Shown here piece after piece: positions 1 to 64,000 of a stretch of DNA of 64,000 bases. Each line of letters opens with the position of its first letter. Position 1 is the stretch's first letter. Location of the stretch: assembly GCF_014930455.1 (NCBI RefSeq), contig NZ_JAAIYO010000008.1, positions 224,367 through 288,366 on the forward strand, written 5' to 3'. The notes below the pieces were generated by a model, which searched no databases, was not told where the DNA came from, and saw only the letters and a list, made by a program, of their open reading frames with translations. Made by a program: the position numbers and the translations under genes. This DNA is from Corallococcus soli (GTDB lineage Bacteria; Myxococcota; Myxococcia; Myxococcales; Myxococcaceae).

Positions 1-29
1 GGTGACACCGCCCACGGGGGCCAGGGAGG

Positions 30-812
30 ATGGCGGACATGAGGATGGAACAGGTCGACGAGACGCTGGAGCGCATCCGCCGCGAGGTCGCGCGGACGCC
101 GGACGGTGTGCTGGCCTTCGATGGGGACGGCACCCTGTGGAGCGGGGACGTGGGGGACGACCTGTTCCTCGCGCTGCTGGAGCACGGCGGTGTGCGGCCC
201 GAGGCCCGGGTGGCGCTGGAGCGGCTGGGCGCCCTGCACGGCGTGGAGGCGCACCCGGACGCGGTGACGCTGGCGCGCGGGCTGTTCGCGGCGTTCGAGG
301 CCGGACGGCTGCCGGAGAAGGACACCTACGAGATGATGGCGTGGGTGTTCGCGGGCTGGCACGCGGACGAGGTGCGCGGCTTCGCCCACGACGTCGTGGC
401 GCGCAAGGGCGTGGCCGGCCGCATCCACCCGGAGGCCCTTCGGGTGGTGGAGTGGGCGCGTGGCCAGGGCGTGGATTGCTATGTCGTCAGCGCGTCTCCG
501 CGCGCGGTGGTGGAGGCCGCGGTGCGCGAAGTGGGCCTGACGGCGGAGTTCGTGCTGGCCTGCACGCCGAGGGAAGAGAACGGACGCCTGCTGACGTCCG
601 TCTTCGATCCCGTCCCCTACGGCCCCGGGAAGGTGAGCTGTCTGCGGCAGCGCACGGACCGGCCGCTGTGCGCCGCCTTCGGTGACAACGTGTTCGACCT
701 GGACCTGCTCGCGGCCGCGCGTGTCCCGGTGGCCATCCGCCCCAAGCCACGGCTGCGCGAGCGCGCGTCGGAGCTCCCGGCCCTGGTGCAGTTGCAGCCC
801 GAAACGGCCTGA
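30..812 (+). CDS. HAD-superfamily hydrolase (HAD-IB, phosphoserine-phosphatase-like)
   Basis: 260-aa ORF with the HAD motif I DGDGTLW near the N-terminus. A strong SD (GGGAGG) sits directly upstream of ATG 30. Codon usage matches the surrounding genome. The alternative-frame ORF 2..685 is Arg/Gly-rich and was rejected. Confidence 0.75.
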   Translation: MADMRMEQVDETLERIRREVARTPDGVLAFDGDGTLWSGDVGDDLFLALLEHGGVRPEARVALERLGALHGVEAHPDAVTLARGLFAAFEAGRLPEKDTYEMMAWVFAGWHADEVRGFAHDVVARKGVAGRIHPEALRVVEWARGQGVDCYVVSASPRAVVEAAVREVGLTAEFVLACTPREENGRLLTSVFDPVPYGPGKVSCLRQRTDRPLCAAFGDNVFDLDLLAAARVPVAIRPKPRLRERASELPALVQLQPETA

Positions 813-828
813 AGCACGCGGCGGTGGA

Positions 829-854
829 GCGCGGCCCCGTGGAAGGGGCCGCGC
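829..854. terminator. Perfect 10-bp GC stem-loop (GCGCGGCCCC-gtggaa-GGGGCCGCGC) between convergent genes
   Basis: Read directly from the sequence. It lies between the HAD stop (812) and the stop of the OmpA-family gene (870). There is no T-tract, so it is a candidate bidirectional hairpin terminator only. Confidence 0.4.
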
Positions 855-869
855 CCACCGGATGCAGCG

Positions 870-2660
870 CTACTTGACCGCGCCCGACACCGGGACGAAC
901 TGCACCCGGCGGTTCTCGCTCTTGCCCTCGGGCGTGTCGTTGGTCGCCAGCGGACGGTCGGGGCCGAAGCCCTTCGCCTCCATCCGGGAGCCCGCGATGC
1001 CCTTCTGGATGAGGTACGCGCGCACCCGCTCCGCGCGCTGCTGGCTCAGCGTGCGGTTGAGCTCATCCGGACCGCTGTTGTCCGTGTGGCCCTCGACCCG
1101 GATCGTGAGCTGGGGGTTCGCCTTCAGGTAGTCCGCGATGGCGTCCAACTGGCGCTGCTCGTCCTCCTGGAACTCCGCCAGGCCCGACGGGAAGCGGACG
1201 TGGTGCTCCAGCGGCGACTTCGTCGGCTTCGCGGGGGGCGGCTCCTCGGCGGGGCAACCCCGGTTCTCCGCGGTGCCGGCCTGGTTCGGGCACGCGTCCT
1301 CGCCATCCGGGACGCCGTCCTTGTCCGTGTCCTTCGCGGGGCAGCCACGGTTCTCCGCGGTGCCGGCCTCGTTCGGGCAGGCGTCCTCTCCGTCCGGGAC
1401 GCCGTCCTTGTCCGTGTCCGTCACCGTCGCGGGGCAGCCGCCGTTCTCCGGGGTGCCAGCTTCCTGCGGGCACTTGTCCTCGTCGTCCGGGACGCCGTCC
1501 TTGTCCGCGTCCGGCGCGGGGCAGCCCTGGTAGCGCGGCAGGCCCTTCTCGGAGGAGCACTTGTCCTCGCGATCCACCACGCCGTCGCCGTCCGAGTCCG
1601 TGTCCGGGCAGCCGCCGTTCTCCACCGAGCCGGCTTCCAACGGGCACTTGTCCTGGCCGTTGCGCACCGAATCGCCGTCGTCATCCTGGTCCGGGCACTC
1701 GGCCGGCGTGTGGCTGCGGCCGCTCTGGCACTTGTCCTCACGCGCGGGCTTGTGCGCGTACGCGATGCCGCCCGCGAAGCGGAGCGACGGTGTGCCCGGG
1801 ATGTCCGTGAAGCCGTGGCCACCGATGGCGAACGCCTCGAAGCCGGAGCCGCCCAGGGGCAGGCGCACGCCTCCCAGCAGCTCCAGGGCGAAGTCCGACT
1901 CCACCAGGGACTCGGCGGCCTGCAACGCGACCTCCGCGCGCAGCCCCTCGCCGCGCGTCGCCACCACCACGCCCTGCTCCAGCTCGGTGCCCACGTCGCG
2001 GCCGGGCTCGACCTCGCGCGAGCGGATCCGCACGCCCGCGTTGGCGCCCAGGACCACGGGGCCCACCTCGCGGCTCACCGCCACGCGGGGCGCGAACTGG
2101 AACCCCGCCCAGCCCTGCTGCCGGCCGAACGCGTCCGCGGTGCCACCCGGAATCCCGATGTCCAGGCCCAGGCCGAGGAACACCGGGTCTCCGTCCTCGC
2201 GGCGCAGGAGCGCGTAGCGCGCCCCCAGCTCCGGCGTCCCCAGGCCGAAGGACTTCGGCTCCGACACGCCGACCAGCGACCCGGCGCCGCTTCCTGCCTG
2301 GTGGATGATCACCGGCAGCTTCGCGGACAGCTCCAGGTTCTGGATGGGCGACCACGCGCCCGCGAGCCAGCCGGAGGTCCGGTAGTGGATGATGGAGCGC
2401 TCCAGCCCGTCGCTGCCCTTCAAGAGCAGGATGCCGCGCTCGTGGTGGGCCATGAGGAGCAGGCGGTAGCCGCCCTCGGGGAGCACGTTGCCGGTGTCCA
2501 CCAGCATGGAGTCCGTGCCCGCCGGGGTGAAGCGCAGGCGCTCCAGGTCCAGCGGGACGAGGGGACCGGTGGTCTGCCCGAAGGCAGCGGGTGCGACGGC
2601 GGTGGCCAGCAGCGCGGCCAGCGCCCAGCTCTGAGCCTGGGTACGCAAGGGGAAGTCCAT
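870..2660 (-). CDS. OmpA-family outer-membrane protein with thrombospondin type-3 (TSP3) calcium-binding repeats
   Basis: The C-terminus has the OmpA/MotB peptidoglycan-binding signature (TIRVEGHTDNSGPDELNRTLSQQRAERV). A central array of DxDxDGxxDxxDxC repeats follows the form CPDTDSDGDGVVDREDKC, DKDGVPDDEDKC and so on. The N-terminal signal peptide is MDFPLRTQAQSWALAALLATAVAPAAFG. The start at 2660 was chosen over the ORF-track start at 2705. Confidence 0.85.
   Translation of the reverse strand: MDFPLRTQAQSWALAALLATAVAPAAFGQTTGPLVPLDLERLRFTPAGTDSMLVDTGNVLPEGGYRLLLMAHHERGILLLKGSDGLERSIIHYRTSGWLAGAWSPIQNLELSAKLPVIIHQAGSGAGSLVGVSEPKSFGLGTPELGARYALLRREDGDPVFLGLGLDIGIPGGTADAFGRQQGWAGFQFAPRVAVSREVGPVVLGANAGVRIRSREVEPGRDVGTELEQGVVVATRGEGLRAEVALQAAESLVESDFALELLGGVRLPLGGSGFEAFAIGGHGFTDIPGTPSLRFAGGIAYAHKPAREDKCQSGRSHTPAECPDQDDDGDSVRNGQDKCPLEAGSVENGGCPDTDSDGDGVVDREDKCSSEKGLPRYQGCPAPDADKDGVPDDEDKCPQEAGTPENGGCPATVTDTDKDGVPDGEDACPNEAGTAENRGCPAKDTDKDGVPDGEDACPNQAGTAENRGCPAEEPPPAKPTKSPLEHHVRFPSGLAEFQEDEQRQLDAIADYLKANPQLTIRVEGHTDNSGPDELNRTLSQQRAERVRAYLIQKGIAGSRMEAKGFGPDRPLATNDTPEGKSENRRVQFVPVSGAVK
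1240..1560. repeat. Tandem DNA repeats of about 90 bp encoding the TSP3 units
   Basis: Near-identical units are visible, for example 1251-1340 and 1341-1430, sharing ggggcagccacggttctccgcggtgccggcct.gttcgggca.gcgtcctc.ccatccgggacgccgtccttgtccgtgtcc. Further diverged copies follow. Confidence 0.7.
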
Positions 2661-2708
2661 TCGAGAAAGGAAGGGGCGTGCGGGGCGTTTGGATCCGTGG
2701 CGCATGGC

Positions 2709-5700
2709 TCAGTGCACCCCGCTGACGGTGCGACGGCGGCGCAGGCCGCTCCACGACGCGAGGACCGAGAGGAGCGCCAGCGCGGGGAGCGCGCCATTGC
2801 CGGTGCTCTGGCAGCCGCCTCCGGCGATCTCCACGACGGTGGCCTGGACCCGCACCTGGAACGTGCACTGGGAGGAGTTACCGGCCGCGTCCGTGGCCGT
2901 GACGGTGACCTGCGTGGCCCCCGGCCGGAAGGCGCTGCCCGACGCGGGCGAGGACGTCACCGTCGGCGGCGAGGAGACGGTGTCCGTGGCCGTGGGCTCG
3001 AACGTCACCACCGCGCCGGAGGGCTCGCTCGAGACCACCGACACATCCGCCGGGCAGCTGACGGCGGGCGGCGTGGTGTCCTGCACGATGACGCGGAACG
3101 TGCATGAGACCTGCGAGCTGGGGAGCGTCGCGGTGACGGTCGTGGTGCCCACGGGGAACTGGTCGCCCGAGTCCGCCGAGTAGTCCACCAGCGCGCCGAC
3201 CTGGTCGGGGACCGCGGGCGGATACGTCACGATGGCGCCATTGGCGCCCGTCGCTTCGGCGGTCACGTCCGAGGGGCAGGTGAGGCCCGGGAGCGGCCCG
3301 GCCGTGACGGTGATGGACACGGTGGCCACGTTGCCGTCCTGGGCGCAGTCCCGGGCCCGGAAGGTGAAGCTGTCGTCGCCCACGTAGCCCGGCGTCGGGG
3401 TGTATGTGACGTTGGGCGGCGTACCGCTCAGCGTGCCGTGCTGGGGCGGGGTGACGACGGTGAAGCTCAACACCTGGCCCACATCCGGGTCGGTCCCGGT
3501 GAGGATGATGGCCGCGGGCGTGTCCACCGCCGAGGTGACGGTCTGATCCAGCGCCGTGGGCGCCTGGTTGGCGACCACCTGCACCATGCGTCCGCCGGGA
3601 ATGGCGTTGGCGAAGACGGAGAGCGCGTAGGTGCCCAGCGGCGTGCCGGCGGGAACGGTCACCGTCGCGCGGGTGGACGAGAAGTCGGAGCTGGGGAGCG
3701 TCCAGAGGCGACCGCCCTCCGCGGCCTTCAGGCGCACGAGGGGGAAGTCGGTGGGGGAGTCCAGGTAGCCGCCGCCGCTCGCGCCGGAGATGCCGCGGAA
3801 CAGGAGGCCTTCAAGGACGGTGGGGCAGGCGGCCACCAGGGTCGCCGGGTTGTTCACCACCGGCTTCCACGCGGGCTGGGCGCCGGTGCCGTCGAACAGC
3901 TGGGCGCTGGGCGCGCCCGAACCTCCCGCGACGAGCACGTCCCCCGACGGAAGGGCCACGGCGATGAGGCCTCCCGTCACAGCGGGGGCGTTGGTGGTGC
4001 TCCACGCGCGGGTGGTGGGATCGAAGAGCTCCGCCGAGTCGGCGTAGTCGCCATTGAGGGTCAGCCCGCCCGCGACCAGGACCTTGCCGGAGGGCATCAA
4101 CGAAGCGGTGTGGTGGTACCGCGCCTGCGCGAGCGTCCCGGCCGGGGACCACGCGTTGGTGCCGGGGTCGTAGAGCTCCGCGGACGTGAGCTCCACGAAG
4201 CTCGCGATGCCCGCCACCGCCAGGACCTGCCCGGAAGGCAGCAGCGTCAACGTCAGCTCGTCGCGAGGTTGGGCGAGCGCCGCCGCCGGAGCCCAGGTGT
4301 TGGTCGCGGGATCGTACAGCTCCGCGGAGACAAGGGCTGCACCGCCGGTGTCATGACCGCCCACGACGAGCACCCGACCATCGGTGAGCAACACGGCGGA
4401 ATGCGCGCCGCGCGCGACGGCGAGGGGGGCCGCCGTGGCCCAGGTGTTGGCCGTGGGGTCGTACAACAACGCGGTGTTGAGCACCGTCGCGTTGCGCTGA
4501 CCTCCGACCACGAGCACGCGTCCATCGGGAAGGAGGGTGGCGGTGTGGAGGTGACGCGGAGCGGGGAGCGGGACCACCGGCTCCCAGACGTTGGTGTCGG
4601 GGTTGTAGCGCTCGGCGGAGTCCACCGACGTGCTCACGTTGCGTCCGCCCAGGAGCAGCACCTGACCCGAGGGCAGGAGGGTCGCGGTGGCGCGCTCGCG
4701 GGGAGAGGCGAGGTCGGGCGTGGGGAGCCAGGCGTTGGTCGTCGGGTCATACACCTCCGACACCGCTGACGAGCCGATGTCCGAGCGGCCTCCGGTGACG
4801 AGCACCCGGCCCGTGGGCAGCAGCACTGTTTGGGGATCCGTGCGGGGCGTGCCCATGGCGCCAGCAGGAGACCAGCGGTTGACCGCGGGGTCGTAGAGTT
4901 CGGTCTGCGCGTAGAAGGTGAGGCTGGGGGCACTGGTGTATCCGCCCGTGACCAACACCTTGCCGGTGGGCAGCAGCGTCGCCGTGTGGTTCTCGCGGCC
5001 AATGCTCATCGCGCCTGCGGGGGTCCATGTGCCCGTGCCGGGATCATAGATTTCCGAGACGATCTGCGGGGCCGCGCCGGTGCCGGGGGACCCTCCAGTG
5101 ACCAGGACCCGCCCATCGGGCAGCAGCGTGGCCATGTGGCCCGAGCGCTCGAACGCGAGGCTCGCGGTGGCGGTCCAGGTGTTGGCCGCAGGATCATAGA
5201 GTTCCGAATGGGGGGAGACCCCGCCGCTGGTGAAGCCGCCCGCGAGCAGCACGCGTCCATCCGGCAGCAGGGTGCTGGTGGCGTAGTGCCGGGGGACCAA
5301 GGGGGGGGCCGCGGCGGACCAGGTGCCGGTCGCGGGGTCATAGAGGTCCGCGCCGGGCACTTCGCCTGCCTGATTGAAGCCGCTCACCGCGAGCACCCGC
5401 CCGTCCTTCAGCAGGGTGGCGACGTGCGCGCTCCGGCCCAGGGTCATGGCGCCCGTGGGGAGGAACGTGTTGGTCATGGGGTCGTACAGTTCGGCGGAAG
5501 CGAGCCGGATGCCGCCAGAACCGGTGCCGCCCGCGACCAGCACCTGTCCCGAGTTCAGGAGGGTGAGGGTGGGGAGCCCACGGGTCTGCGCCATGTTGCC
5601 CGTGGCGGACCACGTGCCCGACGCCGGGTCGTAGATGCGTCCCGAGGCGGACCCATCGCTCATGACGAGCACCTGTCCGCTGGGGAGCGGCAAGCCCAGG

Positions 5701-6026
5701 GTGACGTTGCCCTGGATGCCGGAAGCGCCCGCGCCGCGCCAGGCACCGGTCGCCGGATTGAAGAGTTCCGAGGCGGTCACGAAGCCGGTCCGGTTGACCC
5801 CGTTGACGACCAGGAGCTCACCGGAGGGAAGCAGGACGGCGGCATGCTGTGCGCGCTCGCTGGCCATGGGCGCGGTGGCGGCCCAGCCCGGGGGCGAGGC
5901 GAGGGGGGCGCGCGTGGCCCCTTCACCCGGGGGGTGCTCCTTCGTGCCGCAGGCCAGAAGACTCAAGCCCGCGACGAACACCAGGACCCTGCTCCAGACA
6001 GCGTTCTGTGACCGCATCGACGACAC
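2709..6026 (-). CDS. Kelch/galactose-oxidase-like beta-propeller lipoprotein with Ig/HYR-like domains and a C-terminal MYXO-CTERM sorting signal
   Basis: About 14 tandem repeats of the type LLPDGRVLVAGG...YDPATNTW. The N-terminal lipobox is LSLLAC. The extreme C-terminus reads GGGCQSTGNGALPALALLSVLASWSGLRRRR, which is a Cys-Gly motif, then a hydrophobic stretch, then an Arg cluster, and this matches the MYXO-CTERM pattern. It lies 48 bp upstream of the OmpA-family gene on the same strand. Confidence 0.85.
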   Translation of the reverse strand: MSSMRSQNAVWSRVLVFVAGLSLLACGTKEHPPGEGATRAPLASPPGWAATAPMASERAQHAAVLLPSGELLVVNGVNRTGFVTASELFNPATGAWRGAGASGIQGNVTLGLPLPSGQVLVMSDGSASGRIYDPASGTWSATGNMAQTRGLPTLTLLNSGQVLVAGGTGSGGIRLASAELYDPMTNTFLPTGAMTLGRSAHVATLLKDGRVLAVSGFNQAGEVPGADLYDPATGTWSAAAPPLVPRHYATSTLLPDGRVLLAGGFTSGGVSPHSELYDPAANTWTATASLAFERSGHMATLLPDGRVLVTGGSPGTGAAPQIVSEIYDPGTGTWTPAGAMSIGRENHTATLLPTGKVLVTGGYTSAPSLTFYAQTELYDPAVNRWSPAGAMGTPRTDPQTVLLPTGRVLVTGGRSDIGSSAVSEVYDPTTNAWLPTPDLASPRERATATLLPSGQVLLLGGRNVSTSVDSAERYNPDTNVWEPVVPLPAPRHLHTATLLPDGRVLVVGGQRNATVLNTALLYDPTANTWATAAPLAVARGAHSAVLLTDGRVLVVGGHDTGGAALVSAELYDPATNTWAPAAALAQPRDELTLTLLPSGQVLAVAGIASFVELTSAELYDPGTNAWSPAGTLAQARYHHTASLMPSGKVLVAGGLTLNGDYADSAELFDPTTRAWSTTNAPAVTGGLIAVALPSGDVLVAGGSGAPSAQLFDGTGAQPAWKPVVNNPATLVAACPTVLEGLLFRGISGASGGGYLDSPTDFPLVRLKAAEGGRLWTLPSSDFSSTRATVTVPAGTPLGTYALSVFANAIPGGRMVQVVANQAPTALDQTVTSAVDTPAAIILTGTDPDVGQVLSFTVVTPPQHGTLSGTPPNVTYTPTPGYVGDDSFTFRARDCAQDGNVATVSITVTAGPLPGLTCPSDVTAEATGANGAIVTYPPAVPDQVGALVDYSADSGDQFPVGTTTVTATLPSSQVSCTFRVIVQDTTPPAVSCPADVSVVSSEPSGAVVTFEPTATDTVSSPPTVTSSPASGSAFRPGATQVTVTATDAAGNSSQCTFQVRVQATVVEIAGGGCQSTGNGALPALALLSVLASWSGLRRRRTVSGVH

Positions 6027-6289
6027 TCCGATCCGCGAGGCCGGAACGAACGCGACCGCGTCCGCCCGCCGTGAACGACCAGGGAGCGCCTTACCAGTGG
6101 GGTGGGTCCACGGGCAACGCGTGAGAAAAATCCTTCACGGTTGATCCAGGCGCCGGGCGGTGCCGGGCGATGCCTCCGGTGGGTTTCCGTCCTACGCGGA
6201 GGTGGGATGGCACCGGAGGCGTGACGTTCAGGTCCGCAGCCGCCGCTGACCGGGCCACGGTCGCGAGGGAAGGCTTCGCGGTGCTTCCC

Positions 6290-7387
6290 TCACGGCTCGC
6301 GGAGCGCGCGGCGACGCCAGAACTCCTGCTCAGGCCAGCGGCGCTCCAGCGCGTACCACGCCGCCAGGTTGCGTCGGTACGCGGCGTCGATGTCGGCCAG
6401 GGTCCCGGCGTAGTCGCTCGTCGCGGAGGGGTCGCCGGAGAGCGCCCGGTCCGTGGCCTCCGCGGCGGCAAGGCCGGTGAACAGGGCGTTGAACAGGCCC
6501 TGGGAGGAGAGGGGATCAAAGCTCAGCGCCGCGTCCCCGGCCGCAAGCCAACCGTCGCCCACGGGGGACACCAGGACCGAACCGTGGGCGGTGATGACGC
6601 CGGGTGTGCCCGTGTCCTCGAACCGCGTGTCGGAGAGCTGCGCACCCAGGGTGGGGGAGCGCGCCGCGTGGCTCCGCAATCCGGCCGCGGTGCGCAAGGC
6701 CTCCGCCGCGGGGAGGTCCGCGTCGGTGTGCCAGGCCAGCACCCGTCGGCCGTCCGGCAGGGGCGCGGTGTACCACCAGCCGTCGGGCGCGGACTCCGTG
6801 TACGTCAGGCCGCCCCCGGGGCCGCCCGCCGTCCTGGTGCCGTGAAGCCAACCACAGATCAACCGGTCCCGGGCCCGCCTGTCGGCGCCGAAGGGCTTGA
6901 GCAATCCCGACGTCCGCCCGCCGGCATCGATGATCCACCGCGTGGCCACGTCCAGCACCCGCCCGCGGTGCTCCAAGCGCAGGCACCAGCCATCCCCCGT
7001 GCGCTCCAGCCCCACGGGCGAGGCTGGCGCGAGCAACGCGGCGCCCCGAGCCACGGCCGTGGCTCGCAGTCGCTCCTCGAACCGGCGACGGTCCAGGTGC
7101 CAGCCCGGTCCATCCAGGTTGGCGAGCGCGTCCTGCTCACCCAGCGCCTCCGTCCCCCAGCGGCTGCGCGTGACGTGACAGGGGCTGTGCGCGTCCGCGA
7201 GGAAGTCCGCCCACAACCCCATGTCGCTCAAGAGGCGCCGGGCGGCCGGGGCCAGCGACTCCCCGATGCGGTCGGTGGGCTCCGGCCTGCGGTCCACCAG
7301 CAACACCCGCCGGAGCGGCGCGAGGTTCAGCGCGGCGGTGGCACCGGCGGGACCGGCGCCCACGATGACGACGTCGGCGGGCAGCAT
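6290..7387 (-). CDS. FAD-dependent oxidoreductase (LodB/GoxB-like flavoprotein)
   Basis: N-terminal Rossmann motif VVIVGAGPAGATAAL. It is 365 aa and starts 8 bp after the stop of the upstream 982-aa LodA-like gene on the same strand, which mirrors the lodAB/goxAB gene order. Confidence 0.8.
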   Translation of the reverse strand: MLPADVVIVGAGPAGATAALNLAPLRRVLLVDRRPEPTDRIGESLAPAARRLLSDMGLWADFLADAHSPCHVTRSRWGTEALGEQDALANLDGPGWHLDRRRFEERLRATAVARGAALLAPASPVGLERTGDGWCLRLEHRGRVLDVATRWIIDAGGRTSGLLKPFGADRRARDRLICGWLHGTRTAGGPGGGLTYTESAPDGWWYTAPLPDGRRVLAWHTDADLPAAEALRTAAGLRSHAARSPTLGAQLSDTRFEDTGTPGVITAHGSVLVSPVGDGWLAAGDAALSFDPLSSQGLFNALFTGLAAAEATDRALSGDPSATSDYAGTLADIDAAYRRNLAAWYALERRWPEQEFWRRRALREP

Positions 7388-7394
7388 CCGAGCC

Positions 7395-10343
7395 TCAGCT
7401 GCGCAGGCCGCCCGGGAAGCGGCGCACCTTCTCGATGCCGCTCACGTCCACCTTCGCGGCGGAGGCCGCCTCGCCGTGGTGCGAACCCACCGCGCTGCCT
7501 GTCGCGGTCCCGAGCAACCTGCTCCGGTCGTCGGTGGGGATGACGTCCGGGATGGGCTTGTGCTGGTCCTCCACTTCGATGACCGCCGGGAAGGCGTCGG
7601 TGTCCGAGGGGCCCTTCCTCGCCTCCACGACGCCCAGGTGATCGAAGTGCTGGACCATGTTGTTGATCTGGTCGGTGTAGCTCGTCGCACCCAGCGGGTT
7701 GATCCAGGCGGCGCGGTTGGCGAAGGCGGCGAGGCGCTCCGCCAGCGGCTTCTGCGCGTCCATGACGATCTTGTAGTTCTGCTCCGTCAGGACCTCGTTG
7801 GGGACCCGCGCCGGCCAGAAGGACGGGACGTAGGGGTCATAGCGCTTGTCGTAACCAGAGCGGCAACTGGCCGTGTCCGTCTGCCAGGGGACGGCCATCC
7901 ACCGCGTGAGGCCCCCGGGGGGCTGGCCATACAGGGGACCGTTGGAGATGGTGACGCTGTCGGACGTGAGCACCTCGCCCAGGCTCGGCTCCTTCCAGCC
8001 AGGCCGCTGGTGGGCCAGCCGGAAGGGCTGCATGTACATCGTGGCCTGACGCATGGGCCAGGTCAGCTCGCAGCCGGGATGGAACGCGTCCGCCAGGCAG
8101 AACTCCAGCGCCGCGCGGGTGAGCATGTCCCCCTGCTGCTCCAGCGGCACGTCGGCGAGCCTGGCCGGCGGCTTGCGGTTCGGATCATGGTCGGCGACGA
8201 ACTCGCCCATCGCCCACAGCTGGAGCATGACCAACTGGGTGTCCGTCAGCGTCGCGTACTGCCGGGGCGTCGGCGCGGGCGGGATGTTCATGGCGTCGCC
8301 GTACAGCCAGGGCCACGGCGTGGGCGACCACGAATCCCTGGCGAAGTACCGGAACTGGTTCGCCACCACGCGCCGGTACTCGCGCGCCGCCGGGCTGGGA
8401 TCCCCCAGCCGCGCCAGCACCTTCGGATCCGTGAAGTCGAAGATCCCCTTCCAGCCGAAGCCCGCCGCGAAGCCCGCGTTGACCCATTGCAGGCCCGCCA
8501 TTCGCTGGAAGAGGGGCAGGATGTCGTGGGTGAAGGACGGCCGGGCCGGCAGGGGCAGCGTCGCCGCGCGGACGGCGACGTCGCGCATCAGGTCCCACAT
8601 CGTGCGGACCGACTTGCGCTGGGGCCCGTAGTTCGGGGGCGCCACGACGACCCAGGCGGGGACGACCTCCAGCGGCTTTCCGTCCAGCACCACCTCGGCG
8701 GTCACCGGGCCATCCGACACGTCGTCGTGCCAGCCCTCGTTGTTCGCGAAGGTGATGGCATACGTGCCGTCGTACGAGCGGGAGACGCCGTGTCCGCCCA
8801 GCACCACCAGCCGTCCGCTCTCGTCGGTGCGGATGTCCCCCAGGTGGACGTCCAGGTCCATGAAGGTGCCATCAAAGCGCTTGGGCCGGGCGTTCACCCC
8901 CTGCACGGACTGCGCGGCGGGCGTGATGGCCAGCCGCGAGCGGTCCTCCACGGTCGCGTTGCGCAGGGTGGTGGGAGGGGCCGACGACGCCTCGGGGATG
9001 TCGAGCGCCAGTTGGAAGCCGTACCAGGCGGCCTTGGTGTTCGCCAACTGCACGGACCAGCGCACCTTCGCGCCGGACTTCGGCACCGACAGCTCCCGGA
9101 GGATGCGCCCTTGGGCGTTGACGCCATAGATGCGGAAGCGCGCCGCCTGTCGCTTCAGCCGTCCTTGCGCGTCCCGGTAGAAGCCCTTGTCCTCGGCGGG
9201 AGGCTCCGTGACCTCCGGGCCGATGAAGTACCCCTCCGGGCTGCTGCCGACGCGAGCGACGCCGATGGACGGATAGATGACCGCCTTCACGATGCTGTCA
9301 TCCCGTGGCTCGGGCCGGACGCCGGTCCGGGGGGCGCCGGGCCGGGGTTCGGGGGCGTCCTTCAGGGGCTGGCCGTTGGCGCGGTGCCGGGCCGCGGCGC
9401 CCGCGGCGTAGACCGCCTTGCGCACCACCGCGATGGAGGATGCGTCGCAGGGGGCGTTCTCCGGAGGGGTCCGCCAGATGTTGAAGGACAGGCCCTGGCC
9501 GTAGTCGGCCTGCCCGCGCTCACCGATGTCCTGGCGGGGCAGCACCAGCGTGGCGATCTGCACGAACGGGCTCTGCTTCTCCGACCAGTCGTCCATGGCC
9601 CGGTCCAGCGGCATGGTGGACGGGTGGGTGCGGCGCTGGATCATGAACCGGAAGCGACAGCCGTCCCGCGAGAGCCGGTGGGCCATGTCCGTGGCCAGGT
9701 AGCCGGGGGCGTCATCCGGCACGTCCTGGGGCGCGGTCTCCGGCTCCAGTCTGTATTTGACCACCTCCTTGCCCAGCTTGAACGGGAGGATGGCCCAATA
9801 GGTGCTGGTGAGGACGCTGCCCCGCGGCGCCGTCATCGCGTCCAGCACGGCCCGGGTGTCGGGGTGCTGTTTGAGATAGCCGGGATAGTCCTTGAGGACG
9901 ACGCCCGCATAGGTGAACTCACACATCGCCTTCGCGTCCTGCACGAAGAAGCGCGGGAAGTTCTGCAGGATGAGGTCCGCGGTGGTGCCCGGCTCGCCCA
10001 GCCCGTTCGCGCCAGGGACTCCGAACAGCTTGATGCCCACGCCCAGCGTGCTGCCCAGGTCCGGATCGGTGGGGGAGGTGTCGCTGGAGAACCGCACCCA
10101 GGCTTCCATCCGGTCCTGGGCGAAGATGCCCACCCGCAGCTTGCGGTCCACGCCCGGAAGGACTTCGAAGTGGCCATGCGCCACGCCGTGCAGCTTGCGG
10201 AACACTGCGCGCTCGGCGGGTGTCTGGCCCAGTTGGATGCGCTTCTCCTGGGTCATGCGCACGAACATCTCGATGAGGCGCTCGGTGGGCTGTCCTTCGC
10301 AGTCGAAGCAGTCGGGAGGAGTGCCCTTCTCTTGTTTGGACAT
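7395..10343 (-). CDS. Fusion protein: N-terminal catalase-related heme domain plus C-terminal LodA/GoxA-like quinoprotein amino-acid oxidase domain
   Basis: Residues 1 to about 340 carry catalase-core-like motifs: FRKLHGVAHGHFEV (distal His region), FPRFFVQD (the PIFFIRD equivalent) and a downstream VRKAVY candidate proximal Tyr. The remaining roughly 640 aa start with IYPSIGVARVGSSPEGYFIGPE, which I recall as the N-terminal signature of the LodA family. The genomic context (a LodB-like flavoprotein directly downstream) supports this. Confidence 0.7.
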   Translation of the reverse strand: MSKQEKGTPPDCFDCEGQPTERLIEMFVRMTQEKRIQLGQTPAERAVFRKLHGVAHGHFEVLPGVDRKLRVGIFAQDRMEAWVRFSSDTSPTDPDLGSTLGVGIKLFGVPGANGLGEPGTTADLILQNFPRFFVQDAKAMCEFTYAGVVLKDYPGYLKQHPDTRAVLDAMTAPRGSVLTSTYWAILPFKLGKEVVKYRLEPETAPQDVPDDAPGYLATDMAHRLSRDGCRFRFMIQRRTHPSTMPLDRAMDDWSEKQSPFVQIATLVLPRQDIGERGQADYGQGLSFNIWRTPPENAPCDASSIAVVRKAVYAAGAAARHRANGQPLKDAPEPRPGAPRTGVRPEPRDDSIVKAVIYPSIGVARVGSSPEGYFIGPEVTEPPAEDKGFYRDAQGRLKRQAARFRIYGVNAQGRILRELSVPKSGAKVRWSVQLANTKAAWYGFQLALDIPEASSAPPTTLRNATVEDRSRLAITPAAQSVQGVNARPKRFDGTFMDLDVHLGDIRTDESGRLVVLGGHGVSRSYDGTYAITFANNEGWHDDVSDGPVTAEVVLDGKPLEVVPAWVVVAPPNYGPQRKSVRTMWDLMRDVAVRAATLPLPARPSFTHDILPLFQRMAGLQWVNAGFAAGFGWKGIFDFTDPKVLARLGDPSPAAREYRRVVANQFRYFARDSWSPTPWPWLYGDAMNIPPAPTPRQYATLTDTQLVMLQLWAMGEFVADHDPNRKPPARLADVPLEQQGDMLTRAALEFCLADAFHPGCELTWPMRQATMYMQPFRLAHQRPGWKEPSLGEVLTSDSVTISNGPLYGQPPGGLTRWMAVPWQTDTASCRSGYDKRYDPYVPSFWPARVPNEVLTEQNYKIVMDAQKPLAERLAAFANRAAWINPLGATSYTDQINNMVQHFDHLGVVEARKGPSDTDAFPAVIEVEDQHKPIPDVIPTDDRSRLLGTATGSAVGSHHGEAASAAKVDVSGIEKVRRFPGGLRS

Positions 10344-10483
10344 GGTGGCCTCGGAGCATGCGATGGATTGACGGCGCGTGAATAATGGCAGACGTCATGG
10401 TGCGCGGCAATCCGGACGGCCTCCGTGGGAAGAGGCCCAGGGGCGCCGGACTGGGGGACGCGCTGATGACGGCCACGTCCCTT

Positions 10484-11455
10484 TCAGTCGAGGAAGCGGC
10501 GCCACCAGCGGCGGGCTTCTGCTTCGGTGAACCCATCCCAGGTGTTGAAGGGGCGGAAGGGTTGGAGCCAGGGCTCCAGGACCCGGGCGAGTTCACGGTA
10601 TGCCAACAGCGGTTCATCCAGCTTCGTGTCTCCGGCCAGCGGGGCCGCCCCGAGGCTGACCACCGCGCGTCCCCCGGTGAGCTCCTGGACCGTGGTGCCT
10701 GGGGCGCTCAGGCGCGAACGAAGCGTCTGGGCACCGCCCACGGCTTCGAGCACCGAGGGGCCCAGGAAGTTCAGCCAGTGCACGCCGTCGATCTGGTCGC
10801 CCAGGTCCAAGGTGGCGCCTGTGTTCGGTACGTCCCAACCTGGATGCCGGATCAGCTCATCCTTGATGATGGGGAGGATTCTTGAGCGACCCCGCGTAAA
10901 GGAGAGCGACAGTCCGGCGTGGCCCGTCGTGGAGGGAAGAAGCTCCGCGAGCGCCAAGGCGAGTTCTCGTAGCTTGTCGGGGCCGTGGTCCGTGAGGAAG
11001 CGAATCGGGACACTGACGCTCAGTTCGCTGAGTTCGGGCGATGTCTCACGCCAGGGTAGCCGGGCCCAGTAACTGAATTCATAACCAGAGGGATCAAACG
11101 TGTCCCCGGTCAAGCGTACTCCGGTATCAAACCCTCGCTTGGTCAAGATCCAAAGCCAGGTGGAGTCCTCGTCCATGTCGTCGAGAAATCCAAAACGCGG
11201 CGTTTCCAGGTGCTTGCGGATGCTTGCCCAGGCGGGGGCTGTGAGCGGGAATGGATCTTCGTTGATGTCGGGGTTGTGGCCCGTCGTCAGTTTGTTGCCA
11301 TCATCTCCAATCTTCTGGAGGTAGATGTCGAGCAATTGCTGCATGAGCGGGGCCAAGGCCCTGTGGTCATGTGGCAGGTAGAAGATGACTCGTACCACAA
11401 GCTGCACCCGTGGGAGCTGCTCGGCGAAGTGCTCCGATGAGGAGTATCTAGTCAC
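10484..11455 (-). CDS. Hypothetical cytoplasmic protein, candidate immunity protein
   Basis: 323 aa with no signal peptide. Its start codon (11455) overlaps the stop (11448) of the upstream lipoprotein gene by 8 nt, which is toxin-immunity style coupling. Confidence 0.55.
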   Translation of the reverse strand: MTRYSSSEHFAEQLPRVQLVVRVIFYLPHDHRALAPLMQQLLDIYLQKIGDDGNKLTTGHNPDINEDPFPLTAPAWASIRKHLETPRFGFLDDMDEDSTWLWILTKRGFDTGVRLTGDTFDPSGYEFSYWARLPWRETSPELSELSVSVPIRFLTDHGPDKLRELALALAELLPSTTGHAGLSLSFTRGRSRILPIIKDELIRHPGWDVPNTGATLDLGDQIDGVHWLNFLGPSVLEAVGGAQTLRSRLSAPGTTVQELTGGRAVVSLGAAPLAGDTKLDEPLLAYRELARVLEPWLQPFRPFNTWDGFTEAEARRWWRRFLD

Positions 11456-12212
11456 GAATGACTCCCAGTTGAGGTGTGATGATCGCGGGATTGCACTCTC
11501 CTCCGATTTGCTTGTAGCGACCCATCTGTCGTTGCGTGGCGGAGTTGTCGCGCGGATTCTCCTTGCCGGCCTTGGTGCATGGAAACTTGAAGTCGTAGAT
11601 GCACTGGACCTGTCCTGGCTGGCCTGAGGCGTGAATCGCGAAATCCGGCTTCATGGATCCCGCCCGGCGGTCCGTTAATGCGTATTCGCCCGGTTTGCCG
11701 TTGGGGCCATAGCGTGGCTCAATGGAGATGTTGTCGGGAAAGAGTCGGAGGATTTCCTGCTGGGCGCACATGAAAGCGCGCTCGTGTTTCATCCTGCCCA
11801 GCTCCGTCTTGCGGGTGATGGGGGCGCCCTCTTTGTCCTTGCCGATGAGCCGATTGCATTCGGCATCATCCGGGATGACTCCCTTTCCGTACTCCCGCTC
11901 GTTGATCTTGAAATGCGCCTCCTTCGCGCATTCCACCAGCAGGTACTCAATCCGTGCCACGTCCGCGGCCTCCAGGACGCGCAGGGTGGCATGGGCAGTG
12001 GTCGCCGCCCTCGCGGCACGCCCTGCCCACGGCAGGATGGCGTCATTGCCCGTCTGGGTGTAGCAGGCGGGATTGCGAAGACAGATGTTCGTCGCGGAGT
12101 CCGCGGTCTGGCCGAAGTGGCCCGGCCCCGAAGCGCAGGACAGGCAGAGCAGGGCGGCCAGCCCACCCAGCCACCGGCTCAAGCCCTCAGTCATCCTCTT
12201 CGTCCATGTCAT
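11448..12212 (-). CDS. Small lipoprotein, candidate polymorphic (SitA-like) toxin
   Basis: The signal peptide and lipobox are MTWTKRMTEGLSRWLGGLAALLCLSCASG, with alternative ATGs at 12212 and 12194 and the sequence GACGAAGAGG just before 12194. The C-terminal 120 aa or so are charged and Cys-rich (KPDFAIH...YDFKF), consistent with a nuclease-like domain but unassigned. The N-terminal extension in the ORF track (up to 12374) was rejected. Confidence 0.55.
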   Translation of the reverse strand: MTWTKRMTEGLSRWLGGLAALLCLSCASGPGHFGQTADSATNICLRNPACYTQTGNDAILPWAGRAARAATTAHATLRVLEAADVARIEYLLVECAKEAHFKINEREYGKGVIPDDAECNRLIGKDKEGAPITRKTELGRMKHERAFMCAQQEILRLFPDNISIEPRYGPNGKPGEYALTDRRAGSMKPDFAIHASGQPGQVQCIYDFKFPCTKAGKENPRDNSATQRQMGRYKQIGGECNPAIITPQLGVIRD

Positions 12213-13176
12213 GCGCGGCCGCATTGAAGAGGCCGAACCCTCCGGCCTCCTCCCGCGTGATTCCCGCCCGCCGCAGCGCAGGCGAATCCCGCGTCTGTCC
12301 CACCGCCATCCAGCGCGGCGCGGCCAGCAGCACCCCATGCTTCGGCAGTGCCGGCAGCAGGTGCTCCAGATCATCGAGGATGAACTCCGCGTGCCCCACG
12401 CCCTCGGGCTCGCGCAGTCCCTCCGGGGAATGCCATGGGCCTCCGTCCAGATGGCCGAACGGAAAGCTCTCCGTCCCGCTCGCGCCCCCGTACCCGCCCT
12501 CCAACAACATCCGGACCCGCTCCGCGCTCCCCGTCACCGTGGGAAGACAGACCTGTGTCAACCAGGTCCACGTCGCCGTTCCCTGCTCCACGGGCCAGTC
12601 CAGCTCCACCGTGTCGTCTGCCTTCTCCAGCAGCGCGTCGATGTACGCACACGCCGCCCGGGGCCCCAGCACGCCGCCTCGCCGCGTCTCCGCCGCCGCC
12701 GCCTCCCACAGCTCCTCGCGGTAGTAGTGCGCGAAGTAGAAGCCGGGCTCCACCAGCTCCGCCTTCGCGCCGCGCGGAAGCTTCGCCAGCACCAGGCCGC
12801 TCGACAGGTACGCCGGCCCCGTGGCCCGGGGATGGAACTGGCTGAAGGCGGCACGGAACGCACGCACCGCCACGCCCGCCTCCTCCGTGGTCTCCATCCC
12901 GTCCGGGCACCCCGCCCTCAGGTGGAAGTCATCGAAGCGCAGGAACACGTCCACCCCGATGCCCATCGCGTTCTGGCACAGCGACTCCAGGCACGCCGCC
13001 AGCGGATGCCCCGCGCCCACCCGCTCCGGGGCCTCCCACGCCGCCGCCGTGATGGCCCGGGTCCGCGCGTCCACCCGGAGCGCCAGTCGCACCCGGCCCC
13101 CCTCACACGGTGCCTCCCCGTGGCGCACGTCCTCGCCCTCGAGCCGGCCCCGGTGTTCCTGCGCTGGAATCGTCAT
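12187..13176 (-). CDS. Hypothetical protein (conserved-looking, unknown function)
   Basis: The likely start is MTIPAQEHRG at 13176; the ORF track extends to 13251. Its 3' end overlaps the start of the downstream lipoprotein gene. It diverges from the MnmC-like methyltransferase gene. Confidence 0.5.
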   Translation of the reverse strand: MTIPAQEHRGRLEGEDVRHGEAPCEGGRVRLALRVDARTRAITAAAWEAPERVGAGHPLAACLESLCQNAMGIGVDVFLRFDDFHLRAGCPDGMETTEEAGVAVRAFRAAFSQFHPRATGPAYLSSGLVLAKLPRGAKAELVEPGFYFAHYYREELWEAAAAETRRGGVLGPRAACAYIDALLEKADDTVELDWPVEQGTATWTWLTQVCLPTVTGSAERVRMLLEGGYGGASGTESFPFGHLDGGPWHSPEGLREPEGVGHAEFILDDLEHLLPALPKHGVLLAAPRWMAVGQTRDSPALRRAGITREEAGGFGLFNAAAHDMDEEDD

Positions 13177-13232
13177 GCTAGGCAGCCATCCTTCCGCACC
13201 CGCCCCCTTCCAGGCCAGGAACCCGCGCCCCC

Positions 13233-14084
13233 ATGTCCGAGTCCGACCCATCGAACCCGCGCGACGGCGACTTCGAGCTCGTCACCCTGCGCAACGGCCA
13301 CCGCGCCGTGCGCCACCTGGGACACGGTGAGGTCATGCACCCCGCCGTGGGCCCGTGGCAGGAGGCCCTGGGCCTCTACGTGGACCAGCCCCGCCTCGCG
13401 GACCGCCTGCGCCAGCCCGGCCCGCCGCTCGTCATCCTCGACGTGGGCCTGGGCGCCGCCACCAACGCCGTCGCCGCGCTCACCCGCGCCCGCGAGCTGG
13501 GGGCCGAACGCGCAAGGGAGCTGCACGTCGTCAGCCTGGAGGTGGACCTGGCCCCGCTGCGCCTCGCGCTCGCGGACGCCGAGGGCTTCCCCTTCCTCCA
13601 GCCCTTCCGCGCCGCCGCGGAGAGCCTCATGCGCGACGGCTCCTGGGAGGAGCCCGGCCTCCGGTGGACCCTCAAGCTGGGCGACGCCGTGCCCTTCCTG
13701 GACGGCGAGCTGCCCCTGGCCGACCTCGTCTTCTTCGACCCGTTCTCCCCCGCGTCCAACCCGGACATGTGGACCGAGTCCGTGCTGGCCCGGGTGCGCC
13801 GGCACTGCCGCGAGGACGGGGAGGGGGCCCTGCTGATGACCTACAGCGCGGCCACGCCCACCCGCGTCACCCTGCTGCTCGCCGGCTTCTTCGTGGGCGC
13901 CGGGGCGTCCACCGGCACGAAGGGGGAGACCACCGTGGCCTCGACCCGCTTCGAATCCCTCGCCGCACCCCTGGGGACCCGGTGGAGGGAGCGCTGGGAG
14001 CGCTCGTCCTCCCGGGCCCCGCACGGGGCCGAACTCACGCCTGAGGTCGAGCGTCGCCTGCGGACCCATCCTCAGTGGCGCTGA
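13233..14084 (+). CDS. MnmC-like SAM-dependent methyltransferase (DUF752 / Methyltransf_30 family)
   Basis: 283 aa. It has the layout I associate with the methyltransferase module of MnmC: ...LVILDVGLGAATN... then DLVFFDPFSPASNPDMWT (the D-x-F-x-P-x-x-N-P-x-x-W motif). Confidence 0.65.
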   Translation: MSESDPSNPRDGDFELVTLRNGHRAVRHLGHGEVMHPAVGPWQEALGLYVDQPRLADRLRQPGPPLVILDVGLGAATNAVAALTRARELGAERARELHVVSLEVDLAPLRLALADAEGFPFLQPFRAAAESLMRDGSWEEPGLRWTLKLGDAVPFLDGELPLADLVFFDPFSPASNPDMWTESVLARVRRHCREDGEGALLMTYSAATPTRVTLLLAGFFVGAGASTGTKGETTVASTRFESLAAPLGTRWRERWERSSSRAPHGAELTPEVERRLRTHPQWR

Positions 14085-14652
14085 GCGCCCCCTCGGACGG
14101 CGCTTCACTCCAGCGCAGGTGGAACGTCGCGGCCGTGCCGTCGAACTCCTCCGGCAGCGCCACCACCCGCCAGCCGCCGCACAGCGCCACCGCGCGCGCC
14201 AGCAGCCCCGCCGCGAACGTCGGCTGATCCGCCAGCACGTCGTTCATCCACAGCTCCAGCGAAGTCGCGCTGCGCTCCACGATTTTGACTTCACTGAAGT
14301 TGTTGCCGGCGCGAAAGCCGAGGTCCGCGCGCAGCAGCATCCGCCGGGGGCCGGCGAGCTTGCCCACGCCCAGCAGCGCGCGACCAAAGAAGGTGCCGAA
14401 GTAGGCGTCCATGAAGCGCTCGCCCAGCGAGTAGTACGCCGCTTCCGCGGGCACGCCGCCGTAGACGTGGCCGGCCGCGATGCGCAGGAACTCGCGCCAC
14501 TGCTCCAGGGTGTAGGTGCGCTCCAGCTTCGCGTCGAGGTCCAGCCCCGCCCGCTTCAGGTGCTCCACGCACGCGGGCGTCAGGCGGTTCTCCAGCGCTC
14601 GAACGAACAACGCGTCGACGGTCTGGGCGAAGACAAGCTTCTCTGGATTCAT
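14035..14652 (-). CDS. Hypothetical protein, myxobacterial paralogous family (DUF2378/TIGR02265-like)
   Basis: Start MNPEKLVFAQTVDALFVRALE. I recall this kind of N-terminus from the Myxococcus-restricted paralog family. Its 3' end overlaps the convergent MnmC-like gene by about 50 bp. Confidence 0.5.
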   Translation of the reverse strand: MNPEKLVFAQTVDALFVRALENRLTPACVEHLKRAGLDLDAKLERTYTLEQWREFLRIAAGHVYGGVPAEAAYYSLGERFMDAYFGTFFGRALLGVGKLAGPRRMLLRADLGFRAGNNFSEVKIVERSATSLELWMNDVLADQPTFAAGLLARAVALCGGWRVVALPEEFDGTAATFHLRWSEAPSEGALSATEDGSAGDARPQA

Positions 14653-14995
14653 GCGGCGCACCCTACACGAAGCCCCCCATGCGATGCTCCCCCACCTGTG
14701 CACTTGCGTTCAGTGTCGCCGCCTCCGAGTGTCAGGAAGCCAGCGTGCGCCGCACCCGTCGTGAACTCCGGGTGTTTCGTGACCCCGGCTGCGCGGCACC
14801 CACGGCGCGCGCCACGAGTCCTCGCAGCCACGGGTGGGCCGGGTCTCCGTCGAACCGTTCGCGCCAGGCTGGATGAAGGAGGGGACGGAGGGGACGGGCG
14901 ATGCGCCGGCCACCTCCCTCCAACTGGTGCACGATGGGGGCCGACCGGAGATTGAACCGGAAGGTACGGCCACCCCACCGCGAGAAGAGCGCACC

Positions 14996-17761
14996 ATGGA
15001 CGAGCAGCGCCCCCCCAGGCCCCCGGCACGGACGGATCCCTCCATCGATCTGCTCCACCAGCGCACGCGCCAGCCACTGGAGGTCCTCTTCTCGCCCCGC
15101 AGCGTCGCGGTGGTGGGGGCGAGCGAGCGGGCCGGCAGCGTGGGCCGCACCGTGCTGTGGAACCTCATCAGCAGCCCTTTTGGCGGCACCGTCTACCCCG
15201 TCAACCCGCAGCGCCCCAACGTGCTCGGCATCAAGGCGTGGCCGTCCCTGCGCGCCCTGCCGGAGCCGGTGGACCTGGCCGTCATCGTCACGCCCGCGAA
15301 GTCCGTGCCGGCCATCATCCGCGAGTGCGCGGAGGTCGGCGTCCGGGGCGCCATCATCATCTCCGCGGGCTTCAAGGAGACGGGCCCTGAGGGCGTGAAG
15401 CTGGAGCAGGAGGTGCTGCGCATCGCGCAGGCCGGGAACGTGCGCATCATCGGGCCCAACTGCCTGGGCGTGATGCGGCCCACCACCGGCTTCAACGCCA
15501 CGTTCGCCAAGGGCATGGCCCGGCCCGGCAACGTGGCCTTCATCAGCCAGTCCGGCGCGCTGCTCACCGCCATCCTCGACTGGAGCCTGCGCGAGTCCGT
15601 GGGCTTCAGCGCCTTCGTGTCCGTGGGCTCCATGCTGGACGTGGGGTGGGGCGACCTCATCGACTTCCTGGCCGATGATCCGATGACGCGCTCCATCCTG
15701 CTGTACATGGAGTCCATCGGCGACGCGCGCGCCTTCCTGTCCGCCGCGCGCGAGGTGGCCCTCACCAAGCCCATCATCGTCATCAAGGCCGGCCGCACCG
15801 CGCAGGCCGCGCAGGCCGCCGCGTCCCACACCGGCACGCTCGCCGGCAGCGACGAGGTGCTGAGCGCCGCCTTCCGCCGCGCGGGCGTGCTGCGCGTGGA
15901 CTCCATCGAGGACCTGTTCCACATGGCGGAGGTGCTCGCCCGTCAGCCCCGGCCCTCCGGACGCAGGCTCACGCTGCTCACCAACGCGGGCGGCCCCGCG
16001 GTGCTCGCCACGGACGCGCTGGTCGCGGGTGGGGGAGAGCTGGCCACGCTGTCCGACGACACGCGCGCCCAGTTGGACGCGTTCCTGCCCGCGCCGTGGA
16101 GCCACGGCAACCCGGTGGACATCCTGGGGGACGCGGACGGGGAGCGCTACGCGAAGGCCCTGGAGGTGACGGGCGCGGATCCCCACAGCGACGGCCTGCT
16201 CGTCATCCTCACGCCGCAGGACATGACGGAGCCCACGAAGACGGCCGACCGCCTCAAGGGCTACGCGAAGCTGCCCGGCAAGCCCGTGCTCGCGAGCTGG
16301 ATGGGCGGCTCCGAGGTCGCCGCCGGCGAGCGCATCCTCAACGACGCGGGCATCCCGACCTTCGGCTACCCGGACACGGCGGCCCGCGTCTTCAACTACA
16401 TGTGGCGCTACTCGGACAACATCGCGGGGCTCTATGAAACCCCCACGCTGGCGGAGGAGCCCACCGGCGGGGGCCGCGACGTGGCGCGGGCCCTGGTGGA
16501 GGAAGCCCGCGCCGCCGGCCGCGGCATCCTGTCCGAATACGAATCCAAGCGCCTGCTGGCCGCCTACGGCATCCCCACCGTGGAGACGTGGCTCGCGACC
16601 ACCGAGGACGGCGCCGTGGAGAAGGCCCGCGCGCTGGGCTTCCCCGTGGTGCTCAAGCTGCACTCGCTCACGGTGACGCACAAGACGGACGTGGGCGGTG
16701 TGCGCCTGGACCTGCGGGACGAGGACAGCGTGCGTCAGGCCTTCCGCGCCATCCGCGACGCGCTGGCGGAGCGGGGGCTGGCGGACGCGTTCGACGGCGT
16801 CACCGTGCAGCCCATGGTGAAGCTGGACGGCTACGAGCTCATCCTGGGCAGCAGCCTGGACGCGCAGTTCGGGCCGGTGCTGCTCTTCGGCGCGGGGGGC
16901 ACGCTGGTGGAGGTGTTCCAGGACCGGGCCCTGGGCCTGCCGCCCCTCAACACCACGCTGGCGCGGCGGATGATGGAGCGCACGCGCATCCACCACGCGC
17001 TGAAGGGCGTGCGCGGCCGGGCCCCCGTGGACCAGGGCGCGCTGGAGCGCCTGCTGGTGCGCTTCAGCCAACTGGTGGTGGAGCAGCCCTTCATCCGCGA
17101 GCTGGACATCAACCCGCTGCTCGTCTCCGCCGAGCGCATCATCGCCCTGGACGCCCGCGTGGTGCTGCACCCGGCGGACGCCACGGCCGCGTCGCTGCCC
17201 CGGCTGGCCATTGAACCGTATCCGCACCAGTACGCGCGGTTCTTCACGCTGAAGAACGGCGAGCAGCTCATGCTGCGCCCCATCCGCCCGGAGGACGAGC
17301 CCGCGATGACGCGCTTCCACCAGGCGCTGTCCGAACAGACGGTGTTCCTGCGCTACGCGGGCCTGATGAAGCTGAGCCAGCGCGTGGCCCATGAGCGGCT
17401 GGCGCGCATCTGCTTCAACGACTACGCGCGGGAGATGGCGCTCGTCGCGGAGCGGCGCTCCGCGGACCTGAAGGAGGGAGGGGAGATCCTGGCGGTGGGC
17501 CGGCTCACGCGCCTGAGGGGCACGAAGGACGCGGAGTTCGCCATCACCGTCAGCGACGTCGCGCAGCGCCAGGGCCTGGGGGAGGAGCTGCTCCGGCGGC
17601 TGGTGGACGTCGGTCGGGACTGGGGCCTGCAGCGGATCGTCGCGGACATCCTCACGCGCAACCGCGGCATGCAGGCCGTCAGCCGGAAGCTGGGCTTCAG
17701 CATCCTCGAGAACGAGGAGCTGGCCCCGGACATGGTCAAGGCCGTGAAGGTGATTGGCTGA
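14996..17761 (+). CDS. Pat-like bifunctional protein: NDP-forming acyl-CoA synthetase (alpha and beta domains) fused to a C-terminal GNAT acetyltransferase
   Basis: CoA-binding domain ([18 protein letters not shown]), succinyl-CoA-synthetase-like flavodoxin domain, ATP-grasp domain ([10 protein letters not shown]...[11 protein letters not shown]) and a C-terminal GNAT domain ([13 protein letters not shown]). The start at ATG 14996 (MDEQRPP) was chosen over the ORF-track start at 14834. Confidence 0.85.
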
Positions 17762-17794
17762 CCGTGCCCGGGGCCTCAAGCCCCTACAGCGGCG

Positions 17795-18610
17795 CTACAC
17801 GTCGTCGCAGGGCGTGCCCAGCCGCGCGCCCGTGTAGACGCCCAGCTCGTTGTAGATGAAGGGCAGGTTGTCGCCCACGGGCACCGCGCGCAGCTTCTGG
17901 CGCTTGCTCTTCACCACCCAGAAGGACGGCTCCTCGCGGTCCACCACGAGGCGCAGGTCGCCGCCCTGGGTGGAGAAGATCTCGCCCTGCGAGTCGGTGA
18001 CGACGTTGAGCATCTTCTGCGGCTTCACCTGGCCGCGCTGGCCCGTGAAGATGCGGAAGGACTTGTTGTCCGCGCCGATGCCGCGCTCCACCAGGTAGTA
18101 CGTGCCCTTGTCATCCCGCAGCAGCGCGTACGGCTGGAACTTCATCAGGCTGGGCGCGAAGGTGGACTTGCGCAGCAGCTCCTTCGCCTTGTCCGTCTCC
18201 AGCGGCTGCTGGGGCAGGGCGCGGTCGCCGCAGCTGAGCGTGCACGTCTTCGCGTCCTCACTGAGCTCCAGCCGCGAAATCACGCGGTAGTCCACGCCGC
18301 GGAAGTTCGGGTTGGACTTGGGGTTGAAGAAGCGGGGCTCGAAGAAGTCCGCCTGCGTCGCGCTGTTGCTGCTGACGTTGGGCACCTGGACGAAGGACTT
18401 GCCGTCTCCGTAGTAGAGCTGCCCGTCCGCCTCCGGCGTGGTGGGCACGACGACGGTGTAGTGACCCTTGCCGTCCGTGCACACGCGGGTGGATTCCAGC
18501 ACCATGCGCTCGCGCAGCTTCTTCTCCTGCCCCCAGGGCGGATCCATTGCGAGCGCGGCTTGCGGGGCCATGACGAACCCCAGGGCGATGACCATGTGTC
18601 GAAGTGACAT
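17795..18610 (-). CDS. Secreted hypothetical protein
   Basis: N-terminal signal peptide MVIALGFVMAPQAALA. It is the last gene of a three-gene same-strand run: kinase, then lipoprotein, then this gene. Confidence 0.65.
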   Translation of the reverse strand: MSLRHMVIALGFVMAPQAALAMDPPWGQEKKLRERMVLESTRVCTDGKGHYTVVVPTTPEADGQLYYGDGKSFVQVPNVSSNSATQADFFEPRFFNPKSNPNFRGVDYRVISRLELSEDAKTCTLSCGDRALPQQPLETDKAKELLRKSTFAPSLMKFQPYALLRDDKGTYYLVERGIGADNKSFRIFTGQRGQVKPQKMLNVVTDSQGEIFSTQGGDLRLVVDREEPSFWVVKSKRQKLRAVPVGDNLPFIYNELGVYTGARLGTPCDDV

Positions 18611-18628
18611 GTTGTTCTGGGCTCCGGC

Positions 18629-19456
18629 CTAGAGGTTGTCGGTGAAGTAGGTGGTGGTCGCTTCGGCCTGGATGAGGTCGCCGTCCGTCACGGACCAGAT
18701 GACCTTCTGGGCTTCCAGCGTCACCGCCGCCTTGGCGTCCACGCGGCACTCCACCGTCTGGACCTTCTGCTGGACGGTGCGCTTCGCCTCCTCCGAGCGG
18801 CTGCACAGCTGCTGCAGCGACTCCAGGGGGCCCGCGCAGTAGCTGGGGATGGACAGCTTGTCGAGGATGGGATCCGGGATGGTGTCCCACGCGATGGTGG
18901 AGGCCATCTTGGAACCGCACGCCTTGTTCGCCTCGGCCAGCTTCTCTCCCAGCTCCTTCTCCGCCTGATCCGTCCAGAACTTGCGATCAAAGGCGAGGAA
19001 GGGCTTGAGGTCGCCGTCCTCCTCCGCCTCTTCATAGCGCGCGAAGACCTTCTCCACCTTCAGCGCCGCCGTGCGGCCCGTGTCCGGCTTCAGGTGCGTG
19101 TAGCCGGAGGCGCCCGCGGGGCTGAGGATGAGGTCCTCGAAGCCGCCCCGGTCGTGCACCGTGACGAAGCGCTGGGTGCGACCGCGCCACTTCGTCCAGT
19201 AGCCGGTGCCGCGGTCCCGATCCACGCTCGCGATGACGACCTTGCCGTCCAGTTCGCTCTTGGTGCCGTTGAACTCCAGCAGCGCCTTCTTCGAGTCGTG
19301 CGGCTCCAGCGGGATGATGGTGACCTGCTCACCGGCCTCGTTGGAGTACACCTTGCCCGTCGCGGGCTTCATGCCCGCCACGGCGCTGTCGAGCCGCACG
19401 CCCCGGGCACAGCCCAGGGACAGGGCCACGACGCTCACTGCCAGTAGAACTCTCAC
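18629..19456 (-). CDS. Lipoprotein, unknown function
   Basis: The GTG start at 19456 gives (M)RVLLAVSVVALSLGCARG, with lipobox LSLGC. A consensus SD (AAGGAG) lies 6 nt upstream. The 486-aa ORF-track version (to 20089) runs through the kinase gene and is an artefact. Confidence 0.75.
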   Translation of the reverse strand: MRVLLAVSVVALSLGCARGVRLDSAVAGMKPATGKVYSNEAGEQVTIIPLEPHDSKKALLEFNGTKSELDGKVVIASVDRDRGTGYWTKWRGRTQRFVTVHDRGGFEDLILSPAGASGYTHLKPDTGRTAALKVEKVFARYEEAEEDGDLKPFLAFDRKFWTDQAEKELGEKLAEANKACGSKMASTIAWDTIPDPILDKLSIPSYCAGPLESLQQLCSRSEEAKRTVQQKVQTVECRVDAKAAVTLEAQKVIWSVTDGDLIQAEATTTYFTDNL

Positions 19457-19512
19457 AGGAACTCCTTGAATGGGGGCGCGCTTGCGTATCGCTCCGCGCG
19501 CCAGGGACGACC

Positions 19513-21195
19513 TCAGAGGTCGATATCGTGCTTCTGACAGTATTGTCGGACCTTGGGACGCTCCGTTGCCGGCACCCGGGTCCAATTGGCGTTCGTATTC
19601 GCCAGGTCGCCCTGCTGGCAGTACACGCGGGTGAGCAGCGAGTACGACGCGCCGGTGATCTTCGTGCGCTGGCTGCGGCGGATGTGAAGCAGGGCCTCTT
19701 CCAGTTTGCCCGCGTCCAGCGCCCGCTGCGCCGCCGCCAGGTCCTCGCGGACGTTGTCGGGCAGCTTCTCCGCGGACTGCGATGAGGCGGTCGACGGGGT
19801 CCGCGCCACCTTCGGCTTGACGTCGGTGGACGGCTCCCCGTCCGGCTTCTTGTCGGGGGACGGGTCGGCGTCCGGCGTGGGCGCCGTCGTCGTCGTGGTC
19901 TCCGTGGGTGTCACCGGCTTCTTCTGCTCCGGGGTCGGCGTCGGGACGTCGGCGGGCGGCGCGACGACCACCGCGGGCGGCAGGGTGACCACCGCGACCT
20001 GCTGGGGCGTCGTGCCCGCGCCGCGCCAGAAGAACGCGACGGTGAAGGCCGCGATGACGACGACACCCACGGCCACGCCCACCTGCCACGCGGGGCGGGC
20101 GCGGGGCACGGGCCGCGCGTCCAGCGACTCCGTCCGGGGGCCCGACGCGTCGACGGACGCCGGCCCGGAGGCGTCCTGCCCGGCGTGGGGGCGCATGCCC
20201 ACGGTGGGGATGTGCTCCTCGGACGGCAGGGAGGGCAGCCGGGGGATGGACGCGGGGGGCTGCGTCGTCGGGCGCGAGGGCTTCGACTCGGGCAGCGTCT
20301 GGAGCGGGCTGCCGGTCAGGTCCAGGATGAACGAGCCCACGTCCGGATACCGGTCCGCCGGCTGCTTGGCCATCGCGCGCTGGATGGCCGCGACCACGTG
20401 CGGGGGCGTGCCCGGCGCCAGCGACAGCAGGGGCGCGGGCTCCAGGTGGACGATCTGGTAGATGAGCTCCGCGATGTTGTCGCCGGAGTAGGGCGGCTGG
20501 CCGGCGATCATCTCGTAGACCATGCAGCCGAACGAGAAGAGGTCCGTCCTCGCGTCCACGTTGCTGTTGTGGCCCATGGCCTGCTCGGGCGCCATGTACT
20601 GCGGCGTCCCCATCAGCACCGAGTCCAGCGTCTGCACCGTGCGCGAGTCGATGAGCTTGGAGATGCCGAAGTCGAGCAGCTTCACGCGCTCGCTCACCAC
20701 GCCCCCCGCCTCCGTGGGGACCAGGAACACGTTGCCCGGCTTCAGGTCGCGGTGCACCACGCCCGCGCGGTGCGCCGCCTGGAGCGCCGCGCCCATCTGC
20801 CGGGAGATGGAGAAGACCTCCGCCAGGGGCAGCTGCTTCTGCTTGCGCAGCCGGCGCGACAGCCCCTCGCCGCGCAGGTACTCCATCACCATGAAGGGCG
20901 TGCCGTCCTCCAGGGTGTCGAAGTCCAGCACCTCCACGATGTTCGGGTGGCCCAGCCGCGAGGCGATCTCCGCCTCGCGCCGGAAGCGCACCGCCACCTC
21001 CGGCGACAGCGACTCGGCGCCGTGCAGCACCTTGATGGCCACCTGCTTGCCCGGCAGCCGCAGGTGGCGGGCGAGGAAGACCGCCCCCATCCCGCCCTTG
21101 CCCAGGACGGTGCCAATCTCATAGGTGGCGTTCAGGATCCGTCCCGTGGTGAGGGGCTCGGACTGGACGGAGGTGGGTTCGGTCGGCTTTTGCAT
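19513..21195 (-). CDS. Hanks-type Ser/Thr protein kinase with a Pro/Thr-rich linker, a transmembrane segment and a C-terminal TPR-like domain
   Basis: Kinase subdomains are present: GKGGMGAVFLA, AIKVL, HRDLKPGNV, DFGISK and APE. A hydrophobic transmembrane segment (VAVGVVVIAAFTVAFFW) follows the kinase. Confidence 0.85.
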   Translation of the reverse strand: MQKPTEPTSVQSEPLTTGRILNATYEIGTVLGKGGMGAVFLARHLRLPGKQVAIKVLHGAESLSPEVAVRFRREAEIASRLGHPNIVEVLDFDTLEDGTPFMVMEYLRGEGLSRRLRKQKQLPLAEVFSISRQMGAALQAAHRAGVVHRDLKPGNVFLVPTEAGGVVSERVKLLDFGISKLIDSRTVQTLDSVLMGTPQYMAPEQAMGHNSNVDARTDLFSFGCMVYEMIAGQPPYSGDNIAELIYQIVHLEPAPLLSLAPGTPPHVVAAIQRAMAKQPADRYPDVGSFILDLTGSPLQTLPESKPSRPTTQPPASIPRLPSLPSEEHIPTVGMRPHAGQDASGPASVDASGPRTESLDARPVPRARPAWQVGVAVGVVVIAAFTVAFFWRGAGTTPQQVAVVTLPPAVVVAPPADVPTPTPEQKKPVTPTETTTTTAPTPDADPSPDKKPDGEPSTDVKPKVARTPSTASSQSAEKLPDNVREDLAAAQRALDAGKLEEALLHIRRSQRTKITGASYSLLTRVYCQQGDLANTNANWTRVPATERPKVRQYCQKHDIDL

Positions 21196-21426
21196 CGGCG
21201 GTTCTTTTTCCTACTAAACCGGGCCGACATGATTGGAAAGCACCTGGGTCGGATCCTCCCCAGCAGGTCGGGGGCGCGCCTCCGGATTCACAGGTTCTGA
21301 GAGGACAAGCCGTTTTTTCTCGGGCGGCGCCACGAACGGGGTCCGCTCGGAGGCACGGGGCCTCATGAACGCCACGAGCCCCCTGGTGGCTCCAGGAGGC
21401 TCGTGGCGCGAACCGCGGGCGTCGTC

Positions 21427-22044
21427 CTACGGGGGGGGGATGGGCAGCAGCCGCGTCTGGAGGGCCTCTGCTTCCTGGATGTGGATCTGGACCTGCTGCC
21501 GCTGGGTCTGGAGCTCCTGGGCCATGGCCGGCAGGGTGACCTGGGGCGTCAGGAGGCTGTCGCCGATGAAGGCGGTGCGCGCGTGCGCGTTGAGCTGCGC
21601 GCTCATCAGCGCCAGGTCGAACGCGGCGCCCTGGGGTGCTTCGGGCCCCTGGAGGATCTCCATCATCTGCTGGACCTCCGCCTGCAACTGGAGGCTCAGC
21701 GGGCTGTCCTCCGGGGTGATGCCCTGGCTTTGCAGGAACGCATCCAGCCGCTGCCGCGCGGCCGTGTGCTCGGTGACCATGGCGGTGTTGAAGTCGCGCA
21801 CGGCGGGATCGGTGGCGAGCGGCGCGCCGAAGTTGCCGAGCATCACCTCGCCTTCATTCGCCACCTGCAGCACGCGGGCGATCTGCGCGTCGGTGAGCGT
21901 CAGCACCGTGCCGGCGTCCGCGACGGTCTGGAGTCCGGGCGGAGGATTGGTGTCCTTGTCATCGGCGTCGGCGCCGCACGCTGAGCCACCCAGCACCATC
22001 GCACCCGCCAGTACCGCACCCAGCCAATATCCTGCCAATCGCAT
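21427..22044 (-). CDS. DUF4142-like lipoprotein
   Basis: Lipobox LGGSAC. It carries an acidic D/E-rich segment and Q-rich helical repeats. Confidence 0.6.
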   Translation of the reverse strand: MRLAGYWLGAVLAGAMVLGGSACGADADDKDTNPPPGLQTVADAGTVLTLTDAQIARVLQVANEGEVMLGNFGAPLATDPAVRDFNTAMVTEHTAARQRLDAFLQSQGITPEDSPLSLQLQAEVQQMMEILQGPEAPQGAAFDLALMSAQLNAHARTAFIGDSLLTPQVTLPAMAQELQTQRQQVQIHIQEAEALQTRLLPIPPP

Positions 22045-22205
22045 GCGTGACGCTCCTTCTGAGGATTGAGCACGCAGGGTGGGGACCGCCTCGTGGAGTG
22101 ACCATCAGCGGCTCAGCCGATGCCACTGTGGCGCAGTCCACAGGCCGCCCCACGCAGCGCGCCCGTCCCGGGGCCGGCCGGCAGGTCGCCTGCCGCCAGC
22201 GAAGC

Positions 22206-22425
22206 GGTCCCGGGACGCGCGATTTTCCCGGCGACCCGGTGCGCCAACCCCTAGAGTCCTCCTTGATGAGTGCCCAAGCCGACACCCGCGCCCCGCTCGT
22301 CGCCCTGCTGCCGAAGCCTGGCGAGTCTTCTCTCGACGACCGGAGCACCTTCGAGCGGCTCCAGAACGGCATGCCGGAGCCGCTGGAGTCCTGCTTCGAG
22401 GTGAGCCACGGCCTCCTGCTCAACC
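22206..22425. repeat. Chimeric duplicate of the helicase gene promoter and 5' end, fused to an internal helicase segment
   Basis: 22206-22340 matches 24172-24306 (helicase upstream region plus its first 24 codons or so, about 135 bp, with roughly 6 mismatches). 22336-22425 matches 25487-25576 (an internal helicase segment, about 90 bp, 1 mismatch). The two pieces join at a shared acgac pentamer. The result is a 65-codon in-frame remnant ORF (ATG 22265, MSAQADTRAPLVALLPKPGESSLDDRSTFERLQNGMPEPLESCFEVSHGLLLN...) whose TGA (22458-22460) overlaps the toxin ATG (22457). Confidence 0.9.
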
Positions 22426-22456
22426 CTCCAGTGCGCCAAACCCTGGCAAGCTCGGA

Positions 22457-23167
22457 ATGAACTTCCGAACTTGCAGCGCACTCCGCCAGGCCGTTGTCGT
22501 TGCCGTCGCCGCAGTTGGGTGCGCCACCTCTCAGGAGGCGCCTGAGACCTACGCTTGGGCGCCTGTGCGCCCGCCCGCTGTGCCCGGCACGGGCCTCCCC
22601 ACTCGCGGGCAGCCAGGGCAGGCTCGCCCCCAGCCCCTGCCGCGAAGCCCGCACAAGCGCATGTTGCCGCCCACCCGGGAGCCGGGCCTTTGGGCTGGAG
22701 ACGCTCCTCGGGCCTCGCAGGAACCGGAGGCGAACTCCACACCGGAGAGGTCCCAAGCGAACAGGAACGACCCGCCTGCCCCGGTGACGGCGGAGCGCCG
22801 CTTGGAGTGCGACCCCCTCCCGGTGCCGCACGCGGGCGAGGATGCCTCGCATGACGCGTGCGCCGACACATTTCCGCCCAACCGTTACCCTGGAATGGAC
22901 GTGCGCGTGGGCGGTATGCGCTTTGATGCGCTGCAAGTCGGCGTGCGCGTGCTGTGGGAGATCAAGACCCACCGATTTGACACATACAATGCCTTCCTCC
23001 GGGAACGGACAATCCTGGAGCAAGTGCCGTTGCTGAAGGAAGAGCGCGACATCGCTGAGGCATGTGGCTATGGATTCGTTGTCGGGGTGAGCACCCAAGA
23101 GCACAAAGACGCGTTGCTCGACGAGGATATCTCCCTCAATGTTGTCGTCACGGGGTGCAAGCGATGA
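22457..23167 (+). CDS. Small lipoprotein toxin candidate (SitA-like) with a C-terminal PD-(D/E)xK restriction-endonuclease-fold-like domain
   Basis: N-terminal signal and lipobox: MNFRTCSALRQAVVVAVAAVGCATS, with Ala at +2. The C-terminus reads GMDVRVGGMRFDALQVGVRVLWEIKTHRFDTYNAF, which gives a D...E-x-K arrangement. The ORF-track N-terminal extension (from 22079) was rejected because it reads through the duplicated helicase fragment in a different frame. Confidence 0.6.
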   Translation: MNFRTCSALRQAVVVAVAAVGCATSQEAPETYAWAPVRPPAVPGTGLPTRGQPGQARPQPLPRSPHKRMLPPTREPGLWAGDAPRASQEPEANSTPERSQANRNDPPAPVTAERRLECDPLPVPHAGEDASHDACADTFPPNRYPGMDVRVGGMRFDALQVGVRVLWEIKTHRFDTYNAFLRERTILEQVPLLKEERDIAEACGYGFVVGVSTQEHKDALLDEDISLNVVVTGCKR

Positions 23168-23922
23168 CAAGGCAGAGAACCCTCATCCATATCGTCTTCG
23201 CGCCTGCGCTCGTGGGCGACGACGGTCGCACGCTCGCGGTCGTCCACGGAATCGAACGGGCGCTCTCTGGTGTGCGTTTGGAGTGGGAGCTATCTGAGGC
23301 GGGGCGGCCCATCGCGTTGGCGCGACGCGATGGGTGGCTCGCTGAAGCAGCGGTGCGCGGGGAGTTCCCGTTACTGTGCAACGGCGACGAGAGTTACCCG
23401 GTAACGGTTTATGGGTTGCGGACATCCGGGCGCCAATCGCCGGGCGGCCAGCCGTTGCTCGATGTCCACGCAAAGCTGCCGCTGGATGCGGTCGGCATCG
23501 CAGCGGCGGCGGAGATGCTGGAAGGCGTGGCGGAAGGCGCGCGAGCGTTTTGGGGACGCGTGTTGCCGGACGGAGTGGCTTCGGAGGTGGCGAAACAGTT
23601 TCGCCACTCGATGGAGCAGCCGCATGTACCGCCCCGGGGTCTCCCAGCGCTCAACCTTCCCAAGCACCTCCGCTCGCCAGAGATCCCCCATTACCTCGGG
23701 TGGCTGAACTACTGGTCGGCAGCCACCGCACAGAGCCTCGGGTTCCCGGACCCTGCCCGAGATGCGGACCTGCTTTCTCGGGCGCGGCGTACGGCCATGG
23801 GCGGGTGGGTGGTTCGGCTCACGGAGACGCCGCTGGATCTCGACAATCCCGCGCACCTTGAGGCGCTCGTGCGGGCGTACGAGCGTTTCCCGGAAATTGG
23901 CGGGCGCGTGACTCCGGGCTGA
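23164..23922 (+). CDS. Candidate cognate immunity protein
   Basis: ATG 23164 overlaps the toxin stop TGA 23165-23167 (an ATGA overlap). It is 252 aa and cytoplasmic, with no signal peptide. Confidence 0.55.
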   Translation: MTRQRTLIHIVFAPALVGDDGRTLAVVHGIERALSGVRLEWELSEAGRPIALARRDGWLAEAAVRGEFPLLCNGDESYPVTVYGLRTSGRQSPGGQPLLDVHAKLPLDAVGIAAAAEMLEGVAEGARAFWGRVLPDGVASEVAKQFRHSMEQPHVPPRGLPALNLPKHLRSPEIPHYLGWLNYWSAATAQSLGFPDPARDADLLSRARRTAMGGWVVRLTETPLDLDNPAHLEALVRAYERFPEIGGRVTPG

Positions 23923-24231
23923 GCTGAAGCTGTCCGACGGGCCGCCGAGTCCCCGCCGTGCGGGTTGGAGGCCGCAGGGCTCGTCTGGCTGGAGCCTCTC
24001 TGGAGGTGACAGACGTGCCCTGCCTGTCGCCGGAGCAGACCGGCAGGGTGCGCTGGAAGCGCCCGGCAGCGATTGAACCCCAGCGGGAGGGCCGCATTGC
24101 CCTGGGACTGTACGTCGCCCGGTGAGCGCGGACCTGGAACATCAGGGCGGTTGTCGCGTTCGAACAACTTGGGTCCGCAGGCGCGCGATTTTCCCGGCGA
24201 CCCGGGGCGCCAACCCCTAGAGTCCTCCTTG

Positions 24232-26793
24232 ATGAGTGCCCAAGCCGACACCCGCGCCCCGCTCGCCGCCCTGCTGCCGAAGCCCGGCGAGCCTCCTCTC
24301 GACGCCGATGAGATCCTCAACCGCTTCGTCGGCTACGTGGCCACCAACGGGCTGAGCCTGTACTCCGCCCAGGAGGAGGCCATCCTGGAGCTGCTGAGCG
24401 ACAAGCACCTGTTCCTCAAGACGCCCACGGGCTCCGGCAAGTCGCTGGTGGCCATGGCGCTGCACTTCAAGGCCATGGCCGAGGGCAAGGTGTCGTTCTA
24501 CACGTGCCCCATCAAGGCGCTGGTGAACGAGAAGTTCTTCCAGCTCTCCAAGGCCTTCGGCCCGGAGAACGTGGGCATGCTCACGGGCGACGCGAGCATC
24601 AACCGCGAGGCGCCCATCCTCTGCTGCACGGCGGAGATCCTGGCGAACCTGGCGCTGCGCGACGCGTCCGCGCGCGTGGACGCGGTGGTGATGGACGAGT
24701 TCCACTACTACTCCGACAAGGAGCGCGGCACGGCCTGGCAGATTCCGCTGCTGGCGCTGCCCAAGACGCAGTTCCTGCTGATGTCCGCGACGCTGGGCGA
24801 CACGCACATCATCGAGCAGAGCCTGGAGCAGCTCACCGGCCGCGAGGTGGCCACGGTGCGAAGCTCCGAGCGCCCCGTGCCGCTGGACTTCGACTACCGC
24901 GAGGCCGCACTGCACGAGACCATCCAGGACCTCATCGCGCGCGGGAAGTACCCCATCTACCTGGTGAACTTCACGCAGCGCGCCGCCGCCGAGCAGGCGC
25001 AAAACCTCATGTCGGTGGACTTCAACACCAAGGAGGAGAAGGAGGAACTGCGGCAGGCGCTGATGGACGCGCCCTTCGACACGCCCTACGGCAAGGACTT
25101 CCAGCGCTACCTGCGCCACGGCATCGGCATGCACCACGCCGGCCTGCTGCCCAAGTACCGGCTGCTGGTGGAGAAGCTGGCGCAGCAGGGCCTGCTCAAG
25201 GTCATCAGCGGCACGGACACGCTAGGCGTGGGCGTGAACATCCCCATCCGCACGGTGCTCTTCACGCAGCTGTTCAAGTTCAACGGCGAGAAGCTGACGA
25301 CGCTGAGCGTGCGCGACTTCAAGCAGATCTCCGGCCGCGCGGGCCGCAAGGGCTACGACACCGAAGGCAGCGTGGTGGCGCAGGCGCCCGAATACGTCGT
25401 GGAGAACATCAAGCAGGCGGCCAAGGAGGCCGCGGGCAAGAAGAAGACGCCCAAGGCGAAGCCGCCGCAGAAGGGCTTCGTGCAGTACGACCGGAGCACC
25501 TTCGAGCGGCTCCAGAACGGCATGCCGGAGCCGCTGGAGTCCCGCTTCGAGGTGAGCCACGGCCTCCTGCTCAACCTGCTCCAGAGCGACAAGACGGAGG
25601 GCAGCGGCGGCTACAAGCGGCTGGTGCAGTTGGTGCGCCGCTCGCACAGCTCCGAGTACACGAAGAAGAAGCTCCTGAAGGACGCGGCGATGTACTTCCG
25701 CACGCTGCGCGAGGCGGGCATCGTGCAGGTGGTGCAGTGGGAGGGCCGCTCCTCCACGGTGGAGGTGGCGGGCGAGCTGCAACGCGACTTCAGCCTCAAC
25801 CACACGCTGTCGCTGTACCTGCATGAGACGCTGGAGCTGTTGGACCCCGCGGTGGAGACGTACGCGCTGGACGTCGTCACGCTGGTGGAGTCCATCCTGG
25901 AGAACCCGGACGTGGTGCTGTACGCGCAGCTGCACCAGCTCAAGGGCGAGAAGATCCAGGAGATGAAGGCGCAGGGCATGGAGTACGACGACCGGATGGA
26001 GGAGCTGGAGAAGCTGGAGTGGCCCAAGCCCAACCGCGACTTCATCTACGGCACCTTCAACGCCTTCGCGCGCAAGCACCCGTGGGTGGGCGAGGAGAAC
26101 ATCCGGCCCAAGGCCATCGTGCGCGACATGTTCGAGCGCTTCATGTCCTTCCACGACTACGTGCGCGAGTACGGCCTGCAGCGCAGCGAGGGCGTGCTGC
26201 TGCGCTACGTGGGGGACGTCTACAAATCGCTGGCGCAGACGGTGCCGGAGAAGTTCCGCAACGAGGAGGTGGACGACATCATCGACCACCTCCGCGCGAC
26301 GCTGCGTCAGGTGGACTCCAGCCTCCTGGACGAGTGGGAGCGGATGAAGAACCCGGACGCGCCGCTGGAGGCGAAGCCGGTGGTGGACCTGAAGCCCAAG
26401 GAGCTCACCGAGGACCCGAAGGCCTTCGCCGCGCGCGTGCGCGAGGAGCTGCACCGGCTGCTGCGCGCCCTGGGCCAGCGCCGCTTCCTGGACGCGCTGG
26501 GCATGCTGGACAACGCCCTGGGCGAATGGACCGCGCCCAAGCTGGAGCAGGCCATGGCGCCGTACTTCGAGGAGCACAAGCTGGTGGTGCTCACGCCCCA
26601 GGCGCGCAAGCCGGCGAACACCCAGCTCAAGGAGGCCGGCACCCGGCAGTGGGAGGCCCAGCAGCGCATCATGGACCCGGAGGGCCATGGGGACTGGGTC
26701 ATCGACTGTGAGATCGACCTGCGCGGCCGCCGCATGGACGACGGCCCCATCCTGATGCTGCGCCGCATTGGCGGCATGAGCGCGTGGACCTGA
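24232..26793 (+). CDS. DEAD/DEAH-box (Ski2/Lhr-like) helicase with a long C-terminal DUF3516-like domain
   Basis: Walker A is TPTGSGKS, the DEAH-type box is VVMDEFHY, motif III is MSAT and motif VI is QISGRAGRKG. The start at ATG 24232 was chosen over the ORF-track start at 24073. Its promoter and 5' end are the source of the duplicate at 22206-22340. Confidence 0.9.
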   Translation: MSAQADTRAPLAALLPKPGEPPLDADEILNRFVGYVATNGLSLYSAQEEAILELLSDKHLFLKTPTGSGKSLVAMALHFKAMAEGKVSFYTCPIKALVNEKFFQLSKAFGPENVGMLTGDASINREAPILCCTAEILANLALRDASARVDAVVMDEFHYYSDKERGTAWQIPLLALPKTQFLLMSATLGDTHIIEQSLEQLTGREVATVRSSERPVPLDFDYREAALHETIQDLIARGKYPIYLVNFTQRAAAEQAQNLMSVDFNTKEEKEELRQALMDAPFDTPYGKDFQRYLRHGIGMHHAGLLPKYRLLVEKLAQQGLLKVISGTDTLGVGVNIPIRTVLFTQLFKFNGEKLTTLSVRDFKQISGRAGRKGYDTEGSVVAQAPEYVVENIKQAAKEAAGKKKTPKAKPPQKGFVQYDRSTFERLQNGMPEPLESRFEVSHGLLLNLLQSDKTEGSGGYKRLVQLVRRSHSSEYTKKKLLKDAAMYFRTLREAGIVQVVQWEGRSSTVEVAGELQRDFSLNHTLSLYLHETLELLDPAVETYALDVVTLVESILENPDVVLYAQLHQLKGEKIQEMKAQGMEYDDRMEELEKLEWPKPNRDFIYGTFNAFARKHPWVGEENIRPKAIVRDMFERFMSFHDYVREYGLQRSEGVLLRYVGDVYKSLAQTVPEKFRNEEVDDIIDHLRATLRQVDSSLLDEWERMKNPDAPLEAKPVVDLKPKELTEDPKAFAARVREELHRLLRALGQRRFLDALGMLDNALGEWTAPKLEQAMAPYFEEHKLVVLTPQARKPANTQLKEAGTRQWEAQQRIMDPEGHGDWVIDCEIDLRGRRMDDGPILMLRRIGGMSAWT

Positions 26794-26800
26794 CGGACGC

Positions 26801-27085
26801 TCAGCGCGGGGGCGGCCTGGAGTCCCGGGCCGCCGCGCGCACGGTGTCCGCCGCCGCGTCCACCTCCGCGAGGATGCGGCGCGCGTGGTGGAGCAGGGCT
26901 TCTCCGGTGGGCAGCAGCCGCATGCCCCGGGGGATGCGCTCGAACAGGGGCGCGCCCAGCTCATCCTCCAGCGCGAGGATGTGACGGCTGAGCGGCGGCT
27001 GGGTGAGGTGGAGCCGGAGCGCGGCCCGGCCCACGTGGCCCTCTTCCGCCACCGCGACGAAGGACTGGAGGTGCGTGATGCTCAC
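26801..27085 (-). pseudogene. Truncated LysR-family regulator (HTH domain only, 94 aa)
   Basis: The N-terminal LysR HTH is present (ITHLQSFVAVAEEGHVGRAALRLHLTQPPLSRHILALEDELGAPLFER). The protein terminates after about 94 aa, directly abutting the helicase stop, and the substrate-binding domain is absent. This looks like a remnant at the edge of the AT-rich island. Confidence 0.6.
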
Positions 27086-27117
27086 GCCCCCAGGTTAGCG
27101 CGGGACGTCCGGCAGGG

Positions 27118-29060
27118 CAAATAACCAAACGACTATGATTGAGGAGAAATGACAAGCGTCTTGCCTTGAGCAAGTTCAAATCTTTTCGCAGGTTTGAAAG
27201 CCTCACTTTTTCTGGAAGCCTGCCTGCACCCGGCCAAGGATCGAATATCTGAACTGAACCCACCAAATCCAAGGCTTCCTGCGGCAAAAAACTACTTGTC
27301 GGAGAGGGGATGGCAACCCATTGAACGGACCAAGATCCGCAATGTCACCAGCCCGGATTCGGCACGCCCTTCGCCTCTCCTAGATAGTGGCGCAAGCTCT
27401 ATGACTACTCCAGAATCACTGCATGCCAGTATTGTTGTCTCTGAGATATCCGTGCTGTTTGAGTTTCAGCAAACCGTCCAAACAATGCGCGCACAGCGGT
27501 GACGGCCTGTGTAGGAGGACCCCTCTGCCGGCGAAGCCCACCAAATTTTCTGACTAGAATAGCTTACGCATATAACTGGGCGGGCGAGTTCCAGTTAGTG
27601 AGGTCCGCGATCGCGTCAACTGCTGTTGCAGTGACACATGCGTGAGGTGTTTTCTGTTGTGCTCGGACTCGGTGTCTGCTTCCCTGATTTCAAATGTAGT
27701 CACATGGACAGCACCTATGTTTCTTCACCAGCGATCTTCATTCTGATGAATGCCTTCATTGCTGGATCTACAAAGGTTGTGTAGTTTTGAACCCTTTCGC
27801 CGCCCTCTCCGCGCTCAACATCTTTTAGCACAGGGCCATAGGTGGTCTCCTTTAATTGCCGTAGTGGACCCGACAAGGCAGTACTCGGGATGTCCTCTCC
27901 AAGCTGTTTTGTGATGCTGTCGCACAGTTGCTCCATGGTTACGTAGTCATTGTCCATTTCTGCCATTGCGCGCAAGATCTGCTTCCTGTATCTTTTTTGG
28001 CCGAATGTTTCGATGGCTTTTAGGTACAGGTCATCTAGTCGGCGCGCGCGCTTGTTGACGTAGGATGTGAGTGATGATTTGAAGTCATCCATAGAGGCGG
28101 TGCGTGGAGCCCGAGCAAATGCCTTCTCTGCTATTTCCAGGCAGAGGTACTGTACGAGCGACGGGGAGCCTGATGAGGTTTTGACGATCTTGTCGGCAAT
28201 TGATTTTTCTATATCTATCTTGAGATCGGTCATGCCTTTTTCGATGATGAATCGGGATTCTGCCGTGCTCATTGCTTTGAGTGGGATCTCTTGTAGTAGG
28301 CGATCAATTCCAGGGTCGCGCCGTACGAGCCGGCTTGCGTCTGATGAAGTGCCCAGAAGAATGATCCTGAAGTTTTTGCAGTTTTTGTTTGCGTATGTTT
28401 TTATGAGTAGCGTTATTTGCTCTACGAAGTCGGGTGTCGCCTTGTGTAGCTCGTCTAGCAGTAGGACCAGCTGGTGTTGCTCGCAGAGGTCGATGACCTT
28501 GGAGTCCGTGGGTGAACTTACGGCGAATTGGGCTTTCTGAAGTGCGGTCTCGCCGGCAGTGTTTGAATTTTCACCGGTCAAGGATGCTTTAAATGCCTTG
28601 AAGGGGATTTCTACGCCTCCGGTCACTTTGGTTGTGGCTGATTCTGTTTGCTGGGTTGTGATTTCCGTGGTGATTGTGTATCCGATTGTTTCAAGGCAGC
28701 GCTTTAGGATGTCGCTTACTGATTGTCCTGCGACGCTCTCGATGTTGACGAGGCGTTTCTGCTTTTCGGCGTCAAGGACGCAGCGCCGTGCCATTGATGT
28801 TTTCCCAACTCCATATTCGCCAAATACTAACGGTATCATTCCGCGGCGAAGGGCCTTTTGGAAGTCTTCTTCGGCTTCGCCACGCTTGGCGTACACGTTT
28901 GTTTGATCTAGCGGGAGTTGGCCTGGGCGGAAGACTTGATTTGGATCGAGCATGTGGAGCCAGTGCTTTCTTGATTCGTCTTGATGCTGATGAGTTGCCA
29001 GTTGACCTGAAGCTGCATTGATTATTGGTGGGCGTAGTGGTTTAGGACCGGTGCAGCCCG
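27118..29060. mobile_element. AT-rich foreign island of about 1.9 kb (horizontally acquired segment)
   Basis: There is an abrupt compositional shift from about 70% GC to roughly 45% GC, judged by eye, across 27118 to about 29060. The only convincing gene inside is the AAA+ ATPase, which uses A/T-ending codons. The 10-mer CTAGAATAGC occurs at 27555-27564 and 29068-29077, on either side of the ATPase gene, each followed 14-16 nt later by GGGCGGG. No integrase or transposase is present. Confidence 0.7.
27715..28953 (-). CDS. AAA+ / P-loop ATPase of foreign origin (ORC/archaeal-ATPase-like, family assignment tentative)
   Basis: Walker A is FGEYGVGKTSMARRC, Walker B is LVLLLDELHKAT and a sensor-like TSSG motif is present. 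412 aa. Its low-GC codon usage is unlike every other gene in the window. Confidence 0.8.
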   Translation of the reverse strand: MLDPNQVFRPGQLPLDQTNVYAKRGEAEEDFQKALRRGMIPLVFGEYGVGKTSMARRCVLDAEKQKRLVNIESVAGQSVSDILKRCLETIGYTITTEITTQQTESATTKVTGGVEIPFKAFKASLTGENSNTAGETALQKAQFAVSSPTDSKVIDLCEQHQLVLLLDELHKATPDFVEQITLLIKTYANKNCKNFRIILLGTSSDASRLVRRDPGIDRLLQEIPLKAMSTAESRFIIEKGMTDLKIDIEKSIADKIVKTSSGSPSLVQYLCLEIAEKAFARAPRTASMDDFKSSLTSYVNKRARRLDDLYLKAIETFGQKRYRKQILRAMAEMDNDYVTMEQLCDSITKQLGEDIPSTALSGPLRQLKETTYGPVLKDVERGEGGERVQNYTTFVDPAMKAFIRMKIAGEET

Positions 29061-29120
29061 GTCAGATGCTGCTTGTGATGCTAGAATAGCATTGGACGTT
29101 GCGAAGGGGCGGGTGCCACC

Positions 29121-29912
29121 TTGCCCGCCATGGGCATTCCACTCTTCAAGGGCACCGAGGTTGAACGGCTGCGCCTCGCGGGACTCGCGGCGGCCGGCAC
29201 GCTGGCGCACGTCGCCGGGAAGCTGACGCCGGGCGTGACGACGGCGGACATCGACGCGTGGGTGCGCGAGGACACGGCGCGCCGGGGCGGCACCCCCAGC
29301 CAACTGGGCTACAAGGGGTTTCCCGCCACGGTGTGCACCAGCCGCAACCACGTGGTGTGCCATGGCATCCCGCGCCGGGACGAACTCTTGAAATCCGGCG
29401 ACATCGTCAACGTGGACGTGACGACGTGCCTGGACGGCTTCCACGGCGACACGTCCGCCACGTTCCTCATTGGAGAGGTGTCCTCCGACGCGAAGCACGT
29501 CGTGGACGTGGCTCGACGGTGCCGGGACGCGGGCGTGGCGGTGGTACGGCACGGCGCGCGGCTGGGGGACATTGGCGCGGCGGTGATGGCGCTGGCGAAG
29601 GCGGAGGGGTGCAGCGTGGTGGAGGAGTTCGGGGGCCACGGCATCGGCCGGCAGATGCACGGCCCCCCGCATGTGTCCCACGTCGCGAAGGCCGGCACGG
29701 GCATCACGCTGCGCTCCGGGATGGTGCTCACCATCGAGCCCATGGTGAACCTGGGCCGCCCGGACATCCGGATGATGCCGGACGGGTGGACGGTGGTGAC
29801 GGCGGACGGCAGCCTGTCCGCCCAGTTCGAACACACGGTGCTCGTCACCCGGGACGGCTGCGAGGTGCTGACGCCGGGCGAGCTGGAGCTCCACATCCCT
29901 GGCGGGTGTTGA
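29121..29912 (+). CDS. map: Type I methionine aminopeptidase
   Basis: Metal-ligand residues appear in canonical order: DIVNVDVT, GHGIG, LTIEPM and FEHTVLVT. A TAGAAT -10-like hexamer lies about 45 bp upstream, at 29072-29077. Confidence 0.9.
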   Translation: MPAMGIPLFKGTEVERLRLAGLAAAGTLAHVAGKLTPGVTTADIDAWVREDTARRGGTPSQLGYKGFPATVCTSRNHVVCHGIPRRDELLKSGDIVNVDVTTCLDGFHGDTSATFLIGEVSSDAKHVVDVARRCRDAGVAVVRHGARLGDIGAAVMALAKAEGCSVVEEFGGHGIGRQMHGPPHVSHVAKAGTGITLRSGMVLTIEPMVNLGRPDIRMMPDGWTVVTADGSLSAQFEHTVLVTRDGCEVLTPGELELHIPGGC

Positions 29913-29997
29913 GAAGGGGGCGCTTGCGTTTGCCTGCCCGGTCGCGGTTCGGGCGGTTCTCATTGGCAGCGTCGGGGCCGGTGATAATTTGCCGCCC

Positions 29998-31014
29998 ATG
30001 AAGAAGATCCTGGTCGCGCTCCTCGTGCTCATCGTCCTGGCGGTCGCGGGCGTGGGCGGGGCGTTCTGGTACATGCAGAAGGCCGTCACGACGCCCCACG
30101 CCTCGGCGGAGGCAACCCCGAAGGAGTTCGTGGTGAAGAAGGGCGCGTCGGCGCGCTCGCTGGGCCAGCAGCTGGAAGCCCAGGGCTTCCTCGACGACGC
30201 CCGCGTCTGGCGCTTCCACCTGTGGCGCAAAGGCAGCCTCAACGTGAAGGCGGGCCGCTTCATGCTGAGCCCCACCGCGTCGGTGGAGCAGCTGGCCACC
30301 GCGCTGGAAGGCGCCCCGCTGCCGGAGGACGTGCCCTTCGTGATGATTGAAGGCTGGCGCCTGCGCGACACCGACCAGGTGCTCGCCGCGCAGGGGCTCA
30401 TCAAGCCGGGGGAGTACATCGCCGCGGCCAGCCGCCCGGAGCGCTTCACCGCGCCGTTCCCGCTGCCCACGCGCGGGCTGGAGGGCTACCTGTACCCGGA
30501 GACCTACGGCATCGTCGTGGAGGGCTTCCGCGTGGAAGCCTTCATCCAGCGGCAGCTGGACACCTTCCGCGCCCGCTTCTACGACGCGCACCGGGAGGAG
30601 ATCGCCAAGAGCGGCCGGTCGCTGCACGACATCATCGTGATGGCCTCCATGCTGGAGCGCGAGGAGCCCATGCCCTCGCAGCGCGCGCTGGTCGCCGGCA
30701 TCCTCTGGAAGCGCGTGGACAAGGGCTTCGCCCTGGGCGTGGACGCGACGAGCCGCTACGAGCTGGCGGAGTGGAATGATCGCAAGGCGTTCCTCAAGAA
30801 GCTGCGTGACAAGTCCGACCCGTGGAACTCGCGCTCCCGCCTGGGCCTGCCGCCGGGCCCCATTGGCGCGCCGACGGTGGACTCGCTCGTCGCCGCGCTG
30901 CGGCCGGTGAAGAGCGACTTCTGGTACTACCTGCACGACGCGCAGAAGATCCTGCGCCCCTCGCGCAACGCGCAGGAACACGAAGCGCTCCGGGCCAAGT
31001 ACAACGTGTACTGA
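29998..31014 (+). CDS. mltG: Endolytic murein transglycosylase MltG (YceG-like)
   Basis: N-terminal transmembrane anchor MKKILVALLVLIVLAVAGVGGAFWY. The YceG-like core (GYLYPETY) and the catalytic region match MltG. Confidence 0.85.
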   Translation: MKKILVALLVLIVLAVAGVGGAFWYMQKAVTTPHASAEATPKEFVVKKGASARSLGQQLEAQGFLDDARVWRFHLWRKGSLNVKAGRFMLSPTASVEQLATALEGAPLPEDVPFVMIEGWRLRDTDQVLAAQGLIKPGEYIAAASRPERFTAPFPLPTRGLEGYLYPETYGIVVEGFRVEAFIQRQLDTFRARFYDAHREEIAKSGRSLHDIIVMASMLEREEPMPSQRALVAGILWKRVDKGFALGVDATSRYELAEWNDRKAFLKKLRDKSDPWNSRSRLGLPPGPIGAPTVDSLVAALRPVKSDFWYYLHDAQKILRPSRNAQEHEALRAKYNVY

Positions 31015-31023
31015 GCCCGCGCG

Positions 31024-32718
31024 ATGACCACCGCCCCTCCGGATTCGCATCCTCCCGCCGCCCCACCGTCCACCGACGTGGAGGCCCTGCGACGGGAGGT
31101 GGCCACGCTGCGCGAGGAGTCCTCGCGGCTGCGGCGGATGCTCGACACGGCGGCGCGGATCGCCTGGTCGCATGACGTCCGCGCGGGCGGGGGCGAGCCA
31201 GTGGCGCCGGCCTGGCAGGCCTTCACCGGGCAGTCCCTGGAGGCGTTCGGGAACCAGGGCTGGCTCACGGTCCTGCACCCGGACGACCGCGCGGGGGCGC
31301 TCGCGTCCTGGGCGGACGCCGTCGCCGCGAAGCGGTCCTTCTCCACGCGCTACCGCGTGCGCCGCGCGGACGGCGTCTACGTGTGGATGCTCGCGAAGGG
31401 CACGCCGGTGCTGGGGCTGGACGGCGAGGTGCAGGAGTGGGTGGGCACCTGTTCGGACATCCAGGACCAGTGCCTCCGCGAGGAGCGGGCCGCGTTCCTG
31501 GCCAGGGCCGGGGAGCTGTTCTCGTCGTCGCTGGACGCGGCCGCCACGCTGGCGACGCTCGCGAACCTGTCGGTGTCGGCGCACGCGGACTGGTGCCTCG
31601 TGGACCTGCTGCACGAGGATGGCCACTTCGAGCGCTCCCTGGTGGTGACGGCGGATCCCGCCCAGCTGCCGCTCGCGACGATCGTGCGGAGCCTGTCGCC
31701 CGTTCCTCGCGACCAGCCCGTCTATCCGCCCTCGGTGGCGCTGACGACGGGCCGCTCCACCCTGGTGCCGGAGGTCACGGCGCCGCTGCTGGAGGCGGTG
31801 GCGCAGGACGCGAACCACCTGGCGACGATGCACCAGGTGGGGATGCGCTCGCTGCTCACGGTGCCGCTGATGGCCCGGGGACACATCCTGGGCGCGCTGA
31901 CGTTCATCATCACCAAGTCCGGTCGCCACTATGGCGACGAGGACCTCCAGTTCGCGCAGGAACTGGCGAACCTGGCGGCCCTGGCCGTGGACAACGCGCG
32001 GCTGCTCCAGGGCGCGCGTGACGCCATCCGCCTGCGGGACGAATTCCTGTCCGTCGCCAGCCACGAGCTGAAGACGCCGCTGACGCCGCTCAGCCTGAAG
32101 CTCCAGGTGCTCTCGCGCGCGGTGAAGGCGCACCCGGACTCGCCGCTGGCGCCGGTGATTGAAGCCCACGTGGAGACGGGCCACCGGCAGGTGCGCCGGC
32201 TGACGGAGCTGATGAACGACCTGCTGGACGTGTCGCGCATCAGCGCCGGCACCTTCCGGTTGCAGCGCGAGGCCATGGACGTCGCCGCCCTGGTGCGCGA
32301 GGTGTCCGCGCGGTTCGCGCCGCGCTTCGCCCTGGAGCACTGTCCCTTCACGGTGGACGCCCCGGAGTCGGTGCCGGGCTGCTTCGACAAACCGCGGCTG
32401 GCCCAGGTGCTGGATCACCTCCTGGACAACGCCCTCAAGTACGGGGCGGGCACCCCGGTGTCCCTGACGCTCACGGCGGACGGCGCGGCGGCGAGGATCC
32501 GCGTGCGCGACGGTGGCATCGGCATCGCGCCCGAGCAGCGCTCGCGCCTCTTCGAGCGCTACGGCCGCGCGGTGTCCGAGCGCCACTACGGCGGCCTGGG
32601 CCTGGGCCTCTACCTCACCCGCACCATCGTGGAGGCCGAGGGCGGCCGGGTGTCCCTGGAGAGCAGGCCCGGCGAGGGCGCGGAGTTCGAGGTGATGCTG
32701 CCGCTCCAGCAGGCCTGA
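31024..32718 (+). CDS. PAS-GAF sensor histidine kinase
   Basis: A PAS domain (RIAWSHDVRAGG...WLTVLHPDD), a GAF domain, a HisKA domain (ASHELKTPLT) and an HATPase_c domain (DGGIGIAPE, GGLGLGLYL). Confidence 0.85.
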   Translation: MTTAPPDSHPPAAPPSTDVEALRREVATLREESSRLRRMLDTAARIAWSHDVRAGGGEPVAPAWQAFTGQSLEAFGNQGWLTVLHPDDRAGALASWADAVAAKRSFSTRYRVRRADGVYVWMLAKGTPVLGLDGEVQEWVGTCSDIQDQCLREERAAFLARAGELFSSSLDAAATLATLANLSVSAHADWCLVDLLHEDGHFERSLVVTADPAQLPLATIVRSLSPVPRDQPVYPPSVALTTGRSTLVPEVTAPLLEAVAQDANHLATMHQVGMRSLLTVPLMARGHILGALTFIITKSGRHYGDEDLQFAQELANLAALAVDNARLLQGARDAIRLRDEFLSVASHELKTPLTPLSLKLQVLSRAVKAHPDSPLAPVIEAHVETGHRQVRRLTELMNDLLDVSRISAGTFRLQREAMDVAALVREVSARFAPRFALEHCPFTVDAPESVPGCFDKPRLAQVLDHLLDNALKYGAGTPVSLTLTADGAAARIRVRDGGIGIAPEQRSRLFERYGRAVSERHYGGLGLGLYLTRTIVEAEGGRVSLESRPGEGAEFEVMLPLQQA

Positions 32719-32732
32719 GAGGGCCGCGGGGC

Positions 32733-33698
32733 CTACGACGGCTCGGGCTCCGGCGCCTTCTTGAACATCTCCGCGAGGATGCGCTCCGCCGCGTCCGCGA
32801 GCAGGTCCCGGGCCATGCGCGTCTCCTCGCCGAAGATGCCGCTGGATGTCCGCGCGTCCAGGACGTGCGTCGCGAGCAGCGAGAACGCGGCCGCCTCGTC
32901 GAACGTGGCCTCCGACGACAGGACGCGCTTGCCCGGGTGCTGGCTCTCCTCGTGGAAGCGGCCCTCCCAGTGCTCTCCCAGGGTGAGGGTGAAGTACTGC
33001 GTCGCCACGTTGCCGGGCCGCGACATGTGCGAGGCGGCGACCACCGCCCGGAGCTGGCCGCGCTCGTCCGGCGTCATCTGGCGCTTCCACGCCTCCACGG
33101 AGGCGTGCATGGTCTCAATCTGGTCCCTCGCCGCGTCCTCCGCGTTCTTCAGCAGGTCCGGCACCTGGGCGTGGATGAACGTGGCCAGGTCCTCCCGCGC
33201 CACGCGGCCCGCGCGGAGCACGTCGTCCACGAGCGCGAGCGAGGCGTCCAGCACGCGGTGCTGCCGGCCCAGGGCCTCGGCCGGAAGTCCCCGCGCCTCG
33301 AAGCCGTCGCGCGAGGCGGTGATGAGCCCGCGCAGGGTGCGAAGGCGGACGCGGGTGTCCTCATCCAGCGCCTCCGGCTGCTGCGCCAGCAGGACGTAGA
33401 GCGCGAGCGGGACGTGGGTGACGACCTTGTACGCGTGGTAGCGCCGCGTGCGCGCGGGGGCCTCGAAGCGCTGGCCTCCCTTGCGCAGGATGAGCACGTC
33501 GTCGATCTGCGCGATGACCGGCCCCATGCGCGACAGCACCGCGTCGCGGCGCGCGGCGTACGCGTCCCGGAACGCCTGGTTGAGCACGGAGAGCGGATCC
33601 GCGGGCTCCAGCGCCACGGCGCGCGCGACCTCGGAGGGCGGTTCGGGGGGAGGGGAGGGGGAGGCGGGATCCATGGGGCACTCGGCCATGGCGCGCAC
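32733..33698 (-). CDS. Hypothetical protein
   Basis: 321-aa ORF convergent with the histidine kinase. No recognisable motif was found. Its composition and codon usage are genome-typical. Confidence 0.5.
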   Translation of the reverse strand: MRAMAECPMDPASPSPPPEPPSEVARAVALEPADPLSVLNQAFRDAYAARRDAVLSRMGPVIAQIDDVLILRKGGQRFEAPARTRRYHAYKVVTHVPLALYVLLAQQPEALDEDTRVRLRTLRGLITASRDGFEARGLPAEALGRQHRVLDASLALVDDVLRAGRVAREDLATFIHAQVPDLLKNAEDAARDQIETMHASVEAWKRQMTPDERGQLRAVVAASHMSRPGNVATQYFTLTLGEHWEGRFHEESQHPGKRVLSSEATFDEAAAFSLLATHVLDARTSSGIFGEETRMARDLLADAAERILAEMFKKAPEPEPS

Positions 33699-33861
33699 GC
33701 TAGCGGCCCCGGGCTTCCCTTCCGTGGGGACCTCCGCGCGGGTGTCGGGATTCCTGCAACCGCGCGCCGCGCCCCGTCCGTGATGCGACGAAGGCCGGCC
33801 CCGCGACGACGCGGGACCGGCCTCCGGGTTCAGCGGTTCAGCGCTCCAACCGGTGACGGCT

Positions 33862-36207
33862 TCAGTCGACCGGGCGGACCTGGACCTGCATGACGGTCCC
33901 GGCCTTGTTCTCGCTCAGGACCTCGATGATGGTGCCCGTCTTCGGGACCTTCACGCCGGCGTACGGCTGCGTGGCGGACCAGAACTCGTTCAGGTCGTTG
34001 AACACCGGCACCGCGGGCTGCGAGGGGTACTCGCTGCGCGGGAAGCCGTTGGGCTTGAGCGACAGCGGGAAGCTGGGCTGCAGGCCGAACGTCGCGTCGT
34101 GCGTCTGCACGCGGCCGGACCAGTAGCGGCCGTCGCTGCGCTGCAGGGGCTGCGGGCGCGAGTCGATGGGCAGGATGCGGCCCTCACCCGGGTGCACGGA
34201 CACGCGGTTGTCGGGCACGGACGTGTCCCAGTAGGTGATGAGCAGGCCGGGGTTGTACGAATAGCGCTCGGCGTAGTCGCCGAGGCCGTCCGCGCTGAAG
34301 CCGTAGTTGTACGGCCCCGTCTCCAGGCCCGCGTCATAGCCGCGGAACTGCCGCCACTCGGCGATGTAGTAGTTGTCGTAGAACGTCTGGTTGCCGTCGT
34401 TCAGGAAGAACGTGGCCTGATCCCAGTACTTGTCGCCGTTCTCCGCGTCGTCGCCGAAGACGTACTTGTTCTTCGCCCAGAGCTGGAAGCCGTCCACCAG
34501 GAAGCCGCGGCCGAACTCCGCGCCGTCCGTCTTGTAGCGGATCTTCAGCGTGACCTTCTTGCCCGCGTGGGCGGACAGGTCGAACGACAGCGGCACCCAG
34601 CCGTCGGACAGGCCGGTGATGCCGTTGCCCAGGTTGTTGCCCCACGGGTTCGTGGTGCGGCTGACGGGGCTGGGCAGGTTGACGAACGGGCCGTCCTCCA
34701 CCGCGAGCGCGACGTAGGCGTAGTCCCAGTCCTCCTCGATGTCGAACCACGTGGAGAACGTGAACGTGATGGGCGTCTTGTTCGGCAGCTTCACCGTCTT
34801 GACGAGCACGCGGTCCAGGTTGTTGGCCGCGCCGCCCTGCCAGGAGAACTGCCCTTCGATGGGGGGCGTCGTGACCTGCGGGCGGGGCTTCGTGGGCAGG
34901 TTCACCACCAGCGCCTGCTTCGCGTTCTTGGACGTCACGCCCGAGGGGCCCAGCTTGTGGTACGAGTACAGGCCGTGCGTCGTGGTGGCGTGGTCCAGCC
35001 AGCCCAGCTGCAGCTTGTCCCAGGCGAAGAAGTCACCCGGCCGGCTGCCGATGTCCGTGGTGCCGTCGTTCAGGTACGAGCCCGAGGACATGATGCTCCA
35101 GAAGCCCGTCCCGTTGTCCGCCGCGTTCGTCGTGTCGTAGTGGTCCGGCAGGCCCAGGTCGTGGCCGTACTCGTGCGCGAACACGCCCAGTCCGCCGTTC
35201 TCCGGCTGGATGGTGTAGTCGCCCACCCACTTGTCCACGTTCGGCGCGAAGCGGGTGCCGCCGTTCGGGTTGTACGCGGGGCCGGGGCCGTCCGCGCTCA
35301 GGCCCGTGCTGTAGGCGAACCAGCGGTGGCTCCAGATGGCGTTGGGGCCCTGCTCGCCGCCGCCCGTCTCCTCGCCCACGCCCGCGTGGACGATCTGGAA
35401 GTGGTCGATGTAGCCGTCCGGCTCGTCGAAGTTGCCGTCGCCGTCGTGGTCATACCGGTCCCACGTGTCGAACGTGTCCAGGTACGCCTTGATCTCCGCG
35501 GGCGTCTTGCCGGCGGCCACCTGGTCCTGCGTCCACACCTTGATGGCGTCGCTGATGAGCGGCCACACGGAGTTGGAGCAGCTGGAGGAGCCGCACAGGT
35601 TGTTGCCGTAGCGCGCGGAGTTGTACGGCACGCGCACCCACTCGGACACCGCGCCGTTGACGGTGTAGCGGCCCGACGACGCGGCCTTGTAGAAGTTCGC
35701 CACCGAGTCCGCGCCCGGCGTCGAGTCGAAGTAGAGCCGCTCGTAGTGCGCGCGGTCGTAGTCCGGCTGCCAGATGGTGGTGTTGTCCACCGTCCGGTCC
35801 GGCTGCGGAATCACGTTGTGCAGCGGCCCGGGCACGTCACCACCGGGGTTCGTGACGGGGTTGCCGAACACCGGGTGGATCTGCGTCCCGTACTCCACCA
35901 GGATGACGAAGATGCGGTCCGTGCGCTCCAGCTCCAGCTCCACGAACTTGCCGTTGCCCAGCTTGTGCACCCGGCCCGCCTGAGCGCTGCCTTCAATGCG
36001 CTCCTTCAGGGCCTGGGCCTTGAGCTCCTTCTGCTGCTCGCCCAACCGGTGCGGCAGGTCGTCGGAAACGTCCACGGCCTGCTTGCGCAGGGACGTGGAC
36101 GGCGGCGCGATGTCGGGTTGCGGCTTCTCGTACCACGCGCGCTCCGCGTACGCCGACGGGGCGATCGCGAGCAGGCTCCAGGCAAGCCATGACGGGGGTT
36201 TCCGCAT
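33862..36207 (-). CDS. Secreted M6-family metalloprotease (immune-inhibitor-A/InhA-like)
   Basis: Signal peptide MRKPPSWLAWSLLAIAPSAYAE, with the start at 36207. The zinc site is HEYGHDLGLPDHYD, an HExxH followed by a downstream D/H. It is a large, about 780-aa, multi-domain exoprotease. Confidence 0.85.
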   Translation of the reverse strand: MRKPPSWLAWSLLAIAPSAYAERAWYEKPQPDIAPPSTSLRKQAVDVSDDLPHRLGEQQKELKAQALKERIEGSAQAGRVHKLGNGKFVELELERTDRIFVILVEYGTQIHPVFGNPVTNPGGDVPGPLHNVIPQPDRTVDNTTIWQPDYDRAHYERLYFDSTPGADSVANFYKAASSGRYTVNGAVSEWVRVPYNSARYGNNLCGSSSCSNSVWPLISDAIKVWTQDQVAAGKTPAEIKAYLDTFDTWDRYDHDGDGNFDEPDGYIDHFQIVHAGVGEETGGGEQGPNAIWSHRWFAYSTGLSADGPGPAYNPNGGTRFAPNVDKWVGDYTIQPENGGLGVFAHEYGHDLGLPDHYDTTNAADNGTGFWSIMSSGSYLNDGTTDIGSRPGDFFAWDKLQLGWLDHATTTHGLYSYHKLGPSGVTSKNAKQALVVNLPTKPRPQVTTPPIEGQFSWQGGAANNLDRVLVKTVKLPNKTPITFTFSTWFDIEEDWDYAYVALAVEDGPFVNLPSPVSRTTNPWGNNLGNGITGLSDGWVPLSFDLSAHAGKKVTLKIRYKTDGAEFGRGFLVDGFQLWAKNKYVFGDDAENGDKYWDQATFFLNDGNQTFYDNYYIAEWRQFRGYDAGLETGPYNYGFSADGLGDYAERYSYNPGLLITYWDTSVPDNRVSVHPGEGRILPIDSRPQPLQRSDGRYWSGRVQTHDATFGLQPSFPLSLKPNGFPRSEYPSQPAVPVFNDLNEFWSATQPYAGVKVPKTGTIIEVLSENKAGTVMQVQVRPVD

Positions 36208-36400
36208 TGCCACTCCAGTTTGGAAGGATCCCAGTGAGGTCCGGGATGACCGAGGTTTTAGTGGAAGCAATGGGATGATGGGAAGACCGGGAGGTTAAAA
36301 AATTCCCACAAGGACGGAGCGGGTCTCCGTCTTCCGGCGGGCAGAAAGCGAAGAATGGGTAGGTGGCGCTCCGCGTCGAGGGACTACGTTTCGGGTCGCT

Positions 36401-39070
36401 ATGGCGCGTACACGTCCCGTGGATCCCCCGCTGCGGCGGGATGTCCGGCTCTTGGGCCGGCTCTTGGGAGAAGTCCTGGTCGAACAGGAGGGGCAGGCCC
36501 TGTTCGACAAGGAAGAAGAGGTGCGCCACCTGGCCATCCAGCGGCGGCGTGGGCCGGTGGCGGGCCGGCGCGCGGCGGCGGCGGAGCTGGCGGCCGTGCT
36601 GCGGCGGCTGCCGTCGGAGCAGGTGGAGCCGGTGCTGCGCGCCTTCTCCGTGTACTTCCAGCTGGTGAACCTGGCGGAGCAGCACCACCGGCTGCGCCGC
36701 GCGCGGGCCCACGCGAGCCCCACCTCCACCCGGCCCCAGCGGGGGTCGCTGGAGGCGTCATTGCTGACGCTGAAGGCCGCGGGCGTGAGCGCGGAGAAGG
36801 TGCGCGAGACGCTGGGAACGCTGAAGGTGACGCTGACGTTCACCGCGCACCCGACCCAGGCGGTGCGCAGGACGCTGCTGGAGAAGCTGTACCGGCTGGC
36901 GCGGCTGTTGGAAGAGCGGGACCGCGTGGCGCTGACCCCGCGCGAGTCCGCCGCCAACCTGCTGTCCATGCGCGAGGAGATCACCGCGCTCTGGCAGACG
37001 GACGAGCTGCGCCGCGAGCGCCCCACCGTGGGCGACGAGGTGAAGAACGTCCACTGGTACGTGGAGGAGATGCTGTCGGAGCCGGTGGCCCGGCTGCCGG
37101 AGGCGCTGGACTGGGCCTTCGAGCGCGCCTACGGCGAGCCGCTGGGCGCGCTGGACACCCCCGTGCGCATCCACTCGTGGGTGGGCGGGGACATGGACGG
37201 CAACCCGCTGGTGACGCCGGAGGTGTTCGCGGACACGCTGCGCGCGCACCGCGCCCGGGGCCTGCGGCTGTTCCTGCGCGACGTGGAGCGCCTGGGCGGG
37301 ATGCTGTCCCAGTCGGAGCGGCACGCGCGGCCCACGCAGGAGTTGGAGCGGTCGCTGGAGGAGGACGCGAAGGCGCTGCCGGAGGTGGCGAAGCAGCAGG
37401 GCCCCCGCACGTCGGGTGAGCCGTGGCGCCGCAAGCTGCGCTTCATGGAGGAGCGCCTGTCGCTGGCGCTCGAGCACGTCATGGCCCGGCGCGAGGGCCG
37501 GCCCTCCCAGCTCGCGCCCCAGGCGTACCGTTCCCCGGAGGCGCTGGGGGACGACCTGGCGGTGCTGGAGCGGTCGCTCTTCGCGGCCCGCGCCGAACAG
37601 GGGGGCCTGCGCGAGGTGCGCCGCATGTCCGAGCGCGTGCGCGCGCTGGGCCTGGGCCTGGGCGAGCTGGAGGTGCGCGCGCCGGCCGAGGACGCGGTGA
37701 GCGCGGCGGCCTCCTTCAACGGCGGGCCCGCGCCCACGGAGGGTGGCGCCCGGCTGATGGCGGTGCTGGAGAAGCTGCGCGAAGGCCAGGACGAGGGCGG
37801 CGAGTCCGTCTGCCGCACGCTCATCCTCTCCATGGCCTCCACCGCGGACGACGTGCTGGCGGCGTTCCAGTGCCTGAAGCACGCGGGCCTCTGGGACGAG
37901 GAGCGCCAGTGCGCCACCGTGGACGTGGCGCCCCTGTTCGAACAGCTGGGCGCGCTGGACGCGGGGCCCCAGGTGCTGCGCACGCTGTTCGCGCACGCGG
38001 AGTACCGCCAGCACCTGAAGGGCCGGGGCGTGCAGGAGGTGATGGTGGGCTACAGCGACTCCGGCAAGGAGGTGGGCCTGCTGGCCGCGAGCGCCGCGCT
38101 GTACCGCGCGCAGGTGGCGCTCACCCACGTGGCGGACGAGCACGAGGTGCCCCTGCGCCTGTTCCACGGCCGGGGTGAGACGGTGGCGCGCGGCGGCGGT
38201 CCCGCCCAGACGGCCATCCTCGCGCTGCCGCCGGGCACGGTGGCCGGGGCCTACAAGGCCACCGAACAGGGCGAGGCGATGGACCACAAGTACGCCCGTC
38301 CGGAGCTGGCGCAGCGCACGCTGGAGCTGGTGGTGGGCGGCGTGCTGCTGCACACGCTGGATGCGCAGCCGCGCCCGTCCCCCGAGGACGAGACGGCCTT
38401 CCGCGCCGCGTTCGACCAGCTGGCGGAGGAGGGCCGCAAGGAATACCGCGCGCTCGTGTGGGACGACCCGCGCTTCGTGGAGTTCTTCATGACGGGCACG
38501 CCGGTGGAGGAGATCTCCGCGCTGCCCATCGGTTCGCGCCCCAGCAAGCGCAAGGCGGGCGGGCTGGACACGCTGCGCGCCATTCCGTGGAGCTTCGCCT
38601 GGACGCAGACACGCGCCATCGTCCCGGCCTGGTACGGCGTGGGCTCCGCGCTGGAGACGTACGCGGCCACGCCCGAGGGCGCGGCGCTCCTGCAGCGCAT
38701 GTACAAGGAGTGGCCCTTCTTCCACGCGGTCATCGACAACGTGACCATGGTGCTGGCGAAGACGGACATGGCCATCGCGGCGCGGTACGCGAAGCTGGCC
38801 CCCGCGTCCACGCGGCCCCTGTGGCTGCGCATCCAGCAGGAGCACGCCCGCACGCGCCGCGCGGTGAAGACGCTGACGGGGGAGGGGAAGCTGCTGGACA
38901 ACAACCCGCAGCTGCAGCGGAGCATCGCGCTGCGCAACCCCTACGTGGACCCCATGTCCTTCCTCCAGGTGGAGCTGCTCAAGCGCAAGCGGGAGGGGGA
39001 CTCGGCGTGTGACAGGCCGCTGCTGCTGGCCCTCAACGGCATCGCGGCGGGGATGCGGAACACCGGTTAG
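36401..39070 (+). CDS. ppc: Phosphoenolpyruvate carboxylase
   Basis: Characteristic PEPC motifs: VLTAHPTQ-like (TFTAHPTQAVRRT), GYSDSGKEVG and the C-terminal ...NGIAAGMRNTG. Confidence 0.9.
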   Translation: MARTRPVDPPLRRDVRLLGRLLGEVLVEQEGQALFDKEEEVRHLAIQRRRGPVAGRRAAAAELAAVLRRLPSEQVEPVLRAFSVYFQLVNLAEQHHRLRRARAHASPTSTRPQRGSLEASLLTLKAAGVSAEKVRETLGTLKVTLTFTAHPTQAVRRTLLEKLYRLARLLEERDRVALTPRESAANLLSMREEITALWQTDELRRERPTVGDEVKNVHWYVEEMLSEPVARLPEALDWAFERAYGEPLGALDTPVRIHSWVGGDMDGNPLVTPEVFADTLRAHRARGLRLFLRDVERLGGMLSQSERHARPTQELERSLEEDAKALPEVAKQQGPRTSGEPWRRKLRFMEERLSLALEHVMARREGRPSQLAPQAYRSPEALGDDLAVLERSLFAARAEQGGLREVRRMSERVRALGLGLGELEVRAPAEDAVSAAASFNGGPAPTEGGARLMAVLEKLREGQDEGGESVCRTLILSMASTADDVLAAFQCLKHAGLWDEERQCATVDVAPLFEQLGALDAGPQVLRTLFAHAEYRQHLKGRGVQEVMVGYSDSGKEVGLLAASAALYRAQVALTHVADEHEVPLRLFHGRGETVARGGGPAQTAILALPPGTVAGAYKATEQGEAMDHKYARPELAQRTLELVVGGVLLHTLDAQPRPSPEDETAFRAAFDQLAEEGRKEYRALVWDDPRFVEFFMTGTPVEEISALPIGSRPSKRKAGGLDTLRAIPWSFAWTQTRAIVPAWYGVGSALETYAATPEGAALLQRMYKEWPFFHAVIDNVTMVLAKTDMAIAARYAKLAPASTRPLWLRIQQEHARTRRAVKTLTGEGKLLDNNPQLQRSIALRNPYVDPMSFLQVELLKRKREGDSACDRPLLLALNGIAAGMRNTG

Positions 39071-39107
39071 AGAAGAGCCCTACTCAAGCCAGTCAGGAGC
39101 GCGTGGG

Positions 39108-39830
39108 ATGGCCCAGGAGACGTTCACCGTGGAGGAGATCAACCCGAAGCACGGCTTCGCGCGCCTGCGCCCGGAGGCCGGGGAGGGGCTGCTCCACACC
39201 GCCCTCTATCCGGATCCGGAGTTCACGAACGCGCCGCCCTTCCAGCTGCGCCAGGGGGACCGGGTGACGGGCCAGCGCCGGGGGCAGACGGTGTCGGAGG
39301 TGTCCTGGGTGACGCGCGTGGAGCCGCCCTGGGAGGAGGTGGAGCGCGTGGCGGAGCTGCTCGCGCTGCTGGAGCGCTGGGAGATCCGCGTCCCCTTCGA
39401 GGCCCGGCTCCTCGCCGAGCACGCCTGGCGCGACAGCCGGGAGAACCCCCTGCGCGACGAGCTCCAGGCGCAGCTGCCCACCTTCTTCGACCTCGAGGGC
39501 GCCCACCCCTTCGAGGACCCGTCCCTGCTGGAGCGCCTGTCGGCCGCCATGCAGCCGTACCTGCCGGGCTTCTCCGTGCAGCCGGTGCAGGGGCAGCCCG
39601 CAGTGCGCGTGGAGCCCGGCGCCGTGGAGGTCACCGCGGGCGTGGGGAGCTGGGACATCCCGCAGCCCACCTTCGCCCCGATGATCGCGGAGGTGAACGC
39701 CCGGCTCGCCGCCGTCCAGGCCCCGGTGCGCTGGGTGCCCACCCGCGAGGACTGGATGCTCGCGCCCCCCGCGCTGGCCGCGCTCCTCCAGAAGCACGGC
39801 CTGCTCGAAGGCACCGCCATCCCCGCGTAG
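39108..39830 (+). CDS. Hypothetical protein
   Basis: Start MAQETFTVEE at 39108. 240 aa with no motif recognised. Confidence 0.55.
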   Translation: MAQETFTVEEINPKHGFARLRPEAGEGLLHTALYPDPEFTNAPPFQLRQGDRVTGQRRGQTVSEVSWVTRVEPPWEEVERVAELLALLERWEIRVPFEARLLAEHAWRDSRENPLRDELQAQLPTFFDLEGAHPFEDPSLLERLSAAMQPYLPGFSVQPVQGQPAVRVEPGAVEVTAGVGSWDIPQPTFAPMIAEVNARLAAVQAPVRWVPTREDWMLAPPALAALLQKHGLLEGTAIPA

Positions 39831-39837
39831 GGGCAGG

Positions 39838-39856
39838 GGACCGCGCCTAGCGGTCC
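39838..39856. terminator. Hairpin GGACCGC-gccta-GCGGTCC followed by GTCTTCTC, between convergent genes
   Basis: A perfect 7-bp stem read from the sequence. It lies between the stop at 39830 (+) and the stop at 39847 (-). Confidence 0.45.
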
Positions 39857-40212
39857 GTCTTCTCGGGGAGCTCGGTGCCGTAGCTGCCGCTGCGCACGTC
39901 CACCAGCCGGCCGTCGCGGAAGATGGCGACCTGCATGAGCCGGTGGGGGCCGAAGTTGTAGGTCCACTCCTCGACGGTGGAGGTGGTCCCCACCTCCACG
40001 GTGCGCTCCTCGGTGGGGCTCCGCTGCCTGTACCGGTCGCTGACGTACTCCGTGCGGGTGCGCTTCGACATGGGCTCGCCGCACTTGATCAGCGCGTCGT
40101 CGGTGGAGGCCCCCTCGGACACGAGCTTGTTTTCGCAGCGCAGGGACGACGCATGGACGAGCGAGGGCAGGGCGAGGCAGGCGACGACGAGGCTTGCGGA
40201 CAGGGCACGCAT
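39847..40212 (-). CDS. Small secreted protein (DUF2845-like)
   Basis: Signal peptide MRALSASLVVACLALPSLVHASS. Two Cys residues (CENK...KCGEP) and a WTYNFG...FRDGRLV C-terminus. Confidence 0.55.
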   Translation of the reverse strand: MRALSASLVVACLALPSLVHASSLRCENKLVSEGASTDDALIKCGEPMSKRTRTEYVSDRYRQRSPTEERTVEVGTTSTVEEWTYNFGPHRLMQVAIFRDGRLVDVRSGSYGTELPEKTDR

Positions 40213-40321
40213 GGAGGCTCCGGGAGGGACGCGGTACGGGGGATTGCGTTCGGACGCGCGGACCCCGAACCTATTCAAACCCGCCCCGTCGTTTCCAGCC
40301 GCGGCGCGCCGCCCCGCGGTA

Positions 40322-41584
40322 CTACAGGCTGCCCTTCGCCTTGAGCACGCGCACCACCTCGGCGGCCATCACCCGGTGGCCCTCCTCGGACGGGTGGATT
40401 CCGTCCACCTCCAGGCCGTCCAGGAACAGGTGCACGTTGCCCGGCTGGCGCGTCACCGCCTCCAGGTCGATGACCTCCGCGCGCGTCTGGGCGCGGAGCC
40501 ACGCGTTGAACTCCAGGCGCTGCGACTTCACCGCTTCGTAGCTGCCGTAGTTCGTCTTCTCCTTGGGCAGCAGCGTGCTCACCCACAGGCGGCACCGGGG
40601 CTGGAGCTGATCGAACAGCTGCGTCATCCGCTGCTCCAGCTTCGCCTGCGTCATGCCCTCCGAGGCCAGGTCGTTGGTGCCCAGCAGCACGATGCAGTCG
40701 GTGAAGCCCTGCATCGCGAGCACCTCCTGCGGCAACTGGAGGTTGGCGTCCCAGAAGCCCTGGCCGGACGCCCCGGAGTTCACCACCGGCACCCCGAGCG
40801 CTTGCTCCACCAGGGCCGGCCACGCGTTGCGCGTGTCGTTCTTCGTGTCCATGTAGCCTTCGGTGATGCTGTCGCCGATGGCCACGAACGCCCGGCCCGG
40901 CGCGCCCTCCACGTCCACCGTCGCCACGGCCTGCGCGAACTCCCACGGCTGTCCGCCCAGCGCTCCCTGCGTCGTCGCGTACGCACCGGAGCGCGCGAAG
41001 CTGCCCGGGAACGCCTCGATGCGGCTCTGGGCCAGCTCGCCCCGGACCTCGAAGGAGATCGCCACCTCGTCCCGGAACCCCACCGGGAACGCCACTGGAT
41101 CCGACGTCACCAATGAGCGCGTGCTCGCGGTGAAGCCCGGCTGGCCACTGAAGGTGAGGGCCACCGGCGCGGAGGCCAGCGCTCCGTTTTCGCCTGCCTT
41201 CGCCACGGTGGCCCGCTGCAGCGTCATGCTGCCGTTGCCCGAGCGGAAGGTGATGCGCACCCGGCTGCCCGCGCGCCCCACGGGGACGCGCAGGCGGTAG
41301 GTGGTGAGGCTCCCCACGGAGTTGTTTTCACGCAGCGCCTGGTGGAAGCCCGGCTGGAACGCGATGGCCGGAGGCGCCACGGGCGGGGTGCCCTGCACCT
41401 TGCGGTCGTCATGCAGCGTCAACGTGGGGGCCGCCTCCACGGCTGGCGCCGGCGCGGTGACCTCCGCGTCGGTGCTGCCGGATGCGCCGGTCGGCTCCAG
41501 CCCCGGCTCCTCCACGCCGCCACAGCCCATCATCAGGCCCAGGGCACCTACCCAGCCAAAGCGCAGCGCCTTCGTCAGACCCAT
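40322..41584 (-). CDS. SGNH/GDSL-family hydrolase lipoprotein
   Basis: Lipobox LMMGC. The block I residues AIGDSITEGY (GDS), the block III GTND and a C-terminal DGIHPS (the DxxH catalytic pair) are present. Confidence 0.75.
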   Translation of the reverse strand: MGLTKALRFGWVGALGLMMGCGGVEEPGLEPTGASGSTDAEVTAPAPAVEAAPTLTLHDDRKVQGTPPVAPPAIAFQPGFHQALRENNSVGSLTTYRLRVPVGRAGSRVRITFRSGNGSMTLQRATVAKAGENGALASAPVALTFSGQPGFTASTRSLVTSDPVAFPVGFRDEVAISFEVRGELAQSRIEAFPGSFARSGAYATTQGALGGQPWEFAQAVATVDVEGAPGRAFVAIGDSITEGYMDTKNDTRNAWPALVEQALGVPVVNSGASGQGFWDANLQLPQEVLAMQGFTDCIVLLGTNDLASEGMTQAKLEQRMTQLFDQLQPRCRLWVSTLLPKEKTNYGSYEAVKSQRLEFNAWLRAQTRAEVIDLEAVTRQPGNVHLFLDGLEVDGIHPSEEGHRVMAAEVVRVLKAKGSL

Positions 41585-41819
41585 GCCCACAACCCTCCCG
41601 GCGCAAGACAATGTGCACGACCTCGCTTCCTGGCGACCGGAGGATTCACGGAACGCGCCAATCCGCCGGGAGCCCCGAGCGGCCCGCGCTGGGAAACGGC
41701 CCGGGACGACTTCCACCGCAAGGGGGGAAGGCCGGGCAACCCGGACGGGGAGGCTCCCCAGGAGGGCCGGGAACCTGCCCCCCCTGGGAAAACCCTTCAC
41801 CCTCCACCTTCGGCCCTTC

Positions 41820-42710
41820 TCAGGGCACGCAGGCGCCGACGTCGCCGTTGTTGGCGATGGCCCGGCAGGTGCCGTTCGGGCAGGCGGGCGAACCCGAAGG
41901 CAGGCGGCACAGCGTCCGGCACGTGCCCACGCCGTCGGACACCGCGCAAGTGCTGCCCGGTGAACACTGGTTGCTGAACTCGCACGGGCTGCCCGGCGTC
42001 AGGGTGCCGCTGCCCGCGCACACCGGGCCGTTGGTCGCGGGATAGCAGCCCAGCGGACCCTGGCAGTCCTGGGCGAACGCATCACACCCCGCGGACGGCG
42101 GGCCGCACACCAGCGGCAGCTCGTCCGTGCCGGGCAGGCGCAGCACGGTGTTGCAGTCCCCGGAGGCGCAGTCGGAGGTCGCGTGGCACAGCTTGCGGCA
42201 GAAGAAGCCGGTGCCGCCGTCAGCGAGCACGTCGTTCTTGCAGAACAGGCCCGCCGCGCACGAGTCGTAGCGCTGCCCCGCGGGCGCGTCCGCCGCCAGC
42301 GTGCACGCCGCGCCCTCCGTGGCGGTGCCCGCGCTGACGCACTGGCGCTGCGTGTCCCCGCCCTCCAGCGTCACGTACGTGCACCGCTGTCCGGCCGGGC
42401 AGCCCTCCTGGCGCACCGGATCACACGCGCCCGGGAAGCACCGGCTGCCCGTGCCGCCATCCGCCAGGTCCGTGTACAGACAGTCCTCTGCCGCCGCGCA
42501 CCCATCCTGCTTCACCACGTTGCAGGTGAAGTCCGAACGGCCCGTGCCGCCATCCCCCGGGTCCACGGTCCCGGAATCTCCGGCGTCGACCCCGGAATCC
42601 ACGGTAGTCCCCGCATCCGCCGGGGGGCGGATCGTCTCTCCATCGTCGCAGCCCGCCGCCCACAGCCCCAGCAACAGGGCACCACCCAACAACACGAGAC
42701 GTGAAGACAT
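41820..42710 (-). CDS. Cys-rich repeat lipoprotein
   Basis: Lipobox WAAGC. More than 30 cysteines fall in repeated C-x-G-x-C / CxxxxC spacing, with a Gly/Asp/Thr-rich N-terminal linker. It lies upstream of the SGNH hydrolase and the DUF2845-like gene on the same strand. Confidence 0.65.
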   Translation of the reverse strand: MSSRLVLLGGALLLGLWAAGCDDGETIRPPADAGTTVDSGVDAGDSGTVDPGDGGTGRSDFTCNVVKQDGCAAAEDCLYTDLADGGTGSRCFPGACDPVRQEGCPAGQRCTYVTLEGGDTQRQCVSAGTATEGAACTLAADAPAGQRYDSCAAGLFCKNDVLADGGTGFFCRKLCHATSDCASGDCNTVLRLPGTDELPLVCGPPSAGCDAFAQDCQGPLGCYPATNGPVCAGSGTLTPGSPCEFSNQCSPGSTCAVSDGVGTCRTLCRLPSGSPACPNGTCRAIANNGDVGACVP

Positions 42711-42774
42711 CCGGAAACTCCTGGCGTGGAAGTAGTCTGGGACTTACACGAGCCGTTCCACCTCACGGGGCCCC

Positions 42775-43194
42775 TTGAACCGGGCCTGGAAACCAGCCGA
42801 CACTTCCCGTTTCAGGACCGAGGGGGTCAGGGTGCGCATGAACACGAAGTTGGATGGGCCAGTGGAGCCAGACCCGTACTTGAACCGCCGCGCCGAGGAG
42901 CGCGTGGCGGCCCGGTTCGAGGTGCGTTTCGAGCAGGCGGAGGACGCGGCGCGCGCGCTGCGGGCGTACTCGCTCAATCTGTCCGCCGGTGGACTGTGCC
43001 TGCGCACGCGCAAGGCCTACGACGTGGGGTCGCAGGTGCGGCTGGCCATGGTGGTGGATGGCGAGGAGTTCCACCTCACCGGCGTCATCGCCTGGGTGCG
43101 CGACGAGGCGGAGGCCATCGGCGTGCGCTTCATCGACGTGAGCGAAGAGGACCACGAGCGCCTGCGCCGGGTCATCGCCAGCTTCAAGCGCTGA
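42775..43194 (+). CDS. PilZ-domain (c-di-GMP-binding) protein
   Basis: RxxxR (RRAEERVAAR) and the D/NxSxGG motif (NLSAGGLCL) sit at the expected spacing. An alternative start is M at 42838. Confidence 0.6.
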   Translation: MNRAWKPADTSRFRTEGVRVRMNTKLDGPVEPDPYLNRRAEERVAARFEVRFEQAEDAARALRAYSLNLSAGGLCLRTRKAYDVGSQVRLAMVVDGEEFHLTGVIAWVRDEAEAIGVRFIDVSEEDHERLRRVIASFKR

Positions 43195-43290
43195 GGGCCC
43201 TGCTCGCGGCCCCCCACCGCTCCGGGAGCCCGGGGCGCCCGCGAATCGGGCGGCCCGCTCCGTGAGCAAGGGCAGGGCGCGAGGCCGTGA

Positions 43291-43782
43291 CTAGCGCTGC
43301 GTCTCGCTCTCGGCGTGACGGAACACGCCGGAGTCGCCCTCGACGTAGCCGCACGCCTTGTAGAAGGCGCGCGTCTCGTCGGTGACGTTGAGCGGGGCGA
43401 TGAGCTGGAGCTGCTTGACGCTCAGCACCTTGCCCCGCTGCGCCACCTGCGCGAGCAGCGCGCGGCCCACGCCCCGGCGTCGCCAGCCCTCGGACACGAC
43501 GAGCTCGTCCACGGTGGCCACGCGCCCGCGCAGCCGCAGCTGTGGACGGTGGGAGAAGGACACCATGCCCACCGCGCGGTCCTGCGGGTCGCCGGCCACG
43601 AAGATTTCAATCTCCGGATGGCTGATGACCCAGTGCACGGTCTGCTGGTCGGTGCCCTGCGGGTAGCCCAGCTCGCGCAGGAGCAGCGCCATGACCTCGG
43701 CGTCGCCTCGACGCGCGCGGCGGATGCGGAAGGCGTTGGCGTCGGGGGCGGGGGTCATGGTGCGGACGATGGGCTGGGACAA
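43291..43782 (-). CDS. GNAT-family N-acetyltransferase
   Basis: Acetyl-CoA-binding motif RRRGVGRALL. Confidence 0.75.
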   Translation of the reverse strand: MSQPIVRTMTPAPDANAFRIRRARRGDAEVMALLLRELGYPQGTDQQTVHWVISHPEIEIFVAGDPQDRAVGMVSFSHRPQLRLRGRVATVDELVVSEGWRRRGVGRALLAQVAQRGKVLSVKQLQLIAPLNVTDETRAFYKACGYVEGDSGVFRHAESETQR

Positions 43783-43889
43783 GGCATCCGTGATTCTAAC
43801 GACAGGGCCGTCGGACCTCCAAAGAGGAACGACGGCCCTTTGACGACTTCACGTACGAAAGCAGGGACGCCCGGTGTGGGCAGGCCCGC

Positions 43890-44945
43890 TCAGGGCTGTT
43901 CGCCGGCCAGTGAGCGGATGGCGGAGGTGATGTCCGCCTGCTGCGGCACCGACGCCATCTCCAGCGCGTCCGCCAGGCCGATGCCCGGGATGAACTTGCC
44001 GGCCACCAGCCGGGGCGGCGCGAGCAGCGAGTAGAACAACTCCTCCACCGTGCGCCGGACCAGGTGCTCGCCGAAGTTCGTGACCTCGGTGTCCTCGTTC
44101 ACGAACAGGACGCGGCCCGTCTTCTGGACGGACGCCTTGATGAGCTCCCAGTCGTAGGGCCACAGCGAGCGCAGGTCGATGACCTCCACGCTGAAGCCGT
44201 CCTCCTTGAGCTGATCGGCGGCCTTCGCGCACAGGGGCAGGGTGCGGCCGTAGCTGACCACGGTGACCTGGGCGCCCTCGCGCACCACCTTGCCCTTGCC
44301 GATGGGCACGGAGAACGCCTCCAGCGTCGGCCACTGGGGCTTCCACTGCGAGCGGTCCCCCAGCGGCGCGTCGATGAGCTTCGACAGCGCGCGGTCGTCG
44401 TCGGGCTCGCCCGGGATGCGCTCGTCGCCCTTGACGCGCAGCAGCGCCTTGGGCTCCAGGAACATGACGGGGTTCGGGTCCTGGCACGCGGAGATGAGCA
44501 GCCCGTATGCGTCCAGCGGCGTGGAGGGCATCACCACCTTCCAGCCGGGGATGTGGGTCATCGTCGCGTCGAAGGAATGCGAGTGGTACATGGACCCGCG
44601 GATGCCGCTGCCCACCGGCGTGCGCACCACCATGGGCAGGTTCCAGTCACCGTTCGTCGCCCAGTGCGTGTTGCCCGCGATCTTCAGCAGGTCGATGGTG
44701 TTGTAGATGTAGTCGCAGAACTGGATCTCCGCGACCGGGCGGTTGCCCGCCATCGCCAGGCCCATGGCCGCGCCGATGATGCCGCGCTCGTCCAGGGGGC
44801 TGTTCCACGCCGTCTTCAGGCCCTGCGTGCAGGTGAAGACGCCGCCCAGCGGGGCGCCCACGTCCTCGCCGAAGATGTCGGTGACGCCCAGGTTCTCCTC
44901 GGCGTAGTGAAGGGCCATGCGGATGGCCTGTGCCATGTTCGCCAT
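43890..44945 (-). CDS. 2-oxo-acid (branched-chain keto-acid) dehydrogenase E1 component, beta subunit
   Basis: Transketolase-like pyrimidine-binding and C-terminal domains; 351 aa. It lies directly downstream of the E1 alpha gene, with a 3-bp gap. Confidence 0.9.
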   Translation of the reverse strand: MANMAQAIRMALHYAEENLGVTDIFGEDVGAPLGGVFTCTQGLKTAWNSPLDERGIIGAAMGLAMAGNRPVAEIQFCDYIYNTIDLLKIAGNTHWATNGDWNLPMVVRTPVGSGIRGSMYHSHSFDATMTHIPGWKVVMPSTPLDAYGLLISACQDPNPVMFLEPKALLRVKGDERIPGEPDDDRALSKLIDAPLGDRSQWKPQWPTLEAFSVPIGKGKVVREGAQVTVVSYGRTLPLCAKAADQLKEDGFSVEVIDLRSLWPYDWELIKASVQKTGRVLFVNEDTEVTNFGEHLVRRTVEELFYSLLAPPRLVAGKFIPGIGLADALEMASVPQQADITSAIRSLAGEQP

Positions 44946-44947
44946 GG

Positions 44948-45955
44948 TTATTTCTTCTCCGCGTAGATGTGGTCCCAGATGCTGTCGCCAGAGGGTTGCG
45001 GTTCATCCCGCACGGTGCGCGCCGCCGCCGCCAGCTCCTCGCTGTAGCGGTTGCGCACCTCCTCCATCTGCTCCCGGCTGAGGACGCCTTCCTGCTCCAG
45101 GCGGGCCTCGAACAGGCGCAGGCAGTCCTGCTCCTCGTTGACGAAGTTCGCGCCGGACGCGGACGAGTGCCCGTACAGGCGCGACACCCGCGCTTCGATG
45201 AAGTACGGCTTGCGCTCCTTGCGCACGTACTCCATCGCCGTCTGGAGCTCCTGGTAGGACTCCACCGGATCGTTCCCGTTGATGGTCTTCGCCGGGATGT
45301 TGAAGGCGCGCGCGCGGTCGCTGATGTTCGTCTCGCCGTGCTGGCCGTCGGCGGTGGTGGAGATGCCCCACTTGTTGTTGGTGACGATGATCAGGATGGG
45401 CAGCGGGTTGGCGGGGCGGCTGCTCCACACCAGGCAGGTGGGGAAGTCACCCTCGGCCGTGCCCGCGTCGCCGCCGGTGACGATGGTGATGGCATCGCCG
45501 CCGTGGCGCTTCTGGGCCATCGCCGTGCCCGGCGCGATGGAGTACTGCACTTCGATGGGCGACGTGATGGGTGCGATGTTCTTCGAGCGCCGCGTGAAGT
45601 GGCCCGCGAAGTTGCGGCCGCCGGAGTAGGGGTCCGTGGCGGTGTTCTTCATCTGCCGCAGCGCCCCGATGGGCTCCTCGCCCATGGCCAGCAGCGTCGC
45701 GGACTGCCGGTAGTGCGCGTGCAGGTAGTCGTAGTCCAGGCCCTCGCCCACCTTCATGAGCATGCCCAGGGGGACGTTGAACGCCTCCTCACCGGGGCCG
45801 CCAATCCAGAAGTAGCCGTGGCCCTGCTTGTACATCTGGATGAGGCGCTCCTCGAGGACGCGCGCCTTCACCATCAGGTCGTGGATGCGGATGAGCTGCT
45901 CTCGGGCGAGCGAAAGCGGCGCGGAGTTTTCTTTGATCAGCCGGGGCCGTGACAC
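44948..45955 (-). CDS. 2-oxo-acid (branched-chain keto-acid) dehydrogenase E1 component, alpha subunit
   Basis: TPP-binding motif GDGATAEGDF and the E1-alpha phosphorylation-loop region YRYGHSSA-like (LYGHSSASGAN). Confidence 0.9.
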   Translation of the reverse strand: MSRPRLIKENSAPLSLAREQLIRIHDLMVKARVLEERLIQMYKQGHGYFWIGGPGEEAFNVPLGMLMKVGEGLDYDYLHAHYRQSATLLAMGEEPIGALRQMKNTATDPYSGGRNFAGHFTRRSKNIAPITSPIEVQYSIAPGTAMAQKRHGGDAITIVTGGDAGTAEGDFPTCLVWSSRPANPLPILIIVTNNKWGISTTADGQHGETNISDRARAFNIPAKTINGNDPVESYQELQTAMEYVRKERKPYFIEARVSRLYGHSSASGANFVNEEQDCLRLFEARLEQEGVLSREQMEEVRNRYSEELAAAARTVRDEPQPSGDSIWDHIYAEKK

Positions 45956-46309
45956 GCGCGGAGGACCTCGAAAAAGGGGAAAGGGAAGGCCCCTATACTC
46001 CGAACGCGGCCCTCCGACTCAAGGACCTGCGCGCAACGGTGTTCTCCGCCCCCCGTTCAGCCCCCGGTGGCGCGACGCGGCAATGAGCACAACTCATCCA
46101 TCCCCCCCACCGGGCGCCCGGGTCCCCCCACGGCCCCACGCTTAGTCCGGGTGGAAGACACGGGGAGCGGCCGGCTGCCCGGCCGGGGAGGGGCAGGGCG
46201 GATCCGTGGAAACGGCTGGAAGGTGGGCTCCTCGCGTCAATGAGGAAGTGCGATAGAGTCCGCGCCGCCCCGCCCGTGTATCCCCCCAGCGGGCCTCCCC
46301 AGGTGTGCC

Positions 46310-48115
46310 TTGTCCCGTACGAACACGCGCTTGAACCCCGCGCCTGATGCCCCTGATGCGTCCCCGGACGCGACGGCGGGGGCCACCCCGCCGCCTCCCC
46401 CCGAGTACACCGGCACCCATTCCCGGGAGCTGACCGTCCTGCCCGGGGAGCACACGGCCACCCGGATGACGGGGGCGGTGGGGCTGCCGCAGGCGGACGG
46501 CACGCACACGCTCATCGCGCCGCTGGAAGCGGGCGAGCTGCCCAACGTAGCGGCCATCCGCGGGCTGCGGTTGGATCAACTGCTGCTGCTGACCACCGGG
46601 GCGCTGGTCATCATCATCGTGGGCCTGCTGGCGGCGCTGTCGGCGAAGACGACGGAGTCGCAGCTCACGGAGGCGTCGGACCGCTTCACGCAGCGGCTGC
46701 AGTCCCAGGCGCGCGAGCTGGGTCAGACGGTGAGCCACACCCTGGCGCTCACCTCCGCCACCAGCCTGCGGGACAACAACTACGCGTTCCTCACGGAGGT
46801 GGCGCGCTCCATCATCGCGGACAACCGCAACATCCTGCGCGTGCAGATGTTCGACGCGGACTCGCAGCTCGTCGCGGACAGCGACCCGGCCGCGAAGCTG
46901 GGCTCCGCCTCCGGGGGCCGCACCGCGGAGCGCCGCTGGGCCAGCGCCTTCTTCAACGGCCAGCCCGTCTTCGAGTTCCAGGAGCCGCTCGACTACGGCG
47001 CCCAGGCCGGCAAGGGCGTGGTCGTCATCAGCTACTCGCTGGAGGAGCTGCAGAAGCAGCTGCACGAACTGGAGGAGGCCAACCGCGCCGCGGTGCGCGC
47101 CAACACCCTGCGCATCGTGGGTCTGGGCCTGGGCTTCGTGGTGCTGGCGGGCGTGCTGGCCGCGTACCAGAGCCGCCGCATCACCAAGCCGCTGGGCGTG
47201 CTCACCCACCGCGTGATGCAGCTTGCCGCCGGTGACCTGGGCGCCCGCGCGGGCACGGCGCCGGGCGCGGGCCGCGAGGTGACGACGCTGGGCGTGGTGT
47301 TCAACCACATGGCCGAGCGCATCAAGGTGCTGCTGGAGGACGTGCGCGCCAAGGCGCAGCTGGAGCGCGAGGTGTCGCTCGCGCGCACGGTGCAGGAGAC
47401 GCTGCTGCCCGGCCGCGACGCCGTGACGGTGGGGCCCCTGCGGCTCGCGGGCCTCGTGGTGCCGGCGGACGCGTGCGGCGGCGACTGGTGGTTCCGCGCC
47501 GCGCTGGATGACCGGCGCGTCGTCATCGGCATCGGGGACGTGACGGGCCACGGCCTGTCCACGTCATTGGTGGCCACCAGCGCCACCAGCGGCTTCGCGT
47601 CCGCCATGACGCTGCGCGAGCCGTCGCAGGTGCACGCGCAGATGCTGATCACCGCGCTCAACGTGACGCTGGCCAACGTGGGCCGGGGCGAGCACCAGAT
47701 GTCCAGCGCGCTGGCGGTCATCGACGTCTACAACGGGCAGATCGACTACGCGGCGGGCGGACACCCCGCGGCGGCCGTGTTCAACCGGACCACCGGGCAG
47801 ATGGCCTCCCTGCCGGCGCGCGGCCCGCTGCTGGGCGCGAACGTCGCGTCGGAGTTCACCTCGCGCCAGGCGCAGCTGCGGCCCGGCGACATCGTGGTCT
47901 GGTACACGGACGGCCTCACCGAGGCACGCGACGGCGCCAACCGCCTGTACGGCACGCAGCGGCTGGCCGCCGCGCTCCAGGCCAACGCCCACCTCCCCGC
48001 CGACGCCCTGCGCGACGCGCTCCTCGCGGACGTGCGCGCCTTCAGCGCCGGCCAGCCCCAGCGCGACGACATCACCGTCATCGTCGCTGAATTCAGTCCC
48101 GCCCCCTCGCCGTGA
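46310..48115 (+). CDS. Membrane-bound HAMP plus PP2C/SpoIIE-family Ser/Thr phosphatase
   Basis: Transmembrane segments, a HAMP helix, and then a PP2C core (GGDWWF, VVIGIGDVTGHG, VVWYTDGLTEA). Confidence 0.8.
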   Translation: MSRTNTRLNPAPDAPDASPDATAGATPPPPPEYTGTHSRELTVLPGEHTATRMTGAVGLPQADGTHTLIAPLEAGELPNVAAIRGLRLDQLLLLTTGALVIIIVGLLAALSAKTTESQLTEASDRFTQRLQSQARELGQTVSHTLALTSATSLRDNNYAFLTEVARSIIADNRNILRVQMFDADSQLVADSDPAAKLGSASGGRTAERRWASAFFNGQPVFEFQEPLDYGAQAGKGVVVISYSLEELQKQLHELEEANRAAVRANTLRIVGLGLGFVVLAGVLAAYQSRRITKPLGVLTHRVMQLAAGDLGARAGTAPGAGREVTTLGVVFNHMAERIKVLLEDVRAKAQLEREVSLARTVQETLLPGRDAVTVGPLRLAGLVVPADACGGDWWFRAALDDRRVVIGIGDVTGHGLSTSLVATSATSGFASAMTLREPSQVHAQMLITALNVTLANVGRGEHQMSSALAVIDVYNGQIDYAAGGHPAAAVFNRTTGQMASLPARGPLLGANVASEFTSRQAQLRPGDIVVWYTDGLTEARDGANRLYGTQRLAAALQANAHLPADALRDALLADVRAFSAGQPQRDDITVIVAEFSPAPSP

Positions 48116-50637
48116 TGAACCGCATGCGCCCATTCCCCCGCTCCCCGCGCCGCGCCTCCACCGCGCTCGTCCTGCTGGCCACGCTGGCCGGCCCGCCGAC
48201 GGCGCTCGCGCAGTTCCGTCCTCCGCCCGCCACGGAGGCCCAGCGCCTCTCGGAGCAGGGGGACCAGGCGCTCGTGTCCGCCAGCGCCGCCACCGCCAAG
48301 GGTGACAAGAAGGAGGCGGAGGAGAAGTTCAGCCGGGCGCTCCAGCTCTTCGAGCAGGCCCTGGCCCAGGATCCGCAGTCCGTCGCGGCCGCCGCGGGCC
48401 TGGGCAACGCGGCCAACGCGGTCCAGGACTTCCAGCGCACGGCGGCGCGGCTGCAGCCCGTCTTCGCAAAGCACCCCGGGGAGCTGTCGCTGGCGTATCC
48501 GCTGGGCACGGCGTACTTCAAGCTGCGCCGCTTCGCCGAAGCGGTGCCGGTGCTGGAGCAGGTGGCGGCGGCGGATCAGCCGGACCACCTCATCGTCCAC
48601 TACTACCTGGCCAGCTACTACCTGTACGCGCAGGACGGGAACCGGGCGGTGACGCGGCTGCAGCGCTACCTGGCCCTGCGCCCGGAGAAGCTCGCCGGCA
48701 ACGACTTCCAGATCCATGAGCTGCTGGGCAAGGCGCACCTGCTGCGCCGGGACACGCCCGCCGCGCGCGCCGCCTTCGAGAAGTCCCAGGCGGGCCGCCA
48801 GGAGTCCGCGCCCGCGCAGATCGGCCTGGCCGCCGTGCTGGAGATGGAAGGCCGCGTGCCGGAAGCCCGCGCGCTGCTGGAGCGGCTGGTGACGAAGTTC
48901 CCGCAGGTCGCGGAGCCGAAGGAGCGCCTCGCGCGCCTGTACCTGTCCGCCGGGGACGTGCCTCGCGCGGAGGCCCAGGCGCTGGCCCTGGTGAAGCTGG
49001 GGGGCACGCCCGCCGCGCACCTGCTGCTGGGCGACGTGCGGCTCGCGCAGAAGCAGCCCGCGCAGGCGGAGACCGAGTTCCGCAAGGTGCTGCAGCTGCA
49101 GCCGGGCCTGCTGATGGGGCAGATCGCGGTGGGCAAGGCGCTCCAGGCGCAGTCGCGTCACGAGGAGGCCATCCAGTTCCTGGAGACGGCGGTGAAGGCC
49201 GGCGGCGGCAGCCTGGAGCTGTGGGCCACGCTGGGCTCCGTCAACCGCCGCGCCGGCCGCTTCCAGCGCGCGGTGGAGGTGCACCGGCGCGTGGTGGAGA
49301 TGGCGCCGCGTCAGGCCCTGGGCTGGATGCTGCTGGGGGCGGATCACTTCGCCACCGGCCAGTGGGATCAGGCCATCGAGGACTACAGCGGCGCGCTCCA
49401 GGTGGAGCCCAACCACCCCGGCGCGAAGCAGTGGCTGGCCCGGGCGCTGGCCCACCGCGCCAGGGATCGCGCCGGCACGCAGCGCATGGACGACGCCATG
49501 CGGGACCTGCGCCGCGCGTACGACCTGGATCGCTCCGTGCCCATGGCCCGCCGCCTGGGCGCGGTGCTGCTGGACAGCCGTCAGTTCGCGGAGGCCCGCA
49601 AGGTGATGGAGGGCGCCGTGACGCTGCCGGGCGCGACCTGGCGCGAGCACCTGCTGTTGGGCTACGCCCGGCTGGGCAGCGGGGACGCGCAGGCCGCGCT
49701 CGCCGCGTTCACCCAGTCCGCTGAAGCCACTCAGGAGCCGGATCAGCGCGCGGAGGCGTCCGCGGGCGCCGCGCTCGCGGAGGTGGAGCTGGGCCAGGTG
49801 GACGCCGCGGTGCAGCGGCTGTCGGACGCGGGTCCGTCCAGGTCCGCCGCGAAGGTGGCGGAGGCGAACCTGCCGCGCGTGCTGGTGCGCCGGGCCCTGG
49901 CGAAGCTGGAGGCCGGTGACGCCGCCGCGGCCCACCGCGACCTGGACGCGGTGGACCGGCTGGGCACGGGCAAGCGCACGGACCTGGCGAAGCTCGCGGG
50001 CTTCGCCCGGGCGCTCGCGCGCGCGGAGGAGGGGAGGTTCGCGGAGGCCTCGTCCGGGCTGAAGCGCGCGCTCTCCCCCGCGCCGGCCTGGGCCTGGCCC
50101 AACACGCGGGCCCTCGCGGATTCATGGGTGCTGTACCGCCAGGGGAAGGTGGCGCCGGCGCGCAAGCTGCTCACCACCGCCCAGAAGAAGCCCATGCCCG
50201 GGCAGCCCCGCTGGATGGGGGCCCTCACCGGCGCGCTGCTGCGCCGCGAGGCGGCGCTCGCGTACGCCTCCGGGAACATGAAGGCGTCGCAGAAGGCGCT
50301 GAAGGCCGCGCTCGCCGCGACGCCCGACGACGCGCTCGTGCAGCACAACCTGGCGTGCGTGGACTGGCGCCAGGGGAACACGTCCGGCGCGCTGGCGACG
50401 TGGAAGCGCCTGGAGCCGAGCGTGGCCGTCGCCGCGCTCAACCTGGGCATCGACGCGCAGGAGCGCCGCCATGAGCCCGCGGAGGCCGTGGAGGCCTGGC
50501 GCCGCTACCTGGCGGCGGGCGCGGGCCCCCGCGCCGCCCAGGTGCGGGAGTGGAAGGATCGCCTGCAGGGACTCTACGGTCTGGGGGACGCTTCGGGCGC
50601 CGCCCCGGCCGGGGTCACCGCGGAGGAGACGCCGTGA
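48112..50637 (+). CDS. Secreted TPR-repeat protein
   Basis: Signal peptide MMNRMRPFPRSPRRASTALVLLATLAGPPTALAQ, followed by more than 15 TPR-like helical repeats. Its ATG overlaps the phosphatase stop (ATGA). Confidence 0.75.
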   Translation: MMNRMRPFPRSPRRASTALVLLATLAGPPTALAQFRPPPATEAQRLSEQGDQALVSASAATAKGDKKEAEEKFSRALQLFEQALAQDPQSVAAAAGLGNAANAVQDFQRTAARLQPVFAKHPGELSLAYPLGTAYFKLRRFAEAVPVLEQVAAADQPDHLIVHYYLASYYLYAQDGNRAVTRLQRYLALRPEKLAGNDFQIHELLGKAHLLRRDTPAARAAFEKSQAGRQESAPAQIGLAAVLEMEGRVPEARALLERLVTKFPQVAEPKERLARLYLSAGDVPRAEAQALALVKLGGTPAAHLLLGDVRLAQKQPAQAETEFRKVLQLQPGLLMGQIAVGKALQAQSRHEEAIQFLETAVKAGGGSLELWATLGSVNRRAGRFQRAVEVHRRVVEMAPRQALGWMLLGADHFATGQWDQAIEDYSGALQVEPNHPGAKQWLARALAHRARDRAGTQRMDDAMRDLRRAYDLDRSVPMARRLGAVLLDSRQFAEARKVMEGAVTLPGATWREHLLLGYARLGSGDAQAALAAFTQSAEATQEPDQRAEASAGAALAEVELGQVDAAVQRLSDAGPSRSAAKVAEANLPRVLVRRALAKLEAGDAAAAHRDLDAVDRLGTGKRTDLAKLAGFARALARAEEGRFAEASSGLKRALSPAPAWAWPNTRALADSWVLYRQGKVAPARKLLTTAQKKPMPGQPRWMGALTGALLRREAALAYASGNMKASQKALKAALAATPDDALVQHNLACVDWRQGNTSGALATWKRLEPSVAVAALNLGIDAQERRHEPAEAVEAWRRYLAAGAGPRAAQVREWKDRLQGLYGLGDASGAAPAGVTAEETP

Positions 50638-51554
50638 AGACGCCATCCGTTGTCGCGCACCGCGGCCTCATGCTCGCCGCCGTGCTGTTCCTGAGTGCCT
50701 CCCCCGCGTCCGCGGCGCCGAAGAAGGCGACCCTGGGCGTGTTCCTCGCCACCACGCTGTCGGACGGTCAGGAGCGCTTCCAGTACGCCGAATCGCTCGC
50801 CCAGAAGCTGGAGTCGGGCCTGGGCCGCCCCGTCGCCGCCCGCAGCTTCGGCCGCTACGAGGACTTCTCCAAGGCGGTGGGGGAGGGGCTCATCGACTTC
50901 GCCGTGGTGGACGCGTGGGCCGCGGTCCAGCTGGGCGCCAAGGCCCAGCCCGTGGCGTACGCGCCGCGCGCCGGTGAGACGCAGCAGCGCTGGGCCATCA
51001 TCTCCACCCAGAAGGGCTCCGTGAAGGACCTGGCCGGCAAGCGCATGGCGCTGGTCAAGGGCGCGGGCCCCGCGGATCCGAAGTTCGTCTCCCACGTCGT
51101 CCTGGGCGGCGACCTGGATGCCCAGAAGCACTTCAAGCTGGTGCCGGTGCCCAACGTGGAGTCGGCGGTGAAGATGCTGGAGGCCAGGGGCGCGGAGGCC
51201 GCGCTCGTGCCGGTGGCGCATGCTCCCAAGGATCTGCGCGTGCTGTTCCGCAGCGGCCGGGTGCCGGGCGCCGTGCTGGTGGAACTCAAGGGCGCGGGCG
51301 ACACGCTCTCCCAGTCCCTGTCCGCCGTGGGCGCGGTGGCCCCCTTCGACGCCTTCACGGCCATTCCGGGGCGCGAGTTCGAGGACTTCCGGAGGCTCGT
51401 GACGCAGGGCCCGCCGCGCCGCCAGCCCGTGTTCGCGGACACCCCCGACCTGCGCGTGGAGACCCCGGTGCTCGTGCAATCCGAGTCCCTGGGCCCCGCG
51501 CTGCCGCCGTTCACGGAGGACCTGGCCGTCTCCTCCGAACAGCCGGACGACTGA
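50634..51554 (+). CDS. Periplasmic substrate-binding protein (PhnD/SsuA-like)
   Basis: The GTG start overlaps the TPR gene stop (GTGA). It has a signal peptide (LMLAAVLFLSASPASAAP) and a PhnD-like fold signature (GLIDFAVVDAWA). Confidence 0.65.
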   Translation: MKTPSVVAHRGLMLAAVLFLSASPASAAPKKATLGVFLATTLSDGQERFQYAESLAQKLESGLGRPVAARSFGRYEDFSKAVGEGLIDFAVVDAWAAVQLGAKAQPVAYAPRAGETQQRWAIISTQKGSVKDLAGKRMALVKGAGPADPKFVSHVVLGGDLDAQKHFKLVPVPNVESAVKMLEARGAEAALVPVAHAPKDLRVLFRSGRVPGAVLVELKGAGDTLSQSLSAVGAVAPFDAFTAIPGREFEDFRRLVTQGPPRRQPVFADTPDLRVETPVLVQSESLGPALPPFTEDLAVSSEQPDD

Positions 51555-51769
51555 ACCTGGAAGGACTGATCCGTGAGCGTACCTGGGGACGACTCACGGG
51601 ATTTGCCTGCATCGGAGGCCACGACTTGGCCCCGGTCGAAGGACTGCGGTAGCGTCCCGTCTTGAGCGCTATCGTTCAGGGTTGGAAGTTCGCCCGTTGG
51701 AACGATTGTCAGGCGCATCGGCTTTGAACCGGGGCGTACAGGACCGTTGAAGGCGCTCTGATTTCCCTC

Positions 51770-54358
51770 GTGGAATTGAGATCGATGGACTCGACTGGGT
51801 ACTTTGGGCCGCAAAACCATGCGGCGAAGAAGGTTTTGGGTCGTCGGAGCGCACGGGTGTCGCTGTCCCTGCTGCTCTGCGCCTTCGCATGGCTGTCGCC
51901 GGGGCTTGGTCGGGCCCAGGATGAAGCGGAGTCCGCGCCAAAGACGCGGACGAAGCCCGCGCGCAAGCGCGTCACGCCCGCCACGCCCCGGACGCCGCGC
52001 GCCGCGAAGCCGCGCAAGGGGACGAAGCCCGCGCCCGTGACGCCGCCGGCCGCTCCGGACACGGGGCCGTTGGTGGACGACCCGCTCGTGACCAGCGATC
52101 CCGCGACCCCGGTGGCGGATCCTCCCGCCGCGACGGCGACGACCCCCGCGCTGCCGCCGCCGCTGCCGGTCGCCACCCCGGGCTCGCCCTACGACGGCCC
52201 CTCCACCAGCGGGCCGCTGTCCCTGGACGCGCCCACCACCCCGCCGCCCGCGGACGCCTCCGCGGGGAGCGTTCCGCTGCCGCCCGCGCAGCCGCTGAGC
52301 AACAACAACGTCCCCGACCGCGCCCCCTTCACGGAGCCCAGCCCGGATCGCGCCATGCCGCCGCCCTCGGGGCTCGCGGGCCTGGACGGGCCGGATCCGC
52401 TGGCCGTGGACGCGCTGGAGGAGTCCGTCAGCCGCGTGCTGAGCGAGGCGGTGGTGACGACGGCCTCCAAGCGCCGCCAGCGCATTGCGGACGTGCCCCT
52501 AACGGTGTCGTGGATCCCCGCGGAGGAGCTGGAAGGCACCGGCCAGTTCTCGCTCTGTGAAGCCATCCAGTACTTCCCCGGCATGGAGTGCCGCCGGGGC
52601 TCCATGCGCAAGGCGGCGGTGAGCGCGCGCGGCCTGGGCTCCAACTACCTGTCCAACCGCCTGCTGCTGCTGAAGGACGGCCGCCCGCTGACGGACCCCT
52701 GGACGGGCCAGTTCTACGCGGACGAAACGACGCCCATGACGAACCTCAAGCAGGTGGAGGTCATCCGCGGCCCCGGTTCGTCGCTCTACGGCTCCAACGC
52801 CTTCAGCGGCGTCATCAACATCATCGAACGGCAGCCCTCGGACCTCATCCCCAAGGGGCAGAACATGGGCGCGGACGCGCGCGTCCTCGCGGGCCAGGAC
52901 AAGACGTGGCGGCTGCAGAGCACCGTGGCCGGCCGGGGCGGGCCCGTGGAGGCGCTGCTGGGCTACTACGGCTTCGGTTCGGACGGCCCCCAGCTCTTCA
53001 ATGATCCGCGCGTGGGCCAGGTGGACGACAACGAGGACTCGCTGGTGCACCAGGTCAACGGCAAGGTGCGCGTGGGCCCGCTGGCGCTGGACGCGGACTT
53101 CACCGACGCGAACATCGGCCGTCCGGGTGGCCAGAACATCTCCACCGTGGGCAACTGCGGCCGCTGCCACTACACGGCGCAGGACAACGAGCACGTGCAG
53201 AACCTGAACACCTCCATCCAGGTGGATCAGCAGCTGAACGACAAGGTGCGCGTGTTCGCCCAGGGCTACGCCTTCTTCAAGCGCCGCGACGTGGCGCTGG
53301 AGAACCAGGTCACGGGCGCGCTGGAGTCCGCGCTGGGCAAGCGCCGCCGGCTGGGCGGCGAGGCCCGGGCGCACTTCTCGCTGGATCGCCTGTCGCTCAC
53401 CGTCGGTGGCGACGTGAAGGCCGATCAGGTGAACAACCAGAACATCCTCTCCGGCCTGGGCCTGGACGACACGAAGCAGACCATCCTGGGCGGCTTCGTG
53501 GACGCGGAGTACCGCATCACGGACCGGCTGGTGGTGGGCGCGGGCGCCCGCTACGACCGCTACCAGATCCCCGAGCGCGTGTGGACGGCGCGCAGCGATC
53601 AGGTCTCCCCGCGCGCCAGCGTCGTGTTCCACGCCATCCCGGAGCTGCTCACGCTGCGCACCAACTACGGCCGTGCCTTCCGTGCGCCCACCCTGGCGGA
53701 GCTGGCCATCAATCAGCAGATGTACGCCGCGACGCTGCTGGGCAACCCGGGCCTGCGGGCGGAGACGCTGGACACGGTGGAGGCCGCGGTGGACTTCTGG
53801 CCCATGGAGCGCAAGGTGCGCCTGACGGGCACGGCCTTCTTCAACCGCGCGAACAACTTCATCAACCAGGAGCTGCTCTTCGGCTCCACGTCGCAGTTCA
53901 AGAACCTGGGCGACGCGCGGGTGGCGGGCTTCGAGGCCGAGGCCGCGGCGCAGGTGCCGGCCCTCAACTCCTCCTTCGACGTGGCCTACCAGTTCCTGGA
54001 CGCCCGGGCCCTGCCCGCGGACGGCGGCCCGGACTACACCCTGGACTACGCGCCCAGCCACCGCATCTACGCGCGCGGCCGGACCAACATCGGCAAGGTC
54101 GCGTTCGTGGAGATCTACGGCCTGTTCGTGGGCCCGCGCTTCGACCCGGGCTTCGTCGTGGACGAGCTGACCGGCACCACCCAGCGCGTGCGGCTGCCCA
54201 GCTACATCACGGCCTCGGCGCGCGTGGGCTTCCAGGTGCACGAGCGCGTGGCGGTCTCGTTGCTGGGCACCAACCTCTTCAACGCCAGCTATGAGGAGTC
54301 GCACGGCTTCCCGGCGCCTCCCCAGGGCCTCTTCACCGAAATCCGGCTGCGTTACTAG
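51770..54358 (+). CDS. TonB-dependent outer-membrane receptor with a Pro/Ala-rich N-terminal extension
   Basis: A signal peptide, then a 150-aa Pro/Ala/Thr-rich segment, then a plug domain (...IRGPGSSLYGSNAFSGVINII), then a beta-barrel ending with the terminal aromatic ...EIRLRY. Confidence 0.85.
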   Translation: MELRSMDSTGYFGPQNHAAKKVLGRRSARVSLSLLLCAFAWLSPGLGRAQDEAESAPKTRTKPARKRVTPATPRTPRAAKPRKGTKPAPVTPPAAPDTGPLVDDPLVTSDPATPVADPPAATATTPALPPPLPVATPGSPYDGPSTSGPLSLDAPTTPPPADASAGSVPLPPAQPLSNNNVPDRAPFTEPSPDRAMPPPSGLAGLDGPDPLAVDALEESVSRVLSEAVVTTASKRRQRIADVPLTVSWIPAEELEGTGQFSLCEAIQYFPGMECRRGSMRKAAVSARGLGSNYLSNRLLLLKDGRPLTDPWTGQFYADETTPMTNLKQVEVIRGPGSSLYGSNAFSGVINIIERQPSDLIPKGQNMGADARVLAGQDKTWRLQSTVAGRGGPVEALLGYYGFGSDGPQLFNDPRVGQVDDNEDSLVHQVNGKVRVGPLALDADFTDANIGRPGGQNISTVGNCGRCHYTAQDNEHVQNLNTSIQVDQQLNDKVRVFAQGYAFFKRRDVALENQVTGALESALGKRRRLGGEARAHFSLDRLSLTVGGDVKADQVNNQNILSGLGLDDTKQTILGGFVDAEYRITDRLVVGAGARYDRYQIPERVWTARSDQVSPRASVVFHAIPELLTLRTNYGRAFRAPTLAELAINQQMYAATLLGNPGLRAETLDTVEAAVDFWPMERKVRLTGTAFFNRANNFINQELLFGSTSQFKNLGDARVAGFEAEAAAQVPALNSSFDVAYQFLDARALPADGGPDYTLDYAPSHRIYARGRTNIGKVAFVEIYGLFVGPRFDPGFVVDELTGTTQRVRLPSYITASARVGFQVHERVAVSLLGTNLFNASYEESHGFPAPPQGLFTEIRLRY

Positions 54359-54366
54359 TAGGCCCC

Positions 54367-55212
54367 TTGGAAACCGCGACGCCTTCGAAGACCCCCCTGT
54401 TGGAGCTGACTCCGGACGAGTCGCTGACGCCGGCCGCGCTGGAGCGGGCGGCGGGGGCGCTCGCCCGGGATGGGCTCCTGCTGCGGCATGGGGTGGCCCA
54501 CATGCCGCGCCTGGTGCTGTTCGACGGTCGGCTGGGCGCCGCGCTGGTGCCCCTGCTGGAGCGTGAGCCGGCCGCGCTGCTGCTGGCGACCCGGGAGCCG
54601 GACGGGGAGCCTTCCGCCTGGGAGGTGGCGCTGCTGTCCTCGCTGCTCCGGGGCTCGAGCCTGCTGCCCCTCCAGGTCCGGACCGGGCGCGCGCGGCTGA
54701 CGAAGGTGGCGGAGGTGGGGCCGGCGTGCGAGGCGGCCTCGGAGGCGGTGCTGGAGGCGGGCGGTTCGCGGGTGGCGGCGGGGCTCGTGGCGGACGTGGC
54801 GCATGAACTCGCGGCGAACGCGCTCCTGGACGCGCCGGTGGACGAGGCCGGGGTGCCCCGGTACGCGCACCGGCGGGACCAGGTGCGGGAAGTGGCGCCC
54901 GAGGATGCGTGTCTGCTGGAGTGGGGCGTGGGGGAGGGGAGGGCCTGGGTGCAGGGCGTGGATCGCTTCGGACGGCTGAAGGCGTCGCCGTTGATCCGGG
55001 TACTGCGTTCGTGGGGTGGCAAGGCCCAGGTGGATGCTTCCGGGGGAGGGGCGGGGCTGGGGCTCCGCCGCATCCTGGAGCACAGCGATGCGGTGGCGGT
55101 GCGGGTGGTCCCGGGACGCGCGACGGAGTTCGCGTGCGCCGTGGACCTGGGGGAGGCGCGTCGCAGGGCCGCGCATCCCAAGTCCCTGCTGTTCTGTCTG
55201 GAGCGAGGGTAA
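54367..55212 (+). CDS. RsbW/SpoIIAB-like GHKL (anti-sigma-type serine kinase) domain protein
   Basis: The C-terminal half carries an N-box (HELAANALLDA), a G1-like box (GVDRFGRL) and a G2 box (GGGAGLGLRRI). The N-terminal 130 aa are unassigned. Confidence 0.5.
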   Translation: METATPSKTPLLELTPDESLTPAALERAAGALARDGLLLRHGVAHMPRLVLFDGRLGAALVPLLEREPAALLLATREPDGEPSAWEVALLSSLLRGSSLLPLQVRTGRARLTKVAEVGPACEAASEAVLEAGGSRVAAGLVADVAHELAANALLDAPVDEAGVPRYAHRRDQVREVAPEDACLLEWGVGEGRAWVQGVDRFGRLKASPLIRVLRSWGGKAQVDASGGGAGLGLRRILEHSDAVAVRVVPGRATEFACAVDLGEARRRAAHPKSLLFCLERG

Positions 55213-55217
55213 GGCGG

Positions 55218-58484
<3,267 letters not shown>

Positions 58485-58499
58485 GCCGTGCTCCTCACT

Positions 58500-58529
58500 C
58501 CATCCGGCGTCCGCCGGATGGATTTTGAG
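58500..58529 (+). terminator. Rho-independent-type terminator: CCATCCGGCG-tc-CGCCGGATGG followed by ATTTTGAG
   Basis: A perfect 10-bp inverted repeat lies immediately after the kinase stop (58484) and is followed by a T-run. It is the clearest intrinsic-terminator-like structure in the window. Confidence 0.55.
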
Positions 58530-58652
58530 AAGATGTGATTATGCGCTCGTTGAAGGATTTTACGAGGGCGGGTAACCTCCGTGTTCTGCGCTGACCCACC
58601 CCCCGGGTCACGCAAACAGGCGAATTCGCGGAGGGAAACCACGGTGACGAGC

Positions 58653-59633
58653 ATGGTCTCGAACGGCGGCACGACTCGGGCGGACGCAGCGCTGGAGTCC
58701 AAGAAACAGCAACTTCTCACGGCGTATATGTCCTTCGCGCCGAATCCCAAGAATGTGGAAACCGTGGTGGCGCTCAAGGAAGGCGCACCCGGCGCGCCGC
58801 GCCTCTTCTTCTGCCCGGCCACGGACGGAACGATTTCCTACCTGCGCAATTACATCCCGTACCTGCCGGAGGACTGGTGGTTCTACGGGTGCCAGACGCC
58901 GGGGCTCGAAGGGGAGCGCACGCCGTTCCGCACCATCGAGGAGATCGCGGCGTACGACGTGGAGAAGATCCTCGCCATCCAGCCGGAGGGCCCGTACCAC
59001 ATCGGTGGCTTCTGCAACGGCGGGCTCGTGGCCTATGAGATCTGCAAGAAGCTGAAGGAGAAGGGCCACGAAATCGCGCTGTGCCTGGACCTGCTGCCGC
59101 TGTTCCCCCGGCAGTGGACGGACCTGGCGCACCTGGAGTCGCCGCGCAAGCGCGTGGTGCAGGACTTCCTCTTCGTGTTCGAGGAGTTCCTGGGCAACTC
59201 CATGACGGACTTCCCCGTGGAGTCGGTGCTGTCGCAGAAGGACGACGTGCAGATCGACACGTTCCTGCGCCTGCTCCGCGAGCACGGCTACCTGCGAAAC
59301 GATCAGGAGGAGCAGCTCTTCCGGCACCGCGTGAACGTCTACAACGCGGGCCTGGAGGCGATGCTCGCGTACAAGCCGACGAACTTCCAGGGCGTCATCG
59401 ACGTCATCGCCGCGGGTGAGGAGGAGCGCTACAAGAACGAGATCCAGACGGACTCGCCCTATGCGACGCACCTGTGCGTGGTGCAGTCGAACCAGAAGCG
59501 CGTGCACTACGTGGACGTGCCGGGCAAGACGTTCGTGAACGGGCAGCAGCCCGGGCTGGACAAGATTGGCGAAGTCATCCGTACCATCACCACCCGCGTG
59601 GCGTTGAAGCAGCCGGTGGAGACGTGTCGGTGA
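58653..59633 (+). CDS. Thioesterase-like alpha/beta hydrolase with a Cys nucleophile (GFCNG), associated with the PKS cluster
   Basis: The type-II-TE-like layout places the nucleophile elbow as HIGGFCNGGLVAYE, where the canonical motif is GxSxG. A downstream Asp/His are present. Its stop overlaps the start of the PKS gene. Confidence 0.7.
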   Translation: MVSNGGTTRADAALESKKQQLLTAYMSFAPNPKNVETVVALKEGAPGAPRLFFCPATDGTISYLRNYIPYLPEDWWFYGCQTPGLEGERTPFRTIEEIAAYDVEKILAIQPEGPYHIGGFCNGGLVAYEICKKLKEKGHEIALCLDLLPLFPRQWTDLAHLESPRKRVVQDFLFVFEEFLGNSMTDFPVESVLSQKDDVQIDTFLRLLREHGYLRNDQEEQLFRHRVNVYNAGLEAMLAYKPTNFQGVIDVIAAGEEERYKNEIQTDSPYATHLCVVQSNQKRVHYVDVPGKTFVNGQQPGLDKIGEVIRTITTRVALKQPVETCR

Positions 59634-62600
59634 AGTCGCACCATGCGGCCGACGATGCCATCGCCATCGTCGGCCTCGCATGTCGCTTCCCCGGCGCGAG
59701 GAATGCCGCCGCCTTCTGGGAGAATCTCCGGGAAGGCGTGACGAGCATCTCCTCGACGCCGGAGGAGCGGTGGTACTGGGGCAGCGATCCCCGCGCCGAC
59801 GACGTGTCCCCGCGCCGAGCCGGCTACCTGTCGGACGTGGACCGCTTCGACGCGCGCTTCTTCGGTCTCTCCCGGCGTGAAGCCGAGTGGATGGATCCGC
59901 AGCAGCGCATCATGCTGGAGCTGGCGTACGCGTGCCTGGAGGACTCGGGCCATGCGCCGACGTCGCTGTCGGGCGCGGCCGTGGGCGTCTACGTGGGCGT
60001 GTCGAACGCGGACTACCGGGAGCTGTACCACCTGGGCAGCCGGCTCGCGGAGCCGCACACGTCGCTGGGGCTCGCGACGTCGCTGATGGCCAACCGCATC
60101 TCCCACCACTTCAACTGGAAGGGCCCCAGCGTCCCGGTGGACACGGCGTGCTCCAGCTCGCTCGTGGCGCTCCACCAGGCGGTGAGGGATCTGCGCGCGG
60201 GCGACTGCGACCACGCGCTCGTGGGGGGCGTGAACCTCTGTCTGACGCCCTTCGTCTTCAACTGCTTCACGCGCGCGGGGATGCTCTCGCCGGACGGGCT
60301 GTGCAAGACCTTCGACGCGCGGGCGGATGGCTACGTCCGGGGCGAAGGGGCGGGGTTCGTGCTGCTGCGTCCGCTGTCGCGGGCGCTGGCGGACGGCGAC
60401 GCCATCTACGGCGTCGTCCGTGGCACCGCCGTCAACCACGGTGGCGCCGCCGTCACGCTGACGTCGCCCAACGCCTTCTCGCAGTCGGCCGTCATCGAGA
60501 AGGCCTTCCGCGACGCGGACGTGCGTCCGGATCAGGTGTCCTACGTGGAGGCCCATGGGACCGGGACGCCGCTGGGAGACCCCATTGAGATCACCGCCCT
60601 CAAGCGCGCGTTCTCGCACATGGCCCGCGACGCGGGCGTCTCGCTGGGCGAGCGCACCATCGCGCTCGGTTCGGTGAAGACGCAGGTGGGCCACCTGGAG
60701 TCGGCGGCGGGCATCGCCGGGCTCGCGAAGGTCCTCCTGGCGCTCCAGCATGAGGAGCTGCCGGGGCTCGGGCAGTTCCAGACCCTCAACCCGAGGATCC
60801 GCCTGGAGCGCTCGCCGTTCCACCTGCCCACCCGTTCCACGCCCTGGCCCCGTGGCGAGCGCGTGGCGGGCCTCAGCTCCTTCGGCTTCGGAGGCGTCAA
60901 CGCGCACGCGGTCATCGCGGAGGCCCCCGCCCGGGTCGCCCGCGCCGTGCCCACCTCACCGAGCGCGGCGCGACACGTCTTCGTCCTGTCCGCCCCGACC
61001 GGGGACCGCCTGAAGGCCCGCGCCGCCGACCTGCTCGCCTTCCTGGAGCGGGAGTCCACCGGGGCGCAGGCCCTGGCGGAGGACGCGTTCGCCTCGCTGC
61101 TCTACACGCTGCAGGTCGGCCGCGACGCGATGTCGGAGCGGCTGGCCGCGGTCGTGGGCTCGGCCCCGGAGCTGGTGTCGCTCCTGCGCGCCTTCGTCAC
61201 CGACGGCGACGCGCCCTCCGTGATGCGGGGCCGGGTGGAGCGGGCGGTGAAGGGCTCCGGCCGCGACGCGGACTCCTGGGACGCCCGGACGCTCTGCGCC
61301 CGGTGGACGGAAGGCGCGGCCGTGGACTGGGCCCGCCTGCATGGCGAAGCCGCGCCCTGGCGCATGCGGCTGCCCACGTATCCCTTCGACGACCAGCGCT
61401 ACTGGCAGACGGAGAAGCCGGCGCACCTGGCGTGGGGCAATCCCACGGTGTCCGTGCCGGACCGGAGCGCCACCATCCAGGCGCTGCTGGCGCGGCACCT
61501 GGACGACGAGCAGGCCCGACGCGACGCCTGTGTCTTCGGCGTGCACCGGGCGCTCCACGCGCTGGGGTTGGGCACGGCCCAGCGCCGGGCGGGGCTGCGG
61601 GAGCGGCTGGGCGTGGCGGCGAACCACGAGCGGCTGCTGGGCGAGATGCTGCGCATCGCCGCCTCCGCGGGCCTCCTGCTGGAGGAGGACGGGGACCTGC
61701 TCCGGCTCACCGGGGACGTGCCGCCGCCTCCGCCGAGGAGCGAGGCGCCGACGGCGCGGCTGCTGTGGACGTGCCTGGACAACCTGGTGCCGGTGCTGCG
61801 CGGAGAGACGCGCGCCACGGAGGTCGTCTTCCCCAACGGCTCCATGGAGCTGGTGGAGGCGGTCTACGCGGGCAACGACATCGCGGACTTCTTCAACGTC
61901 CGCGCCGCGGACGCGGTGGAGGCCGCGGTCGTCTCCCGACTCGCCCACCTCCCACCGGGGGAGTCGCTGCGCCTGCTCGAAGTCGGCGCGGGCACCGGCG
62001 GCACGTCCCAGTTCCTCTTCGAGCGCCTGCGGCCCTACGCGGATCGGCTCGTGTACACGTACACGGACCGCTCGCGCAGCTTCCTCATGCACGCGGAGCG
62101 CTTCCGGGAGCAGGCGCCGTCCCTGACGCTGGCGGTGCTCGACATCGAAAAGCCCTTCGACTCCGGCTCCACCGTCGAGCCGGGCCCGTACGACATCGTC
62201 GTCGCCTCCAACGTGCTGCACGCCACGCGCGACATCCAGCGCACCGTGGAGAACGTGGGGGCCTTCCTCGCGCCGGGAGGCGTGCTGGTCCTCAACGAGC
62301 TGGCCTCCGTCACGGAGTTCACGACGCTGACGTTCGGCCTGCTGGAGGGCTGGTGGCTCTTCGAGGACGCCGAGCTGCGCATGCCGGGCTCTCCGGCGCT
62401 GTCGTTCGCGCAGTGGTCGCACGTGCTCGGACGCAAGCGCTTCGTGGAGATCCGCTCGGTGGCGGGGGTGGGCACGGAGCACCTGGGCCAGCAGCTGGTG
62501 ACGGCGGTGTGGTCGGGAACGTCCTCGGCGGCGACCCGGGCCCCCACCGCGCGCAACGTCCTCCGGCAGGGGGGGCTGGAGGCCGCGCTCGAGCGGCGTC

Positions 62601-62893
62601 CGGATGAAACGCCCGAACAGAGCCTCATCGCCACGCTGGCGGTGCTGCTGAAGGTCGCGGCCGAGGAGATCGTCCTGGACGCGCGGCTCAACGACCTGGG
62701 CGTGGACTCGCTCGTGGCCATGGACCTGCGCAGCCAGCTGGGCAGCCGCCTGGGGTGCACCATCCCCATGAGCCTCTACCTGGACGACCTCACGGTCGGG
62801 GAAGCAGCGCAGCGACTCGCACAACTCCAGGGCACGTCCGCGGGGCAACCCCCTGCGGCGGCGTCCGATGACAACGAAGAAGGCCATGTCTGA
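59624..62893 (+). CDS. trans-AT polyketide synthase module: KS, linker with no AT, C-methyltransferase, ACP
   Basis: The KS domain has the DTACSSSLVA active-site Cys plus EAHGTGT and KTQVGHLESAAG histidines. It is followed by a KS-AT-linker-like region and no AT motif (no GHSxG). The cMT domain has LLEVGAGTGGTS and the ACP has LGVDSLVAMD. A GTG start at 59624/59630 overlaps the thioesterase stop. Confidence 0.9.
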   Translation: MSVKSHHAADDAIAIVGLACRFPGARNAAAFWENLREGVTSISSTPEERWYWGSDPRADDVSPRRAGYLSDVDRFDARFFGLSRREAEWMDPQQRIMLELAYACLEDSGHAPTSLSGAAVGVYVGVSNADYRELYHLGSRLAEPHTSLGLATSLMANRISHHFNWKGPSVPVDTACSSSLVALHQAVRDLRAGDCDHALVGGVNLCLTPFVFNCFTRAGMLSPDGLCKTFDARADGYVRGEGAGFVLLRPLSRALADGDAIYGVVRGTAVNHGGAAVTLTSPNAFSQSAVIEKAFRDADVRPDQVSYVEAHGTGTPLGDPIEITALKRAFSHMARDAGVSLGERTIALGSVKTQVGHLESAAGIAGLAKVLLALQHEELPGLGQFQTLNPRIRLERSPFHLPTRSTPWPRGERVAGLSSFGFGGVNAHAVIAEAPARVARAVPTSPSAARHVFVLSAPTGDRLKARAADLLAFLERESTGAQALAEDAFASLLYTLQVGRDAMSERLAAVVGSAPELVSLLRAFVTDGDAPSVMRGRVERAVKGSGRDADSWDARTLCARWTEGAAVDWARLHGEAAPWRMRLPTYPFDDQRYWQTEKPAHLAWGNPTVSVPDRSATIQALLARHLDDEQARRDACVFGVHRALHALGLGTAQRRAGLRERLGVAANHERLLGEMLRIAASAGLLLEEDGDLLRLTGDVPPPPPRSEAPTARLLWTCLDNLVPVLRGETRATEVVFPNGSMELVEAVYAGNDIADFFNVRAADAVEAAVVSRLAHLPPGESLRLLEVGAGTGGTSQFLFERLRPYADRLVYTYTDRSRSFLMHAERFREQAPSLTLAVLDIEKPFDSGSTVEPGPYDIVVASNVLHATRDIQRTVENVGAFLAPGGVLVLNELASVTEFTTLTFGLLEGWWLFEDAELRMPGSPALSFAQWSHVLGRKRFVEIRSVAGVGTEHLGQQLVTAVWSGTSSAATRAPTARNVLRQGGLEAALERRPDETPEQSLIATLAVLLKVAAEEIVLDARLNDLGVDSLVAMDLRSQLGSRLGCTIPMSLYLDDLTVGEAAQRLAQLQGTSAGQPPAAASDDNEEGHV

Positions 62894-64000
62894 CTTCGAG
62901 AGCGGACTCGGGCAGCTCATCAGCCGGGGCGTTGAACTCTGGGCCGAGGCGGATCGCCTCCACTTCAAGAAGGTGGGGGGCAAGCTGGCTCCGGAGGACA
63001 AGGCGTTCCTCCAGGAGCAGAAGCCCCGCATCCTGGAGTTCCTCCGGGGCCGGAGGCTGACGTGGCTGAGCGGCATCCAGCAGCGCATCTGGTTCATCTC
63101 CCGGTATGCGCCGGAGTCCAACGCGTACACCATCCCGTTCCTGTTCCGCGTGGATGGGCCGGTGGACGTGGAGCGGCTGCGCGCCTGCCTGGAGCAGCTC
63201 ACCGAGCGGCACCTGTCGCTGCGCGCCGTCTTCCCGAGCGTCGCGGGCGTCCCCGTCCAGCTCTTCGAGCAGCACGTCCCCATGGCGCTGCCCGTCATCG
63301 ACCTGCCGGACGACCCCGCACTGCATGACGAGGTGATCCACGCCACGCTGGTGCGGCCGTTCGACATGTCGAAGGCGCCGCTGTTCAAGGCCTTCCTGTT
63401 CCGCGCCCCCGACGGCCGCCATCAGCTGGGCCTCACCATGCACCACCTGGTGTCGGACGGCTGGTCCCTGCGGTTGATGGTGGACGAGCTGACAGCGCTC
63501 TACACGGACGCGAACGCCCTGGCGCCGCTGCGCGAGGAGCAGTCCATCATCCACTTCCTGCGCGCGGAGCGGACGCAGGACCCCACCCTGGCGACCCAGA
63601 ACCTGGGCTACTGGCGCAAGCAGCTCGCCGCGCCTCCCGTCATCGAGCTGCCGTGTGACTTCGAGCGCCCGCGGCAGCTCACTTACGACGGCGCCCAGGT
63701 GCCCTCCGCCTTCTCCGCGAACACCTCCCGGCGGCTGCACCGCTTCGCCCGGGAGCAGCGCACCACGCTGTTCTCCGTGCTGCTCGCCGCGTTCGGCACC
63801 CTGCTGCACCAGCACACGAAGCAGCGCGACCTGCTCATCGGCACGCCGTACGCCAACCGCGAGGACGCGGCCTTCCAGGGCATCGTCGGGTGCCTCATGT
63901 CCACGCTGGTGCTGCGGCTGGACACCGACCCGGGCATCTCCTTCCGCCAGCTGCTGGCGCAGTCGGGGACCGTGCTGAAGGACGCGCTGCGCCACTCGGC
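62886..64000 (+). CDS. NRPS (start: docking region plus condensation domain), partial; it runs off the window
   Basis: Translated by hand from ATG 62886, which overlaps the PKS stop at 62891-62893: MSDFESGLGQLISRGVELWAEADRLHFKK...LSGIQQRIWFISRY... then the MHHLVSDGWS (HHxxxDG) condensation motif. It is absent from the ORF track because it has no in-window stop. Confidence 0.8.
   Translation, partial: MSDFESGLGQLISRGVELWAEADRLHFKKVGGKLAPEDKAFLQEQKPRILEFLRGRRLTWLSGIQQRIWFISRYAPESNAYTIPFLFRVDGPVDVERLRACLEQLTERHLSLRAVFPSVAGVPVQLFEQHVPMALPVIDLPDDPALHDEVIHATLVRPFDMSKAPLFKAFLFRAPDGRHQLGLTMHHLVSDGWSLRLMVDELTALYTDANALAPLREEQSIIHFLRAERTQDPTLATQNLGYWRKQLAAPPVIELPCDFERPRQLTYDGAQVPSAFSANTSRRLHRFAREQRTTLFSVLLAAFGTLLHQHTKQRDLLIGTPYANREDAAFQGIVGCLMSTLVLRLDTDPGISFRQLLAQSGTVLKDALRHS

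Follow-up and report, generated by a model that had tools for sequence, protein, structure and literature searches.

In the 64,000-nt window of Corallococcus soli DNA analysed here, a two-gene unit joins a catalase-related haem domain and a LodA/GoxA-family oxidase in a single polypeptide, followed by the gene for a LodB/GoxB-type flavoprotein. The fusion is real, widespread and already known in the literature, and the homologous loci reveal an obligate genetic linkage of its three components, irrespective of whether the haem domain is fused or encoded separately. We propose, with moderate confidence, that the unit is a self-contained two-gene operon comprising an oxidase that would depend on the tryptophylquinone cofactor CTQ, its maturase, and a haem domain that would destroy H2O2 where it is made; such in situ peroxide removal is the most likely role of the haem domain.

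Locus organization

Both reading frames start with ATG and lie on the minus strand where the initial annotation had placed them (ORF calls and translation; Table 1). All the motifs quoted there are present, with RKLHGVAHGHFEV at residue 49, FPRFFVQD at residue 129, VRKAVY at residue 307 and IYPSIGVARVGSSPEGYFIGPE at residue 356 of the 982-aa protein, and GAGPAG at residue 10 of the 365-aa one; the spacer from the oxidase stop codon to the flavoprotein ATG, given as 8 bp, measures 7 nt (GGCTCGG). The fusion frame is genuinely coding, as seen from its GC3 of 0.93 vs. a GC2 of 0.49, Pfam matches down to 6e-83 and a 982-aa GenBank record of 100% identity (Corallococcus sp. ZKHCc1 1396, G4177_25345). 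A plus-strand ORF of 1054 aa (7221..10385) was rejected as a high-GC shadow ORF. No Tat or Sec signal is found in the fusion protein.

Table 1. Features of the two-gene unit (positions in the window)
Feature	Position	Strand	Basis
Fusion gene, catalase-related haem domain + LodA/GoxA-family CTQ oxidase, 982 aa	7395..10343	-	ORF, translation, identity match
Haem (mini-catalase) domain, aa 1-325	9369..10343	-	family profile vs. PDB, AF2 model, Foldseek, invariant residues
Putative distal His52	10188-10190	-	invariance
Arg84/Ser86	10086-10094	-	invariance
Gln127-Asn128, at distal-Asn position	9960-9965	-	profile alignment
Arg308	9420-9422	-	conservation
Putative proximal ligand Tyr312	9408-9410	-	conservation, motif alignment
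Pro-rich interdomain linker (PLKDAPEPRPGAPRTGVRPEPRDD...), aa 326-350	9294..9368	-	low pLDDT, split-homolog breakpoint
LodA_N domain, aa 357-567	8643..9275	-	Pfam PF17990, E=6.2e-83, match over the whole profile
Phe532, aligning with PlGoxA Phe316	8748-8750	-	alignment to PlGoxA 283-454
LodA_C domain, aa 691-843	7815..8273	-	Pfam PF18417, E=2.5e-42
His755	8079-8081	-	invariance
Asp823	7875-7877	-	aligned with PlGoxA Asp678, invariance
Candidate CTQ cysteine Cys827	7863-7865	-	Asp-x3-Cys motif, invariance
Candidate CTQ tryptophan Trp880	7704..7706	-	invariance, spacing from Cys827
Variable tail + conserved C-terminal motif (VDVSGIEKVRRFPGGL), aa 926-982	7398..7568	-	pLDDT <50, homolog alignment
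lodB/goxB-like FAD flavoprotein, 365 aa, presumed CTQ maturase	6290..7387	-	NCBIfam, Pfam, GAGPAG motif, synteny

The N-terminal haem domain

Family profile, structure prediction and residue conservation all support a catalase fold that keeps the haem-ligand residues in the N-terminal ~325 aa, in line with the catalase-related haem domain initially annotated. Among PDB entries the family profile ranks 3e4w first, a 33-kDa catalase-related M. avium protein (E=3.1e-16), followed by catalases from E=1e-6 and coral AOS at 1.6e-4, and the AF2 model (pLDDT 92.8, pTM 0.90) retrieves with Foldseek 3e4y first (E=8.9e-16, target TM-score 0.76) and then ~180 catalase chains (E about 1e-13, TM about 0.65-0.69). 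Across 40 diverse homologs His52, Arg84, Ser86, Phe132 and Arg319 are invariant and Phe133, Arg308 and Tyr312 nearly so (≥90%). By profile alignment R308-x3-Y312 matches the proximal motif of catalases and 3e4w, while the invariant His52 is found where the first core strand begins, in a register that would probably correspond to catalase His75.

The Pfam Catalase model (PF00199), named in the initial annotation, stays below threshold on the fusion protein alone (13.4 bits vs. a cut-off of 25, E=0.041), so that it is the family profile and the predicted structure that carry the catalase assignment; they recover the fold together with the candidate Tyr and His. A precomputed PF00199 match is carried by a few homologs. 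The domain thus presents the core fold, proximal Tyr and Arg and distal His of monofunctional haem catalases at a score short of the Pfam gathering cut-off, and at only about 325 aa it lacks their N-terminal arm, wrapping loop and C-terminal helical domain; its core-only size, within the ~300-370 aa of mini-catalases, and a catalase-related structure as best match by both profile (3e4w) and structure (3e4y) place it among the mini-catalases. In the profile alignment, and in catalase numbering, the main-channel residues Val116 and Asp128 are not conserved, with Asp88 and Ser98/Thr99 in their places, and the distal Asn148 position falls by spacing on Gln127, which Asn128 adjoins. Because these main-channel residues of true catalases are lost, genuine catalase activity cannot be assumed.

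The interdomain linker has low pLDDT at the end of the N-domain model and marks the position at which, in split homologs, one gene ends and the next begins. Confidence is likewise poor for the variable tail, where pLDDT in the full-length model stays below 50, and its end motif is kept in 19 of 20 fused homologs. The full-length structure prediction is too poor to reveal a domain interface or channel.

The oxidase domain and its flavoprotein partner

The LodA/GoxA-like nature of the C-terminal part, as initially annotated, is borne out by both Pfam models (LodA_N, 278 bits vs. a cut-off of 26.3; LodA_C, 144.5 bits vs. 25), by NCBIfam (GoxA, 441.5 bits vs. a cut-off of 750; LodA, 177.3 vs. 600) and by matches to the structures of PlGoxA (1.7e-44) and LodA (2.3e-34), which together support a predicted CTQ oxidase nearer to the glycine oxidase GoxA than to the lysine oxidase LodA. 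With scores below the equivalog cut-offs and the PlGoxA loop ADTGFVGYHAE, which carries Tyr766/His767, absent from the alignment, the protein is a family member and the ortholog of neither enzyme; with the loop missing, its chemistry may also depart from GoxA's.

Its WQTDTASC segment aligns with WQSDAASC of PlGoxA, where Asp678 is the conserved cofactor-site Asp; in LodA, the conserved Asp four residues before the CTQ Cys is Asp512. His755, Asp823, Cys827, Trp843 and Trp880 are invariant in the homolog alignments, Trp880 across fused, split and GoxA-like sequences alike. We prefer Trp880 to Trp843 as the candidate CTQ tryptophan on the basis of spacing, since it lies at +53 from Cys827, as compared with +65 in LodA (C516/W581) and about +73 in GoxA-like proteins, whereas Trp843 lies at only +16.

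The downstream flavoprotein groups with the maturases, as had been expected of a LodB/GoxB protein (NCBIfam GoxB 252.6 bits, LodB 199.6, QhpG 149), and not with the geranylgeranyl (GG) reductases (68) or halogenases (CmlS, 66) considered as competing assignments. Its N-terminal Pfam matches to FAD_binding_3 and Trp_halogenase include the GAGPAG motif. All maturase scores lie below the equivalog cut-offs (400), and the protein is accordingly a LodB/GoxB member at family level only and a presumed CTQ maturase.

Fused and split forms across genomes

A database search for the domain fusion returned at least 120 full-length fused homologs across phyla; conservation across phyla is 63-75% over 980 aa. 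The architecture is thus common in genomes and not the "unusual" one first supposed: 21 fusions of LodA-like proteins with a catalase domain were listed in a 2015 survey (Campillo-Brocal et al. 2015, BMC Genomics 16:231, Table 3; PMC4417212), alongside many LodA-family proteins without any catalase domain, and a 2026 preprint noted the architecture again and independently proposed self-detoxification for a homolog.

The LodA part directly follows the haem domain in all 80 species loci analysed, and a lodB homolog lies directly downstream of the fused gene in each of the 75 contigs extending far enough. The stand-alone haem-domain homologs (6/6) all sit just upstream of separate lodA-lodB genes, with a gap of ~20 nt in three of the six, and all key residues are retained in the three split operons that were aligned, those of Paraflavitalea, Pseudomonas and Ensifer. 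The haem-LodA-LodB partnership therefore persists fused or split, and the stand-alone genes beside lodA-lodB constitute our addition to the published picture. No neighbouring gene is conserved in the homologous loci beyond the haem domain, lodA and lodB. Other fusions of the same mini-catalase family join it with DyP peroxidases, with an animal-type haem peroxidase and with RoxA-like cytochromes.

Proposed function and alternatives

In the mechanism that we propose, the LodB/GoxB-type flavoprotein would complete CTQ inside the C-terminal domain, presumably from Cys827 and Trp880, and the matured domain would use O2 to convert a primary amine or amino acid into an aldehyde or keto acid, with release of NH3 and H2O2. 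The N-terminal domain, as a putative Tyr-ligated haem protein of mini-catalase type with a catalase core fold, would then destroy H2O2 at its source, by dismutation or a peroxidase cycle, and allow a cytoplasmic oxidase that lacks a signal peptide to operate with no harm to the cell, to its own cofactor or to its peroxide-sensitive product. This explanation, with its hypothetical self-detoxifying or peroxide-channelling function, draws support from the strong domain assignments, the conserved catalytic residues, the consistent genetic coupling and precedent, namely the coral AOS-LOX fusion (PMC5617202) and the 2026 proposal for a homolog; the sub-threshold Pfam Catalase score, the lost channel residues, the behaviour of MAP_2744c and cAOS discussed below and the missing PlGoxA loop count against it.

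It is also conceivable, if unlikely, that the haem domain uses the CTQ-made H2O2 as co-substrate on the oxidase product or on a second substrate, which would make the fusion a two-step biosynthetic or catabolic enzyme by analogy with coral AOS-LOX. The closest solved relatives (3e4w as top match, with coral AOS also matched) transform peroxide and are not efficient catalases, the catalase channel residues are replaced, the fusions of the mini-catalase family to other peroxidases and to cytochromes suggest peroxide chemistry beyond scavenging, and conservation across phyla is very high; yet the homologous loci hold no conserved downstream pathway genes indicating a special product, no candidate second substrate is evident, and the distal His is preceded by Leu, hydrophobic like the Val of catalases, and not by the Thr that, according to the Brash laboratory, is said to mark fatty-acid-hydroperoxide enzymes. 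Slightly more doubtful is the specific version in which H2O2 from the CTQ site, possibly via an internal channel, oxidises the nascent aldehyde, imine, keto acid or another substrate in a second catalytic step; if true, the fusion and the split three-gene form would both be self-sufficient oxidase-peroxygenases yielding a product made by neither domain alone, and the conserved VDxSGIEKVRRFPGGL motif at the C terminus might help to couple the two steps.

The haem domain might instead serve the cofactor, either by helping to oxidise the Trp/Cys precursor to CTQ, as MauG does for tryptophan tryptophylquinone, or by accepting electrons from reduced CTQ in a dehydrogenase, a reading we regard as improbable. 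Other tryptophylquinone systems do employ haem proteins, MauG for biogenesis and the quinohemoprotein amine dehydrogenase QHNDH for electron transfer, and linkage of the haem partner to lodA-lodB is strict; against this, a LodB-type maturase is still always present and suffices in LodA and GoxA, both without haem partner, many family members have no catalase domain, and the tyrosinate-ligated haem of catalases, whose reduction potential is very low, accepts electrons poorly. Least probable is a degenerate, haem-free catalase fold acting as a structural, oligomerisation or regulatory module: it would agree with the sub-threshold Pfam score and the loss of catalase-specific channel residues, but His52, Arg84, Ser86, Arg308, Tyr312 and Arg319 are invariant or nearly so in fused and split homologs from many phyla, which is not expected if the residues that would ligate and hold haem belonged to a non-catalytic remnant.

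To our knowledge, no tryptophylquinone enzymes other than the LodA-family quinoproteins work as oxidases, and the characterised members matter for the H2O2 they release, by which competitors are killed and biofilms dispersed. A large and highly conserved branch of the family has instead a catalase-type haem domain, either built in or encoded by a separate gene next to it, implying a different biological purpose: catabolism or biosynthesis involving amines or amino acids inside the cell, with no peroxide released. Such enzymes could serve as biocatalysts oxidising amines without external catalase. As the architecture is already documented and well annotated, the Corallococcus locus is one more example and not a discovery.

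Relation to known enzymes

The Corallococcus protein belongs to the LodA-like 'group III' with an N-terminal pfam00199/cd08152 domain, whose listed members include proteins of Azospirillum lipoferum, Massilia timonae and Sphingomonas sp. S17 (PMC4417212). The architecture is the same, the lengths are comparable (963-1072 aa vs. 982 here) and a lodB-like gene follows; the Azospirillum and Massilia homologs are 57-58% identical in the haem domain and 65-69% in the LodA part, and there is no structural difference, the protein being a myxobacterial member not listed in 2015. Membership gives no function, since the group is not known to have a characterised member.

The haem domain itself most resembles, by profile and by structure, MAP_2744c of M. 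avium subsp. paratuberculosis (3e4w, 3e4y). Each consists of a catalase core of ~300-340 aa that has neither N-terminal arm nor wrapping loop nor C-terminal domain, and the two share the proximal motif R-x3-Y-x6-R, although identity is only about 19-20% and Ser-Ser takes the place of Gln127-Asn128; moreover, MAP_2744c stands alone with no link to a CTQ oxidase, to which the fusion haem domain is joined. Pakhomova et al. reportedly found in 2009 that MAP_2744c works poorly as a catalase and better as an organic-hydroperoxide peroxidase. The fused proteins were matched in the 2015 paper to cd08152, the y4iL-like family (PMC4417212).

The coral AOS-LOX fusion (1u5u, 3dy5) and related hydroperoxide lyase fusions share the order of an N-terminal catalase-related haem domain and a C-terminal O2-using peroxide generator, so that the former is joined to the very enzyme supplying the peroxide on which it acts (PMC5617202). 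They differ in being eukaryotic, in their fatty-acid hydroperoxide and in their lipoxygenase partner, and the profile relationship is distant (E=1.6e-4); coral cAOS has identical haem residues, yet does not scavenge H2O2 (PMC5617202).

With GoxA (Marinomonas mediterranea; Pseudoalteromonas luteoviolacea PlGoxA, 6byw) and LodA (3weu, 2ymw), finally, the fusion has in common the LodA_N/LodA_C folds, the Asp-x3-Cys motif along with the CTQ Trp, and a neighbouring flavoprotein maturase, as well as the GoxA-type residues Phe532 (PlGoxA Phe316) and His755 (PlGoxA His583). It differs from both in its additional 350-aa haem domain and in having no Tat/Sec signal; LodA and GoxA release H2O2 as a biologically relevant antimicrobial product.

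Organization of the Two-Gene Unit

The fusion-protein and flavoprotein genes lie in tandem on the minus strand and are listed with the other features of the window in the table. In a window of ~72% G+C, the frame of the fusion protein has a GC3 of 0.93 and a GC2 of 0.49, the codon bias of a genuine high-GC gene, and hypothetical protein G4177_25345 of Corallococcus sp. ZKHCc1 1396, labeled 'Catalase' in UniRef, matches its product at 100% identity, which marks the window as myxobacterial. Together with the Pfam matches, these observations rule out a chance ORF or a wrong strand assignment, and the long ORF read across the gene from the plus strand is a shadow ORF. All motifs quoted in the initial annotation are present at the expected positions; a scan of the minus strand for σ70 promoters and terminators yielded nothing usable.

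Features of the two-gene unit and of its neighbors in the window
Feature	Position	Strand	Evidence or remark
Fusion-protein ORF, 982 aa	7395-10343	minus	ORF and translation
LodA_N domain	aa 357-567	minus	Pfam E=6.2e-83, full profile
LodA_C domain	aa 691-843	minus	Pfam E=2.5e-42
Variable stretch and C-terminal motif	7398-7568, aa 926-982	minus	alignment A2 (fused homologs); pLDDT of stretch below 50
Flavoprotein ORF, 365 aa	6290-7387	minus	7 nt (GGCTCGG) after fusion-protein ORF
OmpA-family protein, 611 aa	870-2705	minus	next after Kelch-repeat protein
Kelch-repeat protein, 1105 aa	2709-6026	minus	downstream of operon
TsiV-like protein, 323 aa, with 308-aa ORF	10484-12374	minus	directly upstream of fused gene; TsiV E=1e-42
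Methyltransf_30 gene	13233-14084	plus	
DUF2378 gene (myxobacterial)	14035-14703	minus	
Protein of Pat-type architecture, 975 aa	14834-17761	plus	

A Catalase-Related Heme Domain

The N-terminal domain of the fusion protein is a catalase-related 'mini-catalase' and not a canonical catalase, as judged from its length of only ~325 aa and from differences at channel positions. Its recognition required a family profile: with the first 349 residues alone, a phmmer search of the PDB returned only noise, and the Pfam Catalase (PF00199) hit remained below threshold (13.4 bits, E=0.041). A profile of 40 heme-domain homologs (alignment A1) retrieved as its best PDB match the 33-kDa catalase-related protein MAP_2744c of Mycobacterium avium (3e4w/3e4y, E=3.1e-16); weaker matches were catalases of fungi, bacteria and mammals (1e-6 to 1e-3) and the allene oxide synthase of coral (1.6e-4). 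A confident AlphaFold model derived from the same alignment (pLDDT 92.8, pTM 0.90) likewise returned 3e4y as the top Foldseek hit in the PDB (E=8.9e-16, target TM-score 0.76), with catalases next.

The invariant or near-invariant residues of the domain correspond to the landmarks of the catalase heme site: His52 where the first core strand begins, W-V-R84-F-S86 matching catalase VRFS, Q127-N128-x-P-x-F132-F133-V matching N-N-T-P-x-F-F-I, and R308-x3-Y312-x6-R319, which aligns with its proximal Arg/Tyr counterpart in 3e4w and in catalases. At its modest length, however, the domain lacks the N-terminal arm, wrapping loop and C-terminal domain of true catalases. In standard catalase numbering, channel residues Val116 and Asp128 align with Asp88 and Ser98/Thr99, respectively, and the spacing to the Pro-x-Phe-Phe motif places Gln127, with Asn128 adjoining, at the position of distal Asn148.

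The Predicted Quinoprotein Oxidase and Its Putative Maturase

The PDB relatives of the oxidase part comprise only two enzymes, the Pseudoalteromonas luteoviolacea glycine oxidase PlGoxA (6byw and related entries, E=1.7e-44) and Marinomonas mediterranea LodA (3weu, 2.3e-34); a weak phmmer envelope matching query residues 2-120 to LodA 547-653 (E=0.7) was set aside as unreliable. NCBIfam scores of 441 bits for GoxA and 177 bits for LodA lie far below the respective equivalog cut-offs of 750 and 600, and by sequence the oxidase is a family member closer to GoxA than to LodA and an ortholog of neither.

The PWQTD823TASC827 motif of the fusion protein aligns with PWQSD678AASC of PlGoxA, and the same spacing is found in LodA, whose conserved aspartate, Asp512, lies four residues ahead of the cysteine. 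Asp678 is the strictly conserved aspartate of the PlGoxA cofactor site (PMC7876137), and the cysteine tryptophylquinone (CTQ) of LodA is formed by Cys516 and Trp581 (PMC10851380; PMC4417212). Two tryptophans beyond Cys827, Trp843 (+16) and Trp880 (+53), are invariant across fused, split and GoxA-like sequences; because the Cys-to-Trp spacing is +65 in LodA and ~+73 in GoxA-like sequences (NRxxWLxTADTGFVGYH), invariance and spacing point to Trp880 as the probable CTQ tryptophan. The fusion protein further shares with PlGoxA Phe532, aligned with the active-site and cooperativity residue Phe316, and His755, aligned with His583, but lacks the ADTGFVGYHAE loop that bears Tyr766 and His767. Roles for PlGoxA His583 and His767 were reportedly described by Mamounis et al. 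in 2020.

The flavoprotein scores highest against the CTQ maturases GoxB (252.6 bits), LodB (199.6) and QhpG (149), all below their equivalog cut-offs, so that membership holds at the family level, as would fit a maturase that serves its partner alone. Far lower scores against geranylgeranyl reductases (68 bits) and the halogenase CmlS (66) rule out the groupings that the initial annotation had raised as its possible undoing. The initial annotation is upheld both in its observation and in its identification of the parts, a catalase-related domain, a LodA/GoxA oxidase and a LodB/GoxB-like flavoprotein.

At the extreme C terminus, 19 of the 20 fused homologs in A2 end in [VI]D[LIV]xxI[ED][KL][VF]xRFPxGL. 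LodA proteins encoded by split operons have a different ending, though they too carry an Arg/Phe pair near the C terminus. The conserved tail motif could serve as a docking peptide for the heme domain or the maturase.

Fused and Split Versions across Bacteria

The fusion had been regarded as unusual; our full-length search instead recovered at least 120 proteins (~950-1075 aa) that are 63-88% identical end to end and come from Myxococcota, Planctomycetota, Alpha-, Beta- and Gammaproteobacteria, Deinococcota, Gemmatimonadota and others, and 1399 of the 8000 candidates scored fell at E<=1e-10. A 2015 table by Campillo-Brocal et al. already listed 21 LodA-like proteins, 963-1072 aa long and bearing a pfam00199/cd08152 domain at the N terminus, all placed in phylogenetic group III, which as of that year had no characterized member (PMC4417212); Azospirillum and Massilia homologs in our locus set link the fusion protein to this group. 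The architecture is also noted, for a Rickettsiales endosymbiont and for Acaryochloris, in a 2026 preprint, which suggests immediate H2O2 detoxification while leaving the function open. We found no biochemical study of a catalase-LodA fusion in the literature. The fused gene is an ordinary member of a widespread, annotated and literature-documented, if biochemically uncharacterized, LodA branch.

With one genome per GTDB species, 352 loci contained heme-domain relatives. Among the best 80 of these, the LodA part directly follows the heme domain in every case, in one unbroken ORF in 76 and with frame breaks in 4, and a LodB homolog lies downstream in all 75 contigs that are long enough. Truncated or frame-interrupted copies (proteins P0006, P0001 of Corallococcus sp. 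BB11-1, and P0021 of Skermanella aerolata; loci L018, L066, L077, L083 and L007), among them a 389-aa protein with 98% identity to the N terminus of the fusion protein, may be pseudogenes or assembly errors.

Stand-alone heme-domain homologs of ~340 aa, with 39-62% identity to the fused domain, lay upstream of a separate lodA-lodB pair in all six cases looked up. Only ~20 nt separate the directly adjacent genes of Paraflavitalea, Chitinophaga and a Pseudomonas; one metagenome contig carries a fused gene that seems fragmented, and in Ensifer and another metagenome contig two genes intervene between the mini-catalase gene and lodA (L009 7107-8962, Ensifer sp. ENS06; L092 7042-8888). The latter encode a ~410-aa protein with a metalloprotease-like HELAH (HExxH) motif and a 202-aa protein, neither with a Pfam match. 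Every heme-site and CTQ-site residue is kept in the three split operons aligned (Paraflavitalea, Pseudomonas and Ensifer). This alternation between fused and adjacent genes is a classic indication of an obligate functional partnership, and we found no mention of it in the 2015 survey (PMC4417212). Fragment queries recover only homologs of roughly their own length: all ~980-aa fused homologs were missed with the 349 residues as query and found with the full-length protein, and stand-alone versus fused counts from such queries are therefore biased.

The wider mini-catalase family comprises 6066 cluster representatives at E<=1e-3. In an exhaustive search (P0301-P0399), the same y4iL-like mini-catalase domain was also found C-terminal in larger proteins, behind DyP-type peroxidases (P0319, P0361, P0309, P0371), an animal-type heme peroxidase (P0395) or RoxA-like cytochromes c (P0350, P0399); these combinations are more heme-heme fusions around peroxide chemistry.

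Genomic Neighborhoods

Gene-by-gene comparison of five fused loci revealed no recurring neighbors beyond lodB. Three features were seen once each: Pseudomonas has a polyamine/gamma-glutamyl cluster, Deinococcus has malate synthases, and Bradyrhizobium has an amino-acid permease. In Pseudomonas morbosilactucae a polyamine-type trio of glutamine-synthetase-like, solute-binding and DAO genes adjoins the operon (L002 3043-6824), as do two genes resembling malate synthases, which use glyoxylate, in Deinococcus radiotolerans (L005 12223-16038); both contexts hint at possible substrates, each in a single genome and not conserved elsewhere.

In the window itself, the TsiV-like protein matches a type VI immunity protein against VRR-NUC toxins. 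Its ORF shares 8 nt with the end of the 308-aa ORF upstream, for which Pfam gives no match. G+C is lower across the two ORFs (0.63 vs. ~0.72), which resemble a toxin-immunity pair gained by acquisition; the upstream ORF is the candidate toxin. In the Kelch-repeat protein, a hydrophobic leader at the N terminus is accompanied by many Kelch repeats, a Big_9 domain and two HYR domains, and the OmpA-family protein has thrombospondin type 3 repeats; neither shows an evident link to the oxidase. Farther off, near the DUF2378 and Methyltransf_30 genes, the 975-aa protein combines CoA-binding, succinyl-CoA-ligase-like, ATP-grasp and C-terminal GNAT domains, the architecture of Pat-type protein acetyltransferases.

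Possible Roles of the Heme Domain

The closest structural relative of the heme domain, MAP_2744c, is reportedly a weak catalase that performs better as a peroxidase of organic hydroperoxides. Coral cAOS, in spite of identical heme residues, is no H2O2 scavenger (PMC5617202). These precedents, together with the altered channel residues, leave room for roles other than peroxide removal. The likeliest of these would be productive use of the peroxide in a cascade, ahead of assistance in CTQ biogenesis and, last, a non-catalytic role. The full-length AlphaFold prediction from 20 close homologs (pLDDT 59, pTM 0.40) is too poor for a domain interface or channel to be read from it.

Best supported, though not proven, is a sequence of maturation, oxidation and H2O2 removal, in which the flavoprotein would complete CTQ within the oxidase domain, the latter would use O2 and water to turn an amine or amino acid into an aldehyde or keto acid, with formation of NH3 and H2O2, and the tethered or co-expressed heme protein would remove the H2O2 at its source. 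This three-step reading fits the absence of a signal peptide on the fusion protein, the strict three-way linkage and the conserved heme ligands, as well as a familiar precedent: oxidases are well known to pair with catalase, which protects both cells and peroxide-labile keto acids.

Follow-up and report, generated by a model that had tools for sequence, protein, structure and literature searches.

Genes and features of the locus

The analysed DNA is a 64,000-nucleotide stretch of the Corallococcus soli genome (contig NZ_JAAIYO010000008.1), which is called the window below and in whose coordinates all positions are given. Between an open reading frame (ORF) for a LysR-type helix-turn-helix (HTH) protein and map, the gene for methionine aminopeptidase, the window contains a short islet of low GC content (Table 1). 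The only long ORF of this islet (27715-28953) encodes an ATPase that is 100% identical to WP_193428720 / CAM3869327. The neighbours of the islet, namely the lysR fragment, map and a helicase gene, are native to the genus.

Table 1. Features of the islet and of the adjoining sequence in the window
Feature	Position	Strand	Basis or remark
LysR-type HTH ORF, start codon GTG	27085	-	Neighbour of the islet
Foreign islet, ~1.97 kb, GC 0.51	27108..29074	.	blastn borders and GC z = -8
3' non-coding tail, 607 bp, GC 0.52	27108..27714	-	Without family-matching ORF, Rfam match or attC
10-mer CTAGAATAGC, internal copy	27554..27563	+	Followed by GGGCGGG at 27578-27584
Intact gene, 412-aa stand-alone ORC/Cdc6-type AAA+ ATPase, predicted C-terminal winged helix	27715..28953	-	
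C-terminal winged-helix domain, residues 322-394 (predicted)	27772..27990	-	AF2 model: three helices and a beta-hairpin wing
Walker B, LLLDELH, residues 164-170	28444..28464	-	D167, E168 and H170 invariant (31 homologs)
Variable Thr/Ala-rich insert, residues 96-144, between Walker A and B	28522..28668	-	Least conserved part
Walker A, GEYGVGKTS, residues 45-53	28795..28821	-	Read from sequence
5' leader of the ATPase gene, 121 bp, inside the islet	28954..29074	-	Sequence and composition
TGCTAGAAT, extended -10-like element, overlapping the right 10-mer	29079-29087	+	43 nt upstream of the map ATG
10-mer CTAGAATAGC, second copy, native DNA outside the islet	29081..29090	+	Repeat search and alignment of relatives
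map (methionine aminopeptidase), start codon ATG	29130	+	Neighbour of the islet

The ATPase gene is accompanied by non-coding DNA on both sides, as the preliminary description had stated (about 600 bp and about 110 bp). Neither of these flanks contains a credible ORF, a tRNA, an Rfam match or an unusual fold. The stop-to-stop frames of the longer 3' tail look non-protein, and its ORFs gave zero matches to Pfam, PADLOC, NCBIfam and PHROG. When the tail was compared with the flanks of 14 homologous loci by tblastx and blastn, no similarity was found. A partner, an effector or a decayed gene in the tail was rejected on these three grounds, and a non-coding RNA in the flanks was likewise rejected (no Rfam match at E<=1; folding z = +0.9).

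Composition, borders and insertion of the islet

The GC profile of the window falls from about 0.70-0.75 to about 0.47-0.53 between positions ~27100 and ~29080. The GC content of 27108-29074 is 0.509, compared with 0.710 in the rest of the window, which corresponds to z = -8.0 relative to 582 equal-sized windows taken elsewhere in the window, the lowest of which has a GC content of 0.627. The same deviation is seen in the third codon positions, where the GC content (GC3) is 0.557 in the ATPase ORF and 0.92-0.97 in map, the DUF3516 helicase gene and the lysR fragment. The AT-rich foreign segment recognised earlier is thus real. The accompanying statement that every other gene of the window has about 70% GC is slightly inaccurate, as there is a second lower-GC patch (0.57) at ~11000-12000.

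Genomes with an empty site were found by scanning one genome per species with the neighbouring helicase as the query, which yielded four other Corallococcus species (L008-L011). The islet is absent at this site in C. sicarius, C. aberystwythensis, C. carmarthensis and C. sp. RDP092CA. The blastn alignments of these relatives end at 27102-27107 and restart at 29075-29077, with 22-28 bp between the two points in the relatives. The left edge of the islet is uncertain within 27108-27120, and the right edge lies at 29073-29076. What the islet replaced is a short GC-rich part of the ~70-bp divergent spacer between the LysR-HTH ORF and map. Since the four species have only 22-28 bp at the site, 27108-29074 is a true insertion, and its foreign origin is demonstrated. 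The horizontal acquisition that had been proposed is therefore supported both by the empty sites and by the deviant composition; the gene is not present genus-wide at this position, and its codon usage is not native. The LysR-HTH ORF of 94 aa has the same length in C. sicarius, which lacks the islet, so its shortness is old and unrelated to the islet, and the earlier association of a decayed LysR gene with the insertion has to be abandoned. A second record of the islet (L095) is identical to the window (100%) over 5 kb and probably represents the strain from which the window comes.

Hallmarks of a dedicated insertion mechanism are absent from the window copy. The junctions read GCATC|ACAAG, with a GC-rich left edge, and show neither a GTT core nor a target-site duplication. 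The ORFs at 24000-32000 include no integrase, transposase or tRNA, and a tRNA integration site is missing within 20000-36000. An integron origin of this copy was also considered and rejected, because no attC site of the form R'' RYYYAAC ... R' GTTRRRY was found in the tail or nearby. The simplest reading is that a linear fragment was captured at a chromosome break; a foreign fragment of ~1.97 kb would have entered the LysR-map spacer recently by recombination, probably illegitimate. For the C. soli genome itself, a recent foreign islet is an ordinary finding. It is, at the same time, a clean case of a single gene acquired horizontally by a myxobacterium whose sister species show the empty site.

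The ATPase and its predicted fold

The ATPase aligns over its full length with 31 homologs and has all 67 residues that are invariant among them, and on this alignment the gene is judged to be intact. The single P-loop ATPase gene of 412 aa with the two Walker motifs named in the preliminary description was recovered as claimed. In the Walker A motif, G45, E46, V49, G50, K51 and T52 are invariant in the 31 homologs, and the same is true of R323, K324, L360, S361, G362 and N390 in the winged-helix domain. R218, in the motif DPGIDR, is invariant as well and lies directly before strand 5 (220-224), which is the position of the arginine finger in ATPases of the ORC/Cdc6 type (PMC12839542). The insert between the Walker motifs is the variable part of the protein, with a mean majority fraction of 0.52 compared with 0.63-0.82 elsewhere.

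The AF2 model of the protein (pLDDT 83.7, pTM 0.78) consists of an AAA+ base, a helical lid and a C-terminal winged helix. The insert sits at the position of the initiator-specific motif and is modelled with low confidence as a beta-hairpin with disordered variable loops (pLDDT < 50 at residues 98-115 and 128-138). The best Foldseek matches are Cdc6/Orc1 and Arch_ATPase structures (1fnn, 2v1u, 2qby, 2qen and 2fna) over 266-288 residues, and the whole ATPase aligns structurally to the Cdc6/Orc1 chains. According to the model, the protein is an ORC/Cdc6-type AAA+ ATPase with the three parts named above. The PDB holds no relative of the protein with a solved structure that can be recognised at the sequence level, and the matches in a viral fold library were only of the generic clamp-loader/AAA+ kind.

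Among the Pfam families, AAA_22 was matched at 1.6e-8 and KAP_NTPase just over its cut-off; the matches to AAA_16, Arch_ATPase and TniB remained sub-threshold. The nSTAND1 family was matched at 29.8 bits (cut-off 27.1), over profile positions 12-238 of 379 only. The protein does not have the multidomain build of STAND NTPases, in which C-terminal sensor repeats, an N-terminal effector or both are expected: it is 412 aa long and without repeats, and no effector domain can be recognised in it.

Family size, distribution and carriage on mobile elements

Full-length homologs of about 415 aa that are 46-57% identical occur in Acidovorax, Caldimonas, Hydrogenophaga, Comamonas, Ramlibacter, Pseudomonas and a planctomycete. 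A profile search among 1.8 billion representatives (50% identity) returned 65 of them at E<=1e-30 and 1131 at E<=1e-10. Almost without exception, the full-length matches have a length of 400-430 aa, so that the family has no fused effector or sensor domains. PHROG 6841, a group without an assigned function in PHROG, matches the ATPase over its full length at 7e-32. The family is nearly absent from sequenced phages and plasmids, with one weak remote match in each collection, and one IMG/VR contig holds a member. The GC content of the gene (0.43-0.55) is lower than that of the host (0.55-0.73) in every host examined. The family is already catalogued and uncharacterised, and the gene in the window is one more member of it and not a new kind of system.

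The carriage of this gene by mobile elements is diverse. The form of an integron cassette was found in three independent contexts: Caldimonas (L001/L002) and the metagenome loci L096/L097 and L100. In Caldimonas thermodepolymerans (L001, and also L002), the ATPase gene comes directly after aadA1 and the classical aadA attC; the aadA1 gene upstream in L001 scores 591 bits, which is over the AadA1 cut-off. This cassette ends in its own 72-nt attC site (GCCTAAC...GTTAGGC), the R'' of which overlaps the stop codon. The two metagenomic contexts have the same cassette layout with different attC sites, and the attC bottom strands of all these relatives fold with z = -5 to -11. The cassettes carry the ATPase ORF alone, which indicates that it is a self-sufficient unit. 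There is no conserved neighbour gene across the family loci examined either, and the lost effector partner that had been envisaged for the C. soli gene is thus not supported.

Other copies are associated with prophages and islands. In one locus (L091), a Zot/CoatB filamentous prophage has the gene right behind its XRE-type repressor, and the same module of repressor and ATPase is found in a related integrase island of P. aeruginosa. A conserved small upstream gene was nevertheless rejected as a family trait, because the XRE-type ORF is common only to this locus and to the Pf-like L003. In M. otitidis, the gene lies in an island beside a ParE/Phd pair. Finally, lone islets of 1.8-2 kb between native genes occur in Acidovorax, Hydrogenophaga and Tundrisphaera as well as in C. 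soli. In most loci, no transposase lies next to the gene, and no TnsB/TniA-type gene is adjacent in any. The mobilisation mechanism, described earlier as not visible, is indeed not visible for the window copy, but at the family level it is, in the form of integron cassette recombination and prophage carriage. Of the new facts, the most useful is that the gene has been captured as an integron cassette again and again. More generally, integrons, filamentous prophages and chromosomal islets have repeatedly acquired members of a large family of Cdc6/ORC-like ATPases with a uniform architecture.

Possible function

Defence is directly suggested only by a partial match of the ATPase to the profile of PDC-S59, a putative single-gene phage defence candidate in PADLOC (E 1.2e-14, 52 bits), which covers profile positions 18-299 of 428 (~66%). 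This profile is weakly matched by all 31 aligned family members (best E 1.9e-19), and more distant relatives of the family match it less well. The carriage in cassettes and prophages offers indirect support. Integrons are now described as defence libraries, and Kieffer et al. (10.1101/2024.07.02.601719) report that 43 of 129 mobile-integron cassettes of unknown function made their hosts resistant to phages. A literature search returned no paper that mentions PDC-S59 and nothing specific on PDC-S59, nSTAND1 or Cdc6-like integron cassettes. A defence-island neighbourhood was considered but found no support, since ten neighbouring proteins in four homologous loci gave zero PADLOC matches. The earlier suggestion of a defence-type ATPase islet is kept as a reasonable hypothesis.

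A single-gene role in exclusion or defence appears to be the most likely function; it is plausible, and our confidence in it stays somewhat below even. The gene belongs to a family of self-contained single-gene units that travel as cargo in integron cassettes, in accessory positions of filamentous prophages, in integrase islands and in lone islets. We infer DNA binding, oligomerisation and a defence role for the product of the gene. The ATPase may assemble on DNA in an ATP-dependent manner by means of its winged helix and its insert, and the DNA-bound protein might then interfere with the replication or the establishment of incoming phages or other mobile DNA. The explanation as a whole, which combines a recent insertion, a self-contained mobile-cargo ATPase and a role in exclusion or defence, is about evenly balanced between being right and wrong. 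A bolder version can be offered only tentatively and is rather doubtful: the ATPase alone, devoid of an effector, would be an anti-phage or anti-plasmid immunity protein that has spread as an integron cassette and prophage moron, its ATP-dependent assembly on invader DNA would mimic or block a replication initiator, and the hypervariable insert would be the specificity element. If this were true, an effector-less, initiator-like protein would join the list of single-gene immune systems, and integron cassettes of 'unknown function' would gain another assigned role. The family is in any case a good candidate for phage-challenge screens.

It is also conceivable, though unlikely, that the ATPase serves the elements that carry it, either as an ORC/Cdc6-like replication initiator or loader or as a regulator of lysogeny or maintenance in filamentous prophages and small integrative elements, and that the C. 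soli copy is a stranded relic. The closest solved structures are indeed replication initiators and DNA-filament ATPases (Cdc6/Orc1, MuB, TnsC), and in L091 and L003-L006 the XRE-type repressor of a Pf-like element lies immediately before the gene. Nevertheless, the gene is also found in integron cassettes without a promoter and in lone islets between housekeeping genes, where there is no replicon to serve, and in these contexts it stays intact and highly conserved. Its flanks are not conserved, and both in the window and in most loci it has no iterons or repeated origin-like elements beside it.

A different question is whether the gene does anything in C. soli. It could be a neutral or silent passenger there, a random foreign fragment that was caught at a chromosome break, is functionless and has not yet decayed. 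The composition of the islet without amelioration agrees with this, as do the 600 bp of orphan non-coding DNA that came along, the absence of the islet from the four other Corallococcus species and the fact that its sole second instance is probably the same strain. Moreover, a consensus promoter for the ATPase gene was not found on its strand in the 5' leader or in the window. On the other side, the ORF is intact and lacks none of the invariant residues, and lone islets with this gene are met again in unrelated bacteria, which argues for selection in favour of its acquisition. A silent passenger is considered improbable on this balance; such a reading applies to the C. soli copy alone and leaves room for a function of the family.

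The repeated 10-mer and the region upstream of map

The preliminary description had reported a 10-mer on both sides of the ATPase gene and suggested that its copies may be imperfect flanking repeats or duplicated promoter elements. Two copies of CTAGAATAGC do exist, but the coordinate given for the second was off by 13 nucleotides. The island-free relatives carry CCAGAACAGC or CTGGAACAGC at the site of this right copy and then continue with the same ATTGGACG. The right copy is thus native DNA and the left copy sits 446 bp inside the islet, so the two are neither flanking repeats nor a target duplication. A 10-mer shared with the native flanks was obtained in 293 of 2000 shuffled islands, which is the level of chance, and the region contains an average number of 10-mer repeat pairs. 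It is accordingly very improbable that the islet is a mobile unit with imperfect direct repeats (CTAGAATAGC ... GGGCGGG) at its ends, perhaps the remaining half of a defence system of two genes that has lost its effector: the composite of CTAGAATAGC with GGGCGGG 14-16 nt later does occur twice and was reached in just 1 of 2000 shuffles, a count for a composite chosen post hoc, whereas the positions of the two copies, the family-wide lack of a conserved partner gene in loci and cassettes, and the lack of comparable flanking repeats (attC sites apart) at other lone-gene loci all speak against it.

The right copy overlaps an element of a different kind. At the position of TGCTAGAAT, which is a perfect extended -10 in the window, the relatives have TGCCAGAAC or TGCTGGAAC. 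This element could be a candidate promoter that arose for map, an essential gene, once the insertion had split the region upstream of it.

Comparison with known systems

The preferred reading, that of a self-contained ATPase carried as mobile cargo with a possible role in exclusion or defence, can be compared with several known systems. One comparison is with the transposition ATPases MuB, TnsC and TniB. The window ATPase remains below the family thresholds (for TniB, 14.4 bits compared with a cut-off of 22.4), and these proteins do not have the additional C-terminal winged helix in the arrangement of the window ATPase.

Structural likeness is seen for archaeal Cdc6/Orc1 and Arch_ATPase proteins (1fnn, 2v1u, 2qby and 1w5s; PAB2304, 2qen; SSO1545, 2fna), at a sequence identity of 13-16%. 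Proteins of the initiator clade have a DNA-contacting motif at the position of the insert 96-144. In archaeal Cdc6/Orc1, this is the helical initiator-specific motif, which follows strand 2, whereas in the window ATPase a variable insert, modelled as a beta-hairpin with disordered parts, takes its place. Unlike archaeal Cdc6/Orc1, the window ATPase is bacterial, its family is found on mobile elements, and it does not lie beside an origin.

Among the defence-associated ATPases, PDC-S59 resembles the family in its length (a profile of 428 positions), in being a single-gene unit and in being matched by 31 of 31 family members. The match is partial, however, and the family is a sister branch and not the same family. 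BrxD of type 2 BREX/Pgl systems is another stand-alone ATPase of the ORC/Cdc6 clade, with about 430 aa, and it occurs in a defence context. Its arginine finger lies before strand 5 (PMC12839542), where the window ATPase has the invariant R218, and the BrxD HMM gives weak N-terminal matches in 21 of the 31 family members. Nevertheless, the window ATPase reaches 15.4 bits against the NCBIfam BrxD model, the cut-off of which is 350, and there are no BREX genes nearby. BrxD is, in addition, tightly paired with the BrxHI helicase, whereas the ATPase family is without a partner.

The phage-resistance integron cassettes termed BRiCs (10.1101/2024.07.02.601719) provide the last comparison. The accessible part of that report does not name the ATPase family among the tested cassettes, and the C. 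soli copy differs from BRiCs in that it lacks an attC site and lies outside an integron. The family to which it belongs, on the other hand, is like the BRiCs described there in that it also occurs as single-ORF cassettes with canonical attC sites.

Flanks of the Insertion

The DNA between the foreign low-GC islet and map carries a perfect extended -10 element, TGCTAGAAT (Table). At the same site, the four Corallococcus species that are devoid of the island have TGCCAGAAC or TGCTGGAAC instead. Judging from the sequence, TGCTAGAAT may be a compensatory promoter that arose after the insertion for the essential map gene.

The composite of the 10-mer CTAGAATAGC and GGGCGGG, which had been taken as a possible flanking repeat, was reproduced in just 1 of 2000 shuffles in a post hoc test. 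Base pairing between the right-hand GGGCGGG and a CCCGCC located where map starts also forms a small hairpin in native DNA.

On the other side of the islet, the LysR-type HTH-only ORF was initially described as a decayed gene. Recent decay is contradicted by its C. sicarius counterpart (L008 10581–10865), which has the same length and position. On this comparison of sequences, the ORF is considered an old truncation or a conserved short ORF.

Coordinates of the features discussed
Feature	Location	Strand	Remark
Perfect extended -10, TGCTAGAAT	window 29079–29087		43 nt upstream of map ATG
10-mer CTAGAATAGC, GGGCGGG 14–16 nt later	window 27554–27584 and 29081–29113		two occurrences
LysR-type HTH-only ORF	window 26801–27085	minus	94 aa
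Second lower-GC patch	window 10484–12374	minus	GC 0.57
Islet + map-like gene	window 27108–29912; L090 4818–7438		L090, Hydrogenophaga sp. MI9
aadA1 cassette with attC	L001 5095–5944		chromosomal; Caldimonas thermodepolymerans CP110415.1

Other Low-GC Segments

The second patch contains a TsiV-family gene of 323 aa (PF11876, “Type VI immunity for VRR-NUC”, 1e-42 in Pfam), which is overlapped by an upstream 308-aa ORF that has no Pfam match. The two probably constitute a toxin/immunity pair. Elsewhere in the window, GC drops briefly to 0.57 at 22900–23200, upstream of the DUF3516 helicase gene.

ATPase Homologs in Other Bacteria

In two genomes, C. soli and Hydrogenophaga, the lone ATPase islet directly adjoins a native 263-aa Peptidase_M24/map-like gene. 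These neighbours are 47% identical, and their orientation relative to the islet differs. Among the roughly 20 distinct loci, 2 show such an arrangement, possibly by coincidence. In Tundrisphaera sp. TA3 (L007 7308–7398), three GGCAAAAGGGGTCA-type repeats, including two identical 30-mers, lie immediately downstream of the ATPase homolog. The Caldimonas locus harbours an aadA1 cassette that is uncalled in the accompanying gene table; it adjoins a DDE transposase and a TrfA fragment and appears to be left over from a mobile integron or an IncP-type plasmid.
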